Source of the DNA: a virus
Lineage: Duplodnaviria; Heunggongvirae; Uroviricota; Caudoviricetes
Virus record (IMG/VR): IMGVR_UViG_3300049919_000267
Span: 38,379 to 102,378 of that record
Length of the DNA: 64,000 nucleotides
Reading direction: 5' to 3' (one strand)
Program-made: the position numbers and the translations under genes
Part shown: positions 1 to 64,000 of the stretch, in pieces
Numbering within the stretch: position 1 is the first letter of the stretch
Layout: every line of letters begins with the position of its first letter
The notes under the pieces: generated by a model
What the model saw: only the letters and a program-made list of their open reading frames with translations
The model's database searches: none
Told to the model about the DNA's origin: nothing

Positions 1-3000
1 TCACCACTTATATCAGATTGCCCATCATTTGAAGATTGATTATATGCTGTAATAATACTATCAGAAGTTTCTGTATAAACATCAGCAATTCTTTTCTTTA
101 CTGTATTTACATTATTCCAATCTCCAGGGATAGTTTCAGGGATAGAATTTAAAAAATTCTTAATTTTATTAAGATCATCTATTCTATCTTTTAATTCTCT
201 TTGAATATTTGCAAGATCTTGTAATGAATCATATTGTGGTTTTACAACAAAATCACCATTCTGGTCAATATCATAATATTTATCATTAAATCTGTCATCA
301 TCTGGCATAAATTCAAATATAGATGCAACAAAGTTATATTCTTCCTGAACAGCATCTATCTGATCATCTACTAAATTTTTATCTTTATTTTCAATTACAA
401 TAGGTTTACCATTGTAATTATCTGTAATTCTTTTTAATTCAGATGTAAATTCATTTGTAGACAAATCTCTTTCAAGTAATGCGGAAATTTCGGCCAGTAA
501 CTTCTGACCATTAATATCTGCAAGAATTGTTTGAACTTTACCTTGGATTCTGATAGCTTTTAAAAGTTTTTCCTCATTAGCTTTATATTTTTTAGTAGTA
601 ACAATCTTATTAGGATCTTTACTAAAAAGTTTAAGTTTTCTTTGCCCAAGAGAATTATCTTTATTTGCAACTTCTCTTTGAAAATAAGTATTATAAGCAT
701 TATAACTTAAAGACATTCTTCTAGAGAGAAGAGTCTCAGGTCTTTCAGCTTTAGTTTTTTCCTCTTTAAGAGCAGCGGTTAATTTCCATTCATCTTCAAT
801 CCAACCTTTTTGAATACCAATTTCTTCTCTTTTAATAGCATTGATTCTTCTTTGTTTTTCATTATCTAATGCTTCTAAATCTAAAGCATTATTATCTTTC
901 TCTGGGGCTTTTGGTTGTACATAGAAGTTAGTATCTTCTTCGCCACCAACTAATTCAAAAGCTGAATTATTATTCATAAAAGCATCTCTCTGAGATGTTA
1001 ATTCATCTAATTCAGATTGGAGCTTGTTTATCTTCTCAAGAGTTTCCTGAGTTTTTAACAGGTTAAAACCTAATAAAGTACCATTATTAGCTTTAGACCT
1101 GTTATTAAAGTCTTGAGCTTTTGGTGAATTCCTTTCTTTAGAAAGCATACTATCCCAATGATATGCAAATTCTTTCTGAAGAACTTCAATTTGATTTTTT
1201 AATGCTGGAATTCTTGCATTAAAATTTCTAGATACTGAAGCAAATGGTACTGAATAATCAGTTACCGGGATACCATTTTCATCCAATATAGAACTCAAAA
1301 TTTCAAGAGATGGCTCACCTAAAGCTGTTTCACTGTCAGTAATTTCATCTAAGTAAATATCTAACAAAGCATTTTGCATTGCAAGTCCTCTGAGATAAGC
1401 TTTCTTAGCTTCGAACTCTTTACTTCTTTTTTCTTTTTGAGCTTTAGAATATTTTAAACCAAAATATCCTTCTCTTGTTTCAGATACATTATCTAAAACA
1501 TTATTTTCAATCCATGTATCTGACTTAGAAAGTCTTTCAACAATCTTAGTCATTTTAGCTAACATCTCTTTCTTCTCTCCGGGTTTCATATTACCTGGTT
1601 CATAACCAAGGGCTTGAATATCCTTATCAGAAAAATTAGAAGAAGAAGTTAGATTAGCAAGTAATAAATCTTTCTTACCTGCTTTAATATATTCCATAGC
1701 AAGTTGTGTAAACAACACATTTCTTGCTAATTTATTTAATTCTTTATTTTGATATGTACTATTATTTTTATCTGTTGGATCTTCAGTATTTTGAATAACA
1801 TCCATTATTCCTTGAATATTATTCATTTTATTCAAGAAATCCTGAAGCTTTTTTTGATCTAATAAAGGTTGCCCTGTCTTAGGATCAGTTAATATTGTTT
1901 CTACTGGTTTTGTTTTTGTAGGATCAGAAGGATCTGGCCTCTCTTCAACTTTTGTTTGATAGAAGTGTTGAGACTCAAATAAATTAGTAGTTGCTGCATT
2001 TAATCTATCATTCCAATATTTATCTACTTTAGCTTGTTGTCTGGCTCCAAGGCTGGCATGTATAATACCGCCACCAACACCAAAAAGACCACCTATACCA
2101 ATAGATTTAGATAATTCATCATCTACAAATCTATCGTCCCCAGCTCCTTTAAAAAATTGTTTTGTTTGAGAGATATATCTCTTACCTACACTACCAAAAA
2201 TTTCATCTTCTTTTTGAAGTTTGTTTACATTTTCTTCACTTGTCCCTGGTCTGTAAAACTCATCATCAGCACCAAACTTTTCATTAGCAGTTCTTGATAT
2301 AGCTAACTGAATGTTTTCCTCAAAAAGACCTTCTGATAGAAAACCAAGAGTAGCAACAGAGCCAACTTTCCAAATATTTTTAAGAGCCGAAGTTTTATCA
2401 TAACTTGTACCTGAACTTAAATTTCCAAGTTTAGATCTAACAGCAGCACTAGCCTTTCCCCCAGCAGTTTCAGCAGTTGCAGCAGACTTACTTAAAAGTC
2501 CTTTTGCATATTTACCAATTCTGTTAAACACTAAAGTTTCTAAAAATTTAGGGCCAATTAAAATAGTCATATTCTGCTTAAATACTTCAGCAGCACCAGC
2601 AGCAGATAATCTTTCTTTTTCTTCAGTTGTATAATAGTACCCGGTTTCAGGATTAATTCTTCCTTCAAAAGATCCGTATATTTTTTGTTTAACTTCGTTA
2701 GCTTCCACAGCAGATTCAATTACAGTTGTAGCTAATGTTTGTGCAGTTAAATCTACTGCATTTTTAACAAGAGCATTTCCTGTACTTTCAACACCTAAAA
2801 AGTTCATTGTTCTTTGCAGACCAGTTTTCCCTACTTGTGCAGCAGTTAAAGCTTCTGTAGAAACTCCTTTCGCTAGAGGAGAAAGTCTTGAAGCTACTTT
2901 GGTTCCAAGTCCAAGTTTTGATATTAGACCTACTTCAAAAGCAGCAGATACAAGAAACCCCAAGCCATCACTAACATCATTCATCCAAAAATCACCATCA

Positions 3001-3675
3001 GATAATGAGGCTATAAAACCTTTTTTATCTCTGTCAGATTTTTCTTGAAAATAGTGATACCTATTTTTGAGATTTTCATCCCAAGAATCAAACATGTTTG
3101 AAAATACATTATCTGAAGCTGAAGTTAGCCATTCATCAAAACTTTGCACTGGTTTACCTGTTACTTGGTCAATAGTGTTACCAATAGTAAGGCCGTACAA
3201 TCCAGCAAAACCTTGTCCTGTTTTTACAACAGCAGACTCTAAAGTTTTTTCAAGAAACCCAAGACCCCAATAAAAAGCAGACTTAATACCTGGTCTAAAT
3301 AAACTTGGGTTATCTCTTTGAAAATTATCAGCATATCTGGCTTCATTATCTCCACCACCTAAGATAGAAGAGTAACCATATTTACCAAAACCATCCTGAG
3401 AATGAAATAAACCAGCAGCATCATTTAAAGGGTTAATAGTATTTAAGTTAGTTTGAATAGGAGCTATATCAGGGATAAATTGAGCTAAAGGATCTCCACC
3501 CTCCATCATGAGTTCATATGGATTTTTTGTTCTTGTAGCTAATTTTGATTTACTAGGTACTATACTAAACAGACTGTATAAATCAGTTGGCTGTTTTGGT
3601 ACAGACACAGTCCCAGGATTTACATATCCTGGACTCTCTAAAGGAGCTTGATAAAATTGATTTGGATCTGGCATA
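1..3675 (-). CDS. Large structural (tail-associated?) protein, partial. The N-terminal >1224 aa are seen and the 3' end lies beyond the window start.
   Basis: Hand translation from the ATG at 3675 (MPDPNQFYQAPLESPGYVNPGTVSVPKQPT...) stays open to position 1. No competing ORF of 60 aa or more occurs in 1-3066 in any frame. It is absent from the ORF track only because no stop falls inside the window. Low-complexity, coiled-coil-rich, phage-structural composition. Confidence 0.6.
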
Positions 3676-3684
3676 ATTTATCTA

Positions 3685-6600
3685 TTATCTTGCGTATTGC
3701 AATTCTTTAGCTTGTTGTTTTTCTATTTCTTTTCCTAAAGCATCTTTAATTTTAACAGATTCTAATTTAGAGAACCCATTAAAACTTAACTGACTATTAA
3801 AGATACCTCTTATTGTTGTTGGGTCAGTAGTAAAATAATTTACTTCTCCTGTTTTTGGATCTATTTCATCTAAATTAATATCTGAATTATTAAAAATAAG
3901 ATCTCTGATAGTATAATGAGCATTAGAAGCTGAATTAAATGAATAAGATTCCCCACTTGGACGTTTAAGAAAAATAACTTTTTGTCCACCATTTGAAGTT
4001 GGAATTTTCATTTTAATATAATAAGCTCCTGGAGCATAAGTATTACCATCTTTATTTTTAATATTTCCCAAGTTTGTATTTTGTCCTAAAGAAACTACCT
4101 GGTAGGAAACCATAGTTTGCTTACCATTTTTTTCTACTGGAATAGTTTCCCATTGAATATCATTACCAAAACTTGTATTACCTTTTTGTGTTGCAATATT
4201 TGGGTCATCATATACAAATGTTGATTTTCCTTGTTGGTTTATTCTGTTATAAACAGGCTCCATATCATCTCTATTTGCATAAGAACCCTGAGATCCTTCA
4301 ATAGGATTAATAGTAGCTTTTATTCTGGCATAAGCATCTTTCTCTGCATATAAGAATGGAGCAAAATATTGAGCATATTCAGTTGTTTTATAGTTAGGGT
4401 TAGTAGCTAGAAATGATTTAACAGACACACGACCTGTATAGTTTCTTGGTTTTCCTTCTTTATCAACACCTTTGAATGCTATTTCATACATTGGATTTGG
4501 ATTAAAAATATCTTCTGTATTACTAATAACAGCACCTCTTACTTCCATATCACTAAATCCACTAACATCGGCCGGGTTATCAATCCCATCAATTTGAATA
4601 TCATTTGGTGTAGATTGTAATCTCCCTCTTTGTAAAAATACAAGAAGACCATCTTTTACTGCATTATAAGCACTCTCATCATTTTTTAAATTAACAACAG
4701 TAGAAACTAAGTTTTCCTGTACATATGAATATGTATTTCTTACAAACTCTTCTGCTTTTGTGAAAGCTTTTTTTGAGATACCAGCCACATGATTTAAAGC
4801 ACCATCATTAATACCCATTGTAGCATCTTCTTTAGTTTTAAATCCAGAAGATAGTACATTTGAAGTTTTAAGTTTTCCAACACTTTGATTTCTTCTGTCA
4901 GTAGCATCAAGAAATTTCCAGAAACTTTTATCTTTTTCGTACACATTTTGTACTACTGACCATGTGCCATCTTTATCTTGAATAGTGTCGTATTGAATAA
5001 TAGCTTCATTGCCATATTTTTTCTTCTCTCTTTCTTTATCCAAAACATAGTTTTGATCAAGTAAGTCATCATCAGATATAGTTCTTGCAGAAACCATTTC
5101 TTCTTTACTTAAGACTCCAGATTTAAGTAACGCTTCTCTGTAAGCATTAGCCATATCTTTCTTATTTTTAATAGCCTCATCTATTTGAGCAAGACTTCTT
5201 GTAATACCTTTATCTGCAAAAATCTTTTCAAGTTTTGGAAGTAACGCAGAAGTTCCTTTCATAGTATTCATTGCATCAGAAACAATTTTATCTCCGAATG
5301 TAAATTTACTATTAGGATCTTCATCTTTATATTCAGTAAAATTTTCTTTAATCCACTTTGTAAATGATTGGTTATCTAGATGCCCATCTTCTGCTTCTTT
5401 AGTGTAAGCAAAGTTTAACCCAGCAACCATATTATAAAATTTATCTTTAGCAGCCTGATCTTTAAATCTTGGCACATTCATAGCTGCACCAGCTTTACCA
5501 CCTACTTGTACTTGATCCCAACCTGATACAAATTCACTAAGATCTATCCCATTCTCTTGAAGTTTGCCAATAAGACCGTTCATGGTATTATTAATCTCAG
5601 TATTTTTTATTTGCCATCCACTTTGAATTACATTTAAAGATAATTCAGTCTTAGGGGCATTAGGATCTACTGGAGTAAATAAAGCAACTTCATTAATTTT
5701 CTCTTCAACTGTTTTCTTTTTACCAGTACCAGTAGTTGTACCAACTTTTCCAGAATTTTTAGCTGCTTCAATAGCATCTCTTTTATCTTCAAACCACTGT
5801 TCATTTTTTACATACTCTTCTTTTTTAACCTCATCTCTTAAAACCCCAAGAGAATTCATAAACCTATTTTCTCCAAGATCTCTATGAAAAACATCCCTTG
5901 AAGTAGGGTCTGCCAAATTTAATTCCTGAAGAAATTTAATTTTACCTTCTTTAAGTTGTTTATTATATAACTCAAGACCATTGATTACTTGCTGTGCCTC
6001 TGTTTTTTTATCTCCGGCATACAAAAGAGGATCATTTTTAATTTCCTCTATTCTTTTTAGATTACTATCAATCTTAGCTTGGTATAGATTAATATCTTCT
6101 TTTTGGAGAACTTCTATAGGGACTCCTTGGTTTTCATACCAATGTTCATTCATAAGAACTTCTCTGTCTTTTGTAGACATAAGAGATTCTGTAACAAAAT
6201 TATTAAAATCAGCTTCAGAGTAATGTTTATTAGTTGATTTAATATAATAAGGTCTTTCAATATCATATCCACGATCATAAACATATTCGTTTCTTTCAAA
6301 AGCATCTTTTTTAGCTTTTACAATTCTATCTACGAGATCTTTTTTAGTAGCTAAGTTAGGAGTACTTCTACCAGTGTATTCAGCACCAGCACTTTTGGAA
6401 CCTAGCCATTTGGATACATCTGCACTTTCCCTGGCATATTGTCCAAGTTCCATCTTACCTGCCTTAAAAGCTTCATTAGCATCTTTTGACCATTTTCTGT
6501 AAACTCCAGTATTAATAACATCATTTACTATATTTTCATCTTGATATAATGGTCTAGCAAGGCCAACTAATTGGGAAACATTATTAGGATTTGAGAAATC

Positions 6601-6894
6601 CACAGTAGAATATTTGTTTAAACTATTGGTAAGCTCTCCTACCCTAGCTCTTAAATATTCCCTGCCACCTTCATTTGCTATATCTAGCCCAGCTACACGA
6701 TCAACAGCATTCTGGATATTTTGTACGCCAGCCTCATACTGTTGTTCCTTAAACATACCTACCTTGGTATACGCTTCAGTAGGAATTTGTTGAATGTAGG
6801 GGTTAAAATTCTCTATTGCACCTATAAAATTTGCCATATAATTAAACTGATTAGAAGATTCTGTAAAAATAATTAACTTAGTTAAGACTACCAA
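3685..6894 (-). CDS. Large phage structural/tail protein (1069 aa), function unknown
   Basis: ORF-track 1069-aa ORF, co-oriented and tightly spaced with the neighbouring giant structural ORFs. Coiled-coil-rich N-terminal half and a beta-rich C-terminal half typical of tail/baseplate proteins. Confidence 0.65.
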   Translation of the reverse strand: MVVLTKLIIFTESSNQFNYMANFIGAIENFNPYIQQIPTEAYTKVGMFKEQQYEAGVQNIQNAVDRVAGLDIANEGGREYLRARVGELTNSLNKYSTVDFSNPNNVSQLVGLARPLYQDENIVNDVINTGVYRKWSKDANEAFKAGKMELGQYARESADVSKWLGSKSAGAEYTGRSTPNLATKKDLVDRIVKAKKDAFERNEYVYDRGYDIERPYYIKSTNKHYSEADFNNFVTESLMSTKDREVLMNEHWYENQGVPIEVLQKEDINLYQAKIDSNLKRIEEIKNDPLLYAGDKKTEAQQVINGLELYNKQLKEGKIKFLQELNLADPTSRDVFHRDLGENRFMNSLGVLRDEVKKEEYVKNEQWFEDKRDAIEAAKNSGKVGTTTGTGKKKTVEEKINEVALFTPVDPNAPKTELSLNVIQSGWQIKNTEINNTMNGLIGKLQENGIDLSEFVSGWDQVQVGGKAGAAMNVPRFKDQAAKDKFYNMVAGLNFAYTKEAEDGHLDNQSFTKWIKENFTEYKDEDPNSKFTFGDKIVSDAMNTMKGTSALLPKLEKIFADKGITRSLAQIDEAIKNKKDMANAYREALLKSGVLSKEEMVSARTISDDDLLDQNYVLDKEREKKKYGNEAIIQYDTIQDKDGTWSVVQNVYEKDKSFWKFLDATDRRNQSVGKLKTSNVLSSGFKTKEDATMGINDGALNHVAGISKKAFTKAEEFVRNTYSYVQENLVSTVVNLKNDESAYNAVKDGLLVFLQRGRLQSTPNDIQIDGIDNPADVSGFSDMEVRGAVISNTEDIFNPNPMYEIAFKGVDKEGKPRNYTGRVSVKSFLATNPNYKTTEYAQYFAPFLYAEKDAYARIKATINPIEGSQGSYANRDDMEPVYNRINQQGKSTFVYDDPNIATQKGNTSFGNDIQWETIPVEKNGKQTMVSYQVVSLGQNTNLGNIKNKDGNTYAPGAYYIKMKIPTSNGGQKVIFLKRPSGESYSFNSASNAHYTIRDLIFNNSDINLDEIDPKTGEVNYFTTDPTTIRGIFNSQLSFNGFSKLESVKIKDALGKEIEKQQAKELQYAR

Positions 6895-6956
6895 ATTTTG
6901 AAAGAGATAGTTTAACTAAGTTAGTTATGAATTAAATAAAATTTTAATGAAACTGA

Positions 6957-9900
6957 TTATTGTTGACTTAAACTTTTATACTTACCAAGATGAGGCATAG
7001 ACTCAATAATATCTGCATAGGAAGCTCCTTTTTTCATAGCTTCTCTAGCCTTAATAATATCATCTAAATCTGAATTATTTATTTCAGTCTTACTCTCAGT
7101 ACCATCTTTTGAAGTTTTCTTAATTATTTTGTCTACTCCCTGTTGAGCTGCCATAAGTCCAAATTGTTGAGCTTCTCCTTCATTAAACTTCTGCACAACA
7201 TTATCAGGATTAAAAGTAACATTCCCTTTTTTGTCAAATCCATAATGCTTAAATAGGTTTGCATAAGCATTGTAAGTTTTATTTTCCAAATTATTTTGAA
7301 GTACTTTACCTGAAATACTGGTAAATGCAGCCATACCTTCTTTTCTTGTATTAAATTGAGCTTGAGCTTGTCTATTCTGTTGATCAGCAATAAGGGCCAA
7401 ATTCTTAATTCTGGCATCATTTAAAACATCCACATTCTGTCCATACACACCAAGCTTTTGAGTAGCATTACCCTGAATCTCTTGCATATTATAAGCCTCA
7501 TCTGCTTTATATTTTTGAGCTGCAAGCTGACTTAAAGCATCAATATTACCAGTTTGTTCAGCTATCTTAGCTACTTGATTGAAAGAAGATTGATTTTCAT
7601 TTCTACCAAGTTGATAACTTAAATCAAAAGTTTGCTTTAATTCTGGTTGATAACTCTGCCTAAATACAGGCTCCTGTTTGTTTGTAGCTATTGTGAGAAG
7701 TTCAGGAGCTATTTGTTCAAGAGCTAATGGAGATAAAAATCCTCTTTCTCTGCCACCACTTCCAATATTTACCTTATCTGAGAATGTTGTAGGATTTTTA
7801 TTTGCCTTACCATACTGTGTATCTACAGAAGGATCTATCTCAGTTATTGGTGCATATTTTGGTTGAAAATCGTTAGTAGTCACTGTATTTGTTTGTGTTG
7901 TTTTTGTTGTTTGAGTTGGAGTATTTGTAGCTGCATAACCATTTCCACTACCATAATGAGATAAAAATTTTTTAACATATACATTACCAGTGGTTCCAAG
8001 ATCATCTTTAGCACTACCACCTGCTGAAGTAGGTCTACCAGTAAACCAAACAGAAGCTACATCTTGAGCATTATTATGTTTACTATAAATTTTCTTCATT
8101 TGAAATGTAGCAATTTTATCTTGTAAGGCTTCACTATTTAAAAATTCCTCTTCAGTAACCTCTTTACCAAGTGCTTCTTTTGACCACTCTTTTAAATTTC
8201 CCGGCATAATTTGATATTTACCAAGGGCTTTTTGTCCCTTATATCTACCTTTTGTCACTTGTGGGCCTTTTATTTTGTAATCTCCGGAACTTTCAATTGC
8301 TGCAATAGCCTTTGCAATCTTTTGAATATCTTCTTCATCTCCAGGAACAGTGCCACCATTAGCCATAACTCTACCACCATATTCCATCTTATCTGAATTT
8401 GAATCTAATAAGCCTAAAATAATATTCTGATAGGAAGCTAGTGCTTCTTTTTTCTCAACAATTTGTTTAGATTGATTATCAAGAGATTGAAACATAACTT
8501 TTGCAGTAGAGATAGCACTTTGTTGATACGTATCTGCTACATTAGCTTTATTTAATATAGTTAAATACTTTTCTTTAGTTCTATCAACTTTACTCTCTTC
8601 TTTAGCAATATCTTTTGCTACATTTCTAAAAGTCTTATTAGTACCAGGCAGTTTCAACTTACCAAATATATTTAACCCACCCTCTTGATCTATAAATCCA
8701 ACTTCTTTATTTTCAACTTCAGCTATTTTTTGGCCATATTGAATTCCTATACCACCTTCTTTATGTTCTTTACCTACAAATTCAATCATTGGATTAGAAT
8801 GATCAGAGTTAGATAAAGTTTTAGTTTTACCACCATCAGTAATCTGAAGTTGGTTATCACCTTCAAGTGATCCACCATTTTTCATAATAGCTTGAGATCC
8901 TGTACCTTCTAGATAAGGATTAATACTAGGGGTAAAAAGTTCATCCATAATAGACTTTCTATTATTTTTTCTATTTTCTTTATTTGCTTGATTTTTACCT
9001 AAGAATGAATTTAAAGCAGTCATTCCAGTACTTGCTAACATCTCTACTTGATTCTTAGTTTCATCTCTTTTATTAGATGTCATAAGATTATCAGCAGATA
9101 CTTTATCTGCAAGTGTTTGTTGAGCTTCCGGAGTAGTTGTTTCACCATCATTATTTACATATTTACCAGTACCCTCCAGTTGTTTATTCCCATTTTTACC
9201 ATCTACAACATCATAGTATTGGGATAATGGAATTATATCAGGTTGTTGTGATACATTTCCTTTTTGATCTACTCTAAAAATTTGTTGTTCTTTTGTATTA
9301 TCCGGATGAAGAGGATTTTGTTGTTGAATATTTTGAAATATATCAATTCCAGTATTTTTAACATTTTTTAATTCTTCAGGATCTTCAGGGCCAACTTCAC
9401 CACCTAAAGCAAAGTATCCTTCATTCTCAAGAACATTTTTATTTTGAAGTCTTCTTTGTACATTAGTATAAATACTACCATAAGAAGCTGGCTTAAAAGA
9501 TGGATCTAAAAATTTATCATCTTTTAAATACCCTTTTTCATTATAAGAAGAAATCATTTTTTGCATATTACCAATACCACCATTATACCCAGCAAGAGTA
9601 AAAAAGTCTCTTTGTTTATCAGAGAATTTTAAATTCTGTGCTTTTTCATATGTAGATAGTCTATCTTGAGTATCTCTAATCATAGCAGCTTTAGCAATAA
9701 GAGCATCCTGATCTGTTGCAAATGCAGCAGTTTTAATTTTCTCTTTCTTTTCATTTAATGCTTCATAAGGAGTAAATCTATTGGTAAAATCCTTTGGAAG
9801 ATAGCCTTTATCTATTAAACCTTGATAATTTTCACCAAATCTATCAAGACCATAGTTATAAAAACCATCCACTTTGTATTGACCAGCAAGTTTTGAATTC

Positions 9901-10214
9901 TTTTTAGACCAGGCAGCATAAGCCTCTGAGGTACTATTAGGATCAATAATAGCTTGATTCATACCTTCTTCCATAGCAGAAGTATATAGTAAAGCAGGAT
10001 TAATTCCAACTTGAGTCCCTGCTTTGATAATGGCATCTTTAATTTTAACTGAACCATTACTCATTGGAAAAGTATTGTCCAAGGTTTCTCCCCAGGTTTC
10101 TCTCCCCTTTGTAACATAAGGATTGTCTTTATATTTGGTTTTTATATCCTTTGAAGTTAACTTTTTTGCAATAGTTACACCATTAGGATACTGTGGTCTA
10201 TTTTCTTTTTTCAT
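6957..10214 (-). CDS. Tail protein (tape-measure or tail-associated lysin candidate) with an internal SLT/lytic-transglycosylase-like domain
   Basis: 1085-aa ORF. The internal segment ...AIESSGDYKIKGPQVTKGRYKGQKALGKYQIMPGNLKEW... matches the catalytic E-S ... G-[LK]-[MY]-Q-I-M-P signature of family-1 lytic transglycosylases (SLT domain). Long low-complexity helical N-terminal half. Confidence 0.6.
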   Translation of the reverse strand: MKKENRPQYPNGVTIAKKLTSKDIKTKYKDNPYVTKGRETWGETLDNTFPMSNGSVKIKDAIIKAGTQVGINPALLYTSAMEEGMNQAIIDPNSTSEAYAAWSKKNSKLAGQYKVDGFYNYGLDRFGENYQGLIDKGYLPKDFTNRFTPYEALNEKKEKIKTAAFATDQDALIAKAAMIRDTQDRLSTYEKAQNLKFSDKQRDFFTLAGYNGGIGNMQKMISSYNEKGYLKDDKFLDPSFKPASYGSIYTNVQRRLQNKNVLENEGYFALGGEVGPEDPEELKNVKNTGIDIFQNIQQQNPLHPDNTKEQQIFRVDQKGNVSQQPDIIPLSQYYDVVDGKNGNKQLEGTGKYVNNDGETTTPEAQQTLADKVSADNLMTSNKRDETKNQVEMLASTGMTALNSFLGKNQANKENRKNNRKSIMDELFTPSINPYLEGTGSQAIMKNGGSLEGDNQLQITDGGKTKTLSNSDHSNPMIEFVGKEHKEGGIGIQYGQKIAEVENKEVGFIDQEGGLNIFGKLKLPGTNKTFRNVAKDIAKEESKVDRTKEKYLTILNKANVADTYQQSAISTAKVMFQSLDNQSKQIVEKKEALASYQNIILGLLDSNSDKMEYGGRVMANGGTVPGDEEDIQKIAKAIAAIESSGDYKIKGPQVTKGRYKGQKALGKYQIMPGNLKEWSKEALGKEVTEEEFLNSEALQDKIATFQMKKIYSKHNNAQDVASVWFTGRPTSAGGSAKDDLGTTGNVYVKKFLSHYGSGNGYAATNTPTQTTKTTQTNTVTTNDFQPKYAPITEIDPSVDTQYGKANKNPTTFSDKVNIGSGGRERGFLSPLALEQIAPELLTIATNKQEPVFRQSYQPELKQTFDLSYQLGRNENQSSFNQVAKIAEQTGNIDALSQLAAQKYKADEAYNMQEIQGNATQKLGVYGQNVDVLNDARIKNLALIADQQNRQAQAQFNTRKEGMAAFTSISGKVLQNNLENKTYNAYANLFKHYGFDKKGNVTFNPDNVVQKFNEGEAQQFGLMAAQQGVDKIIKKTSKDGTESKTEINNSDLDDIIKAREAMKKGASYADIIESMPHLGKYKSLSQQ

Positions 10215-10220
10215 TTTATC

Positions 10221-13200
10221 TTATTTATGAGATACTTGTGATGAAGCAAATACAAATTTTGAAATAAATTTATACCTATCAAATTTATCATTAATATGCC
10301 TAATTTTCAAATCTTTTGCCCTTAGTTTATTTTTTTGAAAAGATCTATTAGTGTAATCAAATTTATCACTATTAAGTTCTTTATTTACTGATCTATTTTC
10401 GCAAGAGTCTACCCAGATTGGATAATGATTATTAGGATTTTTAACTACATCCCAAAAAGTATTATAGTTAAAGAAATTATCAGACTTTGTATAAATAATA
10501 TCCTTTGAATCTTTATTAAAGATAGGGTATTTAAAATACAAATTCATCTGTCCTTTTGGTTTAGGGAAAAGATTTAATACTCCTGAAGTCTGTTGGTTAT
10601 TGTAAAGAATAGCTTTATTAAAATAAACATTATCATTTATCTCATAAAAATCATTTTCATTATAATATTCTAAGATTGTAGTATAGTCTTTTACATTCTG
10701 AAGGATTTCATCCTGAGCTTTAAACACAAAAGGATATTCAAGAATATATGGATATAGTTTTCCATAGAATCTTTGAAAACTTGTGTGTACTAGATTATGA
10801 ACCCAAACACTTGCTTTTTGATTGTTTAATATTGCATTTTTACCAGTCAGAAACGTACCATTTAAACCTATATAAAAATCAGGAATATAGCTGTGTAAAC
10901 TAATCCAAGATTTAGTACTTGGTGAATAGCTAATAGTCCAAGACTTATTACAAAAGTATAAGGGATCTCCTATAACAACTTCCATATTATTATACTTAAA
11001 CTTACCATAATAAGCATCATAAGTCATACCATCTCTATACTCTGCTTTTGGCTCATAATCAAGTTTAGTAATAATAAATCTGTTATACCCACTATCCCAA
11101 ACTCCACAAAGACCAATGCCATTAAAATGATTGTCTAAATTTATATTTGAAAAATATTTAGATATATTAAATTCAAGATTTCTACCAAGCCATTTACTCA
11201 TACCAATATCGGAAATAGGAGTTACTCCACTACCACTGATTAAAAATACCGAACCTCTTTTAGCATCAATAAACAAGTGTCCAGCTTCTGTCTTTAAAAA
11301 CAAATGATGCTGAGAACCTGCATATCCTTGGTCTGTTTCACCAAAATCTATTGGTTGTGTTTTAAATATATCATCATTACCTAAGTAAGCATTTTTTCCA
11401 GAGCTTGTTTGAATAGTACTCAAAGCATTGTATACATAAGACTTATTTTCAAATCTTACAAGAACCTGAGAATTATCAATAGTGTCTACACTAATTAATT
11501 TACCATAGTTTTTAGGGAAATCCGATTTAGAAATTGGCTTATATATCCTCCATTTGTTTGGATCAGAATAAATAATTCTATGTGTATAATCTTGTTGACA
11601 TTCTTCTTGAGGGTCAAAATTTAAAGGTAGATGAGAGAAGAAATTTTCTTTATTTTGTTTAGAATATGTTTTATTATAGATATAATAATTATCATGAACA
11701 ATAGGGTTATTAGTTTCTTGTAACCAATCATTTGGTATACCAGTACCAATATTAGGAAAATAATCTTTTTCCATATTATTACCAGCTTGTCTCATATCCA
11801 CATTAACTTCAGACTCTACAAAAAAGTAAGCAATCCCATATGAATATAAATAGATTCTACCATTTTGATAGAAAAGTTTATTTGTATTACCATCAAGATT
11901 AGCTTGTGGTACTCCAAGGATAGATTTCATAAGTCCTTTAAATCCTGAACCTGGAGTTTGAGTAGAACTTGTATTATACCAATATCTAACTCTACCTACA
12001 TTAGATAATGCTGAATAGTCTATATCAGCACCATTAGGCTTATCTACTGCTGTGTCAATAAAATAACTAAGTTTTCTTTTAAGTCCAAATCTATTAATAA
12101 AAATATCCCCACCAAAAATATTATCAGTTTGATTAGTGTAGTCATTATTAAGATCTATTAAACCACAATATCCAGTATCAACTGTATTATAAGTATAAAT
12201 ACCACCATATTGATCTAAAAGTTTTCTTTTATGACTGGCATAGTAACTAAGAACATTAGAATATATTTGTTTATCTGTATTATAATCAACTCTACTATCG
12301 TCTTCTTCTAATGTTCCTATGATAGTAGGAGAATTTGGAAATAATGGAAATGTTAAAGTCTGATCTGTTCTAAAAAACACAGAACTTTCTCTCTTCCAGT
12401 TATTAATTGGAAAAACATCACCAAGGGTTTGATAACCTGGATTAAGATAATAAGCTTTATCTAATTTTCTTTGCTTACTACCTGAATTTGGAATAGAATT
12501 AAATTGATTATATAAACCAATAGCATTATACTGATAAGCATAATTTTTATATGGGATTAAGTTTTCTATAAGTTCTTTAAATTGCTTGTTCCAAAATAAT
12601 GATTTTTCAGCTATTGTTCCTAAAGATGGGAAATCCGGGTAATAAGCAGTATATGTAACACCAGGAGTGGTTCCTATAACATGAGGTTTTGGTTCTAGAG
12701 CAAACAAAGCTCCAATAGTTATTCCTGCCAATAAAGCTATTCCTGCGCTAAATCCAGACATAAGTTTATGTCCTGCATGATCTTTTACTTGTACAAAATT
12801 GCCTATACTTGGCCCACCTTCTAAAGTTTCAAATTTAAGAATACTTCCTAAAAATGGCTGAAAGAAATGAGTGTCAGGAGAGTGAAAAGTAAATCTACTT
12901 CTTGAAAAAGCAGAATCATTTACTACAGAACCAGTACAACTAATTAATCCAAGATCTACTAAAGCATCATTGTAATCTGCGTAACCATCAACAATTGCAG
13001 CATTAGTAGAGACAACAGTATTATTTTCAGTAAGTATACTAGATAGATCAGTTCTGAGTGTAAAAATATCAGTAGCACTTGGATGAGTATTAAGTGTAAC
13101 TGCATTTGTATTAACATAAGCAACAATAGCTGCAAAATTAATCATTGCAGCAGATCCACTTACATCATCAAGTGCATCTAAATAATTATTCATTAATGTT

Positions 13201-15578
13201 GCATTTATAGTAAGTGCAACAACATCATCCATACAAATAACTTCTTGATTTGTAATCTTATTATTGTAATAATTAAAAATAGTTAAAAGGTTATCTAATA
13301 ATAGCTGCCCTTCACTCTTAGAGATAAAGAGTAAATTTTGTAAACTAGCTATTTCAGAATTTAAAATTTCAATAACTGGTGTTCCCCCAGGATCTAATAC
13401 ACACGTATTAAGAATTGTATAACAAGTTGGACTGATATTAAGCAATAAAGACTCTAAAGTATCAAGTTGTTGTTGGGCATTTTCAATAAGCCCTTGAATA
13501 GTATCCAAAAGATTGCTACTAAAACCTCCAGCACCACCAACTACAGAAAGATTAGTTAAAAAAGGATCATCTCCAAGATCATTGAATGGGTAATTTGAGT
13601 AAAAAGCTTCTTGGTTAGAAGCTGGTGAACCTTCAGTATATGGTATATAAGCTCCTATATTATATAAAAGTCCTTTAGCAATAACGGATTTGTTATTTAC
13701 CCTATCTGATCTTATAATTCTATACCCTATAATCTCAGATTTTTGAGCATCTGATAGATCAGACTGTAAGATAGCTGTTTTGATATTATTAAGATCTATT
13801 CTTAACCCTATTGGGTATATTTTATGTTCAAATTCTTTATCTGTTGAAGTTGGATTATTATCATGAATATGTGTAACAATACTATCAGGAAACTTGTGAT
13901 GTCTAATTTTTTGACCAGCTAAAGTTCCCCAAATATTAGAATTACATGGATATTCTTTTTCAGATTCCCAATAACCCATTTTTCCATATTGGTAAGGGCC
14001 AACATAGCAATTCTGATCAAGAGCAGATAAATAACCTGGTTCAAAATCTGTTACTGAACCTGTATTATATACTTTCCATTTTGGTTGTGTATTAGATTCT
14101 GTAATACAATTATCTAATTCACTAGTAATTACATCATCATTAGTTACATTTACTAAATCACCAGCTTCGGATATTCTTCCTGGAATATGAAATCCGTCAG
14201 TTTGTTGACCATTTTTTAATAAAAATACGATTTCAAAGGCATACACTTCATCTCTCATATAGCCTCTATACAAAGCAGTGTTAACACCATTATGGTATCC
14301 TTGTGCAGAAGTATAAGGAATTTGGTAAGTTCCCCAATTGAGAACTATTTTATTAGCAACAGATTGATAACTTAGTCTTTTATCGGACTTTAAATTAGAC
14401 CACATTAGTATGTCACCAACAGCATTTACATCCCCGGCAACTTTATAAAAAGGATATTTTTGGAAAATATCATCAACAGTTAAATTAATTTGTGTTTTAT
14501 TGTTACCGGAGTACACAACTTCTGTACTATTATTTAATATTTCAAAAGTCCCAACAAGTTCTGGATCTGTAACCCCATTAATTGTTTTGATTACAGCTAA
14601 ATTAAAATAGTTAAACTTGGTATCAAGATTAGATATAAATAATTTAATACTTTTGTCAGTTTCAAAATTAAAATCAAGACCATATCTTTGTCTAAATACG
14701 TCAACAGAATTAGTTATAGAGTAATAAGCAGTATATCCTTGCCCCTGGTCATTTGCATATTGAATAGCAAATTGATAAGCACCTGCGATAAGAGATCCAC
14801 CATCGGAGACAACAATAGGTTTAATGCAAGGAAGTTTAATGGTAGGTTGAACTTCCATTAAATCGCAATTAATAACATTAGATTTAACTCTATCACAATC
14901 AATAATAGCTTCTTCAAGTGGAAGACTATCAAGGTTTATAAATCTTCTTGGATTTAAGTCATCAGCCCAATAAACTTCAGTGCCACATTTATCTGCATCA
15001 TCATTAAGATCTACAATTCTATGTACTGCTTTATGTATAGGATAGTTTATATTAAAATTTAAACACTTTGCATTAATAAGTGTTGTATATTTACAACATC
15101 CTTGAGGAGATGTTTGTTTGTCTTTAGAATGTAACTCTTTATATAGTTCATAAAAAGTCAATACCGCAGGACTTCCTTCACAATTACATGCAGGGTCAAG
15201 ATTATTATAACCATTGTTAACATAATTACTTGATTTTTTATCATTAAGATTAGTAGGATCATCTACATCACAAGTTATGATATTATTAATAACCCCAATC
15301 TCAGAATCTCCTGTATAAGGATTAGCAAGAAATATTACAGTCCTACCTTGTTCAACAATTGTATGATAGCCTATAACTTTATAACCTATCTTAAATTCAC
15401 TACATAAGACATTAGATTGCTCATTTTGATAAGTAACCATATCTCCACTAAAGGAGTCAACTTGAGCATTTAAAGCATAAGTTAAAGTACCTGGCTTTAC
15501 TTGCGGAAGTATGTTATCAGTATTCAGACCAAAAGCAGCCTGATTTGGATTTTGATTTATATTACTTTGTTCAGCCAT
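10221..15578 (-). CDS. Giant structural protein (1785 aa), candidate tail fibre / host-recognition or baseplate protein
   Basis: Single uninterrupted 5358-nt ORF. Beta-rich, Asn/Tyr/Gly-rich composition typical of fibre or baseplate proteins. Sits in the tail gene block. Confidence 0.6.
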   Translation of the reverse strand: MAEQSNINQNPNQAAFGLNTDNILPQVKPGTLTYALNAQVDSFSGDMVTYQNEQSNVLCSEFKIGYKVIGYHTIVEQGRTVIFLANPYTGDSEIGVINNIITCDVDDPTNLNDKKSSNYVNNGYNNLDPACNCEGSPAVLTFYELYKELHSKDKQTSPQGCCKYTTLINAKCLNFNINYPIHKAVHRIVDLNDDADKCGTEVYWADDLNPRRFINLDSLPLEEAIIDCDRVKSNVINCDLMEVQPTIKLPCIKPIVVSDGGSLIAGAYQFAIQYANDQGQGYTAYYSITNSVDVFRQRYGLDFNFETDKSIKLFISNLDTKFNYFNLAVIKTINGVTDPELVGTFEILNNSTEVVYSGNNKTQINLTVDDIFQKYPFYKVAGDVNAVGDILMWSNLKSDKRLSYQSVANKIVLNWGTYQIPYTSAQGYHNGVNTALYRGYMRDEVYAFEIVFLLKNGQQTDGFHIPGRISEAGDLVNVTNDDVITSELDNCITESNTQPKWKVYNTGSVTDFEPGYLSALDQNCYVGPYQYGKMGYWESEKEYPCNSNIWGTLAGQKIRHHKFPDSIVTHIHDNNPTSTDKEFEHKIYPIGLRIDLNNIKTAILQSDLSDAQKSEIIGYRIIRSDRVNNKSVIAKGLLYNIGAYIPYTEGSPASNQEAFYSNYPFNDLGDDPFLTNLSVVGGAGGFSSNLLDTIQGLIENAQQQLDTLESLLLNISPTCYTILNTCVLDPGGTPVIEILNSEIASLQNLLFISKSEGQLLLDNLLTIFNYYNNKITNQEVICMDDVVALTINATLMNNYLDALDDVSGSAAMINFAAIVAYVNTNAVTLNTHPSATDIFTLRTDLSSILTENNTVVSTNAAIVDGYADYNDALVDLGLISCTGSVVNDSAFSRSRFTFHSPDTHFFQPFLGSILKFETLEGGPSIGNFVQVKDHAGHKLMSGFSAGIALLAGITIGALFALEPKPHVIGTTPGVTYTAYYPDFPSLGTIAEKSLFWNKQFKELIENLIPYKNYAYQYNAIGLYNQFNSIPNSGSKQRKLDKAYYLNPGYQTLGDVFPINNWKRESSVFFRTDQTLTFPLFPNSPTIIGTLEEDDSRVDYNTDKQIYSNVLSYYASHKRKLLDQYGGIYTYNTVDTGYCGLIDLNNDYTNQTDNIFGGDIFINRFGLKRKLSYFIDTAVDKPNGADIDYSALSNVGRVRYWYNTSSTQTPGSGFKGLMKSILGVPQANLDGNTNKLFYQNGRIYLYSYGIAYFFVESEVNVDMRQAGNNMEKDYFPNIGTGIPNDWLQETNNPIVHDNYYIYNKTYSKQNKENFFSHLPLNFDPQEECQQDYTHRIIYSDPNKWRIYKPISKSDFPKNYGKLISVDTIDNSQVLVRFENKSYVYNALSTIQTSSGKNAYLGNDDIFKTQPIDFGETDQGYAGSQHHLFLKTEAGHLFIDAKRGSVFLISGSGVTPISDIGMSKWLGRNLEFNISKYFSNINLDNHFNGIGLCGVWDSGYNRFIITKLDYEPKAEYRDGMTYDAYYGKFKYNNMEVVIGDPLYFCNKSWTISYSPSTKSWISLHSYIPDFYIGLNGTFLTGKNAILNNQKASVWVHNLVHTSFQRFYGKLYPYILEYPFVFKAQDEILQNVKDYTTILEYYNENDFYEINDNVYFNKAILYNNQQTSGVLNLFPKPKGQMNLYFKYPIFNKDSKDIIYTKSDNFFNYNTFWDVVKNPNNHYPIWVDSCENRSVNKELNSDKFDYTNRSFQKNKLRAKDLKIRHINDKFDRYKFISKFVFASSQVSHK

Positions 15579-15588
15579 TATAAATTAA

Positions 15589-16440
15589 TTAACGAATATC
15601 AAATTTATTTAATCTTCTTCTTGAAGCTTTTGTAGATCTTATTTGTTGCTCAATTGTTTGTTTTCTTATTTCAATTTCAGCAAGAACTTTAGCTTCATAC
15701 ATTTTACTTTCGTAATAAGCCAGTTTAGTCTGTACTTGATTTAAAGTCTCATCAGATATATTATTATATATATTTTCAAAACATTTATATTTTAAATACG
15801 CTTTGATATAGTCTTTAATTCTAATATTATCAGGAACTAATTGGTACTCATTTCTATCATACTCTTTTACATAATAAACCATGTATAAAGTTCCTTCTGG
15901 GAAATTAGTGAGAAGTTTACCTCCTCTAACTTCAAAAGTTTCCATAGAGTCCGAATACATATTAAAACTATCTAGAGAACAATTATCTCTAGCATGGATA
16001 TTACCAGGTTTTAATAAATGATGACAATTAAATTTTTGAATTACTGTGCCATTTGTTTTATAAGTCACTTTTATTTCATCTGGCGCACAGAACTCAGCCC
16101 CATTACATCTTTCTCTGGTAGGAGTTACTCTGATAGAGGATTGCTCATAGTAAGACCCTGGCATTCTATAACTCATCTCTTGAGGTGTTGTTAACCATAA
16201 CTCTCTTACGGCCTCAAATCCATTAGGAAGCTTTGCTTCATAATCTTGAATAGAAAGAATATTTTCTTCTATCTTATAAGAACTTCTACCAAGCCTATCC
16301 AGACAATCTTCTGTATATGTTGGAAACAAAACATCATCTATAACACCAGTTTGGAAATAACTTCTCAGTTCTTCTTTTAACTCTGCATAGATGGGTTCCG
16401 GGCTTATGAAGTTATATTTGTAATAGTAACTTACTTTCAT
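15589..16440 (-). CDS. Hypothetical structural protein (283 aa)
   Basis: ORF track. Stop/start overlap with the downstream ORF (16437..16943), indicating translational coupling. Confidence 0.55.
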   Translation of the reverse strand: MKVSYYYKYNFISPEPIYAELKEELRSYFQTGVIDDVLFPTYTEDCLDRLGRSSYKIEENILSIQDYEAKLPNGFEAVRELWLTTPQEMSYRMPGSYYEQSSIRVTPTRERCNGAEFCAPDEIKVTYKTNGTVIQKFNCHHLLKPGNIHARDNCSLDSFNMYSDSMETFEVRGGKLLTNFPEGTLYMVYYVKEYDRNEYQLVPDNIRIKDYIKAYLKYKCFENIYNNISDETLNQVQTKLAYYESKMYEAKVLAEIEIRKQTIEQQIRSTKASRRRLNKFDIR

Positions 16441-16943
16441 ATTAATTTATTATCGGGGGTTAACCAGTTTAAATACATTTCTTTATATTGATTGTCTGGT
16501 TTTTTAACATATTTTGTTATAGCTCTACTAGCATATCTTCCAGGCTTAAATACATAGAGATCTGATAAATGTATTTTTGCTTCTGGACTAAACCAAATCC
16601 ATCTAAAATTGTATCCATCGCTGTGTTCATTTGTATGAAAAATAGTTTTATTATGAATTCTGGTCTTATTCCAATCTATCCTAAGATTTATATATTTTTT
16701 ACCTTTATATTCTTTATACCTTTTTAGCATTTTCTTATTTACTGCTATGGGGCCAAACCCATGTGGTAGAAAAACTTTTGTTCCAGTCCTTAAAGCATAC
16801 TCTATATACATCCAATTACAAACTTCAAGATTTTTACAGTATTTTGAATAAGGTAAATCTTTTTCAGATATTTTATTTTCTGCTATAAATCTGTCATAAT
16901 TAGATCTACTATAAGTTCTGTACTCTTTTTTCTTTCTACTCAT
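16437..16943 (-). CDS. Hypothetical protein (168 aa), basic
   Basis: ORF track. Overlaps the previous gene by 4 nt (ATGA-type coupling). Confidence 0.5.
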   Translation of the reverse strand: MSRKKKEYRTYSRSNYDRFIAENKISEKDLPYSKYCKNLEVCNWMYIEYALRTGTKVFLPHGFGPIAVNKKMLKRYKEYKGKKYINLRIDWNKTRIHNKTIFHTNEHSDGYNFRWIWFSPEAKIHLSDLYVFKPGRYASRAITKYVKKPDNQYKEMYLNWLTPDNKLI

Positions 16944-16957
16944 TGGTTTTTGTTTTA

Positions 16958-17674
16958 TTAAGACCTCTCTTCATCTTTAGCATTACTTTGTGAGTCCACA
17001 ATATGCCTAAAATATGTTTTATTTAATGTGTCATTCACAAGATCAATGATCTGTTTTTCAAGATAAGAAGGTGCAGAAAATTCTTTATCTAATGGGTTTA
17101 TACATGAAGTATCTTCTCCTTTATCACAAGCACTATATTCTGAAGGATTAAAATCATCATCAAAATAAGCTATAACATCTAAATTTTCTATATCTTCATC
17201 AGATATATATATTCTATCATCATATACCCAGAAATATTTCTTAGTATCTCTTAACCCTAAATTAAGAATATTGATAAATCTATCTAAAGAAGCATAATCA
17301 AATTTTCTTCTACCTGGAGAAAATACAGACTGTATTAAAAGACCAAAAATACCTTCAGAAATCTGAGGTATTTTCTTTTTAGATCTTGCCACCATACATG
17401 CTGATTTGTATTCACAGCATTCTGAAAGTGGCACTCTTTCCATCTCTATACATGGAATTACAGTAAATACATTTGGTGAATTCCAAAGTCTTCTTAAATT
17501 GGTTTCTCTTTTAATTAAAAGAGTCGCACAACTTTTAAGTTCTTTAAAAATCACCCTATCAGTAATATTGTTATCTGAATTTATAAGTTTGTTTAAAGAT
17601 CTTACTCTTGAAACTAAATCTCTGCCTGTACTCATCTTTTTTATTTTTATCTTTTTCATGTAAGTACTCACCAA
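16958..17674 (-). CDS. Hypothetical Cys-containing protein (238 aa)
   Basis: ORF track. Several Cys pairs (…SECCEYKSACM…, …SACDKGEDTSC…). The true start may be an internal Met (M6/M14). Confidence 0.5.
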   Translation of the reverse strand: MVSTYMKKIKIKKMSTGRDLVSRVRSLNKLINSDNNITDRVIFKELKSCATLLIKRETNLRRLWNSPNVFTVIPCIEMERVPLSECCEYKSACMVARSKKKIPQISEGIFGLLIQSVFSPGRRKFDYASLDRFINILNLGLRDTKKYFWVYDDRIYISDEDIENLDVIAYFDDDFNPSEYSACDKGEDTSCINPLDKEFSAPSYLEKQIIDLVNDTLNKTYFRHIVDSQSNAKDEERS

Positions 17675-17840
17675 AAGCTTCTTTCAAAAGACTTAAACTA
17701 AACTCTCCAGTCTTATAAACAACTCTATTCCCTTCGGCATCTTTTTTAAGAATGCCGGAGAGAGTAGGTTTCTTTTTGAGTCTAAAATTTAGTTTAAAGT
17801 TGGTATTCGAATTCTGCTGATTTTCCTCTTTCTTTGTCAT
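17571..17840 (-). CDS. Small Lys-rich ORF (89 aa) overlapping both neighbours; doubtful
   Basis: ATG start confirmed (cat at 17838-17840). It overlaps 47 nt of the upstream gene and about 100 nt of the downstream ORF in other frames. It could be real, a frameshift product, or spurious. Confidence 0.3.
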   Translation of the reverse strand: MTKKEENQQNSNTNFKLNFRLKKKPTLSGILKKDAEGNRVVYKTGEFSLSLLKEAFGEYLHEKDKNKKDEYRQRFSFKSKIFKQTYKFR

Positions 17841-19038
17841 ATATTAAGGCGACACCTGATTGTCTTGATCTATATAAATTATCATTATGCCATCTATCAG
17901 TACCAGATAATGAAGGAAGTATTCTTAATTTAACTCCTTGAAATTCATTCTGAGTTTGATTAGATCTAAATGTTTTTTCATTGTTATGATGTTTATCTGA
18001 TATTAAAATATCATGATATTTAGCTAGCCCCCAATTTGCACTAAATTCAGTTGCAAAAGCTAGAGGAAGTTTATCGTTTACATTATTTCCATGATTAAAT
18101 CCTATAAAAGATTGTCCCCACACAAGACATTTCTTAGGATTAGAAGTCCTATCAAAAGTTATTGCAGGATCTCCTTTAAAATAAAGTTCTAAAGCATGAG
18201 CTAAATAATAAGATTTAGTTCTATCATGATTACCCTGTACAAGAATAACATGTACATTAGGAATACTCTTGGATAAAGTTGCTATAGATTTAACCATAGT
18301 GTCAAACACTTTTTCATAAGCTACATCCCAAGTAGTATTAACACTTTGAGGAGTTCCATTTGTAGTAGTGTTTTGAATGTTATCAGTATTAAATACATCA
18401 TTACCCACTACAAATACTGCTTGTTCAATAAAAAATGAAGAGATAGATTTTATTACTAAGTCATTAAACACTATAAAATAATCATCTATTCTTTGGTCAA
18501 TAGTATTATTATTTAAATCTAATTTATCAAAATGAAGATCATTAAGATTTAAAACTAATAAGCTTTGACTTTTAGTATAAGGTCTGCTTGATGGAGTTTT
18601 AAAGGATTTCCAATCAGTTTTGTAATTTTTAAGAAGCCTTTCAAAAACTTCTATTTCTTTAACCTTTTTAGGTTCTAACCAAGCCTTAACTTGATATTTT
18701 CCATTCCAATAATTTTGAACATACTTAGAGATTTCCCATTTTTCTGTATCAATTAGTTTGGATAAATCATTTAAATCTTTTATTTCTTGTGGACTTTGAA
18801 TAGTTACTTCCGCTTTTCCAGTTTTAAAATCTTCTTGTAGTTCAGTAACAATTGTTGATAAAGTTTGTGTTGTTGGTGGGATGTTAGAAATCCCATTATC
18901 TTTTCTGTGTTTAAGCCAAATTCTTCTGGCTTTTTCCGGTTCTAAGTTAAATTTTGCTCCAATTTCTTTCCATTGTTGTCCAGGTTTGTAGTTTGTTGTA
19001 AGATATTCAATTAAGGCATTTTTAGACTCTAAACTCAT
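17794..19038 (-). CDS. Calcineurin-like metallophosphoesterase with an N-terminal helix-rich (possibly DNA-binding) domain
   Basis: Metallophosphoesterase motifs are present: …LNDLHFD… (D-x-H), …VVGNDVF… (GD/GND), …VILVQGNHDRT… (GNHD/E), …IGFNHGNN… (GH). The N-terminal approximately 60 aa are basic and helix-rich. Confidence 0.65.
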   Translation of the reverse strand: MSLESKNALIEYLTTNYKPGQQWKEIGAKFNLEPEKARRIWLKHRKDNGISNIPPTTQTLSTIVTELQEDFKTGKAEVTIQSPQEIKDLNDLSKLIDTEKWEISKYVQNYWNGKYQVKAWLEPKKVKEIEVFERLLKNYKTDWKSFKTPSSRPYTKSQSLLVLNLNDLHFDKLDLNNNTIDQRIDDYFIVFNDLVIKSISSFFIEQAVFVVGNDVFNTDNIQNTTTNGTPQSVNTTWDVAYEKVFDTMVKSIATLSKSIPNVHVILVQGNHDRTKSYYLAHALELYFKGDPAITFDRTSNPKKCLVWGQSFIGFNHGNNVNDKLPLAFATEFSANWGLAKYHDILISDKHHNNEKTFRSNQTQNEFQGVKLRILPSLSGTDRWHNDNLYRSRQSGVALIYDKERGKSAEFEYQL

Positions 19039-19201
19039 ACTTTACGATTTAATTAAAAAAGTTAATTACCATGTAAAATTAACTAACTTAATTGATACTA
19101 CCAAGAAATGCAAAAAATAATTTCACTTTTTTAATTAAAAAGTAAAGCCCTTCCCTAGACAGGGTAGGGCTATTCTTTGATAAACCAATAAATCAAAGAA
19201 A

Positions 19202-19537
19202 TTAGATAAACTCTACGGATAGAGATATTGGTGCAGAACAGGAAACTGGTATTACAGGGCTACAGAGTTCACAAACATTAGTAGCTATACAATCCCAGTC
19301 TAATTGTGGGGTAATTACCAACTTTCCTTCTACAAATTCTTTAACAAAAGTAACACAATCTCCTTCTTGAAGGAGTAATATTTGATCTAAGTTGTTACCA
19401 GTTTGTGTTAAACTAACACCACAACCATCTTTTTCAACAGTTATTGAATTATCTGGAGATGTTATATTTATACAATCCATTACAGAGCAACAATCAACAT
19501 ATTTTACTGGAACTTGATTACAAGGAGTAGTACTCAT
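19202..19537 (-). CDS. Small Cys-rich structural-module protein (111 aa)
   Basis: ORF track. N-terminus …PCNQVPVKYVDCCSVMDC… plus further Cys pairs. Part of a run of three adjacent Cys-rich ORFs. Confidence 0.55.
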   Translation of the reverse strand: MSTTPCNQVPVKYVDCCSVMDCINITSPDNSITVEKDGCGVSLTQTGNNLDQILLLQEGDCVTFVKEFVEGKLVITPQLDWDCIATNVCELCSPVIPVSCSAPISLSVEFI

Positions 19538-19548
19538 TATTTAATAAA

Positions 19549-19917
19549 TTATAATAGTGTATAAGGAGCATGTGCGCCACCACCTAAAATAGGGATAGCT
19601 TGCTCAATAATATTCAATCTATCATTGATATTATTCAATGCTGAAAGAATACTTGTGTTTTTAGTGTCTTGAATAGCTTTAATAGCATCTAATTTAGCTA
19701 CTACTGTATTAAAAGAATCATTTCTATTAATACCAGTACTGGTTAAATTAGAGTTTGTATAGAGTAGACAAGCACCTTTAATGACATCTATACAACCAGC
19801 ACACTCTTGTGTATGACCACAAGAATAAACATTACCGGGAGTATTACCATTTAAATTCCAAAGATTTGTACTGTAAATGCCATGACTTTGGCAACCACAA
19901 TTTGAGTTATGAGACAT
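19549..19917 (-). CDS. Small Cys-rich structural-module protein (122 aa)
   Basis: ORF track. N-terminus MSHNSNCGCQSHG…CGHTQECAGCIDVIKGAC…. Confidence 0.55.
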   Translation of the reverse strand: MSHNSNCGCQSHGIYSTNLWNLNGNTPGNVYSCGHTQECAGCIDVIKGACLLYTNSNLTSTGINRNDSFNTVVAKLDAIKAIQDTKNTSILSALNNINDRLNIIEQAIPILGGGAHAPYTLL

Positions 19918-19930
19918 GTTATTATTATTT

Positions 19931-20722
19931 TTAAGTAAATCTGATAATATATTTTAAATTTGCAGCGATATTCTGTGGTAAAGTAGAGGAATTTGGAGTA
20001 CCGTTTATTCCATTACAAACATACCATCCACAATAAGGAGTACTTGGAATACCAACCCCATTTACATCAAAAAAAGCTAATGATCCAGTATAAAGGATAG
20101 GACAATTAGGAGGGATTAAAGCTTCAAAAGTTACTACAGCACTAGCCCCAGCACCAGAAAATGAAATGCCATTATTTCCACATGACTTAATGGCCCCACC
20201 AAGTAGAAAATTCCCAGCCCCTTCTTCAATAGCATCTAAAATTGTTGCTGCAATTGACTCAAACTGAGTGTTTAAAGCACAAAGTTTGGTAATAATAGCT
20301 TGTATAAGAGTCTTAAAATCATAAGGTTCCCCACAAGGATCTAATGCAGGTAAACATCCAAGCGTATAAAGAGTAACATCAGTAAAAGTTAATATCTGGG
20401 CATTAGTAAGATCTTGAGCTTCTTTTAATTCGCAAATAGCTTGTTTATAAACTTTAAGTACATTTAATAGATTTTTTTCATCTGTACTTAAAAGATCCTC
20501 AATATACTCACAATCTGAAAGATCAAGGTCTTCAAGAATAATACCTCTACCTTTAATAAGATCTTTAATTTTAGTTAATATAATATTTCCAATATATGTT
20601 AAAGAATCCCCCAAACAAATATCTAATTCTTCAACTGCATCCATCTGACTTTTTACACAAGTAGTAGTTGTGATGTCAGTACAAGCATTATCATTGAAAT
20701 CTCTACAATTTTTACAAGGCAT
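19931..20722 (-). CDS. Cys-rich structural-module protein (263 aa)
   Basis: ORF track. N-terminus MPCKNCRDFNDNACTDITTTTC… with additional scattered Cys. Confidence 0.55.
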   Translation of the reverse strand: MPCKNCRDFNDNACTDITTTTCVKSQMDAVEELDICLGDSLTYIGNIILTKIKDLIKGRGIILEDLDLSDCEYIEDLLSTDEKNLLNVLKVYKQAICELKEAQDLTNAQILTFTDVTLYTLGCLPALDPCGEPYDFKTLIQAIITKLCALNTQFESIAATILDAIEEGAGNFLLGGAIKSCGNNGISFSGAGASAVVTFEALIPPNCPILYTGSLAFFDVNGVGIPSTPYCGWYVCNGINGTPNSSTLPQNIAANLKYIIRFT

Positions 20723-20758
20723 TATTAATTATTTTATCTTTTATTAAAAATTTTTATT

Positions 20759-21469
20759 TTATCCTACTCCTAATAATGACAATCTTTTAGTTGCTGGTGG
20801 GGCTGGGCCTAATCCAGCAGCCCAAATTTCAAATCCACATGATTTCCAACCATTAACTCCAGCGTTTGCTGTAAATGAATAAGCACTTGGAGAATTCTCA
20901 CCCCCTGCTCTAAATGCTGAGGACATATTTGTTGCTGGTGTTCCATAAGCCATATCATCACCCTCAGTCCATCCTGTAGGTGGTAAAGAAGTATTTGCTG
21001 CTAACGTTCCTACCCAAGCTCCTGCAATTCCGTTAAGTATATCAGTAGTTCCTCCAGCCCATACATTAGGCGTAGTAGGCACTGTTGTTACACCACTCGA
21101 CATATTATGCTGTCTTATTGGATTAGCTGTAACATTATCATATCCTGTAAATGCAAATGCACTAATAACACAACCTGTTGCAGCATCCCCAACAAAATTT
21201 ACAGTTATTACTGATGAAGAAACGGTACTTGGTACTTTTGCGTACCATAGCATAAATGTGTCACTACCTAGTTGTCGCTGTTCCTGTTTTACCCATGTTA
21301 AGGTTGTTCCTGTATTTGTAACTGTAGGACTTGCAGCGACAGTTCCCGTACCATAAATTAAAAGGCACAACAAAGAATTAGCAGTTGGTGTAAATGCTGT
21401 CATAGCATAAGTAGCCGAGTTGGTTGTACTGGCTAATCCTGCTACTGGTCTTGATGCTCCGATTGGCAT
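20759..21469 (-). CDS. Ala/Thr/Gly-rich structural protein (236 aa), tail-fibre-like composition
   Basis: ORF track. Composition and codon usage are markedly GC-richer than the surrounding genes. Stop/start abuts the next ORF at 21469. Confidence 0.55.
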   Translation of the reverse strand: MPIGASRPVAGLASTTNSATYAMTAFTPTANSLLCLLIYGTGTVAASPTVTNTGTTLTWVKQEQRQLGSDTFMLWYAKVPSTVSSSVITVNFVGDAATGCVISAFAFTGYDNVTANPIRQHNMSSGVTTVPTTPNVWAGGTTDILNGIAGAWVGTLAANTSLPPTGWTEGDDMAYGTPATNMSSAFRAGGENSPSAYSFTANAGVNGWKSCGFEIWAAGLGPAPPATKRLSLLGVG

Positions 21470-22347
21470 TATTTATAAAAGATATTAATGTTTAAATCAT
21501 TTAAAGCAACTGCTGTTGCACCTGCATCAGTTAAATCTGTTACAGTTGTTATTGCTATACCAGTACTAAATACTATACCATTACTCATTTCTACGTTTGC
21601 ACCTGAAGTTGCAGGTATTACTAAAGTAAAGAAAATACTTGCACCTGCTGTTGGAGTACCTGCTGTATTATGAAATGCAACTTTTCTTGCTGCTGCATTT
21701 GAGTTATAAATATACCATCCATAAACCTGTCCTGCACTTGCTTTTATATTTGTAGCATTTGTAGTAGCTGCTGATACTAAGTGAAAGGTTGTTAAACCTC
21801 CTGAAGTTGCAGGAGCAGAAGAAGTATTTACTGTTGCTGCAATAGAAACTGGTTGTATAACTGCTGACCCATCTACTTTTAAAGCATTAGCAGCAGAAAC
21901 TGTAGCATATCTACCTCTTGTAACACCATCTTCTATAATTCCTATTTGTGCTCTATTTACATTTATACGTGCTGCTGCTGCATCATTTTCTGTAAGAGCA
22001 GTACCAGCTACTTCATCGTAAATATAACCACCCATATTCACTTTAGTTGTTCCATCAGTAAACCCTGCATTATCTGTAACAATAGCATCATCAAGAATCT
22101 GTAAAGCTGTTATTTCTGTAGTCTGGTTAGCAGATGTTGCTGCACCTGTAGGTAATGGTAATGAAGCTACACTAACAGGTTGTGTTTCTGTTAAATCAGC
22201 TTTTAACTGAAGTTCAGTTAATAATAAATCTTGCTTTGCTTTGGTAGCAAGCAGATCAATCTTAGCTTCTTGTTCAGTGCTTAATACAACAGGTTCACTG
22301 TTTGCACTTGTTGCTTGACCATTTGGGTTATTTGGTGTATATGCCAT
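21469..22347 (-). CDS. Ala/Thr/Gly-rich structural protein (292 aa), tail-fibre-like
   Basis: ORF track. Same atypical composition (many A/T/G/S/V residues) and an N-terminal coiled-coil segment. Confidence 0.55.
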   Translation of the reverse strand: MAYTPNNPNGQATSANSEPVVLSTEQEAKIDLLATKAKQDLLLTELQLKADLTETQPVSVASLPLPTGAATSANQTTEITALQILDDAIVTDNAGFTDGTTKVNMGGYIYDEVAGTALTENDAAAARINVNRAQIGIIEDGVTRGRYATVSAANALKVDGSAVIQPVSIAATVNTSSAPATSGGLTTFHLVSAATTNATNIKASAGQVYGWYIYNSNAAARKVAFHNTAGTPTAGASIFFTLVIPATSGANVEMSNGIVFSTGIAITTVTDLTDAGATAVALNDLNINIFYK

Positions 22348-22348
22348 A

Positions 22349-22672
22349 TTATATTATAAACCAATTTGTATTATTAGAAATTAAGGTAATAGTTTCATAC
22401 TGCGTAGCTAACAAAGCTGTTAAACCACCATCAATTGTCTCACTAGTATTACCATCAATAGTAAGCGTATTTGCTCCCGCACTTATTCTCTTTATTGTTA
22501 TTTTAGCTTTATTACCTACTGCTGTTGGTAAATTTATAAGTATATTATTTGAAGTAGTATCTGCTAAAATAATAACCTCACCAGAAGTTGCTACTTCATT
22601 ATAAGTAGCTGCTGTAATAGTAGTTACTTTATAAAGACTTATTTGTCTATCCGATACTAATGTAGCTGCCAT
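22349..22672 (-). CDS. Small structural protein (107 aa)
   Basis: ORF track. Same composition block, tightly packed. Confidence 0.5.
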   Translation of the reverse strand: MAATLVSDRQISLYKVTTITAATYNEVATSGEVIILADTTSNNILINLPTAVGNKAKITIKRISAGANTLTIDGNTSETIDGGLTALLATQYETITLISNNTNWFII

Positions 22673-22681
22673 TATTTATTC

Positions 22682-23515
22682 TTATTTTCTATAACTTACT
22701 CTTAATTTTTCACCAGTTAAAGGAGCAGCTAAGTAAGTAATACTTGCTCCTGATATAGTATAATCATTACCAGCACCACTTTCTTGTAAAATACCATTTA
22801 GATAAACATGTTCACTTCCAGCAACAGGGGTATTAGCTAATGTATAAGCTGTGTTAGCCCCATTTATTGCACCAGAAGGTACTTCTTTATCTACAAAATT
22901 TGTATTTGATAATCCGGCACTAGTTGGGATTTGCTGCCAAGTTATAGCTGTAGTATTTAAAGTACCACCCTGGTTTGCTGTACAAAGCCAAATAGTATCT
23001 GCATTAGCAGTACCAACTTCAACAGCCACAAAAGCTCCAGGCACTTCTAACCAGTCATCCATATCAGTTGCTCTTGTTGGCGCACCACTAACAGCAACAA
23101 TATGGATACCATTTTCAGATTGAGATGCTTGATCTTTAATTAAGATTCTATCTCCTGTTGCAAGAACAATTCCATCAACTGTGCTACCATTAGCAAAAGA
23201 TGAAGCTAATGTTCCAGCAGCAGTAGTAGCTACTCTTACTGATCCTTTAGCATCAAATAAGGAATTTAGATTTCCTATTTGGGTATCAACATAGTTTTTA
23301 TTTGCAGCGTCTGTTCCTGAACCTGGAGTCTGTACATTTGTTATAAGTTGTGAACCCATATCTAATGCACCAGTCATTGCAATAGAGCCATCTTTTTTAA
23401 TAAAATTAGCTCCATCAGCTAATTTAGAAGTAGCAATCGCAGCTCCAGCTTGAACTTTTGCATCATTTATTGCTCCATCGGCAATTTGTCTTTGAACTAT
23501 CTGTGTTGTTGCCAT
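22682..23515 (-). CDS. Ala/Gly/Thr-rich structural protein (277 aa), fibre/tube-like
   Basis: ORF track. Beta-rich A/G/T/S composition. Confidence 0.55.
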   Translation of the reverse strand: MATTQIVQRQIADGAINDAKVQAGAAIATSKLADGANFIKKDGSIAMTGALDMGSQLITNVQTPGSGTDAANKNYVDTQIGNLNSLFDAKGSVRVATTAAGTLASSFANGSTVDGIVLATGDRILIKDQASQSENGIHIVAVSGAPTRATDMDDWLEVPGAFVAVEVGTANADTIWLCTANQGGTLNTTAITWQQIPTSAGLSNTNFVDKEVPSGAINGANTAYTLANTPVAGSEHVYLNGILQESGAGNDYTISGASITYLAAPLTGEKLRVSYRK

Positions 23516-23530
23516 TTTTTATTTTAATAT

Positions 23531-23944
23531 TTATAATTTAACGTAGTTAATCTCTAAAAGCTCTCCAACTAAAGGAGAATCTGTAAATACTACAGTATTT
23601 GTTCCAACAGTATTATAATGAACAGGTTTTTTTTGTTTAATCCCATTTATAAATACAATTGTTGTACTTGGATCAAAATTAAAAGATGTCGTAAATGTTA
23701 CATTACTATTATTTACAACTCCTATTAATACTTCATTTATTTCTTCATACCCTCCAATAACTACTACAGGAGAAACTTTTCTATAATTACCATCTTTATC
23801 TGTCAGATATTCATCTATATCTGTACCATTACCATTAGGTACATAATACCTGGCATTTGGTACTCCATTAATAGGTAGTGTATTTACTTTATAATCTGCT
23901 ATTGTATATGACATTTTACCAATCTGTTTGATCCCAACTATCAT
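23531..23944 (-). CDS. Hypothetical structural protein (137 aa)
   Basis: ORF track. Overlaps the upstream ORF by 29 nt. Confidence 0.5.
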   Translation of the reverse strand: MIVGIKQIGKMSYTIADYKVNTLPINGVPNARYYVPNGNGTDIDEYLTDKDGNYRKVSPVVVIGGYEEINEVLIGVVNNSNVTFTTSFNFDPSTTIVFINGIKQKKPVHYNTVGTNTVVFTDSPLVGELLEINYVKL

Positions 23945-24371
23945 TAACTACTTCAGTTACAAATCTATTACTTGTACTACTATAAGTAATGTAATCCCCA
24001 TAATTATAATTAACTGCAACATTAATGATAGCAGGGTCGCCGGGAGTAGGAAGTGATGAAGGTTTATCTAATGGAGTTATTTTTTTAAACTTTTGAATTT
24101 TTCCAGAAGTAAGATATTGTTTAATATTAGAAATAATATCATCTACTAGATATTCTTTTAAACATTGTGAATTATTTACTTTATCGTAAAGAATTTTCCT
24201 GTATTTATTTAAAATATAAAAAACATCTAAATCCACAATAATCTTAGCACCATATCTGGAAGCATTAAGTTTATTTTCAGAAATTTTAGCAAGTTTTGTA
24301 TCAATTTTACAAAGCAACTCTTTTACATCCTCTGCGAAAGATAAAGTTTGTGTTTTATAACTAATTATCAT
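23916..24371 (-). CDS. Hypothetical protein (151 aa)
   Basis: ORF track. Coupled to its neighbours (2-nt gap to the ORF at 24373). Confidence 0.5.
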   Translation of the reverse strand: MIISYKTQTLSFAEDVKELLCKIDTKLAKISENKLNASRYGAKIIVDLDVFYILNKYRKILYDKVNNSQCLKEYLVDDIISNIKQYLTSGKIQKFKKITPLDKPSSLPTPGDPAIINVAVNYNYGDYITYSSTSNRFVTEVVNDSWDQTDW

Positions 24372-24372
24372 T

Positions 24373-24633
24373 TTATATAGTTTGTCTTGCTTTTTCTAAA
24401 ATATCATTAATTCTTTTGATTTTTTCTTCTTTTGAAAGTCCCTGAGTTTTTAGAATTATTTCAAACTCAGTATTTGGTAGTGGATCTCCTGGTTGGCTAT
24501 AAATAACTCTTGAAGTTCTTCTTTTTATTTCTGTACCAGGAGTTAAGTTTGTCCCATAACAAGTAGTACAAAGACCACCAATCAAATTACACCCACAACC
24601 AACATCTTTTGAACAACTAGAACAGCTTGCCAT
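24373..24633 (-). CDS. Small Cys-rich protein (86 aa)
   Basis: N-terminus MASCSSCSKDVGCGCNLIGGLCTTCYG… (9 Cys in 26 aa), followed by a helical basic tail. Confidence 0.55.
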   Translation of the reverse strand: MASCSSCSKDVGCGCNLIGGLCTTCYGTNLTPGTEIKRRTSRVIYSQPGDPLPNTEFEIILKTQGLSKEEKIKRINDILEKARQTI

Positions 24634-24643
24634 TTTTTATTAT

Positions 24644-25192
24644 TTAACAACCACACTCTAAATTATTATCTGAAAGATATTTATCAAGCATATAATCAGC
24701 TTTTTTATATAAGTCAGAAGCTAGTTTAGCATTCTGATTATTTGAAGCTGCAATTGCCCCGGTAATATATAATTCAATATCTTCTAGAAAATTTTTCTTT
24801 CTTTTTTGACTAGTTTCATCAAGATTAGAAAGATCTAAATTAAGAAAAGCTTGAGTATATCTACACTGAATTTTATCTGTTTTAAGAAAAAATCTTTCAA
24901 TAAATAGCTTGTCATTAGGACAAATAGAATATTTAACTTTCCAAAGACCATCTGGAAGATCAAGAAGATCTTCTTCACAAGATGCTTTTGTTATACCTAA
25001 CCCATTAGAATTATAAACATTCAAAGCTTTTTCCATAAAAAATGGAGAAACTGAATGTGTATAACCTGGGGGAATTATTTCAATAGTTGGGGTATCAATA
25101 CTAATATCAGGATTATACCAAGAAGTATCTACAATACCCAAAGTTTTAAAATCATGAGTATCAATAATATCAAAACTTAATTTACTTATCAT
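24644..25192 (-). CDS. Hypothetical protein (182 aa)
   Basis: ORF track. C-terminal …NLECGC. Confidence 0.5.
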   Translation of the reverse strand: MISKLSFDIIDTHDFKTLGIVDTSWYNPDISIDTPTIEIIPPGYTHSVSPFFMEKALNVYNSNGLGITKASCEEDLLDLPDGLWKVKYSICPNDKLFIERFFLKTDKIQCRYTQAFLNLDLSNLDETSQKRKKNFLEDIELYITGAIAASNNQNAKLASDLYKKADYMLDKYLSDNNLECGC

Positions 25193-25298
25193 TTATTGCT
25201 ACATTTATTCCGACACATTATCGGTATTTAATGAAAAAAGGAGAAAGAATTGGACAAATCCTTTCCTTTCTCCTTTATTATAGTCAAAACAAAACCAA

Positions 25299-27446
25299 TT
25301 ACACGCTTAAAACACCAGCAGTAAACTTCTCAACACCAAAGTATCCAATTAAGAAGTTTTCTATAGTCTTGCCTTCTCCTTGTGGAACAGCAATGATCAC
25401 TGATTCATCTTGTCTTGTAACACCATCCCAAGTATTCAAATCAGGTGACTTGAACTTAAGATAGAATACATCATAGAATCTACTAGGATCAGAGTATCTT
25501 ACAAAAGAGCCATTATAAGCTGGAAGATGATAGATATGCTTCATAGTTGTTTGATAACTATGGAATCTTTTTTCCAGTTCAAAAATTTCATCTCCACTTC
25601 CTGTAACGAAAGTGCTTTTTTGAGTAGTGGTAATAGGAATATTATCACATCTGTCAAAAGTAATAAAATCTTGAGAAGTTGCTGCACCTTTATAAGCAAA
25701 TACTTCAAAGGTTAATTTATCAAATTCATAAGGATAAGCAATAGGATCACATGGATTACCATATTTATCTAAAGATTTACCTTCAATTTTAACACCAGCA
25801 ACACAACCAGAACCAGTTAACACATCAGCTACTACTGTCCATTCTAAACCTTGATAAGGTTGAACTTGTGCAAAAACAGCAGGAATTTGGAAATCACAAT
25901 CTTCATGAGTTGTCTCAGAAGTTTGAACCAATTCATATCTACTATTACAATTAGCACTTTCAGCAAGGGTAACTGTATATTCAGGATAAAGAGCTTGGAT
26001 AGCTGCTAAATCAGAAACACAATCATCAGCTACAGTTAAAGTCAAAGTTCTTTGAACTTTAAAACCTGTATCAACACTAGCCCAAGCATTTGAAGCCCCA
26101 ACAGGAGGATTACAAAGAGCATCTGCATTTTCAAGAGCAATTACACTGTCAGCTAAAATAGCAACAATTTCTGGAGCATTAACATCAACACTAATTAAAA
26201 TGCTTGCAACAGCACCATTATTCTCTAAGAAAGTAGCTGAACTCGCAGGAGTAAAGCTATGAGCAGCACCAACACCATCAGTCAAATTAATTGCAGTACC
26301 AGCAACAGCAAGAGCTTTTGTAGTAGCTAATTTAACAGTATTGGCATCCATTACAATTACATAGTAAGTATTACCATCAACAAGACCACCAATAGCAGTA
26401 CCACCACCATCAGCATAAACAACACTTTGTCCAGTAACCCAACCATGAGCAGTTACAGTCACAGTTTCAAGAGCATCATCAACACCTGTTGCACCATCAA
26501 ATACTTCGGCCGGAGCATAAGTAGCTAAGATAGTATCAGCAAAGATTTGTTGATTAGCAGCACCTACTAGATTTTCAGAACCATCTAAAGGAGTATTTAC
26601 AATATATTGTGCTTGTTCAGCTTGAAGGGTATATCCTAAAGGACATACATCACATACAGCTAACTTAACAGGAAGAGTTACAACAACATCAACAGGGGCA
26701 TCAGCAGATGCTAATCTTTCCAACTGATAAGTTGAAATAGAACCAGATCTGTCAGATCTTGTAACTACATCATTAGGAAATTGTGCTTGAACAGCAGCTA
26801 AAGCACTCACATCACCATTATCACAGAAGCTTACACCATAAGTGATAGTCGCTACAGTAGTAGGAGCATCAGCAGGAACAGTACATTCAAATACAGGAGT
26901 AGCAACATAATATTGGCTCAACTTAGGTTCAGCATTAATTTTTCTTGCAAACTCATTCGCTAACCATCTAGCATCAATAGTAGCACAGTCATCACCACAA
27001 TCTTCACAACAAGGAGTTGTTACAGTTACAGTTCTTGTCAAACCATAAGCATATGCAGTGTCAATATACAATGATCTACCTCTGATTGTTAATGAGTATT
27101 GCTCATCACAACCAGCTTTTAAAGTTTTGGTGTTATCAACACCATCAAAACCAGCATAAGTGATTTGGGTCTTAGCTGTTGGAGAACCTGTACTCTTATA
27201 CCATTCAATCAAAGAACCCGGAGATACTTTGTCAGAATACTTATGAGTCAGTCCAGGAGTGTTCTCAATTCTACCCTGGCCAAATACTACATAAGGAGAT
27301 TTTTTAGCTTCAGTAGCAGAGCTTACAGCTTTATATCTGCTATTAAAGATACCAAACTGAGTTGGGTTTAACTTTTCTCTTTTAAATCCATCAGGAACAA
27401 GGTCACCAGTAGGTAACACGTACAAAGTGGTCAATGAAAAATCCAT
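25299..27446 (-). CDS. Large Thr/Val/Ala-rich structural protein (715 aa)
   Basis: ORF track. GC-richer codon usage like 20759..23515. Beta-rich with several Cys pairs (…TPCCEDCGDDC…). Role (decoration, sheath or fibre) cannot be resolved from sequence alone. Confidence 0.6.
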   Translation of the reverse strand: MDFSLTTLYVLPTGDLVPDGFKREKLNPTQFGIFNSRYKAVSSATEAKKSPYVVFGQGRIENTPGLTHKYSDKVSPGSLIEWYKSTGSPTAKTQITYAGFDGVDNTKTLKAGCDEQYSLTIRGRSLYIDTAYAYGLTRTVTVTTPCCEDCGDDCATIDARWLANEFARKINAEPKLSQYYVATPVFECTVPADAPTTVATITYGVSFCDNGDVSALAAVQAQFPNDVVTRSDRSGSISTYQLERLASADAPVDVVVTLPVKLAVCDVCPLGYTLQAEQAQYIVNTPLDGSENLVGAANQQIFADTILATYAPAEVFDGATGVDDALETVTVTAHGWVTGQSVVYADGGGTAIGGLVDGNTYYVIVMDANTVKLATTKALAVAGTAINLTDGVGAAHSFTPASSATFLENNGAVASILISVDVNAPEIVAILADSVIALENADALCNPPVGASNAWASVDTGFKVQRTLTLTVADDCVSDLAAIQALYPEYTVTLAESANCNSRYELVQTSETTHEDCDFQIPAVFAQVQPYQGLEWTVVADVLTGSGCVAGVKIEGKSLDKYGNPCDPIAYPYEFDKLTFEVFAYKGAATSQDFITFDRCDNIPITTTQKSTFVTGSGDEIFELEKRFHSYQTTMKHIYHLPAYNGSFVRYSDPSRFYDVFYLKFKSPDLNTWDGVTRQDESVIIAVPQGEGKTIENFLIGYFGVEKFTAGVLSV

Positions 27447-27507
27447 TTGTTATTAATTTTTAAATTATTGCTGTATTAATTTATCAACAAAGTAAGGTTA
27501 CAGCATC

Positions 27508-28230
27508 TTACTCGTTGGTTTGAATTCTAATTTGTGAAGCTTGGACAGCATTTTGATTTTCAGTAGATAGGGCTAAACTTCTAGCTGCTATATCTACTAA
27601 CTCCTCTTTTAAGTAATATGGGAGTTCTGAATTAACTACTGTGGAAGGTCTGCCATCAAAATGGGTGTATCCTTCGAAATCTACTTTTTTAGGGTATCTC
27701 ACATACCAAAGATAAAACTTTGTAGGTTTAAATGTCCCATCTGTGTAGATCTGCCATCTATGGCCAGTTATAGTTCCCGGTACTTCTTGGTATTCAAATG
27801 AAGGAGAACTGTTAGTATTTCCAAGAGTCTTACTTATATCACCATGTCTTATTAGATTGATGACTAAAACTCTTTTTGTACAAGTTTCTTTATCTGCCAG
27901 AATATATTCTGACCCAGGTACACCAAGCATGTACTCAGGTTTTAAAAGTTCTAGATTTGCTGACCAGGAATTTAATGGTGTATTATCATTAATTAAAGGT
28001 AAGAATCTATCTCTTTCTATTAACATTTCCAAGTCATTGTATCTTTTTTGAAAAGCATCAAGACCTGCTTTATGTACATTATTTTCAGAGAACTTTGTTT
28101 TTATTAGGTTTATATGAGCATCATTTAAAGCTATCAGTTTATCTTCTAAGCTAATACCCTGATGTTCATTAGTACCAACCTTATTCAGCTTTAAATCAAT
28201 GTCATATAAGAGTTCTTTTACATCAATCAT
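27508..28230 (-). CDS. Hypothetical virion-module protein (240 aa)
   Basis: ORF track. Lies between the capsid candidate and the structural block. Confidence 0.5.
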   Translation of the reverse strand: MIDVKELLYDIDLKLNKVGTNEHQGISLEDKLIALNDAHINLIKTKFSENNVHKAGLDAFQKRYNDLEMLIERDRFLPLINDNTPLNSWSANLELLKPEYMLGVPGSEYILADKETCTKRVLVINLIRHGDISKTLGNTNSSPSFEYQEVPGTITGHRWQIYTDGTFKPTKFYLWYVRYPKKVDFEGYTHFDGRPSTVVNSELPYYLKEELVDIAARSLALSTENQNAVQASQIRIQTNE

Positions 28231-28252
28231 AACACTGAGTTTAAGGTTTTAT

Positions 28253-29215
28253 TTAGGATAAAACTGATTTTTTCATCTTCAGTTTTTCTTGTAAAGCAAA
28301 TAAATCATCCTGGTTATTATCGTCCAGTAAAAATTCTACAAGGTCTGCTTTATCTTTTGCAATTTCAGCACCACCTTCTGTGATTCTCCCACCTTTAGTT
28401 ATTCTGTAAATAGAATGTTTTAAAGCTTGGTCTACTAAATCTTTTGCAGAAATAATTTTATCATCCATTTCTGAAAACTTAATAAACAACTCAACAGGAT
28501 TTCCACCTCTAAAATCACCAGTTTTAATTTCTGATTGTTTAATAAAAGTATCAAGCAGATTATAAACATTCTGTTCTTTACTATTATCACTTACAGGTAA
28601 GCCGAGTAATCTAGCAACTTTCTTTCTCTTTTCTAAGCTAAGTGCTTCTAAGGAACCAATTGCTCTATTGATTATAATCTTCTTTTGGTATTTCAGATCT
28701 TCTTCAATATTCTCGTCATTCACATAGAATTGTGTATTAGAAGTATATTCACCTCTTTCATAAGCTTGATATGAACTTGCAATCAAAGGATGAACTCTGA
28801 GCCATTCATATGTAATAGCTTTATAAGGATTATCCAGATCAAAAACATTATCACCTTCTTTAAGTCTGATAATTTCTGCTTTAATATTTACTCTGTCATT
28901 AAATATTTCAGAGTAGTAAGATGATCTTGAATCAAGGCTAAAACCTAACTCACTTTCAAGCTTTTCTTTGAGATCAGTAATTCTTTTAGCTTCTAGGCTA
29001 TAATTCTCAGGATTTGTTTTCTTGAGTCTTTGCATGTAAGGAGCATTTATATTCAATCCAGTTCTGTACTCACCATTTGGCTCTTTGTAAGGAACAAACC
29101 TTACACCAGTACCGGGGAATCTTGCATACCCATTTACAGCTAAAGAAGCTTCGAGGCTACCATTGTTACGATTATACTCTTTTTTGATAGAGCTGATTTT
29201 TCCAGTCTTACCCAT
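28253..29215 (-). CDS. Hypothetical head-associated protein (320 aa)
   Basis: ORF track. Immediately downstream (in transcription order) of the capsid candidate. Confidence 0.5.
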   Translation of the reverse strand: MGKTGKISSIKKEYNRNNGSLEASLAVNGYARFPGTGVRFVPYKEPNGEYRTGLNINAPYMQRLKKTNPENYSLEAKRITDLKEKLESELGFSLDSRSSYYSEIFNDRVNIKAEIIRLKEGDNVFDLDNPYKAITYEWLRVHPLIASSYQAYERGEYTSNTQFYVNDENIEEDLKYQKKIIINRAIGSLEALSLEKRKKVARLLGLPVSDNSKEQNVYNLLDTFIKQSEIKTGDFRGGNPVELFIKFSEMDDKIISAKDLVDQALKHSIYRITKGGRITEGGAEIAKDKADLVEFLLDDNNQDDLFALQEKLKMKKSVLS

Positions 29216-29323
29216 AATGTATTTATTTTATTGGTTTGTTTTACTAATGTAAAAAAGTGTGCTTATTTTATCTACGAGTCGTTCTTATTCACCCAACGAC
29301 TTACTATATATATCCAAGCTTTA

Positions 29324-30874
29324 TTAGAAGCTAGGAACTTCTTTAATAATTACACATCTACTAAGATCTTCAATGAATACATCTGCTCTGTCTTTCATCC
29401 AGATTGTATACCAAGGATCTTTATTAGCAGAACTCATACCTTGAGATTTAGCAAAACCTAAGTGATGAACTGCACCATCAACATAACCCCAAGTCATAGA
29501 AGGTCTAGATTTCATTCTTACCTGTCTGATATTATTTTGAAGACTACCATCTCCTGTTGGAGATACGTCAAACACCATAAAGATAGGAGTTGATTTCTTA
29601 TTTTGACCAATCTCTAAGTTTGTATTAGGAAGATCAAGTTGTCTTAAATGTACCAGGTCAATTCTACCAGTATCAGAAGTGATTACAGAATCAAAAGCAT
29701 AAGATACAGTCATATTCTGACCACTACCTTGGATGAATCTATTATCAGCAATAACAGTAAGACCAGAATTTAACAGATCTTCTTTATTAGCTTTCTTGAA
29801 GATTTCAAAACCAGCTTCATTAGTGTAGATCTTAACTCTACGATCTTTGATGTCAACTCTACGATAGAACAAATCACCAAATACATCTCTTAACAATTGG
29901 ATGTTAAATTCACCTCTGTTATAATAAACAGTGTTACCATTGTTTAACATTTTATGATAGATACCACTTGAAGCTTTTTTAATTTCTTGTTTGCTGTTTC
30001 TATCTTTAGCAGTACCAGGTCTACCCCAGATCATGTATGCAGTTTTCATGTCATACATTTTCTTTCTCATCAGATACTCAACGTAAGGTTCCCATCTGAT
30101 GTCAGCACTCATATGCTCAGGTAAAGCCCCTCTGCGTACATTACCATAAACCATAAGGTCTAGTGCATTTCCTTTTCCGTCTCTCAGCATTCTTGCATCA
30201 GCCCAATCAGTAATAGAATGTTCCACACCAAAACCAGCACCAAGAGATTCAAATAATGTAATCTCACTACCCATTGAAGGTAAACCAGATAAATCAGTTG
30301 TAAACTCTCCTACTAAGTTAAACAGGAATTCAAATTCAACACCAACAGAGAAAAACTTGCTGTGTATAAAATCCACTTTAGGATTTTCAGACAGAATAGT
30401 GAAGGTGTACAACCAACCACTATTATAAGGAACTGGATCTTTAACTACACTTAAAGGAGTAGATAATTCCATTTTTTGTGATGTAATAACATCATTTAAA
30501 ACCCACTCTTTCCTGTCAAATACAAGAGAGAATTCTTGCTGATCAATACCAGCTTTTTCAAGCAATAGTGTTTCTTCAGGGATCTCAATTACTTTAGGAA
30601 ATTCATAAGGAACATTGATCTTCCATTTGAAAGCATCACTGTTACTATCAATAAAGTAAGGTGTGGACTTATCCAACATTTGTTGGAAGTCATTAGCATA
30701 AAGTTGCGTTTGGGTATACAGACTTATGATTTTTTTATCATAATCAGCAGGATCAGTCAAATGAAGACTTTCAAGGTGATTAGAGTCAGTAAACTTACCA
30801 ATAGATCTCTTGTCCAAAGAGGACACTCTCGTTGCAGCAAAACCAGTAAAGCCCGGTATAGTTTGTAAAGGCAT
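29324..30874 (-). CDS. Major capsid protein candidate (516 aa)
   Basis: Sits in the canonical order TerL - portal - acidic scaffold-like - this ORF. Size and mixed alpha/beta composition are compatible with an HK97-fold MCP. Assignment is by synteny only. Confidence 0.5.
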   Translation of the reverse strand: MPLQTIPGFTGFAATRVSSLDKRSIGKFTDSNHLESLHLTDPADYDKKIISLYTQTQLYANDFQQMLDKSTPYFIDSNSDAFKWKINVPYEFPKVIEIPEETLLLEKAGIDQQEFSLVFDRKEWVLNDVITSQKMELSTPLSVVKDPVPYNSGWLYTFTILSENPKVDFIHSKFFSVGVEFEFLFNLVGEFTTDLSGLPSMGSEITLFESLGAGFGVEHSITDWADARMLRDGKGNALDLMVYGNVRRGALPEHMSADIRWEPYVEYLMRKKMYDMKTAYMIWGRPGTAKDRNSKQEIKKASSGIYHKMLNNGNTVYYNRGEFNIQLLRDVFGDLFYRRVDIKDRRVKIYTNEAGFEIFKKANKEDLLNSGLTVIADNRFIQGSGQNMTVSYAFDSVITSDTGRIDLVHLRQLDLPNTNLEIGQNKKSTPIFMVFDVSPTGDGSLQNNIRQVRMKSRPSMTWGYVDGAVHHLGFAKSQGMSSANKDPWYTIWMKDRADVFIEDLSRCVIIKEVPSF

Positions 30875-30916
30875 TTTTGTTTAAATTTAAAATTTATAGA
30901 AATTTTGTTCTACTAT

Positions 30917-32137
30917 TTAGAAGAAGGACTTAATTTCTTTCTCTTTGGATGGTTGCTTTGCATTCTTTGTAGACAGGGTAAATAAGGCATCTGACTTCTT
31001 AGAAATTGTCGTCTTTTTAACAGACGTTAGATCAAGTTTTTTCCTCAAGAGGAGTCCTAATTTTATTTTGAGTTCGTGATTTTCTGGTCTATTAAGTTCC
31101 ATTAAATCCTTATCATATTCGGAGAGAAGTTCTCCATTTGCGAGTTTATATTTCTTTTCAGACATATATTCGACAGTTTCTTCAGCGTCTTTTTGTGTGA
31201 TGGGGAGACCATCGAAATCTTGAGCTTTCAACTTCTCTGCTAAAATCCTCTGATATGATTTTTTAGCAGCTATATCTTTTTCTTTATTCTTTTGAATTTC
31301 TTCTACTTTCTGCTTTTCAAGAGTAGCAGCAACTTCTTTTTCTTTATTCAGTAATACCTCATGATAAGATTTTGCTTCATCTTCCAGATCACCATAGTCT
31401 TTTAATTTAGTGATTCTATTTTCAATTTTAGCATCATCCCACTTTAATCCTTTATAATAAGATTTAACTACTCTTTCTTGATTAGCTTCATCTGTAAGAT
31501 CAAGATCTTTAATAGCTTCAATCTTAGTGAACGATTGTAAGTATTCTTGAGGATTTACGCCATTTACAAAGACAGCATCAAACATTTTTCTGTGATCATC
31601 TCCGAATTGAGATAAAAAGTTATCTAAAATATTAATAGCTCCTTTTTTCTTTTCAAGAGAAAATCTTTCAAGAAAATCTTCCGGAGTTTTAATATCAATA
31701 GTTTCTTCTGTTTCTTCTTCAGAGTTTTTACTGAAAACACCTAATCTTAAAAGATCCTTACTTAGAGTATTATAAGTCTCATCAGAACCTTCTTCTGGAT
31801 TAGTTATCTTTTCAGATGTATTGTTTTGTCTTTGTTGTTCCTCTTCTTCCTCATTATCAAATAGAATATTCTCCAAGGCTTTTTTACCACTTGGCTTTTC
31901 TTCTATTTTCTTTTCTTCCACTTTTTTCTCTTCTTTCTTTGGGGGTAAAGCTTCTTCAATTTTCTTTTCATCTTCAACCTTCTTGATCTCATCTGGGCTA
32001 CTTAACAGAAAATTCTGCAAGTCGGTACTTGCTAACAGTTGGGTATCTTCAATACCAAAATTGTTATTTTCAAGATTGTCTGCAAAATCATTGCCTGAGA
32101 GGGAGATTTTTTCCATTGGAACATTTTCTTCTGGCAT
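30917..32137 (-). CDS. Scaffolding-protein candidate (406 aa, highly acidic, Glu/Lys-rich coiled coil)
   Basis: Strongly charged, low-complexity helical sequence (…EEKKVEEKKIEEK…) located between the portal and MCP candidates. Confidence 0.5.
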   Translation of the reverse strand: MPEENVPMEKISLSGNDFADNLENNNFGIEDTQLLASTDLQNFLLSSPDEIKKVEDEKKIEEALPPKKEEKKVEEKKIEEKPSGKKALENILFDNEEEEEQQRQNNTSEKITNPEEGSDETYNTLSKDLLRLGVFSKNSEEETEETIDIKTPEDFLERFSLEKKKGAINILDNFLSQFGDDHRKMFDAVFVNGVNPQEYLQSFTKIEAIKDLDLTDEANQERVVKSYYKGLKWDDAKIENRITKLKDYGDLEDEAKSYHEVLLNKEKEVAATLEKQKVEEIQKNKEKDIAAKKSYQRILAEKLKAQDFDGLPITQKDAEETVEYMSEKKYKLANGELLSEYDKDLMELNRPENHELKIKLGLLLRKKLDLTSVKKTTISKKSDALFTLSTKNAKQPSKEKEIKSFF

Positions 32138-32297
32138 AACTGAATATTTATTTATTGGTTTGTGACTGAGATAGTTAGATCGGCTAACAAATCTGGTGTA
32201 AAAATATTTTAACTATTTTAATTAACAAAGAAATTTAATAGTTAATAGTACCAAACTCCTCTTTAATATAGCATAGGAATTTTAGTAACTATTTGAA

Positions 32298-34922
32298 TTA
32301 CTTCTTTTTAGGTGTATTTTTAGTTCCTTTATCTCTAAATTTAGCTACTGTTAAATCATTAGCCATTTGTTTTTCTGCTAATTCTTTTTCCTGTTTTAAT
32401 TTTTCTCTTTCAAATCCTATTTTTTCCATAGCAATTTTGAAAGCATCATCATTCTTTTTCCTGTCTGAAGCTATTTTAGTTGCACTAATCATATGATCTT
32501 TCTTAGCAATATCTTCATCCATTGTTAATCTTGAAACTTCAAGAATATCAGGAACACCATTCCCGGACTGATCTTTAAGATTATCATCTTGTCTTGAGAA
32601 AGAAGAAATAAGAGCAATCTCTTTTTTATTAATTCTGTCAAGTTCATTTTGATAATTCTCATTGATTTGCTCCTGCATTCTAATTCTTTCAGCTTCCTGG
32701 AGTTGAGTATTAAACTGTTGTTGACTTTGTTCAAGTTTCTGTTGTTCAATACCTTGTTGATTTTGAGAAAGAGAATCTTGTTGATCTTTAAGTTTTTTGA
32801 AAGTCTCTTTCATCTGTCTAATAGAGTTAGTTGAATACAACACTGCAATATCATATACAGAAGCACCATTTTGTAACATTGGTTGAGCAAGATTTCTAAG
32901 CTCATTCATAATTCTTTGATCTTCAGCTCTAGCTGTCACAAAAACTTTTAAATCTCTTAATTTAAGATCACTTCCTTGAACTTGTATAAAAGCATTTGTA
33001 CCTTCATTATTAATATAAGATAATGTAGAGGTGGGTTTTTCCTGTTCAATAGACTGGGCCGCATCTAGTAAAGCCTGATAAAACTCATTTAGAGTATATT
33101 CATGTTGACTAAAATAAGGTTCAGTTTGTGTATAACTTTGAGTTAATGCTGCATTAGTAGCAGTAGCAGTTTCAGTTGCCATTACAGAACCTAATCTCTG
33201 TCTATTAAATCCTACTAACTCCCAACACTCATTTTTTAATCCAACTGCTGTACTATATCTACTTTGAATTTCATTAGTTCTTGTTAGATCAATATTTCTG
33301 GCAACTGTTTGATTAGATACTGGAACTTTAGTATTTTCAGGAGAATCATCATCAAAAGTAATACCTCTTTCTTTGGCCATCATTTCCCATGCTTCAATTG
33401 CATCCTGATCATCACCATCTTTTAATCTTGGGAGTCTTCTAATACTTATATTAGCTACATTACCAAGTTCTTTATCAAATAAAGAAAACAGTTGATTCAT
33501 ACAAATATTATATAACACCTGGAAAGGCTTCATTAAATCAACTAAAGATCTAGCTTCTGTATTTTTATTTTCATGGACAACTCCAATAATAGGAGGGTAA
33601 TTTAAAAGTGTGTATGGTTTAGCAAAATAAACTTTATGCCCAATTTTAATACCTTCCCACCATTGATTTTGATAACCCCATTCAATATCAATTTCTTCAG
33701 GAATTTTTTTATAAGTCTCATCTACAAGAACTTTCTCTGGTTTACCAGTATCCGGATCTAAATAGGTAAGAAGACCTGTTTTCTTTTTACTTAACCAATA
33801 AGATCTTACAACTACAAACTTAGAACCAAATGATTGTACATTGTTTCCAAGTCCTAAGAATGTATTTAAAGCATCTGTATTTTGATGTACCTGGGATTCA
33901 AGTAACATTTTTTCTCTTTCTACAAGAGGGTCATATGTATCATAAGTAACTGAGTTAGCTCCAGTTGTATTATTAAACAGATTAGATTCTCTGCCCATAT
34001 TAACCTGATACCCGGTGTTACCTTTTCTTAACTCTTCTATTTCTTCCATAGAAAGATTAAATGTGTTAAGGATCTCTGATAACTCCATAATATCAATAGT
34101 GCCAACAGCATAAGACTGCTTAGTATATTTTTTATCAGGTGTTGTGAGATACCATACATTTTTAGGATTAACTACTCTGGTATCAAACCCAAGTTTAGAA
34201 TTGTTTTCTATGATCTGATAAAACTGTCTTGAGCAAATTAGTAAATCTCTAAATGCTTCTTCTGATTTTTCTTTAATATTAAATTCAACTTTTAAAACAT
34301 CAAGAGTCATATTACTCCACTGCTCCGCAGTAGATGTGTAGGAAGTCATATATTGAGCAACTTCCTGTTCTGTCATTTGTTGAAGTTGTTGTTGACCTTC
34401 TTCAGATGACATTAATTCTTCAGGACTTATCCCTTGTTGTTGAGCTGCTTTGATAAGAATTTTATTTCTTACTTTTTCAAGTATAAACTGCTGCATTACA
34501 TCAGTCTTATTAGCTAACTCTTCAGACTTGGAATCATCATCAAATGCTTTCACATGATGGTTATCTGGTCTTTTAGAAAGCTCACCTATCATAGTATTAA
34601 TAGGTGGATTTAAAATAGGATAATGTTTTACATGTGCAGGTAGCTCCATGTCTTTTGAGAGTGTTTCCATAAAAGAAACAACTGATTCCTCTTCATAAAA
34701 ATCCTCTTTAGTTAAAATTCCTTTTAAAAGTCTGTAATTTTTTACAACTTCTTTTTGATTAGCCATGTACTGAGCATAAGCTACAGTAGAAAAATAATCC
34801 ATGTTAATCTTAATCCATTTTGGTGAAGTCTTTTCTCTTTCTGATACATACTGATCAGGATACAAATTAAAAACCTCATTAGCTATGGTTTGCCCAGCTC
34901 CTTCTATATGAGTTATTATCAC
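32298..34922 (-). CDS. Portal protein candidate (874 aa)
   Basis: Immediately downstream of TerL with a 14-nt gap. The size fits large-phage portals. C-terminal Gln/Glu-rich coiled-coil tail. Confidence 0.55.
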   Translation of the reverse strand: MIITHIEGAGQTIANEVFNLYPDQYVSEREKTSPKWIKINMDYFSTVAYAQYMANQKEVVKNYRLLKGILTKEDFYEEESVVSFMETLSKDMELPAHVKHYPILNPPINTMIGELSKRPDNHHVKAFDDDSKSEELANKTDVMQQFILEKVRNKILIKAAQQQGISPEELMSSEEGQQQLQQMTEQEVAQYMTSYTSTAEQWSNMTLDVLKVEFNIKEKSEEAFRDLLICSRQFYQIIENNSKLGFDTRVVNPKNVWYLTTPDKKYTKQSYAVGTIDIMELSEILNTFNLSMEEIEELRKGNTGYQVNMGRESNLFNNTTGANSVTYDTYDPLVEREKMLLESQVHQNTDALNTFLGLGNNVQSFGSKFVVVRSYWLSKKKTGLLTYLDPDTGKPEKVLVDETYKKIPEEIDIEWGYQNQWWEGIKIGHKVYFAKPYTLLNYPPIIGVVHENKNTEARSLVDLMKPFQVLYNICMNQLFSLFDKELGNVANISIRRLPRLKDGDDQDAIEAWEMMAKERGITFDDDSPENTKVPVSNQTVARNIDLTRTNEIQSRYSTAVGLKNECWELVGFNRQRLGSVMATETATATNAALTQSYTQTEPYFSQHEYTLNEFYQALLDAAQSIEQEKPTSTLSYINNEGTNAFIQVQGSDLKLRDLKVFVTARAEDQRIMNELRNLAQPMLQNGASVYDIAVLYSTNSIRQMKETFKKLKDQQDSLSQNQQGIEQQKLEQSQQQFNTQLQEAERIRMQEQINENYQNELDRINKKEIALISSFSRQDDNLKDQSGNGVPDILEVSRLTMDEDIAKKDHMISATKIASDRKKNDDAFKIAMEKIGFEREKLKQEKELAEKQMANDLTVAKFRDKGTKNTPKKK

Positions 34923-34936
34923 TTTATGTTATTTAT

Positions 34937-37060
34937 TTATAAAAATAATTTAGATACTTTTCTTTTATATTTTGGTTTTGCTGTCATCATAAAAATAGAT
35001 TTTTCTTTTTTATGGCCGTTATTTGATTTTAACTTACCATAATAAGCTGCAATCCTATTATCCCCATCAAGGGAATTAATTTTAATAACTGGATTAAGTT
35101 TATTTGCTAAAGCAATAGCAAGTTCAGCAGCAATAACCCTATCAAAATTCTTTTCTTTATCAAACTTAATTATCTCTTCAAGTAACATTGGATCTAAAAT
35201 TCTGGATACACCAAAAATCTGATTTGTTACAGAACCATTTTCATCTCTATTTTCAAATACAACCTGATCTAGATACTCTTTTAATTGCCCATCAAGAAAA
35301 TCTCTAATCTGTTTAGCAGATCTGTGAATACCATAATCTCTGTGTACTGTTGTATTTGGCACAATTTGTTTCAACCACTGAGGTTGTACTTCAAGGTAGT
35401 GTGCATCTCCTTTGTCAACCATATAATTAATAAAGCTCATCTCATCATTTTCACATAATGTTCTAGCATTATAATATTTAATTAGTCTTCTGGCAGTTTC
35501 ATTCCATTGTTTTATATCTGAAGGTCTAGCACTATACGAAGCTACAAACATATCCTGATATTTCTCAGATCCTATTTCGTGCATTCGTTTATAAATATAA
35601 ACAGTACCAAGAGAATCCGAATACTCAGATTCAGAGTGTCTGTAAGGATCTACTCCGGCTACATATAGTCCAAAAGGGGGGTCAGACATTGGAAATTCAT
35701 AAATGATAACTGGAGCATCTTTATCTTGAGTCTTAACTGGAAACTCTGTTATTGGCAATTTCTCAGAAAACTCATGGACAACCATGCCATTATCAGACAA
35801 AGTAAGATTAACTGGAGTGCCACTGAGGTCATTCTCCCTGATATTTCTTTGTTGTCTTTTAGCTTCTTCAACATTAAAATCATTTTTAGTAAGTACTATA
35901 AAACTATCAGATGGCTTTTTACACCAATAAGCTTTAAACTTTAATAAAGTCTTTGAATTACCAGATTTTTTAGCTTCATTATATTTAGGAGTCCACCATT
36001 CATTATCATATCTGTCTATGTCAGATATTTGAATTTTAATATGAGATAAATCAACTTCAGATTTAGGAATATCTAAATATTCATTTAAATCTTTTTCTAT
36101 CATAAAAGACATATTACCAATACCTGCTGGTACAAATCTTCCAATCTTACTCCCACCTTCCCAGGTATTTTCAAACTCTAACAGGTTATAAGAAGAAGGA
36201 TGATAAAACATTTCTGCTGCTTCAGCACCAACTTCCATATCACCTCCTGTACCAGTTATGAATACTAGACAAGAAGGTTTAGCTGTATTACCGGCCCACC
36301 AACAACCATCACTATCTTTATAACATCCAATTAAATTATTTAAAGTTCCTATCTCATCTATCAAATGAAATCCAGGCCTTGTACCATTACAAGCCATAGA
36401 ATTATTTCCATCTTCAAAGTTTCTTACTAGAATCTGAGAGTTAGAAGACTTTGGATGAGGAGCATTAGAAGATTTATCTTTCCAACCAGCTTTTACTTCA
36501 GCTTTCCAGTTAGATGTTAGTCTGTTTTTTACAAATACAGGATGTAGATTACTTAAACCATCTTCAATCTTATCTGTAACAAGTTTAATATAGTTATTAG
36601 CACCTGCTGAAATAACACTTTGAGAATTATTAAAGAAAGTATATAACCACCCAGCTCTTGAAGCTGCTATAATAGATTTACCAAAACCTCTGGCCCCAAC
36701 TAAACTATAAAATTTACCCTGGATCTCACATTGAGTTAAATCATCTGCTATCATCCAATCAATATCTCTTAAAGTAGGAGTGCCTATAACCCTGATACCT
36801 GATCTTTCTTGTGGGGTTCCTTTATTAATAGTTATATATCTAGCTATTTTCCAATAGACTGTATGAAAATATAACCACCCTGAAACAAAAATTTTTTTCT
36901 TTTTATCCAGATAGAAACCATTCATACACCTATCTTTCTCTGCTTTCCAATACATATTAAAAGAAAACATTTGATTAGGATCAGTTGGATCATAAACAGG
37001 TTCTACTTGTTTTGGAAACCAGATATTCTTTGTATCTTGTTTAAACTGAACCATCTTCAA
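34937..37060 (-). CDS. terL: Terminase large subunit
   Basis: Walker A-like …VGARGFGKS…, Walker B …GFHLIDEIG…, and a C-terminal nuclease Asp motif …VAGVDPYRHSES…. The 707-aa size is appropriate. Overlaps the upstream small ORF. Confidence 0.85.
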   Translation of the reverse strand: MKMVQFKQDTKNIWFPKQVEPVYDPTDPNQMFSFNMYWKAEKDRCMNGFYLDKKKKIFVSGWLYFHTVYWKIARYITINKGTPQERSGIRVIGTPTLRDIDWMIADDLTQCEIQGKFYSLVGARGFGKSIIAASRAGWLYTFFNNSQSVISAGANNYIKLVTDKIEDGLSNLHPVFVKNRLTSNWKAEVKAGWKDKSSNAPHPKSSNSQILVRNFEDGNNSMACNGTRPGFHLIDEIGTLNNLIGCYKDSDGCWWAGNTAKPSCLVFITGTGGDMEVGAEAAEMFYHPSSYNLLEFENTWEGGSKIGRFVPAGIGNMSFMIEKDLNEYLDIPKSEVDLSHIKIQISDIDRYDNEWWTPKYNEAKKSGNSKTLLKFKAYWCKKPSDSFIVLTKNDFNVEEAKRQQRNIRENDLSGTPVNLTLSDNGMVVHEFSEKLPITEFPVKTQDKDAPVIIYEFPMSDPPFGLYVAGVDPYRHSESEYSDSLGTVYIYKRMHEIGSEKYQDMFVASYSARPSDIKQWNETARRLIKYYNARTLCENDEMSFINYMVDKGDAHYLEVQPQWLKQIVPNTTVHRDYGIHRSAKQIRDFLDGQLKEYLDQVVFENRDENGSVTNQIFGVSRILDPMLLEEIIKFDKEKNFDRVIAAELAIALANKLNPVIKINSLDGDNRIAAYYGKLKSNNGHKKEKSIFMMTAKPKYKRKVSKLFL

Positions 37061-37361
37061 GTGGGCTTAAAGTTTCAATTCCTCTACCTTTCATTTTCTT
37101 TTCTTCTTCCATAGATCTCATATTATCAACCTCTTTTAAAAGAGCCAGATACATCTTCATAGTTTCTTGAAGAAACTTACCTTGTTGTTCAATAGAAGAA
37201 ATTACATAAGGAATTAATCCACCTTTTGCTGTTGTCTTTTGTCCAACTCTATCTTGTAGGGAGATTAAAGGATGAGCATCTACATATTCTTTCCACTCCC
37301 CTAATTGCTTTTCTGCCCATTCTAGTTCTGCCCCTATAAATAGTTTCTTTGCTACTGCCAT
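37041..37361 (-). CDS. Small hypothetical protein (106 aa), upstream of and overlapping terL
   Basis: ORF track. 20-nt overlap with terL. The position is compatible with a small terminase/accessory subunit, but there is no motif support. Confidence 0.45.
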   Translation of the reverse strand: MAVAKKLFIGAELEWAEKQLGEWKEYVDAHPLISLQDRVGQKTTAKGGLIPYVISSIEQQGKFLQETMKMYLALLKEVDNMRSMEEEKKMKGRGIETLSPLEDGSV

Positions 37362-37387
37362 ATGTATTTAGTTTTTTTAAGTTCTAC

Positions 37388-37714
37388 TTAGAACTCTTCT
37401 TCATAGTCTTCATCAATACTCTCTCCATCTAAAGCTGGATCATAATCTGTTTCTGAAAATAAAACTTCAGTCTCAGCAATTACTTTTTCCATCTCTTGTG
37501 TACTAAGAGTATTTATTTCAAGTTCATTTTGATGTTTTTTAAAAGCATGGTATAGTTCTCTATCTGATAAAGAGAAACTACTACCATCAGTAGCTAATAT
37601 ATAATGCTTACTTACTTCAACATCAGGATGATCTTTTTTTAATTCCTTAAGGACTTTTATCACCCTATCAAAATAATCAATTTGATTTCTCATCACTTTA
37701 TTTTTATTCAACAA
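37388..37714 (-). CDS. Small acidic hypothetical protein (108 aa)
   Basis: ORF track. Overlaps the SPFH gene by 11 nt. Confidence 0.5.
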   Translation of the reverse strand: MLNKNKVMRNQIDYFDRVIKVLKELKKDHPDVEVSKHYILATDGSSFSLSDRELYHAFKKHQNELEINTLSTQEMEKVIAETEVLFSETDYDPALDGESIDEDYEEEF

Positions 37715-38234
37715 TTGGTTTATTATTTATTGTCAGTATTCTGAAGCTTTTCATTTTAGAAAGATCTGAAAGTGTAACAGCTTCTACCTCTATTCCCCAT
37801 TTTCTTGCTTCTACTCTGACTTTTTTAGTTATCTCATTATCAAGAGTCTCTTCTCTGCATTCTTGCCAGGTTTTTTTAGAAATTACATTCTTGATGATAC
37901 CCATTGATACATCTGATATAGCATCAACAGCATCATATACTTCTGTAAAGAATTTTGAAAGATCTGAAGTCTTATACTTGATAACTCCTTTTACAACTAT
38001 TTCCTTATCATCTACTGTTGTTAAGGACTGTGCTTCCAAAGTCATAGCTGTTGTCAATACATGATAACAATCTATTTCATCTATAATTGGAATTTTAAAG
38101 TATATTCCAGGATCAAGAATCTTTTTTAATTTTCCATATCTCATTAAACCACCTTGTTGGTACTGTTTAATAATCACATAGAATGTGATCTTATCCCATA
38201 TACTAATTATTAAATCAAGTAGTTTATCAAACAT
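37704..38234 (-). CDS. SPFH/band-7 (stomatin/HflK-like) domain protein; start trimmed
   Basis: …GIYFKIPIIDEI…VVKGVIKYKTSD…RKWGIEVEAVTLSDL… matches SPFH-domain hallmarks (compare HflK …WGIKVERVEIKDV…). The ORF-track start at 38267 is a TTG that runs through tRNA-Cys. The first ATG is at 38232-38234 (MFDKLL…). Confidence 0.65.
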   Translation of the reverse strand: MFDKLLDLIISIWDKITFYVIIKQYQQGGLMRYGKLKKILDPGIYFKIPIIDEIDCYHVLTTAMTLEAQSLTTVDDKEIVVKGVIKYKTSDLSKFFTEVYDAVDAISDVSMGIIKNVISKKTWQECREETLDNEITKKVRVEARKWGIEVEAVTLSDLSKMKSFRILTINNKPIVE

Positions 38235-38248
38235 GTTTTTAATTTTTG

Positions 38249-38320
38249 AGGCTAGGGTTGGGATCAAACCAACGCATCAGGCTTTTGCAGAGCCTTGCCT
38301 TTTCACTTGGCTACCCAGCC
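38249..38320 (-). tRNA. tRNA-Cys (GCA)
   Basis: Cloverleaf read on the minus strand: GGCTGGG / CCTAGCC acceptor stem, anticodon loop CUGCAAA, T-arm GTTGG-TTTGATC-CCAAC, discriminator U. Confidence 0.7.
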
Positions 38321-38323
38321 TTA

Positions 38324-38399
38324 TGGTGGTGAAAGTTGGATTTGAACCAACGACCAACAGATTTTCAGTCTGTCACTCTACCAACTGAGTTATCTCACC
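38324..38399 (-). tRNA. tRNA-Phe (GAA), CCA encoded
   Basis: GGTGAGA / TTTCACC acceptor stem, D-arm ACTC…GAGT, anticodon stem ACAGA/TCTGT with loop CUGAAAA, T-loop TTCAAAT, terminal ACCA. Confidence 0.75.
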
Positions 38400-38404
38400 A
38401 ATTG

Positions 38405-38479
38405 CAGTCACTATGGGATTTGAACCCATGATCTCCTCTTAGACAGAGAGGCAGGGACTCCAGACTCCCCTAAGCGACC
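38405..38479 (-). tRNA. tRNA-Asp-like (GUC) with a non-canonical U at position 37
   Basis: GGTCGCT / AGTGACT acceptor stem (2 G·U pairs), anticodon stem CCTCT/AGAGG with loop CUGUCUA, T-arm ATGGG-TTCAAAT-CCCAT. A pyrimidine at position 37 is unusual, so this may be a variant or pseudo-tRNA. Confidence 0.5.
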
Positions 38480-38525
38480 TTATGTATTTTTGTCCAGTTT
38501 ATTACACTAAAAACTGGACATTTTG

Positions 38526-38599
38526 GGTGAACTATGAGAATCGAACTCATCTCTCATGATCCACAATCATGCACTCTAACCAACTAAGCTAAATCCACC
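38526..38599 (-). tRNA. tRNA-His (GUG) with an encoded G-1
   Basis: 8-bp acceptor stem including G-1:C73, anticodon stem CATGA/TCATG with loop UUGUGGA, T-arm ATGAG-TTCGATT-CTCAT. Confidence 0.7.
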
Positions 38600-38601
38600 A
38601 G

Positions 38602-38674
38602 AGACACAGGAAGGACTCGAACCTTCGACCTAGAAGTTAACAGCTTCTTGCTCTACCATCTGAGCTACTCTGTC
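38602..38674 (-). tRNA. tRNA-Asn (GUU)
   Basis: D-arm GCTC…GAGC, anticodon stem AGAAG/CTTCT with loop CUGUUAA, T-arm GAAGG-TTCGAGT-CCTTC. The acceptor stem has one G·G mismatch at 5:68. Confidence 0.65.
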
Positions 38675-38991
38675 TTATTTACATCTATTATCATAGATCC
38701 TTTTTGAGATAAATAATCTATAAAACCATCTGGATCTACAAATGTAAAGTTAATAAAATTTGTAATATGCTCTAAAGTATTCTCTTGAGTACTTGGGTAA
38801 ACATTTAAATTATATGTCTTCTCACCTACTTTATGCCAAACTTGACAACCATGTATTTTTGCTGAACTTTGCATTCTTTGTGTTTCAAATGGATTCCAAG
38901 TTCCTGCAATAAATCCAAAATCTTCACTAAACTTTCTACCTGTCCTTTGTTCTAAGAAAGCAATATAATCTTTTTCACTTAACTCTTTCAT
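38665..38991 (-). CDS. Hypothetical protein (109 aa); start trimmed
   Basis: The ORF-track ORF 38665..39162 translates through the Gln-like tRNA (…VVGSNPHSS… corresponds to GGTTCGAATCC) and starts inside tRNA-Trp. The first credible ATG after the tRNA is at 38989-38991 (MKELSEKDY…). Confidence 0.5.
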   Translation of the reverse strand: MKELSEKDYIAFLEQRTGRKFSEDFGFIAGTWNPFETQRMQSSAKIHGCQVWHKVGEKTYNLNVYPSTQENTLEHITNFINFTFVDPDGFIDYLSQKGSMIIDVNKTE

Positions 38992-39008
38992 AGATAAATA
39001 TTTATTTG

Positions 39009-39080
39009 TAGAGGAATGAGGATTCGAACCTACAACTAAGAGATTCAAATTCTCTTGTGCTACCGTTACACTATTCCACT
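39009..39080 (-). tRNA. tRNA-Gln-like (UUG), degenerate and possibly a pseudo-tRNA
   Basis: D-arm GTGT…GCAC, anticodon stem AGAGA/TCTCT with loop AUUUGAA, T-loop GGTTCGAATCC. The T-stem has 2 mismatches (GTAGG/CCTCA) and the acceptor stem has one (T·T). Confidence 0.4.
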
Positions 39081-39159
39081 CTGTTTGAGACTGTTCGTAT
39101 ACATTTACCCAGATACTTACCATTAGTCTTTCAAATGTTCCTGGACACCTCTCCCATCG

Positions 39160-39232
39160 CACACAATCAAGGAGTCGAACCTCGAACCTTCAGTTTTGGA
39201 GACTGCTGCTCTACCAGTTGAGCTAATCATGC
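39160..39232 (-). tRNA. tRNA-Trp (CCA)
   Basis: D-arm GCTC…GAGC, anticodon loop CUCCAAA, T-arm CGAGG-TTCGACT-CCTTG. The acceptor stem has 3 G·U pairs and the anticodon stem one mismatch. Confidence 0.55.
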
Positions 39233-39679
39233 TTATATTTTTAAAAGTTTACAGATGTATCTGAAAGTGTTAATGTCTTTACAACTGCAAGTACATTTAA
39301 AATGTTCAGGAAGTGAATTAAAATAAAGTCCTTCTATTCTTGAAGGGTCTAATAAAATTATAGAAATAGATTTATCAGTAAAATTCCATCTTAAAAAATA
39401 GTTATTTTTGGTAAATCCCATACTTCCCCACATTAATCCTGCGTCATATCTTTTTTGAGGATCTTTTTCATATACTTCCCATCCCTCAGCTTCTATTTGT
39501 TCTTTAGTTAGATAGGGAACTCTTATAGCTTTCGATGGTATTTCCATTTCAGCTATTCTAACTCCAGCAGAATCAATTATACTGGGTTCAAAACTTCCTC
39601 CAGTCATTAACTCTTCACATTCATACCCAACTCTTATATCCTCTATTGAGGGTGTAAAGTATTTGTTTTGTTCTGACAT
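39233..39679 (-). CDS. Hypothetical protein (148 aa)
   Basis: ORF track. Nested between tRNA-Trp and tRNA-Pro. C-terminal …CTCSCKDINTFRYIC…. Confidence 0.55.
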   Translation of the reverse strand: MSEQNKYFTPSIEDIRVGYECEELMTGGSFEPSIIDSAGVRIAEMEIPSKAIRVPYLTKEQIEAEGWEVYEKDPQKRYDAGLMWGSMGFTKNNYFLRWNFTDKSISIILLDPSRIEGLYFNSLPEHFKCTCSCKDINTFRYICKLLKI

Positions 39680-39700
39680 ATTTAATTTTCTATTGGTTTG

Positions 39701-39774
39701 TATAGTAAGCAGGATTCGAACCTACGACCTCTTGCTCCCAAAGCAAGCATTCTACCGGACTGAACTATTACTAT
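39701..39774 (-). tRNA. tRNA-Pro (UGG)
   Basis: Perfect ATAGTAA / TTACTAT acceptor stem, anticodon stem CTTGC/GCAAG with loop UUUGGGA, T-arm GTAGG-TTCGAAT-CCTGC. Confidence 0.7.
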
Positions 39775-39926
39775 ATAAGCCATCAATTTTTAACTCTGTT
39801 CTTGACAGAACCAGGTACTTTCCACCTGGAGGAATTCTTTCTTGATGTAACCTTATTATGTAACAGGGAACGGTGCAACACTTTCATGGCTTCCTTCATA
39901 CGTCTTTATACGTTCTGCTACACTAG

Positions 39927-39998
39927 TTCCGGGGAAAGGGATCGAACCTCTGACCTAAAGCTTATGAGGCTTTCGAGCTACCGCTGCTCTACCCCGGA
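39927..39998 (-). tRNA. tRNA-Met (CAU), elongator-type (or tRNA-Ile2 if lysidinylated)
   Basis: Perfect TCCGGGG / CCCCGGA acceptor stem, D-arm GAGC…GCTC, anticodon stem AAAGC/GCTTT with loop CUCAUAA, T-arm AGAGG-TTCGATC-CCTTT. It lacks the three G-C anticodon-stem pairs of initiator tRNAs. Confidence 0.7.
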
Positions 39999-40201
39999 AT
40001 TTTATCTTCTTTCAAAGAAACTTTTTTAATTTTTCCATTTTCATCTTTATATGAAAAGAAAGTAAAAGCTTCATAAGGAACTTGCTTTACCCCTATAAAG
40101 ATACCTAATTCTTTTAAATCATTCTCAACTTTTTTTAAATGACTAACAAACTTTTTTTGATCTGTAAAAACAAGTTCATCAGTATTTGGCTGTTTTTTCA
40201 T
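39989..40201 (-). CDS. Small hypothetical protein (70 aa)
   Basis: ORF track. Its stop overlaps the tRNA-Met 5' end by 10 nt. Confidence 0.45.
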   Translation of the reverse strand: MKKQPNTDELVFTDQKKFVSHLKKVENDLKELGIFIGVKQVPYEAFTFFSYKDENGKIKKVSLKEDKIPG

Positions 40202-40541
40202 ATTGATAAATTGCTGCTGACATTAATTCAATAAACTGTTCTAAGTCTATTTTAGAATTAGTTTGAATAATACTTTCATATCCTGTAAAGTTAAGAATAA
40301 AATGTAACATTTCATGAAGATAAGTTAATTTTAATTCTTCTGTTGAAACCTCTCTATCATTTAGTCTTGTACTAAGAGCTATATGATTTACACCATACCG
40401 AGCCTCTCCAAAAATCTTTAACAAATTCAATCTATCCGAATCATCAATTGTATACAATGTCCTTCCAAAGATCTCTACTTTTTTAGGGATTGAATTAAAA
40501 TCTTTTTTAGTCTGAGCCATAGAAACTTTTAAAAATGTCAT
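40179..40541 (-). CDS. HExxH motif protein, ImmA/IrrE-like putative metallopeptidase (120 aa)
   Basis: …TYLHEMLHFILN… (HEMLH Zn-binding motif in a short helical protein). Confidence 0.5.
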   Translation of the reverse strand: MTFLKVSMAQTKKDFNSIPKKVEIFGRTLYTIDDSDRLNLLKIFGEARYGVNHIALSTRLNDREVSTEELKLTYLHEMLHFILNFTGYESIIQTNSKIDLEQFIELMSAAIYQYEKTAKY

Positions 40542-40761
40542 TATTATCTGTGTCTATTTTTGGGTTTTCAATAGTAATTGGAGTTTCCTCCTTATGACTA
40601 TGAACCCTACCCGATAAAGGTACTGGATGAAGAACTAATTTATTCATAGATGGTACATCATTATCAGGAATCATCTCTAAATCAATTATCTCTGCCCCAG
40701 TACTTCGTACTCTTTGAAGAACACTTATAAATTCTTCAATATTAACATTGTTTGCAATCAT
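40507..40761 (-). CDS. Small hypothetical protein (84 aa)
   Basis: ORF track. Operon-style overlap with its neighbours. Confidence 0.45.
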   Translation of the reverse strand: MIANNVNIEEFISVLQRVRSTGAEIIDLEMIPDNDVPSMNKLVLHPVPLSGRVHSHKEETPITIENPKIDTDNNDIFKSFYGSD

Positions 40762-40772
40762 TTATAAATCAT

Positions 40773-41090
40773 TTAGAAGTCATCTATCGCAATAGCAATC
40801 TGAGCTGCCTCTTTGTTATCTGCTACCGCTTTCCATTTATCAATTGGACAATCTGTATGTAAACTCCTAACCTTCGCATGAAGATTACAGGCGCACATAG
40901 AACAATGCTCATCTGGTCTTAACTTATTATAATAAGCCCCAGGATCAAATCCTTCTTTGTCGTGATTAGAAGAATTTTTAGGACAAACTTTGCATAACGC
41001 ATGTCTTTCATTAGCAATTTTTTCTACCTCTTGTTTAACAAACATAGAGTTAGTAATACCTTCAAGAATATGCTTCACATTAATTTTCAT
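40773..41090 (-). CDS. Cys-rich zinc-finger-like protein (105 aa)
   Basis: …CKVCPKN…HCSMCACNLH…C… (multiple CxxC pairs). Confidence 0.5.
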   Translation of the reverse strand: MKINVKHILEGITNSMFVKQEVEKIANERHALCKVCPKNSSNHDKEGFDPGAYYNKLRPDEHCSMCACNLHAKVRSLHTDCPIDKWKAVADNKEAAQIAIAIDDF

Positions 41091-41478
41091 TTTCTAATTG
41101 TTTGGTTTTTAACTTAATAGATTTTATAGTATCTAAATTATTTTGTTTAATCACTTCTCTTCTTTTATTAATCTTTTCATTATCTGAAGCAGACTGATCC
41201 ATCTTACTTTGGATCTTCTCAATTCTTGTGATTCTCTTCTTCGCTTTTTTCTGGGAAATAAAAAAAGTTCCCAAATTACAAAAATCAAGTTCTGAGATGT
41301 CATTTCCAGCCTGAGTAACCTTATTAGCATGGCTCCACTGATCCTTAATAATCTTCTCCACAAGATACTCAGGTGTTGAAGTAAGTACAGCAGTCCTTCT
41401 TATAAACAACTCAATTAATGGTTTATTTGATTTTTTAATACCTTCTATATCTAACAACTCTTCATCAATTTTTATCAT
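41080..41478 (-). CDS. Hypothetical protein (132 aa)
   Basis: ORF track. Confidence 0.5.
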   Translation of the reverse strand: MIKIDEELLDIEGIKKSNKPLIELFIRRTAVLTSTPEYLVEKIIKDQWSHANKVTQAGNDISELDFCNLGTFFISQKKAKKRITRIEKIQSKMDQSASDNEKINKRREVIKQNNLDTIKSIKLKTKQLENEN

Positions 41479-41854
41479 ACTGGTTTAATTTTTCTATTTC
41501 CTCTTCAGTACTAATAAAGAATCTGACAACAAAATCTTTAGTAAAGTCAACTGAGAGAGCAGGGTTTACCTTAATTTTTCCCGAATTTTTTACTAATAGT
41601 TTCATTCTTAATAACTTAGCTGTCATATTTGAAACTGTTCCAATAGAAGATTTGAATATCTTACAAAATTCCTCTTTAGATGACGTTGAAGATATGGCCC
41701 CACGATAGTTAGTAAATGCAAGAAGCTCAAACTCACGCTTTGTAAGCTTAATATCATTGATAGCACTTATAAACTTGAACCAGGTAATCCCGGCTTTTAT
41801 CTTACCAGTAAAAGACTTCTTAATAGTCTTCACCAGAATTTGTTTATCTTCCAT
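41465..41854 (-). CDS. Hypothetical protein (129 aa)
   Basis: ORF track. Confidence 0.5.
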   Translation of the reverse strand: MEDKQILVKTIKKSFTGKIKAGITWFKFISAINDIKLTKREFELLAFTNYRGAISSTSSKEEFCKIFKSSIGTVSNMTAKLLRMKLLVKNSGKIKVNPALSVDFTKDFVVRFFISTEEEIEKLNQYDKN

Positions 41855-41971
41855 TAGTGTTCCTTATCTATTTGGTTTTTAAATAGTTGGGTGTAATCCC
41901 ATGTAAAAGTAATTAAACAAATCAAGTACAGGAAATTTAATTTGTATTTATTACTTATAATACTTACTATA

Positions 41972-42442
41972 TTATAGCATACGAGATCTTTTACACCTTT
42001 CATAAAACTCCTTTTCAAGATGTCCTAAAAGATAAGCATAAGCTTCTTCAGAAGAATTTGTCAATGGAATCCCGGCATAATTCATAATAGTAGTTGTCAC
42101 ATGAAATAACTCATGAGTAAGAACAGCTCTTTCCTCATCTGTACCTGGAATACTTGGTATCCACACAACAGGAGAATACCCTTCATTTAAATAATCGAAG
42201 GTAATTGCTTGTACATCAAAATCACTAATCTTAATTGTTGTATCATTCAGATACTTTCTTATCCTATTGAAAGCTGCCAAAGTATCTTGTGTAACAATAA
42301 TTATAACACCTACCTGATAGATCTCAGTCTTAACTAAGACTTCTTTGTATGATTTGTTACTACCTGGTGGAGCCATTGACATATCATAAACAAACAACCC
42401 AAGAATAAGTAAGAACCCAAGAACAGCCATAATTTTAATCAT
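41972..42442 (-). CDS. Membrane-anchored HExxH putative metallopeptidase (156 aa)
   Basis: N-terminal hydrophobic segment (MIKIMAVLGFLLILGLFVY) and …LTHELFHVT… (HELFH). Confidence 0.5.
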   Translation of the reverse strand: MIKIMAVLGFLLILGLFVYDMSMAPPGSNKSYKEVLVKTEIYQVGVIIIVTQDTLAAFNRIRKYLNDTTIKISDFDVQAITFDYLNEGYSPVVWIPSIPGTDEERAVLTHELFHVTTTIMNYAGIPLTNSSEEAYAYLLGHLEKEFYERCKRSRML

Positions 42443-43014
42443 ATCTTAATTTTTAAAGTGGATTTAGCTAATAAAAGATTTTTGAACTTAATAGTAATCT
42501 CTCTAAGAAATAAGGAATTAATAGACACATCCAATTTCCCCTTAGTCTCATACCCATTAGAAGTAACTCTCCTTATCCACTCCTGACCATTCTCTTGGTA
42601 TATGGTGTAACCTACTCCCAAAAGAAAATCAACCTTTTCATTAGTATCAAACAAAGTATTCAAGATCTCCTCAAAAGGAGATTCCTTTTTAAGACTATTA
42701 AAAAGATTATCCATCATTTCTTTAGTAGTAGGACTATTATTATTATTAGGAAGATTAATAGGAAGATTACTAGGAAGATTAATAATTCCCCCAGTCTGGC
42801 CAGAGTGAATATAAGGAGGATATGCATTATTACCTGAGTGCATCTGCTCCCATAATCCTTGACTTAATGAAGGATTCAATTGGCCCGGATTTCCATTTGT
42901 AATTACTACATTTGACATACCTGAATTCGTCAAACTATTTTGTGAGGATAATTTAATTTCCCCCAGACTCATAGTTTTATCGTCATACTTATCTATATAC
43001 CCTTGAATATCCAT
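42439..43014 (-). CDS. Hypothetical protein (191 aa), first gene of the leftward arm
   Basis: ORF track. 4-nt overlap with the downstream gene. Asn-rich. Confidence 0.5.
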   Translation of the reverse strand: MDIQGYIDKYDDKTMSLGEIKLSSQNSLTNSGMSNVVITNGNPGQLNPSLSQGLWEQMHSGNNAYPPYIHSGQTGGIINLPSNLPINLPNNNNSPTTKEMMDNLFNSLKKESPFEEILNTLFDTNEKVDFLLGVGYTIYQENGQEWIRRVTSNGYETKGKLDVSINSLFLREITIKFKNLLLAKSTLKIKI

Positions 43015-43152
43015 TAGTTGCGAAATTTTTGGTTTTAAAAATTAAAAATTAAAACATAAAGATACTAAAATTTTTAAACTAAAAAAAATTTTTCCAAAAT
43101 TTTAAAAAGTGCATGAGAAATAAGGGGACATCATATACAACACCCTGGGCTG

Positions 43153-43185
43153 TTGCGTAGCAACATGGGTAGTCGGGTATCTTTG
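43153..43185 (+). promoter_or_regulatory. Candidate Bacteroidota-type sigma-A promoter (TTG…TAnnTTTG) for the rightward arm
   Basis: TATCTTTG at 43178-43185 fits the -7 consensus TAnnTTTG. TTG at 43153-43155 lies about 22 nt upstream (-33-like). It sits about 65 nt upstream of the 43252 start, adjacent to a GTTGC-GTA-GCAAC hairpin. Confidence 0.35.
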
Positions 43186-43251
43186 TTTCTGGGTAACTTA
43201 TTCAAAACGAAAGAAACAAAAATATAAACAAATTAAAAACAATTAAAAGTT

Positions 43252-43611
43252 ATGGCAAAAGTAGCAACACAACCACAAACAAAGGTTATTGAAACAGTAA
43301 AAGTATCAAAAAGTACAAAAGCCACAATTGAAAAGGCAATAGGTCGCCAATTGGGTAGCCCTATTAATAACAAAGGCGAGGGCGAAGAATTTGAAGTAAC
43401 CTTAACAGGGGATATTCAAATAAGAGAATTTCAACAAGTGAAAGGGGCTTATCTTACAACTAAGGAAGGATACAGCATCAAAGTTAATGCAAGTTTTGAT
43501 CCTTTGAAACATAAAGAAAACGCAGTATTAACAGCGAAATGTGTAGTTCTTCCGAAGAATGAAGAATTAGGAATCACACGGGATGTAAAATATTGTGTTT
43601 TTGTTGATTAA
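43252..43611 (+). CDS. Hypothetical protein (119 aa), first gene of the rightward arm
   Basis: ORF track. Followed by a strong terminator. Confidence 0.6.
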   Translation: MAKVATQPQTKVIETVKVSKSTKATIEKAIGRQLGSPINNKGEGEEFEVTLTGDIQIREFQQVKGAYLTTKEGYSIKVNASFDPLKHKENAVLTAKCVVLPKNEELGITRDVKYCVFVD

Positions 43612-43630
43612 TTGTAAAAATACAAAAATA

Positions 43631-43672
43631 AACAGATATATATTCTCCCGACAGAGTATATATCTGTTTTTC
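43631..43672 (+). terminator. Rho-independent terminator
   Basis: Perfect 12-bp stem AACAGATATATA / TATATATCTGTT with a 14-nt loop, followed by TTTTCT. Confidence 0.7.
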
Positions 43673-43864
43673 TATGTTGCTAAAGATATTTTTTTGTAAT
43701 AGATTACGACTTAAGGTCGTGAAATTGAATAAGTTACGACTTATGTTCCATGTGGAACATATTTTTGTTGAGAAATATATAAATAAAGGTGTATTCTTTT
43801 ATTGGGTTTTTGGAGGTATTGAGAGACAATGAAGATTTAATAACACATAAATAAATAATAGCTT

Positions 43865-44383
43865 ATGAATGAGAACAATCATATAACTATAACAGAAGGT
43901 CTTAAGTTCATTACTAATAAAATGAATAACAATATTAGAGTTAGAGGGACTAATATTAGTGGAGAAATAGCAATGTTTTGTAAGTATTATTTGTCTGAGT
44001 TTCCTTGTTGTTTATTCCATGAGTTTTGTCATTGGGTATTTATGATACCTTTTTGGATGCTGGGAGTTTCAACATTCCCTAGGCTTACTATTAGCAGATA
44101 TGCTAATTGGGAGATAAATAATACTCAATCAGGACATTGTATTGAGAGTCATGATATGTGTATAAACTATAATATACCAAATATTGACAAAAATCCTTGG
44201 ACTCAATGGATTATAAGAATAGATTGTATAATGCCAGCAATAGGTGTTATACTATTATTTATCTTTACTCCTTGGTGGTGTTGGTTGTTTTATATAGCCA
44301 ATATGCCACAACTTTGGATCTCAATAAATGATTATCATATAATTATTGGTAAGAAAAATGGAAGAGAAATAAATAATAAATAA
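43865..44383 (+). CDS. Polytopic membrane protein (172 aa) with an HEFCH motif
   Basis: ORF track. Several hydrophobic helices. …CLFHEFCHWVF… (HExxH, possibly coincidental). Confidence 0.5.
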   Translation: MNENNHITITEGLKFITNKMNNNIRVRGTNISGEIAMFCKYYLSEFPCCLFHEFCHWVFMIPFWMLGVSTFPRLTISRYANWEINNTQSGHCIESHDMCINYNIPNIDKNPWTQWIIRIDCIMPAIGVILLFIFTPWWCWLFYIANMPQLWISINDYHIIIGKKNGREINNK

Positions 44384-44400
44384 ACTAAATTTAATACTTT

Positions 44401-44592
44401 ATGCAAGTAAAAAATCCTGAGACTGTTGATAATAATGATAATCAATGGTGGGAACAAGCAGAAAATACTGAATATGAGCTTAATAAGTTAGATCCTGATA
44501 AGATTATAGAAGATCAAAATATAGTAATGACTTATGTTGTACTATTCTTTCTTGTTGTAACTCTTATAACTTGGATTGCTTTTAAGTTTTAA
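44401..44592 (+). CDS. Small membrane protein (63 aa, C-terminal TM)
   Basis: ORF track. Confidence 0.45.
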   Translation: MQVKNPETVDNNDNQWWEQAENTEYELNKLDPDKIIEDQNIVMTYVVLFFLVVTLITWIAFKF

Positions 44593-44649
44593 ACATTATA
44601 AATCATTATAAACTATTGTAAGCTATTATTAACTTAAAATTAAATACTC

Positions 44650-44985
44650 ATGGTAAAGTCTGTTTCAATTATCAAATACACAGCAAGAAATGTTATGTAC
44701 TGGATGATGATGTTTCTTTGTGTTTCTGGAGGTTTTGTATTTATATACAAAGTTCTCATTAACCCAAGAACTATAAAATCAATGATGGATGTTATGATTC
44801 CATTAGAAATTGCATTATACTGCGGGATATTGGCTATTATGTGTGAATTCAGGCCAAGAAAGACCCAAGCACAAAGAGATTCTGATGATAAAACCTTAAA
44901 CAATGGATTAAACAATATTATATTAATAACACTCATGAATGTAGTACTATTAATTATAGCTATTGTATCTAGAGATTTTAAATAA
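44650..44985 (+). CDS. Membrane protein (111 aa); a fully antisense 124-aa ORF (44640..45014, minus strand) also exists
   Basis: Plus strand chosen because all neighbours are co-directional. Both strands give TM-like translations in this AT-rich DNA. Confidence 0.4.
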   Translation: MVKSVSIIKYTARNVMYWMMMFLCVSGGFVFIYKVLINPRTIKSMMDVMIPLEIALYCGILAIMCEFRPRKTQAQRDSDDKTLNNGLNNIILITLMNVVLLIIAIVSRDFK

Positions 44986-45071
44986 TTTTGTAACAATCGT
45001 GGAATAATTATCAATAAATAACCCTGGATTATTCTGGGGTTATTTTTTATGTTTTACTTTATGCTATTATT

Positions 45072-45536
45072 ATGCTCAAACAAATATTACTTGTAATGTG
45101 TATTAGTTTTCTGTTTAACACAATACAGGCTCAAAACCATACTAAATGGTATAAAATAACAGAAAACGATTTGATTGTCATGTCATTACAATCAATATCA
45201 GGAGTTGCTGATGGTGTAAATCAAGCCATTGTTCATCATAAATATGGGAAAGGTAAACAGTTCTGGGATAATAAAGTCTCATGGACTAATAAATATGATA
45301 TGCCAAGCAGAGATCCAAAATTCTTTGGTTCAACCACATTTTTAGTGTGGGTAACAGATGGATTCCATTTAACAAGAATGATAGATAGAACTACATCTAT
45401 TGTTTCAATTGGAATTTCATTTGCTGAACTCAGGGAATATGACAAAAAAGACATTTGGAAGGTAATAATGAAGAAAGTTCTATTATCATACCTGGTAAAC
45501 AGAACTGCATTTGTTATTACATATAATAACTTGTAA
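45072..45536 (+). CDS. Secreted hypothetical protein (154 aa, signal peptide)
   Basis: MLKQILLVMCISFLFNTIQAQ signal-peptide-like N-terminus. Confidence 0.55.
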   Translation: MLKQILLVMCISFLFNTIQAQNHTKWYKITENDLIVMSLQSISGVADGVNQAIVHHKYGKGKQFWDNKVSWTNKYDMPSRDPKFFGSTTFLVWVTDGFHLTRMIDRTTSIVSIGISFAELREYDKKDIWKVIMKKVLLSYLVNRTAFVITYNNL

Positions 45537-45570
45537 ATCAATTAATCACAATCAAATACTTGGAGGTATT

Positions 45571-45900
45571 ATGAAGAAACAAAAAATTACGAGCAATGAA
45601 ATGAAATCATTAATTAGCTCAAGAAAACAACAAATACATATTTATCATGCTATTCAAGATGATAAAATGTTTACAGAAATTGAACAACAACCCCGAAAAT
45701 ATATTGGGTTTATTCATGCAGAAACCTTAGAACAAGCTTATAATTTATGTCAAAATGACAATCTTCATCCTGATTACTTATATTATAATGTAAGATCATT
45801 ATCAGTTGGTGATATGTTATTAATAGGACATGAATTTTATATGGTTTGCAATTTAGGTTTTAGAATGATATGTTCCTTCAGTAATGAAGGTGAAGAATAG
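45571..45900 (+). CDS. Hypothetical protein (109 aa); start moved to the ATG after a GGAGG RBS
   Basis: …ttggaggtattATGAAGAAAC… The ORF-track start at 45511 is upstream and probably a non-ATG start. Confidence 0.5.
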   Translation: MKKQKITSNEMKSLISSRKQQIHIYHAIQDDKMFTEIEQQPRKYIGFIHAETLEQAYNLCQNDNLHPDYLYYNVRSLSVGDMLLIGHEFYMVCNLGFRMICSFSNEGEE

Positions 45901-46600
45901 GTGTTTTTCATAGGTTAGCCAACAACGGGCTGAGTTTATACTTGGCCCTCTTTTAAATCTTTCTAGTTAATCATTGACCCAAACACTATTGTATGCAGAG
46001 CAACCTAGGTGTGTGACGGACTGCATAGTGATTAACTAGTTATTAATAATTTAAAACAATTGTAATGACAATCTGTGTAAGAGTATCTTTGGCTATCACC
46101 AAAGCGTCAGCAAGTTACAGTTGTTTTGAACTAAGTTTGTTCTGTACTTTGGTAATGCATTACCTTAAACAGGGCTATTGGGTAAGCTGCCCAACTTGAT
46201 TGGAGAGGAACACTAATATCTATCTTGTAATCTAGAGATACAAGCTGGTAATTGGGAAACCAAGTCATGCTATATTAGCAATTCCAATGTAGGCTCATAT
46301 ACCTGAATGTGTATGTATTGTAATATTTAACATAGTTATTTCTATGGCTGCAAATTTTCATTTGTTGAACAATAAAATATTACAATAATTATCACTGTGA
46401 GAATCAGTGACATAGAGAATAGAAGGACATAATTCCATGTTAGAAGGAGTCCATTATATTCTCTTGGGGCTTATATTCTTGATATTAATAGAATACAGAC
46501 AAAGGTAGACTCAAACTTAAATGTGAGTAACTGGTGGACACTATTAATAATCAAGGTATTAGTGCGTAATAAATTAAACTTAAAAAACAAATATATTATT

Positions 46601-46918
46601 ATGAAAGATATTTTTTTTAATTGGAAGCTTACTATAATATTTTTTCTTATTGCACACCTTTTTATGTTAATTATTGCAATATCTAAAACATCACAAAAAC
46701 ATCAATGTATTGATGAAACACACCAAACATGTGATGGTAATTGTGAATGTGATGGGATAGAATGTGATACACATTATCATAATGGTCAAGAGTGCCAATA
46801 TGAAGGATTAGAATGTCCTATATTATCAAAGACTTTAAATCTTATTGTAGTGTTATCTTCAGACTACAATACCTCCAACCAACAGAGGATGAAATACTCC
46901 TTTGTTGGTTATTTTTAA
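46601..46918 (+). CDS. Small membrane-anchored Cys-rich protein (105 aa)
   Basis: ATG at 46601 (MKDIFFNWKLTIIFFLIAHLFMLIIAI…), then …CIDETHQTCDGNCECDGIECDTHYHNGQECQYEGLEC…. Confidence 0.45.
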   Translation: MKDIFFNWKLTIIFFLIAHLFMLIIAISKTSQKHQCIDETHQTCDGNCECDGIECDTHYHNGQECQYEGLECPILSKTLNLIVVLSSDYNTSNQQRMKYSFVGYF

Positions 46919-47921
46919 CTTTATTCATATTATTATGTAATTAATTCAGCCAATGTATTGGTGCAGACACTTGCAGACCTTTAATAAGGATAAAAGATGA
47001 GCCAGGAAATATTCCATCTGCAAACTGGTCAGGTAATACACTTATTGTTATTAATGACAATAATGCCTGATGTTATTTAAATTTTGTAAATTACCACTGT
47101 CGTGGAATTGTGTAATACCATTGAAGACCCAATGATTGTAACCAACAATCAAATGCTAAACTATGTTGTATTCATATAAAAAGCCTTTAATAAGAACTAT
47201 TAGAGGCTATATTATTATAGATATAAAGACATATCTCACTTTGATTTAGGGAAAAATTGATGTACTTATCCCTTTGATTTAGGTACAGTTGAGTTCAAAA
47301 GTGTAAATAGAACTTAATTAGCTGTTGTAAGATTATGACGATATGAGTACATTGCAGCACCAAAAAAAGTTTACACAATTGTTAGTTAATATTAGTGCAT
47401 TTAATGAACAAAACAATTATCCAATGAAATTATCTAAAAGTTATTGCAAGAACTAAGATACATATCAGAGAAATAAAAAACAAAAAGAAGCAAAAAATCC
47501 GAAATGTTAATTAATGTTTAACAGAATGCAACATTGTAGTGTATTAGAATGAATATACATAATGACCTGTTTTATCTTAATTTCGGAATATATACATGAT
47601 TAACATTTTAAACTGAAAAGTCTAAGATGCTCATGTAATTGTCCAATTGAACAGCCCTGAAACAAACTAGCCAAGAGGAACTCTCGTTAGATTGTTAAGG
47701 GCTGTTTTTTATTTTGATTATAATATTATCTATTATATTTTAAGAGCCTTTGTTGAGCATGGTGGATAGAGTCTGGGAGTACATGGTTACCAATCATGTA
47801 CATACTGTCAGACATAACAGTAGAAAAAAGGGGGAAAAGTAGAGCATGTAATGTGAATACAACTTTTGTCCCGGACTTTATTATTAAAACTAATTTAAAA
47901 CAACAATAAAAAACAAAAAAC

Positions 47922-48458
47922 ATGAAACACATAGTATTATTTATATTACTTATTCTTCTTGTATTAGCTACAGGAAGATCTCAAGCATATCTTGATTGTA
48001 ATGTTGGAGTTATTTCTGGTTATAACAATCAAATAGTAGGGGGTGTTCAGGTTCCTCATCCTACTTATGTATTATTTAAAGATATTGTAGAACCTGTAAG
48101 AAAAACAAGTCTAAATGTTTCTTTATCAGGAGGTTATATGTTTAATCATTTAACTGTCTTTGGTACATTAATAAGACCTTTAGATAGTACTAATCCAACC
48201 ATGATTAATGGAAGTATTGGATGGGTATTCATTAATAGGGACAGTTATGAAAATAAAATAGGACTTCAACCTTCTTTAGGATATACTCAATACTTGAATG
48301 ATAATAATGATATTGGTGGTTCTCTAAATGGAGGAATTCAACTTCAATTTTGGAAAGTTGCAGCTATAGAAGGACACAAAATCTTTTATATTGATTATAA
48401 ATACCAATATAAGCATCATATCTTTGGAATAGGTATGAAGTTTAGTAATAGGTTATAA
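47922..48458 (+). CDS. Signal-peptide protein with outer-membrane beta-barrel-like features (178 aa)
   Basis: N-terminal MKHIVLFILLILLVLATGRSQA, alternating hydrophobic beta-strand pattern, Gly/Asn/Tyr-rich. Aromatic-rich C-terminal region (…GIGMKFSNRL). Confidence 0.5.
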   Translation: MKHIVLFILLILLVLATGRSQAYLDCNVGVISGYNNQIVGGVQVPHPTYVLFKDIVEPVRKTSLNVSLSGGYMFNHLTVFGTLIRPLDSTNPTMINGSIGWVFINRDSYENKIGLQPSLGYTQYLNDNNDIGGSLNGGIQLQFWKVAAIEGHKIFYIDYKYQYKHHIFGIGMKFSNRL

Positions 48459-48813
48459 AATATTGCTGTTGACGAAAACTTAACAGTGAGTATCAACAGT
48501 ATTACAAGAGTAGCTGATTATATTATGCTGTAATCAGCTATCTCTTGTATCAATTTACAAATCAGGGAACAAAATTCACTGGACGTAGTTGGATCAACCC
48601 AACACACTTAGTTGGTGGTATAAGTGACCATAAACAGTGTACCTGATTATTAATGATAGGATATTGAGGAGTCATAGCTTAAAATAAACTATATAAATAT
48701 TTTAAGAAAGGTTATCAAACGAGACTTAATTAAGAAGGGAGAAAAAAAATGGTAGTTAACGCCTTACTTCTGTCCTTAATATTTATCAATTATTATTTAA
48801 TAAACCCAAAAAT

Positions 48814-49302
48814 ATGAATACATTAATATTAACAATAATATTGTTTTTTACACAAGAACTTAGATGGACTGAATCTGTTCTTACAAAAGAAAATTTTAAA
48901 ACTGTTACACCTAAAGAAAGTAATGAATTAGCAAAAATATACACTGGTATTGGTATTAATATTAATTATAATCAAACTGGTAAAGGGAGGGCTTATGCTT
49001 ATATGGATGAACAAAAAAGTGAATTAAGAGCTGATTTATTATATAATAATACTAATAAGCTGAATGAAACACTTATACATGAAAAAGGACATTTTGATCT
49101 TACTGAATGGATTGTAAGATGTCTAAATAGAGAACTTAAAAATATTACTGAAATAAGTATTATATATAAGCTTTTGTATAAGTATAATGATCAGCTTAAT
49201 TATTGGCAAAAAATATATGATACTGAAACAGATCATAGTAATAATAAAGAGAATCAAAAAATTTGGAATGAAAAGATAAGAAAACTATTATTAAATTTTT
49301 AA
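48814..49302 (+). CDS. Secreted putative Zn-metallopeptidase (HEKGH motif), DUF922-like (162 aa)
   Basis: Signal-like N-terminus and …TLIHEKGHFDLTEW… (HExxH). Confidence 0.45.
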   Translation: MNTLILTIILFFTQELRWTESVLTKENFKTVTPKESNELAKIYTGIGININYNQTGKGRAYAYMDEQKSELRADLLYNNTNKLNETLIHEKGHFDLTEWIVRCLNRELKNITEISIIYKLLYKYNDQLNYWQKIYDTETDHSNNKENQKIWNEKIRKLLLNF

Positions 49303-49621
49303 GCTGCTCAAAAGCTAAAACAAAAACGAAAAAGCCACCAGAGTAGAGAAACTAAAAGGAGCTTTATACAGGATTCGTCTGTAATTGGGTGTACAGTTAT
49401 TAGCCTGTTCTTTTATTTATAATTAAAACAAAACAAAATAGAATCTAAAGACTAAAAAATATGAAAAAATTAGAGGTATTTGTCTTAAATCCAGGCTCTA
49501 CATCTTCTATTAATCAGTTGCAAGAAAAATTAAAGACAGGGAAAATAGAAAATGTAACAGCTACAAGAGATTTTGTGGTTTATATTCTCTCATGGATTGA
49601 ATCTTATTAAATCATAAAACT

Positions 49622-50059
49622 ATGACATCAGAAAACAAATTATATGCACTGGCAATAAGCATAGTTGCAAAAGCCTTTGAAGATAGATTAGATAAAGGTG
49701 GATTACCTTATTTTCTTCATTGTATGGAAGTTAGTAGAAAACAAATTACAATAAAAAGAAAAATAATAGGCATTCTTCATGATCTTATAGAAGATACTAA
49801 TTGGGATTTTGAAGATTTAAGTAAAGAAGGATTCCCTTTAAGTATTATTATCCCACTTAAATTGTTGACACATGATCCAACCACAAAGACATATGAAGAC
49901 TACATCCGGGACATATCAACAGATGAAGATGCAAGAGCAGTAAAATTAGCTGATCTGATTCATAACTCTAATATTACAAGACTAAAAGGACTTACAAAAT
50001 CAGATTTTGCTAAAATGGAACGATATCATAAAGCATACACATACTTATCAAAAACTTAA
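49622..50059 (+). CDS. HD-domain (p)ppGpp hydrolase, SpoT/Mesh1-like small alarmone hydrolase
   Basis: …LHCMEVSR…GILHDLIEDT…ARAVKLADLIHNSN… contains the HD …HDxxED… and …KLAD(R/L)LHN… motifs of RelA/SpoT-family hydrolase domains. 145 aa, single domain. Confidence 0.7.
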   Translation: MTSENKLYALAISIVAKAFEDRLDKGGLPYFLHCMEVSRKQITIKRKIIGILHDLIEDTNWDFEDLSKEGFPLSIIIPLKLLTHDPTTKTYEDYIRDISTDEDARAVKLADLIHNSNITRLKGLTKSDFAKMERYHKAYTYLSKT

Positions 50060-50068
50060 ACCTTAATT

Positions 50069-50362
50069 ATGCCAGTATATGAATTTGCAATAAAAAAAGA
50101 TGTACTAAACTCAGGAAAAACTATTCATACTCCTGTGTGTAGACTTAGAAGTAGATGGGGAATTAACCTATTTAATAATAAATGGGAAAGAATTACTAAT
50201 ATTTACAATGAGTTTATATTGATGGAATTAGATTTTACACCAGAATTATCTTATAAAGATTGTGAAATACATATTAAAGCATATCAAGAAGCTTTAACAA
50301 AAAAAATTGAGAATCAACTGCAAACTGTTGAATTTCATGATCTTGAAGAAAAAGAAATCTAA
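50069..50362 (+). CDS. Hypothetical protein (97 aa)
   Basis: ORF track. Confidence 0.5.
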   Translation: MPVYEFAIKKDVLNSGKTIHTPVCRLRSRWGINLFNNKWERITNIYNEFILMELDFTPELSYKDCEIHIKAYQEALTKKIENQLQTVEFHDLEEKEI

Positions 50363-50378
50363 TAAATTAAATTATGTC

Positions 50379-50585
50379 ATGACAAAAAAATCACCATCAC
50401 TCAAAAAAAAGGTAATAAAACTTTTTAATTTTGAAGCCTTTACTAGTAAATTTTATCCAAAGGAAAGAGTTATGTCAAAATCAGATCAACATGGATTAAC
50501 TGAAGTTTTTCCATTAAGAATTAAAAGTTACAGTAATAAACATTCACATGCACCATTTGGTTACAGATTCAAACCAGTTCACTAA
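50379..50585 (+). CDS. Small basic hypothetical protein (68 aa); start trimmed to the in-frame ATG after the upstream stop
   Basis: The ORF-track start 50307 overlaps the upstream gene. In-frame ATG at 50379 (MTKKSPSLKKK…). Confidence 0.4.
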   Translation: MTKKSPSLKKKVIKLFNFEAFTSKFYPKERVMSKSDQHGLTEVFPLRIKSYSNKHSHAPFGYRFKPVH

Positions 50586-50606
50586 TATCAATAAAACAAT
50601 AAAATT

Positions 50607-51014
50607 ATGAGCCAGAAAACTCCGGATACGAGAAATAAATTGGATAATAACAAAGGTATTAATACAAGACCAAAAAGAATTATTAAAAAGGGGGAATCTG
50701 TAAACCTTCAAACATTTAAAGAATCAATACACCCTTCTCATGTAAAAGCAAAGAAAGTTTCTAATGGTGAAATTTTTAAAAAAACTCATGGTTTCAGTAA
50801 AACTATGAAAAGATTAATGCAAAAGCATGAAGTTTATACTGTTGCAGAATACAGAGTCTTAATAAAAGCAAGAAAACTTACTGAAAAAAAGGCCAGACAA
50901 AAAAAACATTCTGATTCTGTTGCATACAAGAAACATAACAAAGATAACAAAGGAAAAACAAAAACAACAAAAAGAGGAAAAAACCAAAAAACAAAAACAC
51001 AATCAAAAAAATAA
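50607..51014 (+). CDS. Very Lys-rich basic protein (135 aa), histone-like/nucleic-acid-binding candidate
   Basis: …KKARQKKHSDSVAYKKHNKDNKGKTKTTKRGKNQKTKTQSKK. Confidence 0.55.
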   Translation: MSQKTPDTRNKLDNNKGINTRPKRIIKKGESVNLQTFKESIHPSHVKAKKVSNGEIFKKTHGFSKTMKRLMQKHEVYTVAEYRVLIKARKLTEKKARQKKHSDSVAYKKHNKDNKGKTKTTKRGKNQKTKTQSKK

Positions 51015-51016
51015 GA

Positions 51017-51211
51017 ATGAAGTTAAAAATTTATAAAAACATTAGAGATCCTGATAATCCGAGTAAAATTGTTAAACAAGAAACCTTAAGAATAATTAAT
51101 GTATCCAATGCTTTTTTAGGTATTGGAGAAGGAGGCTCAGTAAACAGAGCTGAATTTGAAAAACTTGCGAATGTTCTTGAACCTTATAATGATGGTATAG
51201 TTATAAGTTAA
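51017..51211 (+). CDS. Small hypothetical protein (64 aa)
   Basis: ORF track. 2-nt gap from the upstream gene. Confidence 0.45.
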   Translation: MKLKIYKNIRDPDNPSKIVKQETLRIINVSNAFLGIGEGGSVNRAEFEKLANVLEPYNDGIVIS

Positions 51212-51344
51212 ATTACTTTTTATGATTAAAAACAACATCTACTAACAGATGTTATTGCCTATGGGTGATCAGTTATTTGTAGTTGTCAATTTTAACTGGT
51301 GATTTAAACATGAAAAAGTCCTGGGGTTAATTCCCCAGGCATTA

Positions 51345-51416
51345 GGCCTGTTGGTAAAGTGGTTAATACGTTAGGTTTTCGACCTAAAATCATGAGTTCG
51401 AATCTCATACAGGCTA
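51345..51416 (+). tRNA. tRNA-Arg (UCG)
   Basis: GGCCTGT / ACAGGCT acceptor stem (G1·U72), anticodon stem TTAGG/CCTAA with loop UUUUCGA, T-arm ATGAG-TTCGAAT-CTCAT. Confidence 0.65.
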
Positions 51417-51433
51417 CTAATAAAATTAAAAAA

Positions 51434-51661
51434 ATGGAAATCAATAATGAAATTGTAGAAAAATATCTTAAAGATCCAAATAATTGTCCATTTTGTGAAA
51501 ACAAGAAAGGGGAAGGATTAAGAGCAGAAAATGATGATATTATCCCAGATAATTCAGCATTATGGAGAAATGTTTCTTGTAAAGATTGTGGCAGAGAATG
51601 GGTAGAAGAATTTGAGTTAACAACTATTAGTAATCTTACAGAATCTAAATTAATATTATGA
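51434..51661 (+). CDS. Small zinc-ribbon protein (75 aa); start trimmed out of tRNA-Arg
   Basis: ATG at 51434 (MEINNEIVEKYLKDPNNCPFCENKKGEG…CKDCGREW…), two CxxC pairs. The ORF-track start 51359 lies inside the tRNA. Confidence 0.5.
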   Translation: MEINNEIVEKYLKDPNNCPFCENKKGEGLRAENDDIIPDNSALWRNVSCKDCGREWVEEFELTTISNLTESKLIL

Positions 51662-51960
51662 CACATTTATTAATACCTATAAAGGATATTGAAGCTGAAA
51701 TAAAGCATAACAGAGAGTATCTGAATAGTTTACAAAGAAATAAGAGAAGTAATGATTCAGATAAACTTGAGCAAAAAACAGAATTTCTGGAAGATTTACT
51801 TACTGGTAAACAAATATCTCTTAATGAAAAAGATATAACTAGAATAAGCTTAAAAATATATCCTGAAAAAGAAGAAATAGATTACGATACAGGGATTATA
51901 TTTGATGGAAATAGAGATTATAGAATAGGTTATAAACAAGCATTAAAAGATTTATTATGA
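51658..51960 (+). CDS. Hypothetical protein (100 aa)
   Basis: ORF track. ATGA overlap with its neighbours. Confidence 0.5.
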   Translation: MTHLLIPIKDIEAEIKHNREYLNSLQRNKRSNDSDKLEQKTEFLEDLLTGKQISLNEKDITRISLKIYPEKEEIDYDTGIIFDGNRDYRIGYKQALKDLL

Positions 51961-52346
51961 AACAAACAATTTATATACCTACTAAAGTAGAAGATGAATT
52001 ACCTGAAGAAGATACATTTTATCTATGTAAAATAGGATTTAATGTTATTAAACAAATAGAGTTGTTTAAAGGAATTTTTATTAATGAAGAAGGTAATGAA
52101 AATATAGATGATGATACTGATATAAAAGATATTACTCCTTATAAATCATCAATTACTGAATGGTTTAAACCAACAGAAGCATATGTATTCACTCCTGAAG
52201 AACTTAAACAACTATTAGAAGAATATACTAATACAATTGTTGAGAATGCTAAAGTAGAATATAAAAAAGACTTATTAACAGGAGAAGTAGATAAAGAATC
52301 AATAACATCTCAATTACCTAAATTTTTAAATGAAATAGGAATATGA
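51957..52346 (+). CDS. Acidic hypothetical protein (129 aa)
   Basis: ORF track. 4-nt overlaps on both sides. Confidence 0.5.
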   Translation: MKQTIYIPTKVEDELPEEDTFYLCKIGFNVIKQIELFKGIFINEEGNENIDDDTDIKDITPYKSSITEWFKPTEAYVFTPEELKQLLEEYTNTIVENAKVEYKKDLLTGEVDKESITSQLPKFLNEIGI

Positions 52347-52582
52347 ATAAGCCAGAAGTTAAAGTAAAAAAATACTTAGATTACTTTGAAATAAAAAATT
52401 ATATTATAGAAAAATATAATTGTGATAAAGATGAGGATAAAACTTGGAATTACATGTGTAATAACCAAGAAGTTAGAAATGATAGTTATGGTTATATTCC
52501 AACAGAAAGTTGTATAAATGAATTTACAAAAGCAGTAAAAGAAGAATTTGGTGAAAATCCTAAAGTTTGGATTTCTTGGTAA
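52343..52582 (+). CDS. Small hypothetical protein (79 aa)
   Basis: ORF track. Confidence 0.45.
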   Translation: MNKPEVKVKKYLDYFEIKNYIIEKYNCDKDEDKTWNYMCNNQEVRNDSYGYIPTESCINEFTKAVKEEFGENPKVWISW

Positions 52583-52617
52583 ATATAACTTCTAGTAATT
52601 AACTTAAAAATAAAATT

Positions 52618-52776
52618 ATGAAACCTTATTTATTTTCATATACTCATGGAATAGGTGATGAATTTCCAATTGCTTATCAATTAGTTTACTCTGATAATGC
52701 TGAAAATGCTTTAATTTTATTAAAATTGAAAATGTATAATAAAATTTATGATATTGAAAATTGTACAATTGAATAA
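52618..52776 (+). CDS. Small ORF (52 aa), not in the ORF track
   Basis: Hand-read: MKPYLFSYTHGIGDEFPIAYQLVYSDNAENALILLKLKMYNKIYDIENCTIE*. Fills the gap between 52582 and 52779. Confidence 0.35.
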   Translation: MKPYLFSYTHGIGDEFPIAYQLVYSDNAENALILLKLKMYNKIYDIENCTIE

Positions 52777-52778
52777 TT

Positions 52779-53129
52779 ATGAAAGAAATAAAATTACATA
52801 ATAATACTTACTTATTTGTAGAAGTACCTTTTGATGCTACAGACTTTTATTACGATAGTTGGTTTACAAGATATGTTAATCATTCTAAAGGTAGTATTAA
52901 GTTTGATGTAAATACTGAAATAATCTCTACAACAAAAGATATTACAGAAGAACAAGCTGAAAGTATTGTTGAAAAAATTTTAGGTTTTGGTACTAAAAAT
53001 CAATATAAAGATTATAAATTAGATGTTAACTTTTCTATTTATTTTACACCCAAAGAATCTCTACAATCACTAATTCAAGCTAATGGATTAGATATTAATA
53101 AAAACTATTTAATACTTAAAAAGATATGA
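52779..53129 (+). CDS. Hypothetical protein (116 aa)
   Basis: ORF track. Confidence 0.5.
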   Translation: MKEIKLHNNTYLFVEVPFDATDFYYDSWFTRYVNHSKGSIKFDVNTEIISTTKDITEEQAESIVEKILGFGTKNQYKDYKLDVNFSIYFTPKESLQSLIQANGLDINKNYLILKKI

Positions 53130-53500
53130 CAATAGAACAAAAAAATATAGCTATAGCTGAAATGCTTGGATGGAGAAGGGGACACAGAGATTTTCCAAAA
53201 GAAAAAAGATGGAAAAATGATTGGTTTGATATAGATGAAATCAGAAGAACAAGAGATGGCTTAGAACCTCTTTTATTTCATTCAAATGCTAATTGGCAAT
53301 TTGAAGCTATAGATTGGATAGAAAAACAAAAGGTTTACATTAGAATTGAAAAACCTATTGGAGAATTATCTTCTTGGTTTGTAAATTTTGATAGTGAACA
53401 TAGTGAAATAAAAGAAGTTCAAGTATTTAATAAAAATAGAAAAGAAGCAATCTTTGAAGCATTATATCAATTTAGTCGATACATAAAAAATAATTTATGA
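53126..53500 (+). CDS. Hypothetical protein (124 aa)
   Basis: ORF track. ATGA overlap. Confidence 0.5.
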   Translation: MTIEQKNIAIAEMLGWRRGHRDFPKEKRWKNDWFDIDEIRRTRDGLEPLLFHSNANWQFEAIDWIEKQKVYIRIEKPIGELSSWFVNFDSEHSEIKEVQVFNKNRKEAIFEALYQFSRYIKNNL

Positions 53501-53895
53501 AACATCTATTTTTACCATATGAATTAGCTTTAATAGCTAAAGAGAAAGGATTTGATGAAGATTGTATAGCAATGTACTTTAAAACTTCTAAAAAACTATC
53601 AATAGATAGTAAAAATCTTTTAAGTAATAAAATTTGTAGTGGAATAACAGCTCCTCTATATCAACAAATAATTGATTGGTTGCTTGAAAAACATCAAATT
53701 AGTATAGAGCCACAAATTAATCCTGATTTAAGATGGATAATAGACTTTGTACCTAATATATTATTAACCCACGAAGGAAGTGGAAATTTTACATTTTTTA
53801 CAGGTTCTAAAAAATTAAATAATGATTATCAAGGTTTTAATACAAAATATGAAGCACTAAACAAAGCAATTGAAGAAGCTTTTAAACTAATATAA
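53497..53895 (+). CDS. Hypothetical protein (132 aa)
   Basis: ORF track. ATGA overlap. Confidence 0.5.
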   Translation: MKHLFLPYELALIAKEKGFDEDCIAMYFKTSKKLSIDSKNLLSNKICSGITAPLYQQIIDWLLEKHQISIEPQINPDLRWIIDFVPNILLTHEGSGNFTFFTGSKKLNNDYQGFNTKYEALNKAIEEAFKLI

Positions 53896-53897
53896 TT

Positions 53898-54314
53898 ATG
53901 AAACATTTTGCTAAATATCTTCCTGTAGAAGGAGAGATAAAAGAAGGTGATACAGTTCTTTTAGCTTCTTGTGATGAAATTTATACTTATGATAAGAAGG
54001 TAGTCACTCTTGTTCCCAGAGATAAAAAAGTAAAACTATTCCTCTGTAGTAGAGATATACAGGTAGGTGATAAAATAAGTATTGAAGGAGTTACTGAGTC
54101 TACTATATATGGAGGACAAAATTTAAGTAGTTCCATAAAAGAAGGTAAAGTTTTCAAAGTAATAGGAGAAATATCACCAGAAGCTACCTGGGTGAAAGAC
54201 GGAGATAAATTTGAAAAATCCGACATAAAAGTTGTTGGATATGGAGAAAATTGGAGTAAACATCAAAATCTTTCTAATATTAAAGTCAAAGGCCCATGTG
54301 GACATTTTCATTAA
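53898..54314 (+). CDS. Hypothetical protein (138 aa)
   Basis: ORF track. Confidence 0.5.
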   Translation: MKHFAKYLPVEGEIKEGDTVLLASCDEIYTYDKKVVTLVPRDKKVKLFLCSRDIQVGDKISIEGVTESTIYGGQNLSSSIKEGKVFKVIGEISPEATWVKDGDKFEKSDIKVVGYGENWSKHQNLSNIKVKGPCGHFH

Positions 54315-54324
54315 AATAATTTAT

Positions 54325-54666
54325 ATGAGTACTTTATTCAAGATTAAACTAACTCAAAAAATTGAAGTAAAAGAATTATTTGGTAGAAGTCTTGTATATA
54401 AAGGACATGAAGTATTAGCAGTACCAAAAGGAGTAATATTAAAAGTTTTAAAATCAGTTTCTAATGAAGGTGATATTATTATGAGAACAAATAATAATCA
54501 AAATCCATTTATTACTCTTTTTGAAAAAAATCCAATTGTTAGGACAATTCCATCAGATGAGTTTGTTTATTGGGGGTCATCAATACAAGAATATATATTT
54601 GAAGTACTTCCTTTTGCTTCAGCACATGATTATATAGATACAAAAAAGTTACCCTTTTCACTATAA
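54325..54666 (+). CDS. Hypothetical protein (about 113 aa); start trimmed to the ATG after the upstream stop
   Basis: The ORF-track start 54232 overlaps the upstream gene. In-frame ATG at 54325 (MSTLFKIKLTQ…). Confidence 0.45.
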   Translation: MSTLFKIKLTQKIEVKELFGRSLVYKGHEVLAVPKGVILKVLKSVSNEGDIIMRTNNNQNPFITLFEKNPIVRTIPSDEFVYWGSSIQEYIFEVLPFASAHDYIDTKKLPFSL

Positions 54667-54675
54667 AAAGGAAGT

Positions 54676-54762
54676 TTTCTATTGGCTGAGAGGATTAAGG
54701 CAAGGGGTATTGAATCCCCTGACTTCGGAAGAAGTCCAAGAGTTCGAATCTCTTATAGAAAA
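54676..54762 (+). tRNA. tRNA-Ser (UGA), type II with a long variable arm
   Basis: TTTCTAT / ATAGAAA acceptor stem, anticodon loop AUUGAAU, variable arm GACTTC-GGAA-GAAGTC, T-arm AAGAG-TTCGAAT-CTCTT. The D-arm is short with a G·U pair. Boundaries are about ±2 nt. Confidence 0.6.
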
Positions 54763-54798
54763 CAAGTTTTGCTGCATTTTCCTTAGAAAAATCAGAGG

Positions 54799-54872
54799 AA
54801 CATATTAGCTCAGTTGGTTAGAGCATCTGATTCATAATCGGAGGGTCATCAGTTCAAATCTGATATATGTAC
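54799..54872 (+). tRNA. tRNA-Met (CAU) with an A1·A72 acceptor-end mismatch
   Basis: D-arm GCTC…GAGC, anticodon stem TCTGA/TCGGA with loop UUCAUAA, T-arm ATCAG-TTCAAAT-CTGAT. Acceptor AACATAT / ATATGTA pairs at 6 of 7 positions, with position 1:72 unpaired. Confidence 0.6.
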
Positions 54873-54905
54873 CGAATTATATTTATCCACTAACAAAAAA
54901 AGTTT

Positions 54906-55277
54906 ATGTCAAAAAAAACTCCATTAGTAACAGCCTCTAAAGCAAAAGCTGTAAAAATTTCTACTGCTAAAAAAACAGTACCAACAGTATTAAACTCAAA
55001 AAAATCCTTTGTAAATCCTAAATTTCCTGTAAAGAGAGTTTCAAGGACAACAATGCTCCGTACAATTGCAGACACAAAAGGTAAGATTTTTACTTCAGTA
55101 CATATTGGTAAAGATGGTCAACCTCATCTCATTAATGGCATCCGGTACAAAAAACAGGATCATGATATGGGATATATTCAGGTATATTCTACAAAAGCCA
55201 GAGAAATGAGATTAATTAATCCTCAGACTCTAACTGATCTGACTTTTAAAGGTGTGCATTACAAAGCCAGAAAATAA
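54906..55277 (+). CDS. Basic hypothetical protein (123 aa)
   Basis: ORF track. Lys/Arg-rich. Confidence 0.5.
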   Translation: MSKKTPLVTASKAKAVKISTAKKTVPTVLNSKKSFVNPKFPVKRVSRTTMLRTIADTKGKIFTSVHIGKDGQPHLINGIRYKKQDHDMGYIQVYSTKAREMRLINPQTLTDLTFKGVHYKARK

Positions 55278-55307
55278 TTGTTAGCCTTCATCAAAGAAAA
55301 GGCCCAG

Positions 55308-55379
55308 ATTCCTGTGGCTTAATTGGTAGAGCATCCCCCTGAAAGGGGAAGGTTGTAGGTTCGAGTCCTACCAGGCATC
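55308..55379 (+). tRNA. tRNA-Phe-like (GAA) with stem mismatches
   Basis: D-arm GCTT…GAGC, anticodon loop CUGAAAG (GAA) on a CCCC/GGGG stem with a C·A mismatch, T-arm GTAGG-TTCGAGT-CCTAC. The acceptor stem has one T·C mismatch. An alternative fold gives a 6-nt anticodon loop. Confidence 0.45.
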
Positions 55380-55414
55380 CTGAATTATTTTTAATATAAA
55401 ACTTCAAATTCAAA

Positions 55415-56062
55415 ATGGAAAAAAATGTAAATGCTCCTGTTAAAAAAGCAACAGGTAACAAAACAACAGAAATTATTATTGGTTCAGCAGCAGTTAAATT
55501 ACAAAATGCTGTAAAATCTGCTTATTCAGCACTGGAAGAAGTAAAAAACCTGGATGTAAAAGCACAGGAAGGAACTCTCAAAGTAAGTGATTTGGAAGAT
55601 AAGATTGGTGGATTAAAACAGGATCTTGAAAACAAGACAGCACAGAACAAAATTGATCTTCAACAAGCTTATGATGCTGATAAAAAAGCATTTGTTGATA
55701 ATTGGTTAAAAGAAAACAATGTAGTAGTTGTTGATGATGCTACTTACAAAAATCTGCAAAATGAACTTGCCAGCATGGAAGTTAAAATGGAAAGTACAGT
55801 TAGAACTGAAGTGGGTAAAGCTGTAGGTATAGAAAAAGCAAATTCTGCCAATGCTTTGAAAATTGCTCAATTGGAAGCTGAAAAGAAAGAAGCTTCTAAT
55901 GTAGCTGAAATCAGTCAGTTAAAAGCTCAAATCATGTTCTTGGAGAAAACTTCAAAATCATGGGAAGATGCTTTAACAGCTGAAAGAGCTGCTGGCATTG
56001 AAAGAGCTAAGGCTTCTTCTATCAACACTCTGAATGTTGGTGGAACCACACAAGGACGTTAA
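55415..56062 (+). CDS. Coiled-coil protein (215 aa)
   Basis: ORF track. Ala/Lys/Glu-rich heptad-like sequence. Followed by two strong hairpins. Confidence 0.55.
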   Translation: MEKNVNAPVKKATGNKTTEIIIGSAAVKLQNAVKSAYSALEEVKNLDVKAQEGTLKVSDLEDKIGGLKQDLENKTAQNKIDLQQAYDADKKAFVDNWLKENNVVVVDDATYKNLQNELASMEVKMESTVRTEVGKAVGIEKANSANALKIAQLEAEKKEASNVAEISQLKAQIMFLEKTSKSWEDALTAERAAGIERAKASSINTLNVGGTTQGR

Positions 56063-56172
56063 TAAAAATCGGTTAGACTTTCTCTTCCAAGAAAAGTCAA
56101 GAAGCCTTCATCTCCCCAGAAGAAAGTGATTTCTTCTGGGGAAGGTGGAGGACATCTTATTAATAAAAAGTA

Positions 56173-56209
56173 AAAACCCCTAAGAATTAATTTACTTAGG
56201 GGTTTTTCT
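56173..56209 (+). terminator. Rho-independent terminator (bidirectional-looking)
   Basis: AAAAACCCCTAAG-loop-CTTAGGGGTTTTT. Preceded at 56114..56141 by a perfect 12-bp hairpin CCCCAGAAGAAA-GTGA-TTTCTTCTGGGG. Confidence 0.65.
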
Positions 56210-56232
56210 TAAGTTTTAAATACTAATTTAAT

Positions 56233-56306
56233 GAATTGGTAGCTCAGTTGAATAGAGCATCAGCCTTCTAAGCTGAGGGTCATAGGTTTGAATCCTATCC
56301 AGTTCA
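56233..56306 (+). tRNA. tRNA-Arg (UCU)
   Basis: GAATTGG / CCAGTTC acceptor stem, D-arm GCTC…GAGC, anticodon stem TCAGC/GCTGA with loop CUUCUAA, T-arm ATAGG-TTTGAAT-CCTAT. Confidence 0.7.
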
Positions 56307-56321
56307 CAAAATAAATAAATC

Positions 56322-56924
56322 ATGTTAGAAATACAAAACTATGAATCTCTTAATTTTACAGATCATCAAATGGAGTTCATGTCTTATGCTAAAAATCATT
56401 ATGTTAAACAGTTAAAAGAAGCACAAGTACCTGAAAATGAATCTACCATTGCTATATTAAGAACTATTGATGAAATAAATACTGAAAATTTAGAAAAAAA
56501 GAAAGATGAAATGATTCCATCATGTAAAAAAGGTTGTGCACATTGTTGCTACATACAAGTTGGAATGACTTTAAGAGAAGCAAATCTTATTAAAGAGTAT
56601 GTAGATACGTTTCATATTCCAGTAGATAAAGAGAAACTTAAAATACAAGCCCAAATTGAAAATGAAAAAGAATATCTTATATCTCCAAATAGGAGATGTG
56701 TATTCTTAGGACAAAATAATCTTTGTACTATTTATGAAGTAAGGCCTTCAGCCTGTAGAAATTACTTTGTGTTTAATCCTAAAGAAGATTGCGATACATT
56801 TAATGATAAAACTACTGGAAAAACTCTGGTAAATTTTGACTTAGAATCAGTTGCACCTATCATGGCTCTTATGAGCATATCTCCAACAAATACATTACCT
56901 AGACAATTATTAAAAATATTATAA
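56322..56924 (+). CDS. YkgJ-family (UPF0153, CxxCxxCC zinc/iron-chelating domain) protein (200 aa)
   Basis: …SCKKGCAHCCY… followed by …RRCVFLGQNNLCTIYEVRPSACRNYF… (family signature C-x-FL…C-x-IY-x-x-RP-x-x-CR-x-[FY]). Confidence 0.6.
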   Translation: MLEIQNYESLNFTDHQMEFMSYAKNHYVKQLKEAQVPENESTIAILRTIDEINTENLEKKKDEMIPSCKKGCAHCCYIQVGMTLREANLIKEYVDTFHIPVDKEKLKIQAQIENEKEYLISPNRRCVFLGQNNLCTIYEVRPSACRNYFVFNPKEDCDTFNDKTTGKTLVNFDLESVAPIMALMSISPTNTLPRQLLKIL

Positions 56925-56941
56925 TACAGTCAGGAATGGAA

Positions 56942-57014
56942 GGGGATATAGCTCAGTTGGTAGAGCATTACACTGATAATGTAAAGGTCAATAGTTCAAA
57001 TCTATTTGTCCCCA
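56942..57014 (+). tRNA. tRNA-Ile (GAU)
   Basis: GGGGATA / TGTCCCC acceptor stem, D-arm GCTC…GAGC, anticodon stem TTACA/TGTAA with loop CUGAUAA, T-arm AATAG-TTCAAAT-CTATT. Confidence 0.75.
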
Positions 57015-57187
57015 CGAATAAGTTAGCTTTGCGCTAAAAGGGGTAGTCTGGTTGGAATCCAGCTTGAAGTGAATCTTCTACCCTTTTTAAATTTTTGTTA
57101 GTTTTGTATTAGTAAAATTTACAGGTAAGGAGATATAAGTAATTGTGTCTATGAACTATTTGTAAATTTTATTTTAAATTTATTAAT

Positions 57188-57406
57188 ATGCTATTTAAAA
57201 TAAAAAAGATCCCTTTTACTGGAGTATTTCATAAAAAAAGCTTTTATGTTAAGGGCAAAAAAGATATTATCTACAAGCTTTATATAAAAAATGATCAAAA
57301 TTATACAAGAACTAGGGAAAACTCAGAAGACCTTTCTGTATTTGATTATCCAGAGTACTACATAAAAGAGAGAATAAAAGCATGTGATTGGATATTAGTA
57401 CACTAA
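57188..57406 (+). CDS. Small hypothetical protein (72 aa)
   Basis: ORF track. Confidence 0.45.
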   Translation: MLFKIKKIPFTGVFHKKSFYVKGKKDIIYKLYIKNDQNYTRTRENSEDLSVFDYPEYYIKERIKACDWILVH

Positions 57407-57420
57407 TTCAATTTAATTTT

Positions 57421-57738
57421 ATGGAAAAAAAGAAACAAGAAGAAAATTCTATTTTTAGTTTTAAAATCAAGTTTGTAAAAAAGAGAAATTATAATAAAGA
57501 TAAAATTGAATTAATTCATGATACTAATGGACATAATAAGTTTTATCATATGAATGTTGAAAGAAAAGAAAGTTCCAGGCCAAGAGTTGTAATTAATTAT
57601 GGAAGAATAAGAAGTGAAATGGTAACTAGCGGAACAACAGAAATAAAAGAATTTAAAAATTTAGATGAATGTTATAAATTTGTAAATAAAAAACTTGAGG
57701 AAAAGACTAATAAAGGGTATAAAAGAATTGAAAATTAA
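57421..57738 (+). CDS. Basic hypothetical protein (about 105 aa); start trimmed
   Basis: The ORF-track start 57388 overlaps the upstream gene. ATG at 57421 (MEKKKQEENS…). Confidence 0.45.
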   Translation: MEKKKQEENSIFSFKIKFVKKRNYNKDKIELIHDTNGHNKFYHMNVERKESSRPRVVINYGRIRSEMVTSGTTEIKEFKNLDECYKFVNKKLEEKTNKGYKRIEN

Positions 57739-57752
57739 TAAAAAAAATCATT

Positions 57753-58226
57753 ATGTTCAAATTCAAAACAAAAAAAGTAACTATTGGAGATTTTGATCCT
57801 GATGATCCATATGAATGGACTTTATTAATCAAACCTCAAATACAAGATGTAACTAACTTTATTCATATCAGAAGATGTTGGAATGTAACAGAAGTTGCAA
57901 AAGATGAAGAAAATGGAATAGATGGAGTATTTAAAGAAAATGTATATGAAATTATTAAAGGTTTTATAAAAGAAGAAAATTATGTAGTTCAACATAGCAT
58001 AAGCCTAAGAAATCCAAGTATTGAATTTGCAAAATCTAAATATGTTGAAATTCTTAAAGATTACATAGAAGACGGTTGGGAAAAAGATTGGAATATGTAT
58101 GAAAATGAGGCTCCTGGTATTCCAAAAACCCCTAGTTATAGAAAATTTAATACACAAGTTTCAACTAAACAACTTAGTCTGTTAAAAAACATGACAAGTA
58201 ATTTAATAAATAAATCACAACCTTAA
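57753..58226 (+). CDS. Hypothetical protein (157 aa)
   Basis: ORF track. Confidence 0.5.
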   Translation: MFKFKTKKVTIGDFDPDDPYEWTLLIKPQIQDVTNFIHIRRCWNVTEVAKDEENGIDGVFKENVYEIIKGFIKEENYVVQHSISLRNPSIEFAKSKYVEILKDYIEDGWEKDWNMYENEAPGIPKTPSYRKFNTQVSTKQLSLLKNMTSNLINKSQP

Positions 58227-58238
58227 TTTAAAAATCTC

Positions 58239-58463
58239 ATGAAATCAAAAGCACAAAAAAGAAAAGAGGCTCTTGAAAGACAAGAAGAACATAAACTTCT
58301 TTCAGCATCTAAAAAGATTCTTAAATTAGATCTTAAACTAGGTGGTGAAAAAGGAGCTAAAAGAGAAAGATCTAAATTAGCTGTAGAGCTTGTAAAAGTT
58401 CCTGAAGTTAAAGAAATCTCAGATCAGAGTAAAAAACACTATCAAAAATCTAAAAAATTATAA
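58239..58463 (+). CDS. Small Lys-rich protein (74 aa)
   Basis: ORF track. Confidence 0.45.
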   Translation: MKSKAQKRKEALERQEEHKLLSASKKILKLDLKLGGEKGAKRERSKLAVELVKVPEVKEISDQSKKHYQKSKKL

Positions 58464-58465
58464 TT

Positions 58466-59260
58466 ATGGCAGAAGTAAAAATGGATCTTGCTGAACTAGA
58501 AGATATTAAAAATCAAATAGTTAAGCAAAAAAAGATAGTTTCTGAAAAAGAAGAAGTTATCAAACAAAAAGAAAAAGAACTTGCTGAAGCTTATGCTGAT
58601 AAAAGAACTGTACAAATTACTAAAACCAGTAAACCTGTACCAAGTTGGGATTTTCATGCAAATTCAATTAATAGTAGAATAGAACATTCAGATTTTTCTT
58701 ATGGAAATGAATATGTTGGTAAAATATTTTCTTTTATAAAACAAAAAGATTATATGAGACTTTCTGAAAATTCTCTTTATGAAAATATCAAAGAGACTAT
58801 TAATCAACTTGTTTTTAATATAAGTGCAAGAGGAGATATGCAAAGAAAAAATGTTCCTATAACTTATGAAGAAATTGTAACAAAAGAGTTTATAAACTTT
58901 GATGATGTACTTGGAGATCTTAGAGAAAAAGCTGAAGTAAGTTTTATTAATGAAATCAATTCTTATAAAACTAAAATTCATACTTTAGAAGGGACAGTAA
59001 GTGATCTTCAGAATAAAATTACTGATACTACTAAAGTTGCAAATAAAAAGATTGATGAAATTATCGAAAGTTATGAAACTAAATTACAAGATAATTCAGT
59101 AAAAGCTAGAAAAGAATATGAAATTCTTTCAAAAGCTTTTAGTGATTACAAAGAAGACAAAGATACCAGAAACCTTCAAAAACAGATTTTTGATCTTAAA
59201 ACAGAACTTGAAGAAGAAAGACAAAAAAAGTGGTATCAAAAAATAATAAAAAATAAATAA
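58466..59260 (+). CDS. Coiled-coil protein (264 aa)
   Basis: ORF track. Glu/Lys-rich heptads. Confidence 0.55.
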   Translation: MAEVKMDLAELEDIKNQIVKQKKIVSEKEEVIKQKEKELAEAYADKRTVQITKTSKPVPSWDFHANSINSRIEHSDFSYGNEYVGKIFSFIKQKDYMRLSENSLYENIKETINQLVFNISARGDMQRKNVPITYEEIVTKEFINFDDVLGDLREKAEVSFINEINSYKTKIHTLEGTVSDLQNKITDTTKVANKKIDEIIESYETKLQDNSVKARKEYEILSKAFSDYKEDKDTRNLQKQIFDLKTELEEERQKKWYQKIIKNK

Positions 59261-59270
59261 TAAAAACAAA

Positions 59271-59414
59271 ATGGCAAAATTAAAATTATCAGAGATCAAA
59301 TTTGGAATGATTCTTAAAATGAAAACAGATGCGTTTGCAGCTTATGAATATGCTAAAGGAGATCCTGTACAAGTTGTATACCTTCAAGGAAATAACATCC
59401 AGTGTAATGATTAA
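59271..59414 (+). CDS. Small ORF (47 aa), not in the ORF track
   Basis: Hand-read: MAKLKLSEIKFGMILKMKTDAFAAYEYAKGDPVQVVYLQGNNIQCND*. Confidence 0.35.
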   Translation: MAKLKLSEIKFGMILKMKTDAFAAYEYAKGDPVQVVYLQGNNIQCND

Positions 59415-59424
59415 AAACTAAACC

Positions 59425-59811
59425 ATGAAATTAAATCAAACTCAAACAGAAGCTCTTATTGATGACTTTATTGAAAAAAATAATGATAAAGTAAAAAAAG
59501 AGTTAGAAGTTATTAAAAAATCTCCTGAATTTAAGTCACAAGTTAATAAACTTCAAAAAGCTTTAAAAAGTATTGACCCAGCAGCTTTGAAATATTTAAA
59601 ATCTGATAGTTTTGTAATCCCAGGTATTCAACATATTGAAAACTACTTGATTCAGACCTATCAATTTACATCTAAAACAAAAACTAAAAAAATTGATAAT
59701 TGGGGGAATACAAGAACAAAATACAAACAAGCCCTTACTTTAGCTTCTATTGAAAAAACTTCTATAGAAGAGTTAATAAAAGTTCTTGAAGATGTTAAGA
59801 TTTCTAATTAA
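59425..59811 (+). CDS. Hypothetical protein (128 aa)
   Basis: ORF track. Confidence 0.5.
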   Translation: MKLNQTQTEALIDDFIEKNNDKVKKELEVIKKSPEFKSQVNKLQKALKSIDPAALKYLKSDSFVIPGIQHIENYLIQTYQFTSKTKTKKIDNWGNTRTKYKQALTLASIEKTSIEELIKVLEDVKISN

Positions 59812-59831
59812 ATACTTTTAACTTTTAAAAT

Positions 59832-60232
59832 GGGTCTGACAGGCATTTGACAGCAATGGATTGGAATTATGGGTATGCAGGGAGAATGATTCTATACTTC
59901 CTTGATAAATGTGAATCAAATCTAGATGTAGAAGTATCTAACATCACCGTAGGTGCAGAAGGAAACATTGATAGCTTATTAGCTTCTTTGTCTTATTCAG
60001 TTGAGTCTGAGCTTGCTCTGGCTTAATTCACCCCCAGAACTCTATGGGTATAAATGAGAACTTTTTCTTTTGGTATATTCTTCAAATAAGAATCTACTCT
60101 GAATATTAACCTGGCTTAACAGTAAATTAGCTAAAGGCCTTTGGAGCAGTAGGACTGCTATCCTAAGCATATAAGTCAACCATAATTACTTTACAATGTA
60201 TGGACAAGGGTTCGACTCCCTTCAGATCCACC
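59832..60232 (+). ncRNA. ssrA: tmRNA (ssrA-like transfer-messenger RNA), apparently phage-encoded
   Basis: The 5' GGGTCTG pairs with the 3' CAGATCC-A-CC. The 3' end GGACAAGGGTTCGACTCCCTTCAGATCCACC closely mirrors the E. coli tmRNA 3' end (GGACGCGGGTTCAACTCCCGCCAGCTCCACCA). An internal reading frame ends …SYSVESELALA-TAA at 60024-60026, with candidate resume codons GCA at 59955 or GCT at 59982. Length about 401 nt. Confidence 0.6.
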
Positions 60233-60307
60233 TTTAAAGCACAAGAGTTACGTCCTCTCTCTTGAGGTAAGAATAGATTCTTATTCTTATCTGAACAAAG
60301 AGGTTAG

Positions 60308-60391
60308 GGGCAAGTGGTGGAATTGGCAGACACACAAACTTCGATGTTTGTTCTTAACAGAGTATAGGTTCGAATCCTATTTTGTCCACCA
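60308..60391 (+). tRNA. Type II (long variable arm, Leu/Ser-like) tRNA with an aberrant anticodon loop. Isotype unresolved; CCA encoded.
   Basis: D-arm TGGTGGAATTGGCAGACAC (Leu-like), T-arm ATAGG-TTCGAAT-CCTAT, acceptor GGGCAAG / TTTGTCC (2 G·U), terminal ACCA. The anticodon region ACAAAC-TTCGAT-GTTTGT folds as a 5-bp stem with either a 6-nt loop (UUCGAU) or an 8-nt loop (CUUCGAUG), never a canonical 7-nt loop. Confidence 0.5.
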
Positions 60392-60534
60392 GGGTTATTT
60401 CTTACACTTTCCCGTAAAAAAAGTGTCAAGTGGTGTAGGTAACTAGATAAAAAAAATCTGGTAGCCCCAAACCCCCGGAGAAACAAACTTCTCTGGGGTT
60501 TTTTATAAATCTAATACAAAACAAAACAGCAATT

Positions 60535-60828
60535 ATGAAAAGGATTAAATATTTTTTTAACAGTGCATTAATTATGGCTGGAATCTATATAATATTATCA
60601 ATACTTTTTCTTATTCTACAGTGGTATTCAAATATTGAAGCTAATATTGAATTTTATTTAAAGTATGACACTTATATACAACTTTTTAAGATTATTATAG
60701 ATATACTTGAAATAATTATTAGAGGTTGTTTTTGGTTATCTGTTGCATTATTTATGATTTACGAACTAGATAAATATGATGAAAAAGGAAATTTAATTGA
60801 TATTGAAACCAAAAAAGAAAACATATGA
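60535..60828 (+). CDS. Small membrane protein (97 aa, 2-3 TM)
   Basis: ORF track. Hydrophobic helices. Confidence 0.5.
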   Translation: MKRIKYFFNSALIMAGIYIILSILFLILQWYSNIEANIEFYLKYDTYIQLFKIIIDILEIIIRGCFWLSVALFMIYELDKYDEKGNLIDIETKKENI

Positions 60829-61520
60829 GACAAATGGAATTCAGTTCTGATGAACAAGTAAAAAAATCTTATGAGTTTCTTAATAGTTTGAATCAACCAG
60901 CTTGTGAAGGATGTAATCATGGTATAAGGATGTGCTATAATACTCCTTGTATGGGAACAGTAGAAGATTTTGAAAAACTTATAGAAGCTGGCTATGCAGG
61001 ATCTCTTATGTTAGATCATTGGTGTGGTGGACATATGAATGGTAATCCTTTTAAAGAAGATGTACTTTATTTAGCACCAGCTATAGAAAACAAACAAAAA
61101 CAAGCTGCCCCATTTATAAGATCTGGAAAGTGTGCATTATTAATTAATAATAAATGCAGTCTTCATGATTTAGGACTAAAACCTATACAAGGAAAATCTG
61201 TTTGTTGTAAACTTGAAAGAGTTTATAAAGATGAAAATGGGGAAAATAAAGCAATTGAAGAAAGATTTCTTATTCTTCATACATGGAATACTCAGAAAGG
61301 ACTGGATCTTATTGAAAAATGGAAAAAAGAAGTTAATTTTAAAACAGAAAGTGGAGATGAAGAAATAGATAAAAAAGATCCTTTTCTTTTTCTAAGTCTT
61401 CTTGTAGAACAAATACAAAAATTTGAAGAAATTGAAAAAAAAGAAAAAACAGGTGAAATGCCACTGTACACTCCACTAACAGAGCCACGAAAAATAATCG
61501 AATACACAAAACCTTATTAA
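60825..61520 (+). CDS. YkgJ-family-like Cys-rich protein (231 aa), paralog of 56322..56924
   Basis: …PACEGCNHGIRMCYNTPC… and …GKCALLINNKCSLHDLGLKP… align with …RRCVFLGQNNLCTIYEVRPSAC… of the first copy. Acidic C-terminal tail. Confidence 0.5.
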   Translation: MRQMEFSSDEQVKKSYEFLNSLNQPACEGCNHGIRMCYNTPCMGTVEDFEKLIEAGYAGSLMLDHWCGGHMNGNPFKEDVLYLAPAIENKQKQAAPFIRSGKCALLINNKCSLHDLGLKPIQGKSVCCKLERVYKDENGENKAIEERFLILHTWNTQKGLDLIEKWKKEVNFKTESGDEEIDKKDPFLFLSLLVEQIQKFEEIEKKEKTGEMPLYTPLTEPRKIIEYTKPY

Positions 61521-61540
61521 AAGAACTAAAAATTAATAAA

Positions 61541-61717
61541 ATGCCAGAAGGAATACTTATGTTAATGATTTTGTTCTTATTGTTCTACACTTATTTTAAA
61601 ATAAATCCAAAAATGGACATTAATTATGAAACAGAAGATATTATTCTTTGGTATAATGATCCATTTGAATTATTTAAAAGAAAACCAATAAGACTTTGGA
61701 AAGTAAAAAAGAAGTAA
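61541..61717 (+). CDS. Small membrane ORF (58 aa), not in the ORF track
   Basis: Hand-read: MPEGILMLMILFLLFYTYFKINPKMDINYETEDIILWYNDPFELFKRKPIRLWKVKKK*. Confidence 0.35.
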   Translation: MPEGILMLMILFLLFYTYFKINPKMDINYETEDIILWYNDPFELFKRKPIRLWKVKKK

Positions 61718-61753
61718 TGTAATTTATTAATCACAAAACAAAACAAGACAAAC

Positions 61754-61987
61754 ATGTTTAATCAAAAAAGAACCTTAACCAATCTTGAAAAGAGAAGCGA
61801 AGCTATTTTTAGTGTTTTTACAAAAACACAAGAAGATTGCAAAATTTTAAACCAGGAAATTTCAGGAGTAATATCTGAAAAACAAGAAGTAATTTTAGAT
61901 CTTCAATCAGAAGTACAGTCCCTGGAAAACATCAAAGCTAAAAACACTAATTTAGCTGACAAAATCAATAAATTTTTAACTACTTAA
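61754..61987 (+). CDS. Small coiled-coil protein (77 aa)
   Basis: ORF track. Confidence 0.45.
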   Translation: MFNQKRTLTNLEKRSEAIFSVFTKTQEDCKILNQEISGVISEKQEVILDLQSEVQSLENIKAKNTNLADKINKFLTT

Positions 61988-62019
61988 TCAATAAATTTTT
62001 AACTACTTAATTTAAAAGT

Positions 62020-62370
62020 ATGCCAACAATTATTATACTGTTATTTTTAGGAATGATAGGAACTCTTATGTATTTTTATGAAAAATATAAAAAATTAGAG
62101 TTTATTGCTTCAGTTATTGATGGAACAAATGTTGATAACAGATATGTTACTGATGCTTGTTTGTTGGTAATTGAGCAACTAAAGGATAGAAAATCATTAA
62201 GATTAGATAAATATTCTAATTTAATTAAACTTCCTGATGGACAATATATTAGTTACAGAACTGATAATATTGATAAATTTAAACACGATTCTCAGTTAAC
62301 TTTCGAGCCAACAGAGACAGAATGGAAAATTTTAGCTGGTCTTATTCAAAAATTGTATAATAGCAATTAA
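62020..62370 (+). CDS. Small N-terminally membrane-anchored protein (116 aa), NfeD-like partner candidate of the downstream SPFH gene
   Basis: N-terminal TM MPTIIILLFLGMIGTLMYFY followed by a soluble domain. Located immediately upstream of an SPFH lipoprotein, the usual arrangement of NfeD-SPFH operons. Confidence 0.4.
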   Translation: MPTIIILLFLGMIGTLMYFYEKYKKLEFIASVIDGTNVDNRYVTDACLLVIEQLKDRKSLRLDKYSNLIKLPDGQYISYRTDNIDKFKHDSQLTFEPTETEWKILAGLIQKLYNSN

Positions 62371-62412
62371 GTAAAAATCTTTTTAAACAAAAAAAAACAA
62401 AAACTCATTATT

Positions 62413-63255
62413 ATGGGACTCAAAACAAAATTAATTTTAATTGCAGTTGGATTAGTATTATTACTAAGTTCACTAGGTATAGGATGTGAAAGAATTGATG
62501 CCGGAAGTGTTGGGATTAAAGTAAACATGACTGGTGGAACACAAGGTATTGCAAAGACAGAATATGTAACTGGTTGGTGTTTTTATTGGAGATTAGCACA
62601 AAAAGTGTATGAATTCCCAACTTATCAACAACATAAAGAATATGATCCATATGAAGTACCTGCAAAAGGAGGAACTATGTTTACTGTTCATCCTACATTT
62701 AATTATAATTTAAATGCTGGTGAAGTAGGTAATATGTTTCAAAGATACCGATTAGGACTCTCAACATTAGAAAATGGTTTTATTAAGAATTCTATGACTA
62801 CAGCTATTAGGGAAGTAACTAATACTTTTACAGCAGATAGTATTTTAAATAATCAAGCCGGGTATGATGCAGCTATTTATAATAAATTAAATAAAGAATT
62901 AGCACCTTATTTTCAAGTAACTCAGTTTACTGCTAATCTTATTCCTGATCCAAACTTAAAAGCTTCTATTATTAATAAAGCAAAAGCTGTACAGGATGCT
63001 CAAGCTGCAATAGCTCAACAATCTGTAACAAGAGCTAATGCTGAAATTGATATTATTAATGCTAAAAAAGATTCTGTTGTAACTATGACAGCAGCTCTAG
63101 CTGAAGCTAATTCTATGCGAGCTAAAAATGAAGCTTTAAAAGAATCTCCACAATTGGTAGAATACACTAAAGCTTTAAAATGGAATGGAGTATTACCAAG
63201 TACTATAATGGGAGGAAGTGGGGCTGTTCCTTTCTTTAACATAAACAAACAATAA
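62413..63255 (+). CDS. SPFH/band-7 domain lipoprotein (280 aa), second SPFH paralog in the window
   Basis: Lipobox-like …LSSLGIGC…, then an SPFH-like core and a C-terminal Ala/Gln-rich coiled coil (…AKAVQDAQAAIAQQSVTRANAEIDIINAKKD…) typical of HflK/C-type proteins. Confidence 0.55.
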   Translation: MGLKTKLILIAVGLVLLLSSLGIGCERIDAGSVGIKVNMTGGTQGIAKTEYVTGWCFYWRLAQKVYEFPTYQQHKEYDPYEVPAKGGTMFTVHPTFNYNLNAGEVGNMFQRYRLGLSTLENGFIKNSMTTAIREVTNTFTADSILNNQAGYDAAIYNKLNKELAPYFQVTQFTANLIPDPNLKASIINKAKAVQDAQAAIAQQSVTRANAEIDIINAKKDSVVTMTAALAEANSMRAKNEALKESPQLVEYTKALKWNGVLPSTIMGGSGAVPFFNINKQ

Positions 63256-63289
63256 GACATTCTGCGTATATCGAAGATTGGCCCTTCAA

Positions 63290-63322
63290 AAAACCCCTAG
63301 GAATACCTGGGGGTTTATTTTA
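63290..63322 (+). terminator. Rho-independent terminator-like hairpin
   Basis: AAAAAACCCCTAGG-AATA-CCTGGGGGTTTATTTT. Confidence 0.5.
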
Positions 63323-63340
63323 ATTATTAATTATAACAAA

Positions 63341-63652
63341 ATGAAGAAAAGTGAATTAGAAACTCTTTTAAGAGAATTTGAAGAAACTGGTAATAGTTCT
63401 GAAGAACTTAATAGTATAAGAATTAATATTTTTGATTCTTTAGAAACAGGAGATATTCAGACAAAAACTAAGGATATTCTTCTAAGAAGGCTTTATTCAA
63501 TAGCTTCAACAAAGAAACTTTTCTATCTAAATGTAACAGAAAGAAAACCTGGTCTTCCTAAAACTGAAGATGAAGTGACTGAATTTAATGAAGATGAATC
63601 CTCTTATGAAGAATCATATGAAGAATCATATGAAGAAGATGACAATGAATAA
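63341..63652 (+). CDS. Acidic protein (about 103 aa) with C-terminal (ESYE)3 repeat; start trimmed past the terminator
   Basis: The ORF-track start 63278 spans the terminator hairpin. ATG at 63341 (MKKSELETLLREFEE…). C-terminus …EDESSYEESYEESYEEDDNE. Confidence 0.45.
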   Translation: MKKSELETLLREFEETGNSSEELNSIRINIFDSLETGDIQTKTKDILLRRLYSIASTKKLFYLNVTERKPGLPKTEDEVTEFNEDESSYEESYEESYEEDDNE

Positions 63653-63661
63653 AAAGAAATT

Positions 63662-64000
63662 ATGGAAAAGAATAAAAAAATCACAGTTGGACATATAGAG
63701 AAATTATTTGTTGATTTTAAAGGAGTTATGGAAGGTCTTGAATTAGCATCTCAAAAAGATTTAACTATATTTGTAGGGCAAAATGGTTCCGGTAAAAGTC
63801 TTGTATTAATATTTACCTGGTTAATGGGGACTATAGTTAATATATTCTTACAATCAGGTAAATCAATGACAGAATATGAGAAAATTCTTCAATTCTTTTT
63901 TGACAACTCTTTTGATAAAAATGATTTTACTGGTAAAATGGGAGCTGGTTTTGAAAATATTGAAATTAGCTTCGAAATGGATAATGGTAAAGTTAAAAAT
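63662..64000 (+). CDS. P-loop NTPase (AAA/ABC-type ATPase, Walker A GQNGSGKS), partial with the 3' end beyond the window
   Basis: Hand translation from the ATG at 63662: MEKNKKITVGHIEKLFVDFKGVMEGLELASQKDLTIFVGQNGSGKSLVLIFTWLMG… It is open to the window end and absent from the ORF track because no stop falls in the window. Confidence 0.55.
   Translation, partial: MEKNKKITVGHIEKLFVDFKGVMEGLELASQKDLTIFVGQNGSGKSLVLIFTWLMGTIVNIFLQSGKSMTEYEKILQFFFDNSFDKNDFTGKMGAGFENIEISFEMDNGKVKN

Follow-up and report, generated by a model that had tools for sequence, protein, structure and literature searches.

Small alarmone hydrolase, tmRNA and tRNA-type genes share a syntenic arm in a crAss-related phage

A translation-related gene set retained in one syntenic arm

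The tRNAs, the tmRNA and the RelA/SpoT-type hydrolase of the phage analysed here form a translation-related gene set that its lineage retains in one syntenic arm; the initial annotation of the region 49622-61520 had read them as a translation module. Genes of all three kinds are already known from phages. We regard it as fairly probable that the arm combines an alarmone hydrolase with a counter-defence role, decoder tRNAs, tmRNA-mediated rescue and odd tRNA-type genes, which would leave phage translation less reliant on the host and less exposed to it. The coherent island that had been proposed did not hold up: no more than 5 of 10 relatives yielded the hydrolase and the YkgJ-like gene, the stretch 51359-54666 is specific to this phage, and most of the proteins have no recognisable function, so that it is chiefly the RNA genes that justify the label "module".

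The phage has a genome of roughly 100-102 kb with 30% G+C, and crAss-like phages are its distant relatives. Near 43 kb of the window (the whole 64,000-nucleotide stretch that was analysed), the coding strand and the GC skew both switch; the terminase, portal, major head protein and giant virion proteins are carried on the minus strand, and the region belongs to the rightward arm, presumably of early or middle expression. The synteny of this arm is common to at least 10 related phage contigs, and the presence of genes was scored by tblastn across 10 relatives within the DNA fetched for them. The order tRNA-Glu, basic protein, 215-aa protein, tRNA-Arg and tmRNA was kept in all 10 relatives covering it, and the tRNA-Arg is followed by a YkgJ-like gene and a tRNA-Ile(GAU) in about half of them. 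By sequence comparison, the arm is lineage-conserved and syntenic and does not form a discrete island, and its interpretation as a mobile island was rejected. The phage-specific block (51359-54666, 3.3 kb, plus strand) lies between the tRNA-Glu and the next tRNA and holds about 10 small ORFs, 8 of which matched none of the 10 relatives by tblastn and the last two of which gave one weak, non-syntenic match each; a Pfam search of the block returned nothing significant.

A small alarmone hydrolase of the Aph1/PbcSpo type

The 145-aa protein encoded at 49622-50059 (plus strand) is a small alarmone hydrolase (SAH) with a single HD domain, in which the HDLIED and KLADLIHN motifs noted earlier are indeed present. 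It matched the "(p)ppApp hydrolase" of PDB 7smg_A over its full length (residues 1-143, E=1.7e-23) and phrog_990 (E=2.4e-38), and its homologues occur in 252 phage records; the Pfam HD_4 search suggested for it gave 14.1 bits, below the threshold of 27.2. The alignment indicated that the catalytic residues H33, H53-D54, E57-D58, D111 and N115 are all invariant. Full-length alignments were obtained with Aph1, the (p)ppApp hydrolase of a Bacteroides caccae prophage (PDB 7SMG), likewise a single-HD-domain protein about 145-150 aa long (38% identity), and with the phage-encoded gp220 of Salmonella phage PVP-SE1, of the PbcSpo subfamily (41-42% identity). The three proteins have in common every catalytic residue as well as D24, R119 and Y134, which are specificity residues. 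D24 and R119 have been shown experimentally to set ppApp specificity, and their mutation was needed for ppGpp activity of Aph1 (PMC10083569). Only three residues of the six-residue Aph1 signature are identical, with D116 replaced by N, K133 replaced by R and R96 unaligned, and the substrate preference is therefore a prediction. Unlike Aph1, the hydrolase adjoins neither a (p)ppApp synthetase toxin nor a Tis1-like immunity gene, and resides near tRNA genes in a lytic-type, crAss-related genome.

These features bear on the model of the initial annotation, in which the HD protein hydrolyses (p)ppGpp to shut off the stringent response and the tRNAs supply host-rare codons, all within one takeover module. 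The protein does belong to the RelA/SpoT hydrolase superfamily, its weaker PDB matches include Rel/RelA hydrolase domains and Mesh1, several phage records label homologues as guanosine-3',5'-bis(diphosphate) pyrophosphohydrolase, and modest ppGpp activity is found in some Aph homologues (PMC10083569). Against this, its closest solved relative, the ppApp-specific Aph1, ranks first among the matches and leads by about 17 orders of magnitude, both D24 and R119 are invariant in the phage protein, the hydrolase is an accessory gene and no obligate module component, having been found in only half of the relatives within the DNA fetched, and the codon argument meets the difficulty described below for the supposed tRNA-Arg(UCG). 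Taken as a whole, that model is improbable. Counter-defence is a better fit for the protein than a role in suppressing the stringent response, as judged from its homology to the ppApp-specific Aph1 and to the PVP-SE1 SAH, which neutralised all five toxic small alarmone synthetases (toxSAS) tested, among them enzymes for which pyrophosphorylation of tRNA CCA ends was subsequently demonstrated (PMC7229694, Table 1). Pyrophosphorylated tRNA is restored by two further SAHs, MESH1 and ATfaRel (bioRxiv 10.1101/2021.04.30.441581). In its counter-defence role, the hydrolase would most likely strip the 3'-pyrophosphate from (p)ppApp, pyrophosphorylated tRNA CCA ends may be a further substrate, and toxic small alarmone synthetases acting as bacterial toxins or abortive-infection effectors would be neutralised.

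Regular tRNAs match the most-used phage codons

Using ARAGORN, seven dispersed tRNA-type genes and one tmRNA were located on the plus strand at 51345-60391, in the positions annotated before, and Rfam confirmed six of the seven tRNA-type genes at 41-78 bits (gathering threshold 29). The first of them (51345-51417; Rfam 67.4 bits) had been read as tRNA-Arg(UCG) and is a tRNA-Glu(UUC) with the regular 7-nt anticodon loop UUUUCGA; the syntenic tRNA-Glu(UUC) of 11 relatives carries the same loop in nine cases and UUUUCAA in two. The phage hardly uses CGA (0.2-1.3 per 1000 codons). The calls of tRNA-Arg(UCU) at 56233-56307 (Rfam 67.8 bits; present in all 10 relatives covering its position) and tRNA-Ile(GAU) at 56942-57015 (Rfam 77.6 bits) were borne out by both programs. 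The tRNA(CAU) at 54799-54873 (ARAGORN; Rfam 57.3 bits) is of the elongator type, either Met or lysidine-modified Ile2, and is comparably similar to the clade's Met(CAU) (0.77) and Ile(UAU) (0.74) tRNAs. Its A1·A72 mismatch is real, but the initiator-like character once attached to it is not supported, as the predicted structure has C11:G24 in place of A11:U24 and, with a single G-C pair at 29-31:39-41, lacks the initiator's G-C pairs there; moreover, 1:72 mismatches are common in elongator-type tRNAs of the clade.

Beyond the region, nine regular tRNAs (Cys, Phe, Asp, His, Asn, Gln, Trp, Pro and CAU; ARAGORN, Rfam) are clustered on the minus strand at 38248-39998, all nine with 7-nt loops; this leftward cluster, omitted from the initial annotation, belongs to the same tRNA complement. 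Per 1000 codons, the phage uses GAA 48-72 times, AGA 27 times (RSCU about 5), AUU 41-47 times and AUA 21-37 times, and the regular tRNAs match its most-used codons (GAA, AGA, AUY). Together with the leftward nine, the tRNAs Glu-UUC, Arg-UCU, Ile-GAU and CAU would supply decoders for the dominant A/U-rich codons of the phage, and could also stand in for scarce or damaged host tRNAs. The set resembles those of T4, T5 and mycobacteriophages, for which codon supply and/or escape from tRNA-targeting defence has been considered (PMC10264068, PMC12409363), in its multiple tRNAs, its bias to A/U-ending codons, its interspersion with small early genes and its U34-type bias (Glu-UUC and Arg-UCU, Gln-UUG in the leftward cluster and Lys-UUU in relatives). 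It differs from them in that three of the seven arm genes have 6- or 8-nt loops instead of substitutions within a 7-nt loop, and in that Ser or Leu anticodons occur on type I tRNAs of relatives, where anticodons of the suppressor type are found as well.

Three tRNA-type genes with odd anticodon loops

The three odd-loop genes cannot be ordinary decoders, because their anticodon loops are of 6 or 8 nt. At 54676-54763 (plus strand), annotated as tRNA-Ser(UGA), a Ser-like type II tRNA-type gene is present, but with its 8-nt loop UAUUGAAU around a central UGA it is no regular tRNA; U1-A72 opens its acceptor stem, and it was called by ARAGORN only, with no Rfam hit even at E<=0.1. The "Phe-like(GAA)" gene at 55308-55380 (plus strand; ARAGORN "(ga)", Rfam 56 bits) likewise exists as a Phe-like type I gene, whose loop, CUGAAA, is 6 nt long and which has a mismatch at U3·C70. 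The odd type II gene reported at 60308-60391 (plus strand; ARAGORN "(tcga)", Rfam 41.4 bits) is real and Leu-like, has a loop of 6 nt (UUCGAU) or 8 nt, the wobble pairs G3·U70 and G7·U66 and an encoded CCA, and fills the slot of Leu(UAG/AAG) in relatives; in two of these, L010 and L018, the loop in this slot is odd too. Assembly noise does not account for the loops at 54676 and 55308, as an independent metagenome contig (L005) is identical to the window over 52435-58306.

One explanation, to which we give somewhat less than an even chance, is that the three genes are pseudogenes, duplicates broken by single-base homopolymer slippage and tolerated beside regular copies. CUGAAA is one A short of CUGAAAA, the loop found in the regular tRNA-Phe at 38324-38399. 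Similarly, AUUGAA, the loop of a gene at 8824 of relative L001, lacks one U of the regular Gln loop AUUUGAA, and the L013 orthologue of that gene has a regular loop, GUUUGAA. Decay is also consistent with the 3:70 mismatch at 55308, with the two acceptor-stem G·U pairs, 4-bp T stem and lowest Rfam score at 60308, and with the 6% of non-7-nt loops found in tRNA-rich phage loci in general. The Ser-like gene, however, has syntenic homologues in three relatives (L009, L011 and L019), and although all four family members have non-7-nt loops (UAUUGAAU, CAAAAA, GCUCAAAU and AUUGAGGU), their stems covary strongly, with compensatory double changes at 16 of 26 stem pairs and 99% of cells paired, whereas only 2 of 107 Ser-type tRNAs in a sample of other viral contigs have such loops. 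In the 6-nt loops, moreover, position 2 is kept as U in 11 of 13 and position 6 as a purine in 12 of 13, a pattern that ARAGORN scoring may favour. The Ser-like gene appears to be maintained by selection, and the Phe-like and Leu-like genes may be decaying copies.

A function other than ordinary decoding, as anticodon-nuclease-resistant decoders, decoys for defence enzymes or frameshifting (quadruplet) tRNAs, seems unlikely for the odd-loop RNAs, though the conserved structure of the Ser-like family and the recurrence of odd loops in the clade (11 of 81 distinct tRNAs) speak for it. Loops of 8 nt are a feature of classical +1 suppressors, sufJ for example, and also of yeast mitochondrial tRNA-Thr1, which reads triplets, in both cases within an otherwise intact cloverleaf as here; unlike them, the phage genes show no sign of frameshifting or codon reassignment, their loop sequence varies among orthologues and 6-nt loops occur too. 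Phage tRNAs have been proposed to evade anticodon nucleases via changes in the anticodon loop (PMC10264068), and a literature search for altered loop sizes in phage tRNAs found nothing. The Ser-like family has only four members, a shared target is not evident because their loop sequences differ, and no frameshift sites were identified in phage genes.

A conserved tmRNA with a long tag

The tmRNA call at 59832-60233 (plus strand) proved correct (ARAGORN; Rfam 57.8 bits, gathering threshold 47), and a tmRNA is present in all 10 relatives covering its position. It scored above the Rfam threshold in the window and in 9 relatives, and ARAGORN called it in L018, L019 and L167. Like other phage-encoded tmRNAs, it is a complete RNA of the ssrA type, in which the tRNA-like domain, G3·U70, tag frame and stop codon are all present, and lies among early genes and tRNAs. 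From the proposed resume codon GUA at 59928 to the stop at 60024-60026, the predicted tag is VEVSNITVGAEGNIDSLLASLSYSVESELALA (32 aa). Differences among tags are distributed over the three codon positions as 178/99/263, a third-position excess, and include synonymous changes and Ser AGC<->UCU switches among relatives. The tag is thus conserved at the protein level; its length, about 32 aa and 27-35 across the clade, is unusual. Phage-encoded tmRNAs occur in about 2.3% of sequenced phages (PMC9004378) and have been reported in huge phages (PMC7162821); compared with these, the present one belongs to the core genes of a clade whose genomes measure roughly 70-130 kb, is one-piece, showed no riboswitch in the Rfam search, and has a tag ending in A(L/F/Y)A instead of the usual ALAA. 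Charged with Ala via G3·U70, it would rescue stalled ribosomes with host SmpB and append the conserved tag. An intrinsic terminator at 60473-60498 (plus strand; 10 pairs, 6 of them G-C, then T6), the best terminator-like site in 43-62.6 kb, closes the unit of tmRNA and odd tRNA.

Protein genes and hairpins of the arm

The YkgJ proteins were described as a pair, of which one stands. The gene at 56322-56924 (plus strand) encodes a YkgJ-type Cys-cluster protein (PF03692; E=2.8e-9, 38 bits vs a cut-off of 23), and the five relatives that have it are the same five that have the hydrolase. The 231-aa protein at 60825-61520 (plus strand) is conserved and Cys-rich but not YkgJ: it has no Pfam match, none of its 27 homologues has a Pfam domain, and it has no detectable relation to PF03692, hhalign giving a probability of 0.25% against YkgJ orthologues. 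Its AF2 model (pLDDT 90.3) matched nothing in PDB or BFVD.

Four further plus-strand proteins were found in all 10 relatives, namely a conserved 97-aa protein without assigned function (50069-50362; nothing significant in Pfam), two Lys-rich basic core proteins of the clade, of 135 aa (50607-51014; no Pfam, PHROG or PDB match) and 123 aa (54906-55277; no family or PDB match), and a 215-aa coiled-coil core protein (55415-56062), for which PDB searches gave coiled-coil noise only. The last has 70 homologues; in many phages they sit within tRNA arrays, and homologous IMG/VR loci have up to 23 tRNAs. After its gene lie two strong hairpins (56104-56210, plus strand; fold -63 kcal/mol, z=-7.2), the second terminator-like; sub-threshold His_leader and trpB Rfam matches there were read as hairpin artefacts. 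A WGR-domain protein (57388-57738, plus strand; PF05406, E=7.2e-15) is present in 8 of the 10 relatives.

The rightward arm is syntenic in related phages and carries accessory insertions

The window is phage DNA of ~30% G+C, in which the minus strand up to ~43 kb encodes the terminase, the portal, the major head protein and giant virion proteins, and the nearest relatives are the crAss-like phages and Leptolyngbya phage Lbo-JY46, with 23-25% identity in the major head protein. A megablast search of 49-62 kb against 50,697 phage records gave zero matches, and the phage has no close sequenced relative among them; a scan of metagenome contigs returned as its sole match a contig already known from IMG/VR. 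Since the genes turn to the plus strand at ~43.2 kb, the region 49622-61520 sits in the rightward arm, which presumably holds early or middle genes. The initial annotation had read this region as a coherent, discrete translation-takeover island. Using the 215-aa protein encoded at 55415-56062 as anchor, relatives were gathered from IMG/VR, JGI, ENA and Logan assemblies, and ten contigs were found to cover the arm, with 41-79% identity in the 215-aa protein. All ten share a gene order in which small conserved proteins are followed by tRNA-Glu(UUC), a variable tRNA slot, a basic 123-aa protein, the 215-aa protein and tRNA-Arg(UCU); a YkgJ-like gene and tRNA-Ile(GAU) come next in about half of them, and the order ends with the tmRNA, a Leu-type tRNA in most contigs and, as a rule, a Cys-rich protein. 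All ten of these relatives have the tmRNA, the 215-aa protein and the basic proteins encoded at 50607-51014 and 54906-55277, and the Lys-rich proteins are core genes of the clade.

Five of the ten relatives yielded both the hydrolase and the YkgJ-like gene, and the other five neither. Between tRNA-Glu and the tRNA that follows it, a 3.3-kb block of ~10 small ORFs (51359-54666) is all but confined to this phage: eight ORFs match none of the ten relatives and the last two have one weak, non-syntenic match each. The block is a hypervariable accessory insertion. Because the order is conserved in the relatives, the hydrolase and YkgJ-like genes are only partly shared and the 51359-54666 block is phage-specific, the region is a conserved genome arm carrying accessory insertions, and the island reading was not borne out. 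What the initial annotation described is partly confirmed and partly reinterpreted as a lineage-conserved phage gene set supporting and protecting translation. As tRNAs, tmRNAs and small alarmone hydrolases (SAHs) are each already documented from phages, their co-occurrence mainly extends known biology to this crAss-related clade with genomes of roughly 70-130 kb, whose habitat we presume, from one sample ID, to be freshwater. The parts that merit experiments are the conserved tRNA family with non-7-nt loops, the long conserved tmRNA tag and the Aph1-type hydrolase.

The contigs in which the hydrolase (49622-50059) and the YkgJ-type gene (56322-56924) co-occur are L001, L009, L011, L013 and L016, and this co-occurrence could reflect a functional link or merely a common sub-lineage. 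Upstream of the hydrolase position, a CTP_transf_like nucleotidyltransferase is encoded in most of six related loci (L009, L011, L012, L013, L167 and L168), all of which also encode a PP2C-type phosphatase and a ~540 aa protein in the arm; in Lbo-JY46, PncB lies nearby. No counterpart was seen at 43-49.6 kb of the window.

Regular tRNAs match the commonest codons of the phage

Within the window, ARAGORN called 17 RNA genes. The minus strand has a cluster of nine regular tRNAs (Cys, Phe, Asp, His, Asn, Gln, Trp, Pro and one with anticodon CAU) at 38248-39998, just downstream of the terminase gene and outside the region initially annotated. The plus strand carries tRNA-Glu(UUC) at 51345-51417, an 88-nt type II tRNA-type gene with an irregular loop at 54676-54763, a CAU tRNA at 54799-54873, a 73-nt tRNA-type gene with a 6-nt loop at 55308-55380, tRNA-Arg(UCU) at 56233-56307, tRNA-Ile(GAU) at 56942-57015, the tmRNA at 59832-60232 and an 84-nt type II tRNA-type gene with an irregular loop at 60308-60391. 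The tmRNA and all tRNAs except that at 54676, which had no Rfam match even at E<=0.1, were independently recovered by Rfam. The existence and positions of the RNA genes, and of the ORF for the HD protein, were therefore upheld, while several of the initial labels proved wrong.

The genes at 51345 (Glu), 54799 (CAU), 56233 (Arg) and 56942 (Ile) fold into regular elongator-tRNA cloverleaves (RF00005) with a 7-nt loop, U33 and a purine at position 37. The first had been labelled Arg(UCG), but its loop UUUUCGA gives the anticodon UUC in the standard register, and nine relatives have this loop in their syntenic Glu tRNA, in some cases together with a D arm of the usual Glu type; the gene is thus a Glu(UUC) tRNA. 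Codon counts over 71 window ORFs, per 1000 codons, were 48-72 for GAA, 27 for AGA (RSCU about 5), 41-47 for AUU, 21-37 for AUA, 0.2-1.3 for CGA and 0.2-1.1 for UCG, and thus the regular tRNAs read the commonest codons of the phage. Judged by the phage's own codon usage, they fit a role in codon supply. Five nt upstream of tRNA-Glu, a perfect 7-bp G+C-rich palindrome (CCTGGGG TTAATT CCCCAGG) was observed at 51320-51339.

The CAU tRNA at 54799-54873 had been regarded as an initiator-like hybrid on account of its A1·A72 mismatch. The mismatch is present in the ARAGORN structure, but 1:72 mismatches are frequent in the clade, occurring also in Ile, Arg, Gln, Glu and suppressor-type tRNAs; the anticodon stem UCUGA/UCGGA has one G-C pair at 29-31:39-41 rather than three, and the D stem GCUC/GAGC gives C11:G24 rather than A11:U24. 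The tRNA is of the elongator type, either Met or an Ile2 that reads AUA, and not an initiator hybrid. Orthology with the Ile(UAU) tRNAs of the relatives was also considered and set aside, the relatives' Met(CAU) tRNAs being equally similar to it. The other CAU tRNA, at 39926-39998 on the minus strand, has A11:U24, a hallmark of bacterial initiators, and a weak U1-A72 pair.

A family of tRNA-type genes has anticodon loops that are not 7 nt

Three genes that had been listed among the tRNAs, namely "Ser(UGA)" at 54676, "Phe-like" at 55308 and the "odd type II" gene at 60308, lack a 7-nt anticodon loop: the loop is 8 nt at 54676 (6 if the end U·U pairs), 6 nt at 55308, and 6 or 8 nt at 60308. An independent metagenome contig is identical over 52435-58306, which rules out misassembly as the source of the odd loops at 54676 and 55308. 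The Ser-like type II family provides the clearest example, all four of its members being odd. In the gene at 54676, a Ser-type D arm and a long variable arm accompany a 5-bp anticodon stem closing the 8-nt loop UAUUGAAU, and its syntenic homologues in L009, L011 and L019 carry the loops CAAAAA, GCUCAAAU and AUUGAGGU, respectively, none of 7 nt. Across the four sequences, 99% of stem cells are paired, vs. 34-52% when the partners were slid, and compensatory double changes occur in 16/26 pairs. In a comparison sample from other viral contigs, non-7-nt loops were found in just 2 of 107 tRNAs with the same D-arm motif. Because its stems co-vary and such loops are this infrequent elsewhere, the Ser-like family looks functional despite the irregular loop.

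For the other two genes, simple slippage pseudogenes are plausible. The loop at 55308, CUGAAA, equals a regular Phe loop minus one A, and the gene has a 3:70 mismatch; that at 60308 occupies the slot of the relatives' Leu(UAG/AAG) tRNA and has two G·U acceptor pairs and a weak T stem. Clade-wide, 6- or 8-nt loops were present in 11 of 81 distinct tRNAs, and a literature search found no report of altered anticodon-loop size in phage tRNAs. A conserved odd-loop tRNA family could bear on evasion of tRNA-targeting immunity or on manipulation of decoding.

The gene at 60308 adjoins the tmRNA, encodes CCA, and has G3·U70 and an A73 discriminator, the alanine identity set; relatives have G3-C70 or C3-G70 in this slot. 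Among the relatives' tRNAs are also suppressor-type ones (UUA with A33; CUA) and short ones of type I that bear Ser (UGA) or Leu (UAG, GAG, UAA) anticodons. Genes of these two kinds lie at 9162-9232 of L010, 3257-3330 of L019, 9367-9437 of L009, 9045-9119 of L016, 9256-9328 and 9881-9950 of L168, and 9030-9103 of L166, and these anticodons, at odds with the type of tRNA body that carries them, are a hint that parts of the clade may use recoding or non-standard decoding.

The tmRNA encodes a long conserved tag

The predicted tmRNA was borne out. It scored 57.8 bits against the Rfam model RF00023 (gathering threshold 47) with the full model, 1-374, matched, and the relatives' tmRNAs scored 50-82 bits. 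Its 5' GGGUCUG pairs with 3' CAGAUCC to give G3·U70, followed by ACC, an acceptor pattern shared by the relatives; a T arm is present, and the coding tag frame ends in a stop codon. The strongest intrinsic terminator of the arm, at 60473-60498, follows the tmRNA and the odd tRNA.

ARAGORN called a tag of 23 aa, and the frame is conserved further upstream in eight close relatives, where the tag is 32-35 aa long, ends in a stop codon and has the consensus (V/A)E(V/K/L)SN(I/V/Y)(T/S)VG..GN(I/V)D(S/A/T)LL.SL(S/A)Y...A(L/F/Y)A. Related tags of 27 and 33 aa occur in the distant relatives L019 and L167, and L018 has a tmRNA with an 18-aa tag by ARAGORN. In 5/9 sequences, UAGAU or UAAAU stands before the proposed resume codon, GUA (GCA in L016), a context that resembles the UAGUC followed by GCA of E. 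coli. Based on the upstream conservation of the frame and this context, we propose that the resume codon would lie at 59928 and the tag comprise 32 aa, with VEVSNITVGAEGNIDSLLASLSYSVESELALA as the predicted C-terminal end of the tagged peptide; host SmpB would be the assumed partner. Of the differing tag codon pairs, 183/329 are synonymous (including Ser AGC/AGU/UCU and Leu UUA/CUU/CUG), and differences by codon position number 178/99/263, a third-position excess. This conservation at the protein level suggests that the tag itself is functional. Phage tmRNAs have been described before, from huge phages (PMC7162821) and from 2.3% of phage genomes (PMC9004378); what is new here is confined to the length and conservation of the tag and to the gene's core status in the clade.

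A joint reading, which we consider rather doubtful, is that the non-7-nt tRNA-shaped RNAs are under purifying selection as a distinct functional class, and that the conserved 32-aa tag marks rescued proteins for a phage-specific fate other than ordinary degradation. On this reading, the RNAs might act as decoders resistant to the host's anticodon nucleases, as decoys for immunity that targets tRNAs, or as programmed recoding tRNAs.

The HD protein resembles Aph1

The ORF at 49622-50059 (plus strand) encodes a 145-aa protein in which the HDLIED and KLADLIHN motifs are indeed present. The Pfam HD_4 model (PF13328), proposed as a check, stayed below its gathering threshold (14.1 bits vs. 27.2, E=0.038), and PDB and PHROG searches recovered the HD protein family where Pfam did not; homologues were found in 252 phage records. 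Residues 1-143 aligned with residues 1-142 of 149 in 7smg_A, annotated as "(p)ppApp hydrolase" (E=1.7e-23), and the Rel/RelA hydrolase domains and Mesh1 were far weaker PDB matches. The HD catalytic set is complete: H33, H53-D54, E57-D58, D111 and N115 are invariant when the protein is aligned with Aph1, PVP-SE1 gp220, the homologue from Lbo-JY46 and four orthologues from the clade. From the full-length alignment and this set, the HD protein is assigned as a putative single-domain SAH of the Aph1/PbcSpo group.

The initial annotation had proposed (p)ppGpp hydrolysis and suppression of the stringent response. Aph1, the prophage-encoded enzyme of 7SMG, hydrolyses (p)ppApp and not (p)ppGpp (PMC10083569). 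Its specificity signature comprises D24, R96, D116, R119, K133 and Y134, and the D24R/R119A double mutant acquires ppGpp activity (PMC10083569). D24, R120 (Aph1 R119) and Y135 (Aph1 Y134) are invariant in the alignment set, K133 and D116 are replaced by R and N in the window protein, and R96 falls opposite a D that is preceded by an R. The SAH of the Salmonella phage PVP-SE1, 42% identical to the HD protein, neutralised all five of the toxic alarmone synthetases against which it was assayed, CapRel, FaRel2 and PhRel2 among them (PMC7229694). Later work showed that these enzymes pyrophosphorylate the CCA ends of tRNAs, a modification that two further SAHs, MESH1 and ATfaRel, reverse (bioRxiv 10.1101/2021.04.30.441581). 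Because of the Aph1 match, the invariant D24 and R119 equivalents, the toxin neutralisation by the PVP-SE1 SAH and the reversal of tRNA pyrophosphorylation by SAHs, counter-defence directed at alarmone-synthetase toxins, acting on (p)ppApp and perhaps on pyrophosphorylated tRNA, appears the best-supported function, and suppression of the ppGpp stringent response less well supported. An Aph1-type hydrolase beside tRNA genes in a lytic-type phage fits the view that phage hydrolases serve to defeat alarmone-synthetase toxins, including those blocking tRNA CCA ends.

Other proteins of the arm

Of the two YkgJ-family proteins initially described as a pair, only one was retained. The protein encoded at 56322-56924 matched YkgJ/CxxCxxCC (PF03692) with 38 bits against a threshold of 23 (E=2.8e-9). 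That at 60825-61520 gave zero Pfam matches even at E<=10, none of its 27 homologues had a Pfam domain, and hhalign against the YkgJ orthologues returned a probability of 0.25%. Its AF2 model is confident (pLDDT 90.3), and Foldseek searches against PDB and BFVD found no matching fold. All these analyses were negative for a second YkgJ protein; the protein at 60825-61520 is a different, conserved Cys-rich one, in which C27, C30, C37, C42, C103, C111, H114, C127 and C128 (8 Cys, 1 His) are invariant. Otherwise, the recognisable domains of the arm were a WGR domain (57388-57738, plus strand) and an SPFH/Band 7 domain (62413-63255), and PDB searches with the 215-aa protein and the two basic proteins were uninformative.

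After the 215-aa gene, two very stable hairpins occupy 56104-56210 (-63 kcal/mol, z=-7.2), the second of which is terminator-like; sub-threshold Rfam matches to His_leader/trpB at 56108-56215 are explained by these hairpins. Relatives likewise have G+C-rich hairpins after the 215-aa gene. Homologues of the 215-aa coiled-coil protein (55415-56062) were observed within the tRNA arrays of many phages (loci L018-L043); some of these contigs measure 200-480 kb, and the arrays hold as many as 23 tRNAs in 10 kb.

Follow-up and report, generated by a model that had tools for sequence, protein, structure and literature searches.

The tmRNA locus and its phage context

The window, which is the whole 64-kb stretch of DNA analyzed here, taken from a phage genome of ~102 kb, carries a one-piece tmRNA gene, followed by a tRNA-like gene and a hairpin that resembles a terminator:

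59832..60232, plus strand: one-piece tmRNA (ssrA) gene, from ARAGORN, Rfam RF00023, and homologs in ~12 related phage contigs
60308..60391, plus strand: type-II tRNA-like gene, from ARAGORN (as 'tRNA-??? (tcga)'), an Rfam tRNA score of 41.4 bits, and the comparison with relatives
60473..60508, plus strand: intrinsic-terminator-like hairpin (60473-60498) and T run, the sole terminator-like site in 59200-60700

The tmRNA gene begins 20 nt past the stop codon of a 128-aa ORF. The tRNA-like gene encodes its CCA, has a G3.U70 pair and a non-standard anticodon loop (6 or 8 nt), and occupies the site of a tRNA-Leu in the relatives. The succession of the 128-aa ORF, the tmRNA, and the tRNA-like gene, ahead of the only local terminator-like hairpin, suggests that the tmRNA and the tRNA-like gene share one transcription unit, which would end at 60473-60508. 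In one relative (L026), an equivalent hairpin is found downstream of its tRNA-Leu.

The minus-strand half of the window encodes the large terminase, the portal, and the major head protein (PHROGs), and the Pfam matches include Crass_capsid and the tail ring proteins 1 and 2 (CrAss_Ring_1 and CrAss_Ring_2). The large terminase is closest to that of the Leptolyngbya phage Lbo-JY46, with 34% identity, and is ~28% identical to those of the crAss-like gut phages and the crAss-like phages of Cellulophaga and Flavobacterium. The window, which has a GC content of ~30%, is classified from its sequence as a distant crAss-like phage. Searches by blastn of 50,697 GenBank phages, with the tmRNA region and 24 kb of the window, returned no match, which points to the lack of a cultured close relative, and the first 50 kb of Lbo-JY46 contain one tRNA and no tmRNA (ARAGORN, nhmmer). 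ARAGORN recovers 16 tRNA or tRNA-like genes in the window, arranged in two arrays. Stop-codon recoding was ruled out, as code 11 gives uninterrupted ORFs as long as 1,785 aa in this phage.

No integrase or recombinase, SmpB (PF01668), or aminoacyl-tRNA synthetase was found by Pfam among the 84 ORFs of the 64-kb window, which covers part of the ~102-kb genome, and neither SmpB nor any other translation factor was found in the window or in the ~10-kb flanks of the relatives. Likewise, no att-like direct repeat was found flanking the tmRNA gene. The original prediction, made from the sequence, had described a bona fide phage gene with no integrase or attachment-site remnant nearby, and both points are borne out, given that the gene sits between phage ORFs and tRNA genes, is syntenic in related contigs, and has an unrepeated 3' end.

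Identification of the tmRNA gene

The same prediction had located a tmRNA of ~400 nt at 59832-60232, with an internal frame ending in ...SYSVESELALA and a stop codon. ARAGORN calls a tmRNA at exactly these positions on the plus strand, with the tag AEGNIDSLLASLSYSVESELALA, which has this same ending before the stop. The Rfam model RF00023 matches 59832-60233 over its full length (1-374) with a significant score of 57.8 bits, above the gathering score of 47, and E-values of 4.8e-20 in the whole window and 6e-22 in a local search. Two independent detectors therefore concur on the presence of a tmRNA at this locus.

The ends of the gene are readily visible in the sequence, as had been anticipated, with the 5' GGGTCTG pairing with the 3' CAGATCC, including a G3:U70 pair, followed by the discriminator A and CC. 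The T arm reads AAGGG-TTCGACT-CCCTT, and the 3' end agrees well with the Rfam consensus. The last 25 nt occur only once in the window, even when three mismatches are allowed, with a chance expectation of 0. The 3' end had also been described as nearly superimposable on that of Escherichia coli, which is correct for the tRNA-like end of ~30 nt, but not beyond it, where blastn searches of E. coli genomes find no match to the tmRNA of the window. The final A of the CCA is absent from the DNA, where the genome reads A-CC-T, so the mature 3' end would require CCA completion, and none of the homologs encodes the full CCA.

The element at 59832-60232 is thus confirmed as a real tmRNA, with features far beyond chance. 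By every sequence or structural criterion tested, it is assigned to the one-piece family. The two-piece (permuted) model RF04321 was rejected, with a partial match of 19 bits against a threshold of 47, and the order of the gene follows that of the one-piece model.

Structure of the RNA

Covariation was evaluated in six helices (P1, P2b, P2d, PK1 stem 1, PK1 stem 2, and the T stem), with a total of 37 pairs, in a gap-free alignment of nine distinct homologs. Conserved motifs served as anchors for extracting the helices, because neither the acceptor nor the variable 3' domain was correctly aligned in the MAFFT alignments of the whole tmRNA, and this approach somewhat favors the proposed structure. 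The innermost part of P2, P2a, is irregular. The elements of the RNA are the following:

59832..59838, plus strand: 5' strand of the acceptor stem P1 (GGGTCTG), with G3, pairing with 60223-60229; 100% paired, 3/7 compensatory
59865-59872, plus strand: 5' strand of P2b (AATTATGG), pairing with 60180-60187; 93% paired, 5/8 compensatory
59874-59878, plus strand: 5' strand of P2d (TATGC), pairing with 60167-60171; 100% paired
59879-84 with 59897-902, plus strand: PK1 stem 1 (AGGGAG/CTTCCT); 100% paired, 3/6 compensatory
59887-92 with 59913-18, plus strand: PK1 stem 2 (TGATTC/GAATCA); 98% paired, 4/6 compensatory
60009..60042, plus strand: tentative P5-like helix around the stop codon (GAGCTT/GAACTC), read by eye, and likewise in L011, L013, and L017
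60027..60166, plus strand: region where pseudoknots 2-4 are expected, with a sequence that varies among the relatives
60167..60187, plus strand: conserved internal loop TAAGTCAA, flanked by the 3' strands of P2d (GCATA) and P2b (CCATAATT), from covariation
60206..60230, plus strand: T arm, 3' strand of the acceptor (CAGATCC), and discriminator A60230; T stem 100% paired, 4/5 compensatory

Over the 37 pairs, 98.2% of the cells are paired, and 20 pairs have changes on both sides, distributed through P1 (3), P2b (5), P2d (1), PK1 stem 1 (3), PK1 stem 2 (4), and the T stem (4). None of 500 shuffles was as good, and sliding the partner by 1-3 columns left only 39-51% of the cells paired. The low values of these slid controls, together with the many independent double changes, make a chance structure unlikely. 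The G3:U70 pair, which is the identity element for alanine, is invariant (9/9 homologs). The two stems of PK1 cross each other within 59879-59918, and further compensatory variants of stem 2 are found in L026 (GGTC/GGCC) and L029 (GAGTA/TACTC). The motif TAAGCAT[AG]TAAG is present in every aligned homolog (10), and is also readable in L026 and L029.

The fold expected of a tmRNA is therefore recovered in part, given that the TLD, P2, and PK1 form and covary, but the region of PK2-4 yields no comparable signal. In this region (60027-60166), the posterior probability of the Rfam alignment is low, the relatives align poorly, and MFE folding is no better than in shuffled sequences (z = 0.07). A second pairing read by eye, CCCA/TGGG (60032-35 with 60045-48), crosses the tentative P5-like helix.

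Distribution of the homologs

The upstream ORF and an identical tmRNA are also present in two other samples (L008 and L009). For the ORF of 231 aa located downstream (60825-61520), 27 homologs were found, with several on contigs of 55-245 kb and an identical copy on a contig of 102,378 bp, probably the genome of this phage. In the relatives, this neighboring protein is just 42-56% identical to that of the window.

L010, L011, L017, L019, and L020 have a tmRNA at the corresponding position by ARAGORN, Rfam, or both, as does L016, the one short contig recovered by a metagenome scan, from which the 5' acceptor strand is missing. Other homologs were missed by ARAGORN, and were found through blastn and inspection (L013-15, L018, and L023); the Rfam scores of L018 (39.3 bits) and L023 (36.1 bits) are below the threshold, and L013 was missed. 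The tmRNA of L026 was located through a spurious ORF predicted across the tag, for which a search of the protein database gave only two entries, while that of L029 was found by a degenerate scan of IMG/VR for the tag peptide. These contigs all carry syntenic tmRNAs, representing ~12 distinct sequences, and the gene is kept in every relative for which the upstream DNA is available; L012, L021, L022, and L024 end before this position. The lineage is made up of crAss-like phages of about 70-130 kb.

In several relatives, L013 and L018 among them, the T loop is a non-canonical AUCRUAC, and in one the discriminator is U. As these copies either score below the Rfam threshold or are missed, not every relative's copy need be active, and the relatives with altered T loops may differ in activity. 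Given that the resume calls of ARAGORN are inconsistent, and that ARAGORN and the Rfam threshold each miss several homologs, the automated annotation of phages both under-reports and mis-reports tmRNAs of this type.

Other searches were less productive. A protein search of IMG/VR with the neighboring ORF (58466-59260) found no relative, an exact DNA pattern of the acceptor and T arm recovered only unrelated tmRNAs from this database, and two exact lineage-specific DNA patterns found no match in it. An exact scan of 185,579 species representatives of bacteria and archaea for the 3' motif of the lineage returned one chance match, in an Anaerotignum MAG, without a tmRNA, so that no close cellular counterpart of this tmRNA was apparent in these genomes.

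The tag reading frame and the resume codon

Two candidate frames, with the same stop codon, are found for the tag:

59928..60026, plus strand: proposed tag frame, from resume codon GUA 59928 to stop codon UAA (60024-60026), encoding VEVSNITVGAEGNIDSLLASLSYSVESELALA, based on the Rfam alignment, the context, and the indels
59955..60026, plus strand: shorter tag frame of ARAGORN, from resume codon GCA 59955, encoding AEGNIDSLLASLSYSVESELALA before the stop; pN/pS 0.43

The stop codon is conserved among the homologs. From the start called by ARAGORN to the stop (codons 11-33), pN/pS is 0.43, and the third codon positions have 29 extra states, in comparison with 17 in the first position and 11 in the second. 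The codons also switch between synonymous families, with serine being encoded by TCT or by AGC/AGT, and leucine by TTA, CTT, CTG, or CTA. The low pN/pS, the excess of changes in the third position, and these serine and leucine switches indicate that the frame is selected as a peptide. In the first nine codons, from 59928 on, pN/pS is 0.78, with 8 synonymous and 10 amino-acid alternatives, which is no more than suggestive of coding.

The resume codon is probably GUA 59928, nine codons upstream from that called by ARAGORN. Mapping by covariance alignment, as originally envisaged, places the Rfam consensus resume codon on this GUA, with the consensus AAAAAAUAAuU-GCa aligning to CAAAUCUAGAU-GUA with a high posterior probability. 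This codon is 9 nt downstream from PK1, and the resume codon of the E. coli tmRNA has a similar spacing. The five bases that precede the site are [UC]A[GA]AU in 12/12 sequences, in a wider context of A[UC]A[GA]AU before the G, and SmpB is known to contact the segment just before the resume codon (PMC8012679). The codon at this site is always G-initial (GUA in six sequences, GCA in five, and GAC in one), and the indels between the two candidate sites, of +3, +3, and +6 nt, are all in frame. In L020 and L029, the downstream site is preceded by GUU-GGU, a synonymous change in which the Val is kept and the A at -4 is lost. The upstream site is thus favored by the Rfam alignment, the spacing from PK1, the conserved context, the G-initial codon, the loss of the A at -4, and the in-frame indels. 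GUA is an unusual resume codon.

A functional tmRNA that resumes at GCA 59955 is a less probable arrangement, in which the tag would be A-AEGNIDSLLASLSYSVESELALA (24 aa), and the 27 nt upstream would be a spacer acting at the RNA level. ARAGORN calls this codon in the window, GCA is the canonical resume codon, the preceding UAGGU resembles the UAGUC of E. coli, and the coding statistics of the 9-10 upstream codons are weak. A resume codon at this site would be 36 nt from PK1, however, rather than about 10, and its A at -4 is abolished by the GUU-GGU of L020 and L029. The codon at this position also varies (GCA, GAC, GAA, and GAU), and the call of ARAGORN wanders, lying downstream in the window, L010, L011, L017, and L029, but falling in L019 and L020 nine or ten codons earlier, at the upstream site itself. 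This upstream site, by contrast, is uniformly A(A/G)AU before a G, and is the one selected by the Rfam model. On balance, resumption at 59955 seems rather unlikely.

The tag peptide

If translation resumes at GUA 59928, the tag, with the charged Ala, would be A-VEVSNITVGAEGNIDSLLASLSYSVESELALA, of 33 residues, with a net charge of -5 and almost no basic residues. The tags of the relatives have net charges of -5 to -8, and the consensus of the lineage is ..S[NDS][IV][TQ]VG[DEA][NDE]GN[IVL][DE]..L.SLSY[ES]VE.[ED]L[AE][LFY]A, followed by the stop, with the exceptions of L017, in which the middle is shorter, and L029, which ends in ...ELCFA. The endings found in the lineage (ELALA, ELAFA, ELAYA, ELEYA, DLAFA, and ELCFA) conform to the pattern [ED]L[AEC][LFY]A, and the canonical ...(Y)ALAA or LAA ending is absent. 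That ending is common in bacteria, although not universal, and the lack of it does not exclude the gene from the one-piece family. An amphipathic helix is non-significant in nine of the 10 tags.

The tag had been considered to be specific to the phage, a proposal that is supported in part by its conservation at the amino-acid level throughout the lineage and the lack of a close bacterial counterpart of the RNA in the searches. The tags of the Mollicutes, which end in NYAFA, are degrons of Lon (PMC9382460, PMC8403727), and that of Mycoplasma pneumoniae, with 27 residues, has been described as unusually long in comparison with the 11 residues of E. coli and the 14 of Bacillus subtilis (PMC8403727). 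The phage tag is longer still. Its polar or acidic front, the Tyr ~10 residues from the end, and the hydrophobic C-terminus ending in Ala look like the grammar of a degron, and the tag is probably a degron with a protease preference unlike that of the LAA/ClpX signal.

Relationship to known tmRNAs

The phage RNA shares with the bacterial one-piece tmRNA (SsrA, RF00023, the 10Sa RNA of E. coli) an acceptor of 7 bp, the G3:U70 pair, the discriminator A, and the TTCGA T loop, as well as a GG-containing analogue of the D loop, a long P2, PK1 located ~10 nt before a G-initial resume codon, and a short frame closed by hydrophobic residues, Ala, and UAA. It differs in its location in a phage, where the 64-kb window lacks an SmpB gene, in its tag of 33 aa, rather than the 11 of E. 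coli, which ends in A-[LFY]-A instead of L-A-A, in the GUA resume codon found in half of the phage lineage, and in the U-A-rich P2d (UAUGC/GCAUA). In addition, PK2-4 are not recognizable, and the searches yielded no bacterial sequence close to the phage RNA.

Catalogues of phage tmRNAs go back twenty years, and we know of no such RNA with a tested function. Their supposed rarity, as it was originally put, is somewhat overstated, given that they constitute a known category, with complete genes in the Bxz1-like (cluster C) mycobacteriophages and Bacillus phage G (PMC4131195), and tmRNA together with SmpB in the huge (>200 kb) phages (PMC7162821). Like those of the Bxz1-like phages and phage G, which are lytic, the gene of the window is complete, lies beside a large set of tRNAs, and is not an integration target, whereas its setting, a podophage module of the crAss-like type with ~30% GC and no blastn similarity to the GenBank phages, is distinct. 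The window resembles the huge phages in its metagenomic origin, and in combining a component of ribosome rescue with many tRNAs, but the genome is only ~100 kb, with no SmpB in the 64-kb window or in the ~10-kb flanks of the relatives. In the Mollicutes, the tags are also long, with an aromatic or aliphatic residue before the terminal Ala (...LAFA, ...LAYA, ...LALA) and no LAA; the similarity is restricted to this C-terminal grammar, rather than the sequence, and the phage tag is strongly acidic.

A search of the literature brought up no description of a tmRNA gene in the crAss-like phages or Crassvirales. The presence of a tmRNA in a crAss-like lineage of ~70-130 kb, in every member examined, appears to be new, as do the long, acidic, lineage-specific tag and the frequent GUA resume codon. 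The ~12 divergent copies, with their compensatory changes and selection on the peptide, make this lineage a source of unusually clean comparative evidence of the use of the gene, in a phage that specifies its own tag, unlike the standard bacterial degron. The general question of why phages carry tmRNA can thus be replaced by concrete ones, on the fate of the tag, competition for SmpB, and resistance to defenses that cleave RNA.

Origin and role of the phage tmRNA

The identity of the gene, the structure of its TLD, P2, and PK1, its conservation throughout the lineage, the selection on its tag peptide, and the lack of SmpB and integrase genes in the window are all directly supported. It is highly probable that this is a genuine one-piece tmRNA encoded by the phage and inherited vertically in a crAss-like lineage, which translates an acidic tag with the factors of the host.

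The 3' end of ssrA serves many mobile elements as an insertion site, and one might suppose that the gene comes from the ssrA of the host, being an integration target, what is left of one, or a copy that was captured not long ago and is now decaying without a function in the phage, a view with which the modest Rfam score (57.8 bits) and low posterior in the middle of the alignment would also agree. This origin is nevertheless very improbable, given that the window has no integrase and no second copy of the 3' end, both flanks are phage genes and tRNAs, and no close match was found in the 185,579 species representatives of bacteria and archaea. In addition, ~12 divergent contigs have the gene at the same position, and among these the helices vary in a compensatory manner and the tag is under purifying selection. 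The RNA might also act mainly as a decoy that titrates the SmpB and EF-Tu of the host, shutting down its trans-translation, with the tag frame being incidental. Mycobacteriophage DS6A has a TLD-only "mini-tmRNA", for which a decoy role has been proposed (PMC4131195), and TLD-only genes are also seen in L001 and L006, which share the acceptor GGGTCTG/CAGATCC with the tmRNA of the window. The altered T loops of some relatives and the lack of a phage SmpB among the ORFs of the window would be compatible with such a role. The gene of the window differs from the mini-tmRNA, however, in keeping the whole mRNA-like domain and PK1, with a tag under selection, and is therefore not a TLD-only decoy. The mRNA-like domain, PK1, and the spacing of the resume codon are all conserved, and neither purifying selection at the peptide level nor indels that are exclusively in frame would be expected in an untranslated frame, which makes a decoy quite improbable, although somewhat less so than a host remnant.

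Ordinary trans-translation with host factors is the best-supported reading, and we infer the steps beyond the structured, peptide-selected gene as follows. Transcription would link the tmRNA to the small early or middle genes around it and to the tRNA downstream, and the RNA would then be trimmed as a tRNA is, with its CCA end finished by the host. The AlaRS of the host would charge it with alanine through the invariant G3:U70, and host SmpB, which is presumed because none is encoded among the 84 ORFs of the window (64 kb of the ~102-kb genome), would deliver it, with EF-Tu, to ribosomes that have stalled on broken mRNAs during infection. Translation would then resume, most likely at GUA 59928, append the 33-residue A-VEVSNITVGAEGNIDSLLASLSYSVESELALA, and terminate at the UAA. 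The ribosomes would be freed for the synthesis of phage proteins, and the truncated products marked with the C-terminus [ED]-L-[AEC]-[LFY]-A specified by the phage. The benefit is likely to be extra ribosome rescue where phage nucleases or the RNA-targeting defenses of the host cut the mRNA, which fits the large tRNA complement.

Trans-translation may also occur with an acidic tag that is not a signal for degradation, and that protects, sequesters, or re-routes the products, or hides the load of stalled ribosomes. The LAA motif of ClpX is missing, the tag is three times the length of that of E. coli, with a net charge of -5 to -8 and hardly any basic residues, and it is conserved along its whole length. 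Against this, its acidic N-terminal part, Tyr, and hydrophobic C-terminus with Ala resemble known degrons, and the NYAFA tags of the Mollicutes are themselves Lon degrons (PMC9382460, PMC8403727), so that a non-degradative tag is doubtful, and a degron of unusual protease preference is still the preferred reading. It is also conceivable, although rather unlikely, that the phage practices a form of orthogonal tagging, in which its tmRNA competes for SmpB and swaps the LAA degron of the host for the 33-residue acidic tag, with a different fate, through either Lon or no degradation. If so, ClpXP would be kept free, or the host would be blinded to the surge of stalled ribosomes that results from RNA cleavage induced by the phage or by defenses. 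The neighboring tRNA-like genes with abnormal anticodon loops would then belong to the same translation toolkit for counter-defense.

Structural variation among the tmRNA homologs

The syntenic homologs of the window tmRNA in related phage contigs vary in structure, and the T loop is altered in two separate sub-lineages, represented by the following loci:

L013, L014 and L015, about 7273-7722: tmRNA homolog, altered T loop
L018, 8213-8606: tmRNA homolog, altered T loop

In these homologs, the T loop reads AUCGUAC or AUCAUAC rather than UUCGAAU, with positions 54 and 58 exchanged (U/A to A/U), and the discriminator of the L013-15 copies is U. The altered-T-loop tmRNAs retain the alanine identity pair G3:U70, pseudoknot 1 (PK1) and the tag frame, although Rfam either gives them subthreshold scores or does not detect them. 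The homolog of L011 (8172-8647) carries an insertion of approximately 86 nt, which separates the two 3' strands of PK1, and the 3' domain of the L013-15 homologs (7273-7722 in L013) is longer by about 50 nt. The tmRNA scaffold of this crAss-like phage lineage evidently tolerates large insertions.

Detection and tag prediction

No tmRNA was called by ARAGORN in the homologs of L013-15, L016, L018, L023 or L026, and those of L013-15, L018 and L023 were not detected by Rfam (RF00023) at the gathering threshold of 47 bits. Among clear homologs of the window tmRNA, the resume codon assigned by ARAGORN varies, the tag being read from AEG, DNG, ED or GEN, or from a position 9-10 codons upstream. Caution is due with tmRNA tags taken from automated phage annotation.

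tmRNAs outside the lineage

Other IMG/VR contigs yielded three further genes:

L001, 10374-10454 (-): 81-nt "mini-tmRNA" consisting only of the tRNA-like domain (TLD), Rfam 60.4 bits
L006, 10859-10939 (-): 81-nt TLD-only "mini-tmRNA", Rfam 60.4 bits
L007, 6955-7314: tmRNA, Rfam 101.7 bits (strong)

The mini-tmRNAs, which lie within tRNA arrays of GC-rich 111-kb phage contigs, have neither an mRNA domain nor a pseudoknot domain, and their acceptor (GGGTCTG/CAGATCC) is identical to that of the window tmRNA. Neither was called by ARAGORN. They resemble the TLD-only gene of DS6A, for whose RNA a role in SmpB titration has been proposed (PMC4131195). The unrelated 54.6-kb contig L007 encodes a tmRNA with a predicted tag of ASDPKRTGSLGPLVSRNF*, which does not have the typical hydrophobic, Ala-rich end.

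tRNA-like genes and neighbors of the window tmRNA

Three tRNA-like genes of the window have anticodon loops that are not 7 nt long, and are reported by ARAGORN as "tRNA-???", with 4- or 2-base anticodons:

54676-54763 (+)
55308-55380 (+)
60308-60391 (+)

The last of these, a type-II gene adjoining the tmRNA in the position of tRNA-Leu in the relatives, has an anticodon loop of 6 or 8 nt (ACAAAC-TTCGAT-GTTTGT), a G3.U70 pair within GGGCAAG/TTTGTCC, and an encoded CCA. Comparable anticodon oddities are found in L013-15 ("acca"), L017 ("ccaa") and L026 ("aa").

The surrounding small-gene arm (42000-64000, +) includes:

56322-56924 (+): CxxCxxCC protein
62413-63255 (+): one of two SPFH/Band-7 proteins in the arm
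within the arm (+): WGR-domain protein
within the arm (+): SprT-like protein
within the arm (+): one ORF matching PHROG "metal-dependent phosphohydrolase"
61963-62008: perfect 23-nt tandem duplication, two copies of AATCAATAAATTTTTAACTACTT

The WGR, CxxCxxCC and SPFH genes recur as tmRNA neighbors in most relatives. A guanosine-3',5'-bis(diphosphate) protein is annotated in the cultured relative, Leptolyngbya phage Lbo-JY46. The tandem duplication spans the 3' end of the ORF at 61754-61987 and the DNA just beyond it.

Follow-up and report, generated by a model that had tools for sequence, protein, structure and literature searches.

Judged from its sequence, the gene at positions 60308 to 60391 of the window (the whole 64-kb stretch of phage DNA analyzed here) is a tRNA by fold and a member of the tRNA-Leu family by ancestry, yet it lacks both a 7-nt anticodon loop and a Leu anticodon. 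For this gene alone, the sober reading is that it is most likely a decoding-impaired tRNA-Leu derivative, whose structure has stayed perfect while a base and the anticodon disappeared from the loop. The explanation we prefer, at roughly even chances, is that the tRNA is co-transcribed, processed, and probably charged with Leu, has little or no decoding activity, and is kept for its useful body, most simply as a processing module of the tmRNA precursor. A role as a dedicated quadruplet decoder is not supported. To our knowledge, apart from those of organelles and the suppressors selected in the laboratory, very few natural tRNA genes have anticodon loops of other than 7 nt.

The tRNA gene and its genomic setting

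The window (G+C content, ∼30%) is part of a 102,378-bp contig assigned to a divergent Crassvirales-like phage. Its minus strand carries the large structural genes (terminase, portal, and a major head protein that matches a head protein in PHROG), and many small early open reading frames (ORFs) lie on the plus strand. A Pfam Crass_capsid match was found in relatives of this phage, and the capsid shared only 23 to 25% identity with those of crAss-like phages and Leptolyngbya phage Lbo-JY46. Among isolates, Lbo-JY46 is the nearest (its capsid is 25% identical); the initial 50 kb of its genome, which the analysis covered, contains an ordinary tRNA-Leu(taa), and the two phages are too far apart for this to be informative. 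Translation with the standard genetic code gave long uninterrupted ORFs. ARAGORN identified 16 tRNAs and one tmRNA across the window. Pfam searches with 29 early-region ORFs returned no match related to tRNA, RNA repair, or translation, and no relatives of the ORFs at 58466 to 59260 and 60825 to 61520 were found in IMG/VR. The 128-amino-acid ORF preceding the tmRNA, an ORFan, matched nothing but itself among 5.8 billion proteins. Extension of the window via its terminal ORF matched only one short contig (L001). A tmRNA pattern scan of GTDB matched contigs of Pedobacter and Chitinophaga that had no tmRNA at those sites, and no host was inferred from it.

The 84-nt gene includes an encoded CCA, and the boundaries called by ARAGORN matched exactly. 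The program gave it the label "tRNA-???" and assigned four bases (tcga) to the anticodon, which implies a loop of 8 nt; a conventional 7-nt fold was not obtained, in line with the original description. The Rfam tRNA model (RF00005) gave 41.4 bits (gathering score, 29) and aligned the gene with a single-position deletion in the loop. Two G-U pairs are present in the acceptor stem (GGGCAAG/TTTGTCC), which is followed by A73 at 60388 and the CCA at 60389 to 60391. The D-arm has a 3-bp stem (GTG/CAC) and the loop GAATTGGCAGA, in which A14, A15, G18, and G19 are all present, and the variable region of 13 nt forms a 3-bp stem, with both length and stem the same as in the orthologs described below. 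The nucleotides of tertiary contacts (T8, A14, G18, G19) and of the T-arm (GGTTCGAATCC) are all kept. The original description of a class II tRNA with a Leu-like D-arm, a long variable arm, a perfect T-arm, and an encoded CCA is thus borne out by the sequence and the Rfam score. Coordinates of these features, of their neighbors, and of the orthologs are listed in Table 1.

Table 1. Features of the tRNA gene, the adjacent elements, and the orthologous tRNA-Leu genes (positions refer to the window or to the locus named)
Feature	Position	Strand	Basis or remark
Class II tRNA-Leu-family gene, noncanonical anticodon loop	60308..60391	+	ARAGORN; Rfam RF00005; ortholog alignment
Acceptor stem, 5′ strand GGGCAAG	60308..60314	+	Pairs with TTTGTCC at 60381-60387; sequence
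Leu-type D-arm, GTG-GAATTGGCAGA-CAC	60317..60333	+	Sequence; 17-mer match to tRNA-Leu genes
Anticodon arm: A26 (60334), CAAAC (60335-60339), TTCGAT (60340-60345), GTTTG (60346-60350), T44 (60351)	60334..60351	+	Homology register
Long variable arm TCT-TAAC-AGA, then GT	60352..60363	+	Sequence; ortholog alignment
T-arm ATAGG-TTCGAAT-CCTAT	60364..60380	+	Sequence; Rfam; ortholog alignment
Phage tmRNA, tag AEGNIDSLLASLSYSVESELALA	59832..60232	+	ARAGORN; Rfam RF00023, 57.8 bits
Intrinsic terminator-like hairpin (10 bp, 6 G-C) and T-run	60473..60504	+	1 found versus 0.6 expected in shuffles
tmRNA-linked tRNA-Leu, L134	15793-15874
tmRNA-linked tRNA-Leu, L137	14993-15077
tmRNA-linked tRNA-Leu, L193	4670-4753
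tmRNA-linked tRNA-Leu, L194	9923-10005
tmRNA-linked tRNA-Leu, L135	16172-16254
Orthologous tRNA-Leu, L201	5307-5389

The D-arm 17-mer GTGGAATTGGCAGACAC was found at no fewer than 120 IMG/VR loci (a lower bound, at least 120), and among the matches listed nearly all were tRNA-Leu genes with 7-nt loops and the anticodons TAA, TAG, CAA, CAG, or GAG. The combination of A73, A14, A15, G18-G19, and a long variable arm identifies the body as Leu-type. No Leu anticodon (NAG or NAA) is present in the loop in either of its possible forms, UUCGAU or CUUCGAUG. Bacterial LeuRS does not use the anticodon for recognition, and leucylation of this RNA is therefore plausible.

The gene begins 75 nt after the end of the tmRNA, on the same strand, which agrees with the adjacency that was originally predicted and is an order shared with the related loci L134, L135, L137, L193, and L194. 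A terminator-like hairpin begins 81 nt 3′ of the tRNA and probably closes a tmRNA-tRNA transcription unit.

Two more assemblies (Logan SRR35532964 and JGI 3300048573) contained an identical tRNA, and both shared 100% identity with the window along their whole length. The three assemblies therefore represent one strain, being independent assemblies and not independent lineages, and their agreement excludes an assembly artifact and gives no evolutionary replication. An indel error in the loop of an ordinary tRNA would fit an anomaly of a single base in length. With three assemblies in agreement, no loop homopolymer longer than 2 nt (which itself makes an indel error unlikely), and no Leu anticodon restored when one base is added back, this is extremely improbable.

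Orthologs and the register of the anticodon arm

A BLASTN search of positions 59800 to 60500 against INPHARED phages and a search of IMG/VR with an anticodon-arm pattern allowing a variable loop returned no matches, and the 5′-half pattern GGCAAGTGGTGGAATTGGCAGACAC recovered only ordinary tRNA-Leu genes with 7-nt loops, and no ortholog, from IMG/VR and the JGI metagenomes. Relatives of the terminase were plentiful (on roughly 1,100 contigs), but the tRNA lies 23 kb from the terminase gene, beyond the 10-kb flanks that were compared. A gene within the tRNA array encoding a CxxCxxCC-domain protein (56322 to 56924) was used as the anchor for synteny. It identified syntenic arrays in L134 (from IMG/VR), L135, L136/L137, L138/L139, L193, L194, L201, and L202. 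The order in the five loci that share the tmRNA adjacency was Glu ... Arg(tct), the anchor gene, Ile ... tmRNA, and a class II tRNA-Leu; L201 carried the same tRNA-Leu, with no tmRNA called there. All six ortholog loops are of 7 nt, with CTAAGAA (anticodon AAG) in five and CTTAGAA (UAG) in that of L135. Its place in this conserved slot makes the gene, by position, the ortholog of a tRNA-Leu(AAG/UAG) that is conserved behind the tmRNA in a clade of divergent Crassvirales-like phages.

The likeness between the gene and these orthologs extends from the slot to the 3-bp D-stem, the GAAYTGGYAGA D-loop, the 13-nt variable region, and A73, with every helix held by compensatory change. The two differ in the anticodon loop, which is UUCGAU (6 nt) without a Leu anticodon here and CU[A/U]AGAA (7 nt) in the related phages. 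An alignment (A3) was built from the gene, with one N placeholder in its loop, the six orthologs, and one paralog. All 184 cloverleaf cells held standard pairs, including 23 of 23 pairs in the gene itself, and changes on both sides were seen for 18 of the 23 pairs, among them all five pairs of the anticodon stem. Six of the seven acceptor pairs showed compensatory change among the orthologs. None of 500 shuffles equaled this pairing, and sliding the 3′ partners reduced it to 43 to 51%. Because the stem pairs covary, the register of the gene is CAAAC/GTTTG closing the 6-nt loop TTCGAT; because the pairs are intact although ∼40% of positions have diverged, the body of the tRNA has clearly stayed under structural selection.

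The sequence of the anticodon region (A-CAAAC-TTCGAT-GTTTG-T) allows no 7-nt loop in any register, as had been claimed from the outset. Two options exist, namely, a stem of 5 bp (6 bp with A26-U44) and a 6-nt loop, or the stem ACAAA/TTTGT and the 8-nt loop CTTCGATG. In the register homologous to the six orthologs, the stem CAAAC/GTTTG closes UUCGAU. Compared with the orthologs, the gene has exactly 1 nt fewer between the D-stem and the T-stem, and with variable regions of equal length the missing base must lie in the anticodon loop. The 8-nt form requires the C31-G39 pair to open and the stem to move to make use of A26-U44. Nearest-neighbor energies favor the 6-nt form by 4.3 kcal/mol (∼1,000 to 1), and the unconstrained minimum-free-energy structure from RNAfold is a 6-bp helix closing the hexaloop. 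The 8-nt form would also have U at position 37 and a Watson-Crick pair between C32 and G38. The combination typical of canonical tRNAs, a 7-nt loop with U33 and a purine at position 37, is absent in both registers.

A plain pseudogene, in which a loop deletion inactivated the tRNA-Leu, no function is left, and the intact body reflects recency, would account for the absent Leu anticodon and the wrong loop length. Relative to CU[A/U]AGAA, the loop shows one deletion and no fewer than two substitutions. Other 6-nt loops of the clade (CTGAAA, ATTGAA, and TTGGGT) resemble one-base contractions of short runs, which suggests a simple mutational route to 6-nt loops. Several loop changes have nevertheless accumulated, and this argues against very recent inactivation. 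The intact pairs include an anticodon stem that has been wholly replaced; the CCA, A73, and the invariants of the T- and D-loops are kept; and the Rfam score is well over threshold. Ordinary tRNA pseudogenes lose pairs and conserved loop bases, whereas this gene has lost none, and we consider a functionless relic rather unlikely.

Decoding readings and the coding sequence of the window

The original prediction took an 8-nt loop as the mark of a quadruplet or +1 decoder. In such an RNA, C31-G39 would open, A26-U44 would join the stem, and the 8-nt loop C-U-UCGA-U-G would read UCGA; in a SufJ-like version, the anticodon CGA would read UCG in the zero frame and then shift +1 with insertion of Leu. 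ARAGORN draws the 8-nt form, C32 and U33 would precede a 4-base anticodon, and the indifference of LeuRS to the anticodon (general knowledge) would permit charging. True 8-nt loops also occur in four tRNAs of the clade (UAUUGAAU, UGUUGAAU, GCUCAAAU, and AUUUCAAA), all of which fit the scheme of two bases, U33, three bases, A37, and one base; this shared scheme places the extra base 5′ of U33, the configuration of SufJ (PMC4238358). For the gene studied here, however, the homology register gives a 6-nt loop, six of six orthologs have 7-nt loops, and the 8-nt form carries the energy cost, the U37, and the C32-G38 pair noted above. This part of the prediction is not supported, and a quadruplet or +1 decoder is quite improbable.

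The 8-nt-loop +1 suppressor tRNAs are laboratory mutants or engineered molecules and not conserved natural genes. With sufD, SufJ, SufA6/SufB2, and engineered quadruplet tRNAs, the gene has in common a loop of other than 7 nt and a body that is probably charged without use of the anticodon, and it resembles them only if the closing C-G pair opens to give C-U-UCGA-U-G with U33 in place. The known suppressors gained a nucleotide, whereas this loop shows a net loss of one, needs a shifted stem, and has U37. Their cognate frameshift sites likewise have no counterpart for this tRNA in the 64-kb window.

Most of the 31 TCGA sequences in the window lie within the T-arms of tRNAs, and genuine genes contain only two in-frame TCG-A sites. 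On the coding strands of the window (64 kb of the 102-kb genome), there were no +1 ORF junctions at TCGA or TCG-N, so that the originally suggested search for quadruplet or +1 sites came back empty. Three long +1-overlapping ORF pairs with TTG starts were considered as frameshift candidates and rejected, since homologs of the downstream proteins begin at internal ATGs and the overlaps are therefore artifacts of TTG start calls. TCG (n = 15) and CGA (n = 11) are among the rarest of ∼17,400 codons. When seven conserved structural genes were compared with those of two orthologous phages, five of six TCG codons compared stood opposite Ser, and both CGA codons compared stood opposite Arg. The coding sequence of the window neither needs nor reflects quadruplet reading or codon reassignment. 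CTT makes up a share of 0.28 of the Leu codons, no less than in those relatives in which tRNA-Leu(AAG) is retained, and the phage is thus not visibly adjusted to the loss of an AAG decoder.

A leucylated tRNA could instead act as a triplet decoder of new specificity, reading UCG (anticodon CGA, U-U-CGA-U) or CGA/CGG (anticodon UCG, U-UCG-A-U), either as tolerated noise or as host-directed mistranslation. Each candidate anticodon fits codons among the five rarest of the phage, but such a match has a chance probability of ∼0.1. The UCG reading retains U33 and A37, and the locus L135 carries another tRNA (15981 to 16064) that combines a Leu-type body with a loop not typical of Leu. The 6-nt loop, on the other hand, lacks either position 32 or position 38, and the two codons keep their Ser and Arg meanings in conserved phage proteins. 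We know of no functional natural tRNA with a 6-nt anticodon loop. A natural precedent for reassignment by a tRNA with a non-7-nt loop is the yeast mitochondrial tRNA-Thr(UAG), whose enlarged 8-nt anticodon loop accompanies a demonstrated CUN-to-Thr reassignment (PMC7609411). That tRNA is also natural, departs from a loop size of 7, and has an anticodon mismatched to the ancestry of its body; its loop, found in an organelle, was enlarged, whereas the phage loop was shortened. New triplet specificity is accordingly given only a small probability.

Odd loops across the clade and the use of the tRNA body

Loops of 6 or 8 nt were found in 8 of 50 tRNAs in the early-gene arrays of the clade and in 5 of 851 tRNAs in unrelated tRNA-rich IMG/VR loci (∼25 times more frequent; Fisher P = 5e−8). 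Of the 29 tRNAs clustered beside terminase genes in this clade, none had such a loop. A Gln-like group keeps the core UUGA and a Phe-like group the core UGAA, with the number of flanking loop bases varying. Since the cores are conserved while the flanks vary, this pattern suggests that such non-7-nt loops may still decode. The gene downstream of the tmRNA differs from both groups in that its Leu anticodon core is not kept.

The enrichment in early arrays, and its absence beside the terminase gene, could also reflect an arms race in which the loop was reshaped to escape or soak up a host anticodon-arm nuclease. Several defense nucleases cleave the anticodon arm (PMC13056530), and mutations in phage tRNA loops evade anticodon nucleases (PMC10264068). 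Those nuclease-evading tRNAs also belong to phage arrays and differ in the anticodon loop; however, they carry loop substitutions that retain the 7-nt length and the anticodon (PMC10264068), whereas this gene has lost its anticodon and changed its loop length. Indels are not mentioned in the eLife paper on loop mutations. Neighboring ORFs show nothing that points to tRNA repair or defense, and a nuclease-driven origin of the loop is judged very unlikely.

A broader possibility is that the odd loop was selected and not broken, with the clade keeping aminoacylatable 6- and 8-nt-loop tRNAs as frame-shifting or mis-decoding tRNAs or as nuclease-proof or decoy tRNAs. A perfect body with a "dead" loop would be equally compatible with a function of the odd loop itself. 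If so, the tRNA would insert Leu at the UCG or CGA codons that the phage avoids, amounting to a codon-usage-targeted attack on host translation. We regard selection for the loop as unlikely.

The preferred reading, a decoding-impaired RNA kept for its body, can be set out as a series of steps. The anticodon loop of an ancestral tRNA-Leu would have lost one nucleotide together with the Leu anticodon, leaving the conserved 5-bp stem, lengthened by A26-U44, to close the hexaloop UUCGAU. The RNA would be transcribed with the tmRNA, freed by RNase P and 3′ processing, and probably charged with Leu, as suggested by the anticodon independence of LeuRS and the kept identity elements. A hexaloop closed by C-G, without a proper 32-38 frame, is predicted not to present a normal anticodon, so that decoding by this RNA would be impaired and, at best, weak and aberrant. 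The body of a tRNA is what RNase P, RNase Z, CCA-related enzymes, and LeuRS recognize. Because the body is of the kind these enzymes recognize and the gene lies between the tmRNA and the terminator, a co-transcribed, processed, and probably leucylated RNA is expected. Its likeliest role, suggested by position, would be that of an RNase P/Z processing module that sets the 3′ side of the tmRNA precursor; the body may otherwise serve as an anticodon-arm decoy. The gene resembles tRNA pseudogenes and tRNA punctuation in having an unusable anticodon, keeping the features of an RNase P/Z substrate, and sitting between genes of one unit. An inactivated or regulatory tRNA-like RNA had been named as an alternative to the quadruplet decoder; this alternative comes near the preferred reading, whereas the qualifier "deliberately" is unsupported.

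Should the odd-loop RNAs of the clade prove to be aminoacylated and to enter the ribosome, phages would have their first known natural tRNAs that shift the frame or mis-decode. If not, these RNAs would show that phages keep tRNA bodies for nondecoding jobs, such as tmRNA operon processing or service as decoys. Either outcome bears on why phages carry tRNAs, and the significance would be greater should the clade-wide pattern of odd loops prove functional.

Two other tRNA genes of the window have loops of unusual length. A Phe-like tRNA at 55308 to 55380 has the 6-nt loop CTGAAA and an Rfam score of 56 bits. A class II tRNA at 54676 to 54763, called by ARAGORN and undetected by Rfam, has the 8-nt loop TATTGAAT; its ortholog in L135 (7972 to 8059) also has an 8-nt loop, and the stems of the two differ by compensatory changes.

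Expanded and contracted anticodon loops in the early-gene arrays

Anticodon loops of 6 or 8 nt were concentrated in the early-gene tRNA arrays of the phage clade, where they occurred in 8 of 50 tRNAs compared with 5 of 851 at unrelated IMG/VR tRNA loci (p = 5e-8). The early-gene count covered the window and the loci L134, L135, L137, L138, L193, L194, L201, and L202 from related phages. For tRNA clusters adjoining terminase genes, the corresponding count was 0/29. In all four true 8-nt loops of the early-gene arrays the extra base lay 5′ of U33, as it does in the +1 frameshift suppressor tRNA SufJ. Several 7-nt loops in these arrays lacked U33 and carried a U one position later instead.

The class II tRNA with an 8-nt loop in the window has a Ser/Tyr-like D-arm, A73, and an anticodon stem of 5 bp. 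An 8-nt loop is likewise present in the L135 ortholog, and the two genes differ by compensatory changes in their acceptor, variable, and T stems. Expansion of the loop thus seems to be conserved. Although ARAGORN called a tRNA at this position, a search with Rfam RF00005 (E ≤ 1) returned no match for it.

Loop size also varied around a Phe-like tRNA of the window. Loops among its orthologs in L137, L194, and L134 were UUUGAAC, CAUGAAA (where position 33 is A), and GUGAAGC, which is canonical. All members of the group keep the UGAA core but differ in how many loop bases flank it.

The 8-nt loop shared by the L138 and L139 tRNAs includes UCA, with U on its 5′ side and AA on its 3′ side. UCA is the opal-suppressor anticodon, and this tRNA, found in two different sequencing runs, may be a TGA suppressor with an expanded loop.

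Coordinates of RNA features in the window and in related phage loci
Feature	Locus	Position	Strand	Details
Class II tRNA	Window	54676-54763	+	8-nt loop UAUUGAAU
Ortholog of 54676-54763	L135	7972-8059		Loop GCUCAAAU
Phe-like class I tRNA	Window	55308-55380	+	6-nt loop CUGAAA; Rfam 56 bits
Phe-like ortholog	L137	7916-7990		
Phe-like ortholog	L194	1763-1837		
Phe-like ortholog	L134	8954-9025		
Class I tRNA	L138	6421-6495		8-nt loop AUUUCAAA
Class I tRNA	L139	1977-2051		8-nt loop AUUUCAAA
tmRNA	Window	59832-60232		Called tag AEGNIDSLLASLSYSVESELALA
tmRNA	L134	14982-15390		Called tag GENGNIDSLLNSLSYEAEEVGAELCFA
tmRNA	L137	14505-14900		Called tag AEVSNYSVGVNGNVDSLLNSLSYEVKPELAYA
tmRNA	L193	4222-4607		
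tmRNA	L194	8650-9105		
Second Leu-bodied class II tRNA	L135	15981-16064		Between tmRNA and canonical tRNA-Leu(tag)
Sub-threshold Rfam matches	Window	56108-56215	+	His_leader, 37.5 bits; trpB motif, 37.4 bits
tRNA-like gene	L202	1715-1804		Apparent ∼17-nt duplication or insertion within anticodon arm (TTTTATTAA repeated)

Phage tmRNA tags and Leu-type tRNA bodies

The tmRNAs of the window, L134, L137, L193, and L194 encode unusually long tag peptides, and a GN(I/V)DSLLxSLSY core is common to the tags called for the window, L134, and L137.

A further case of a non-Leu loop on a Leu-type body was observed in L135, where the second Leu-bodied tRNA carries the discriminator G73 and the loop UGUUGAG, with G at position 33, and was labeled Gln ttg by ARAGORN. 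Among the IMG/VR matches listed for the Leu-type D-arm, a class II tRNA family recurred in L026, L066, L106, L113, L072, and L020, combining this D-arm with an acceptor stem near GTAAGG, long variable arms, and the non-Leu anticodon loops CTGTTTA, CTATCTC, and CTGTCCC. This family bears no relation to the phage clade of the window.

Additional RNA and protein observations

The sub-threshold Rfam matches lie immediately upstream of tRNA-Arg(tct) and may mark a structured leader-like RNA or else be due to chance. The repeat in the L202 tRNA-like gene arose either by insertion or through an assembly error. Some of the clade's terminase large-subunit homologs were ∼1,080 to 1,100 amino acids long (P0036, P0115, and P0120); these carry Pfam intein and LAGLIDADG domains (PF14528 and PF14890) and are intein-containing terminases.
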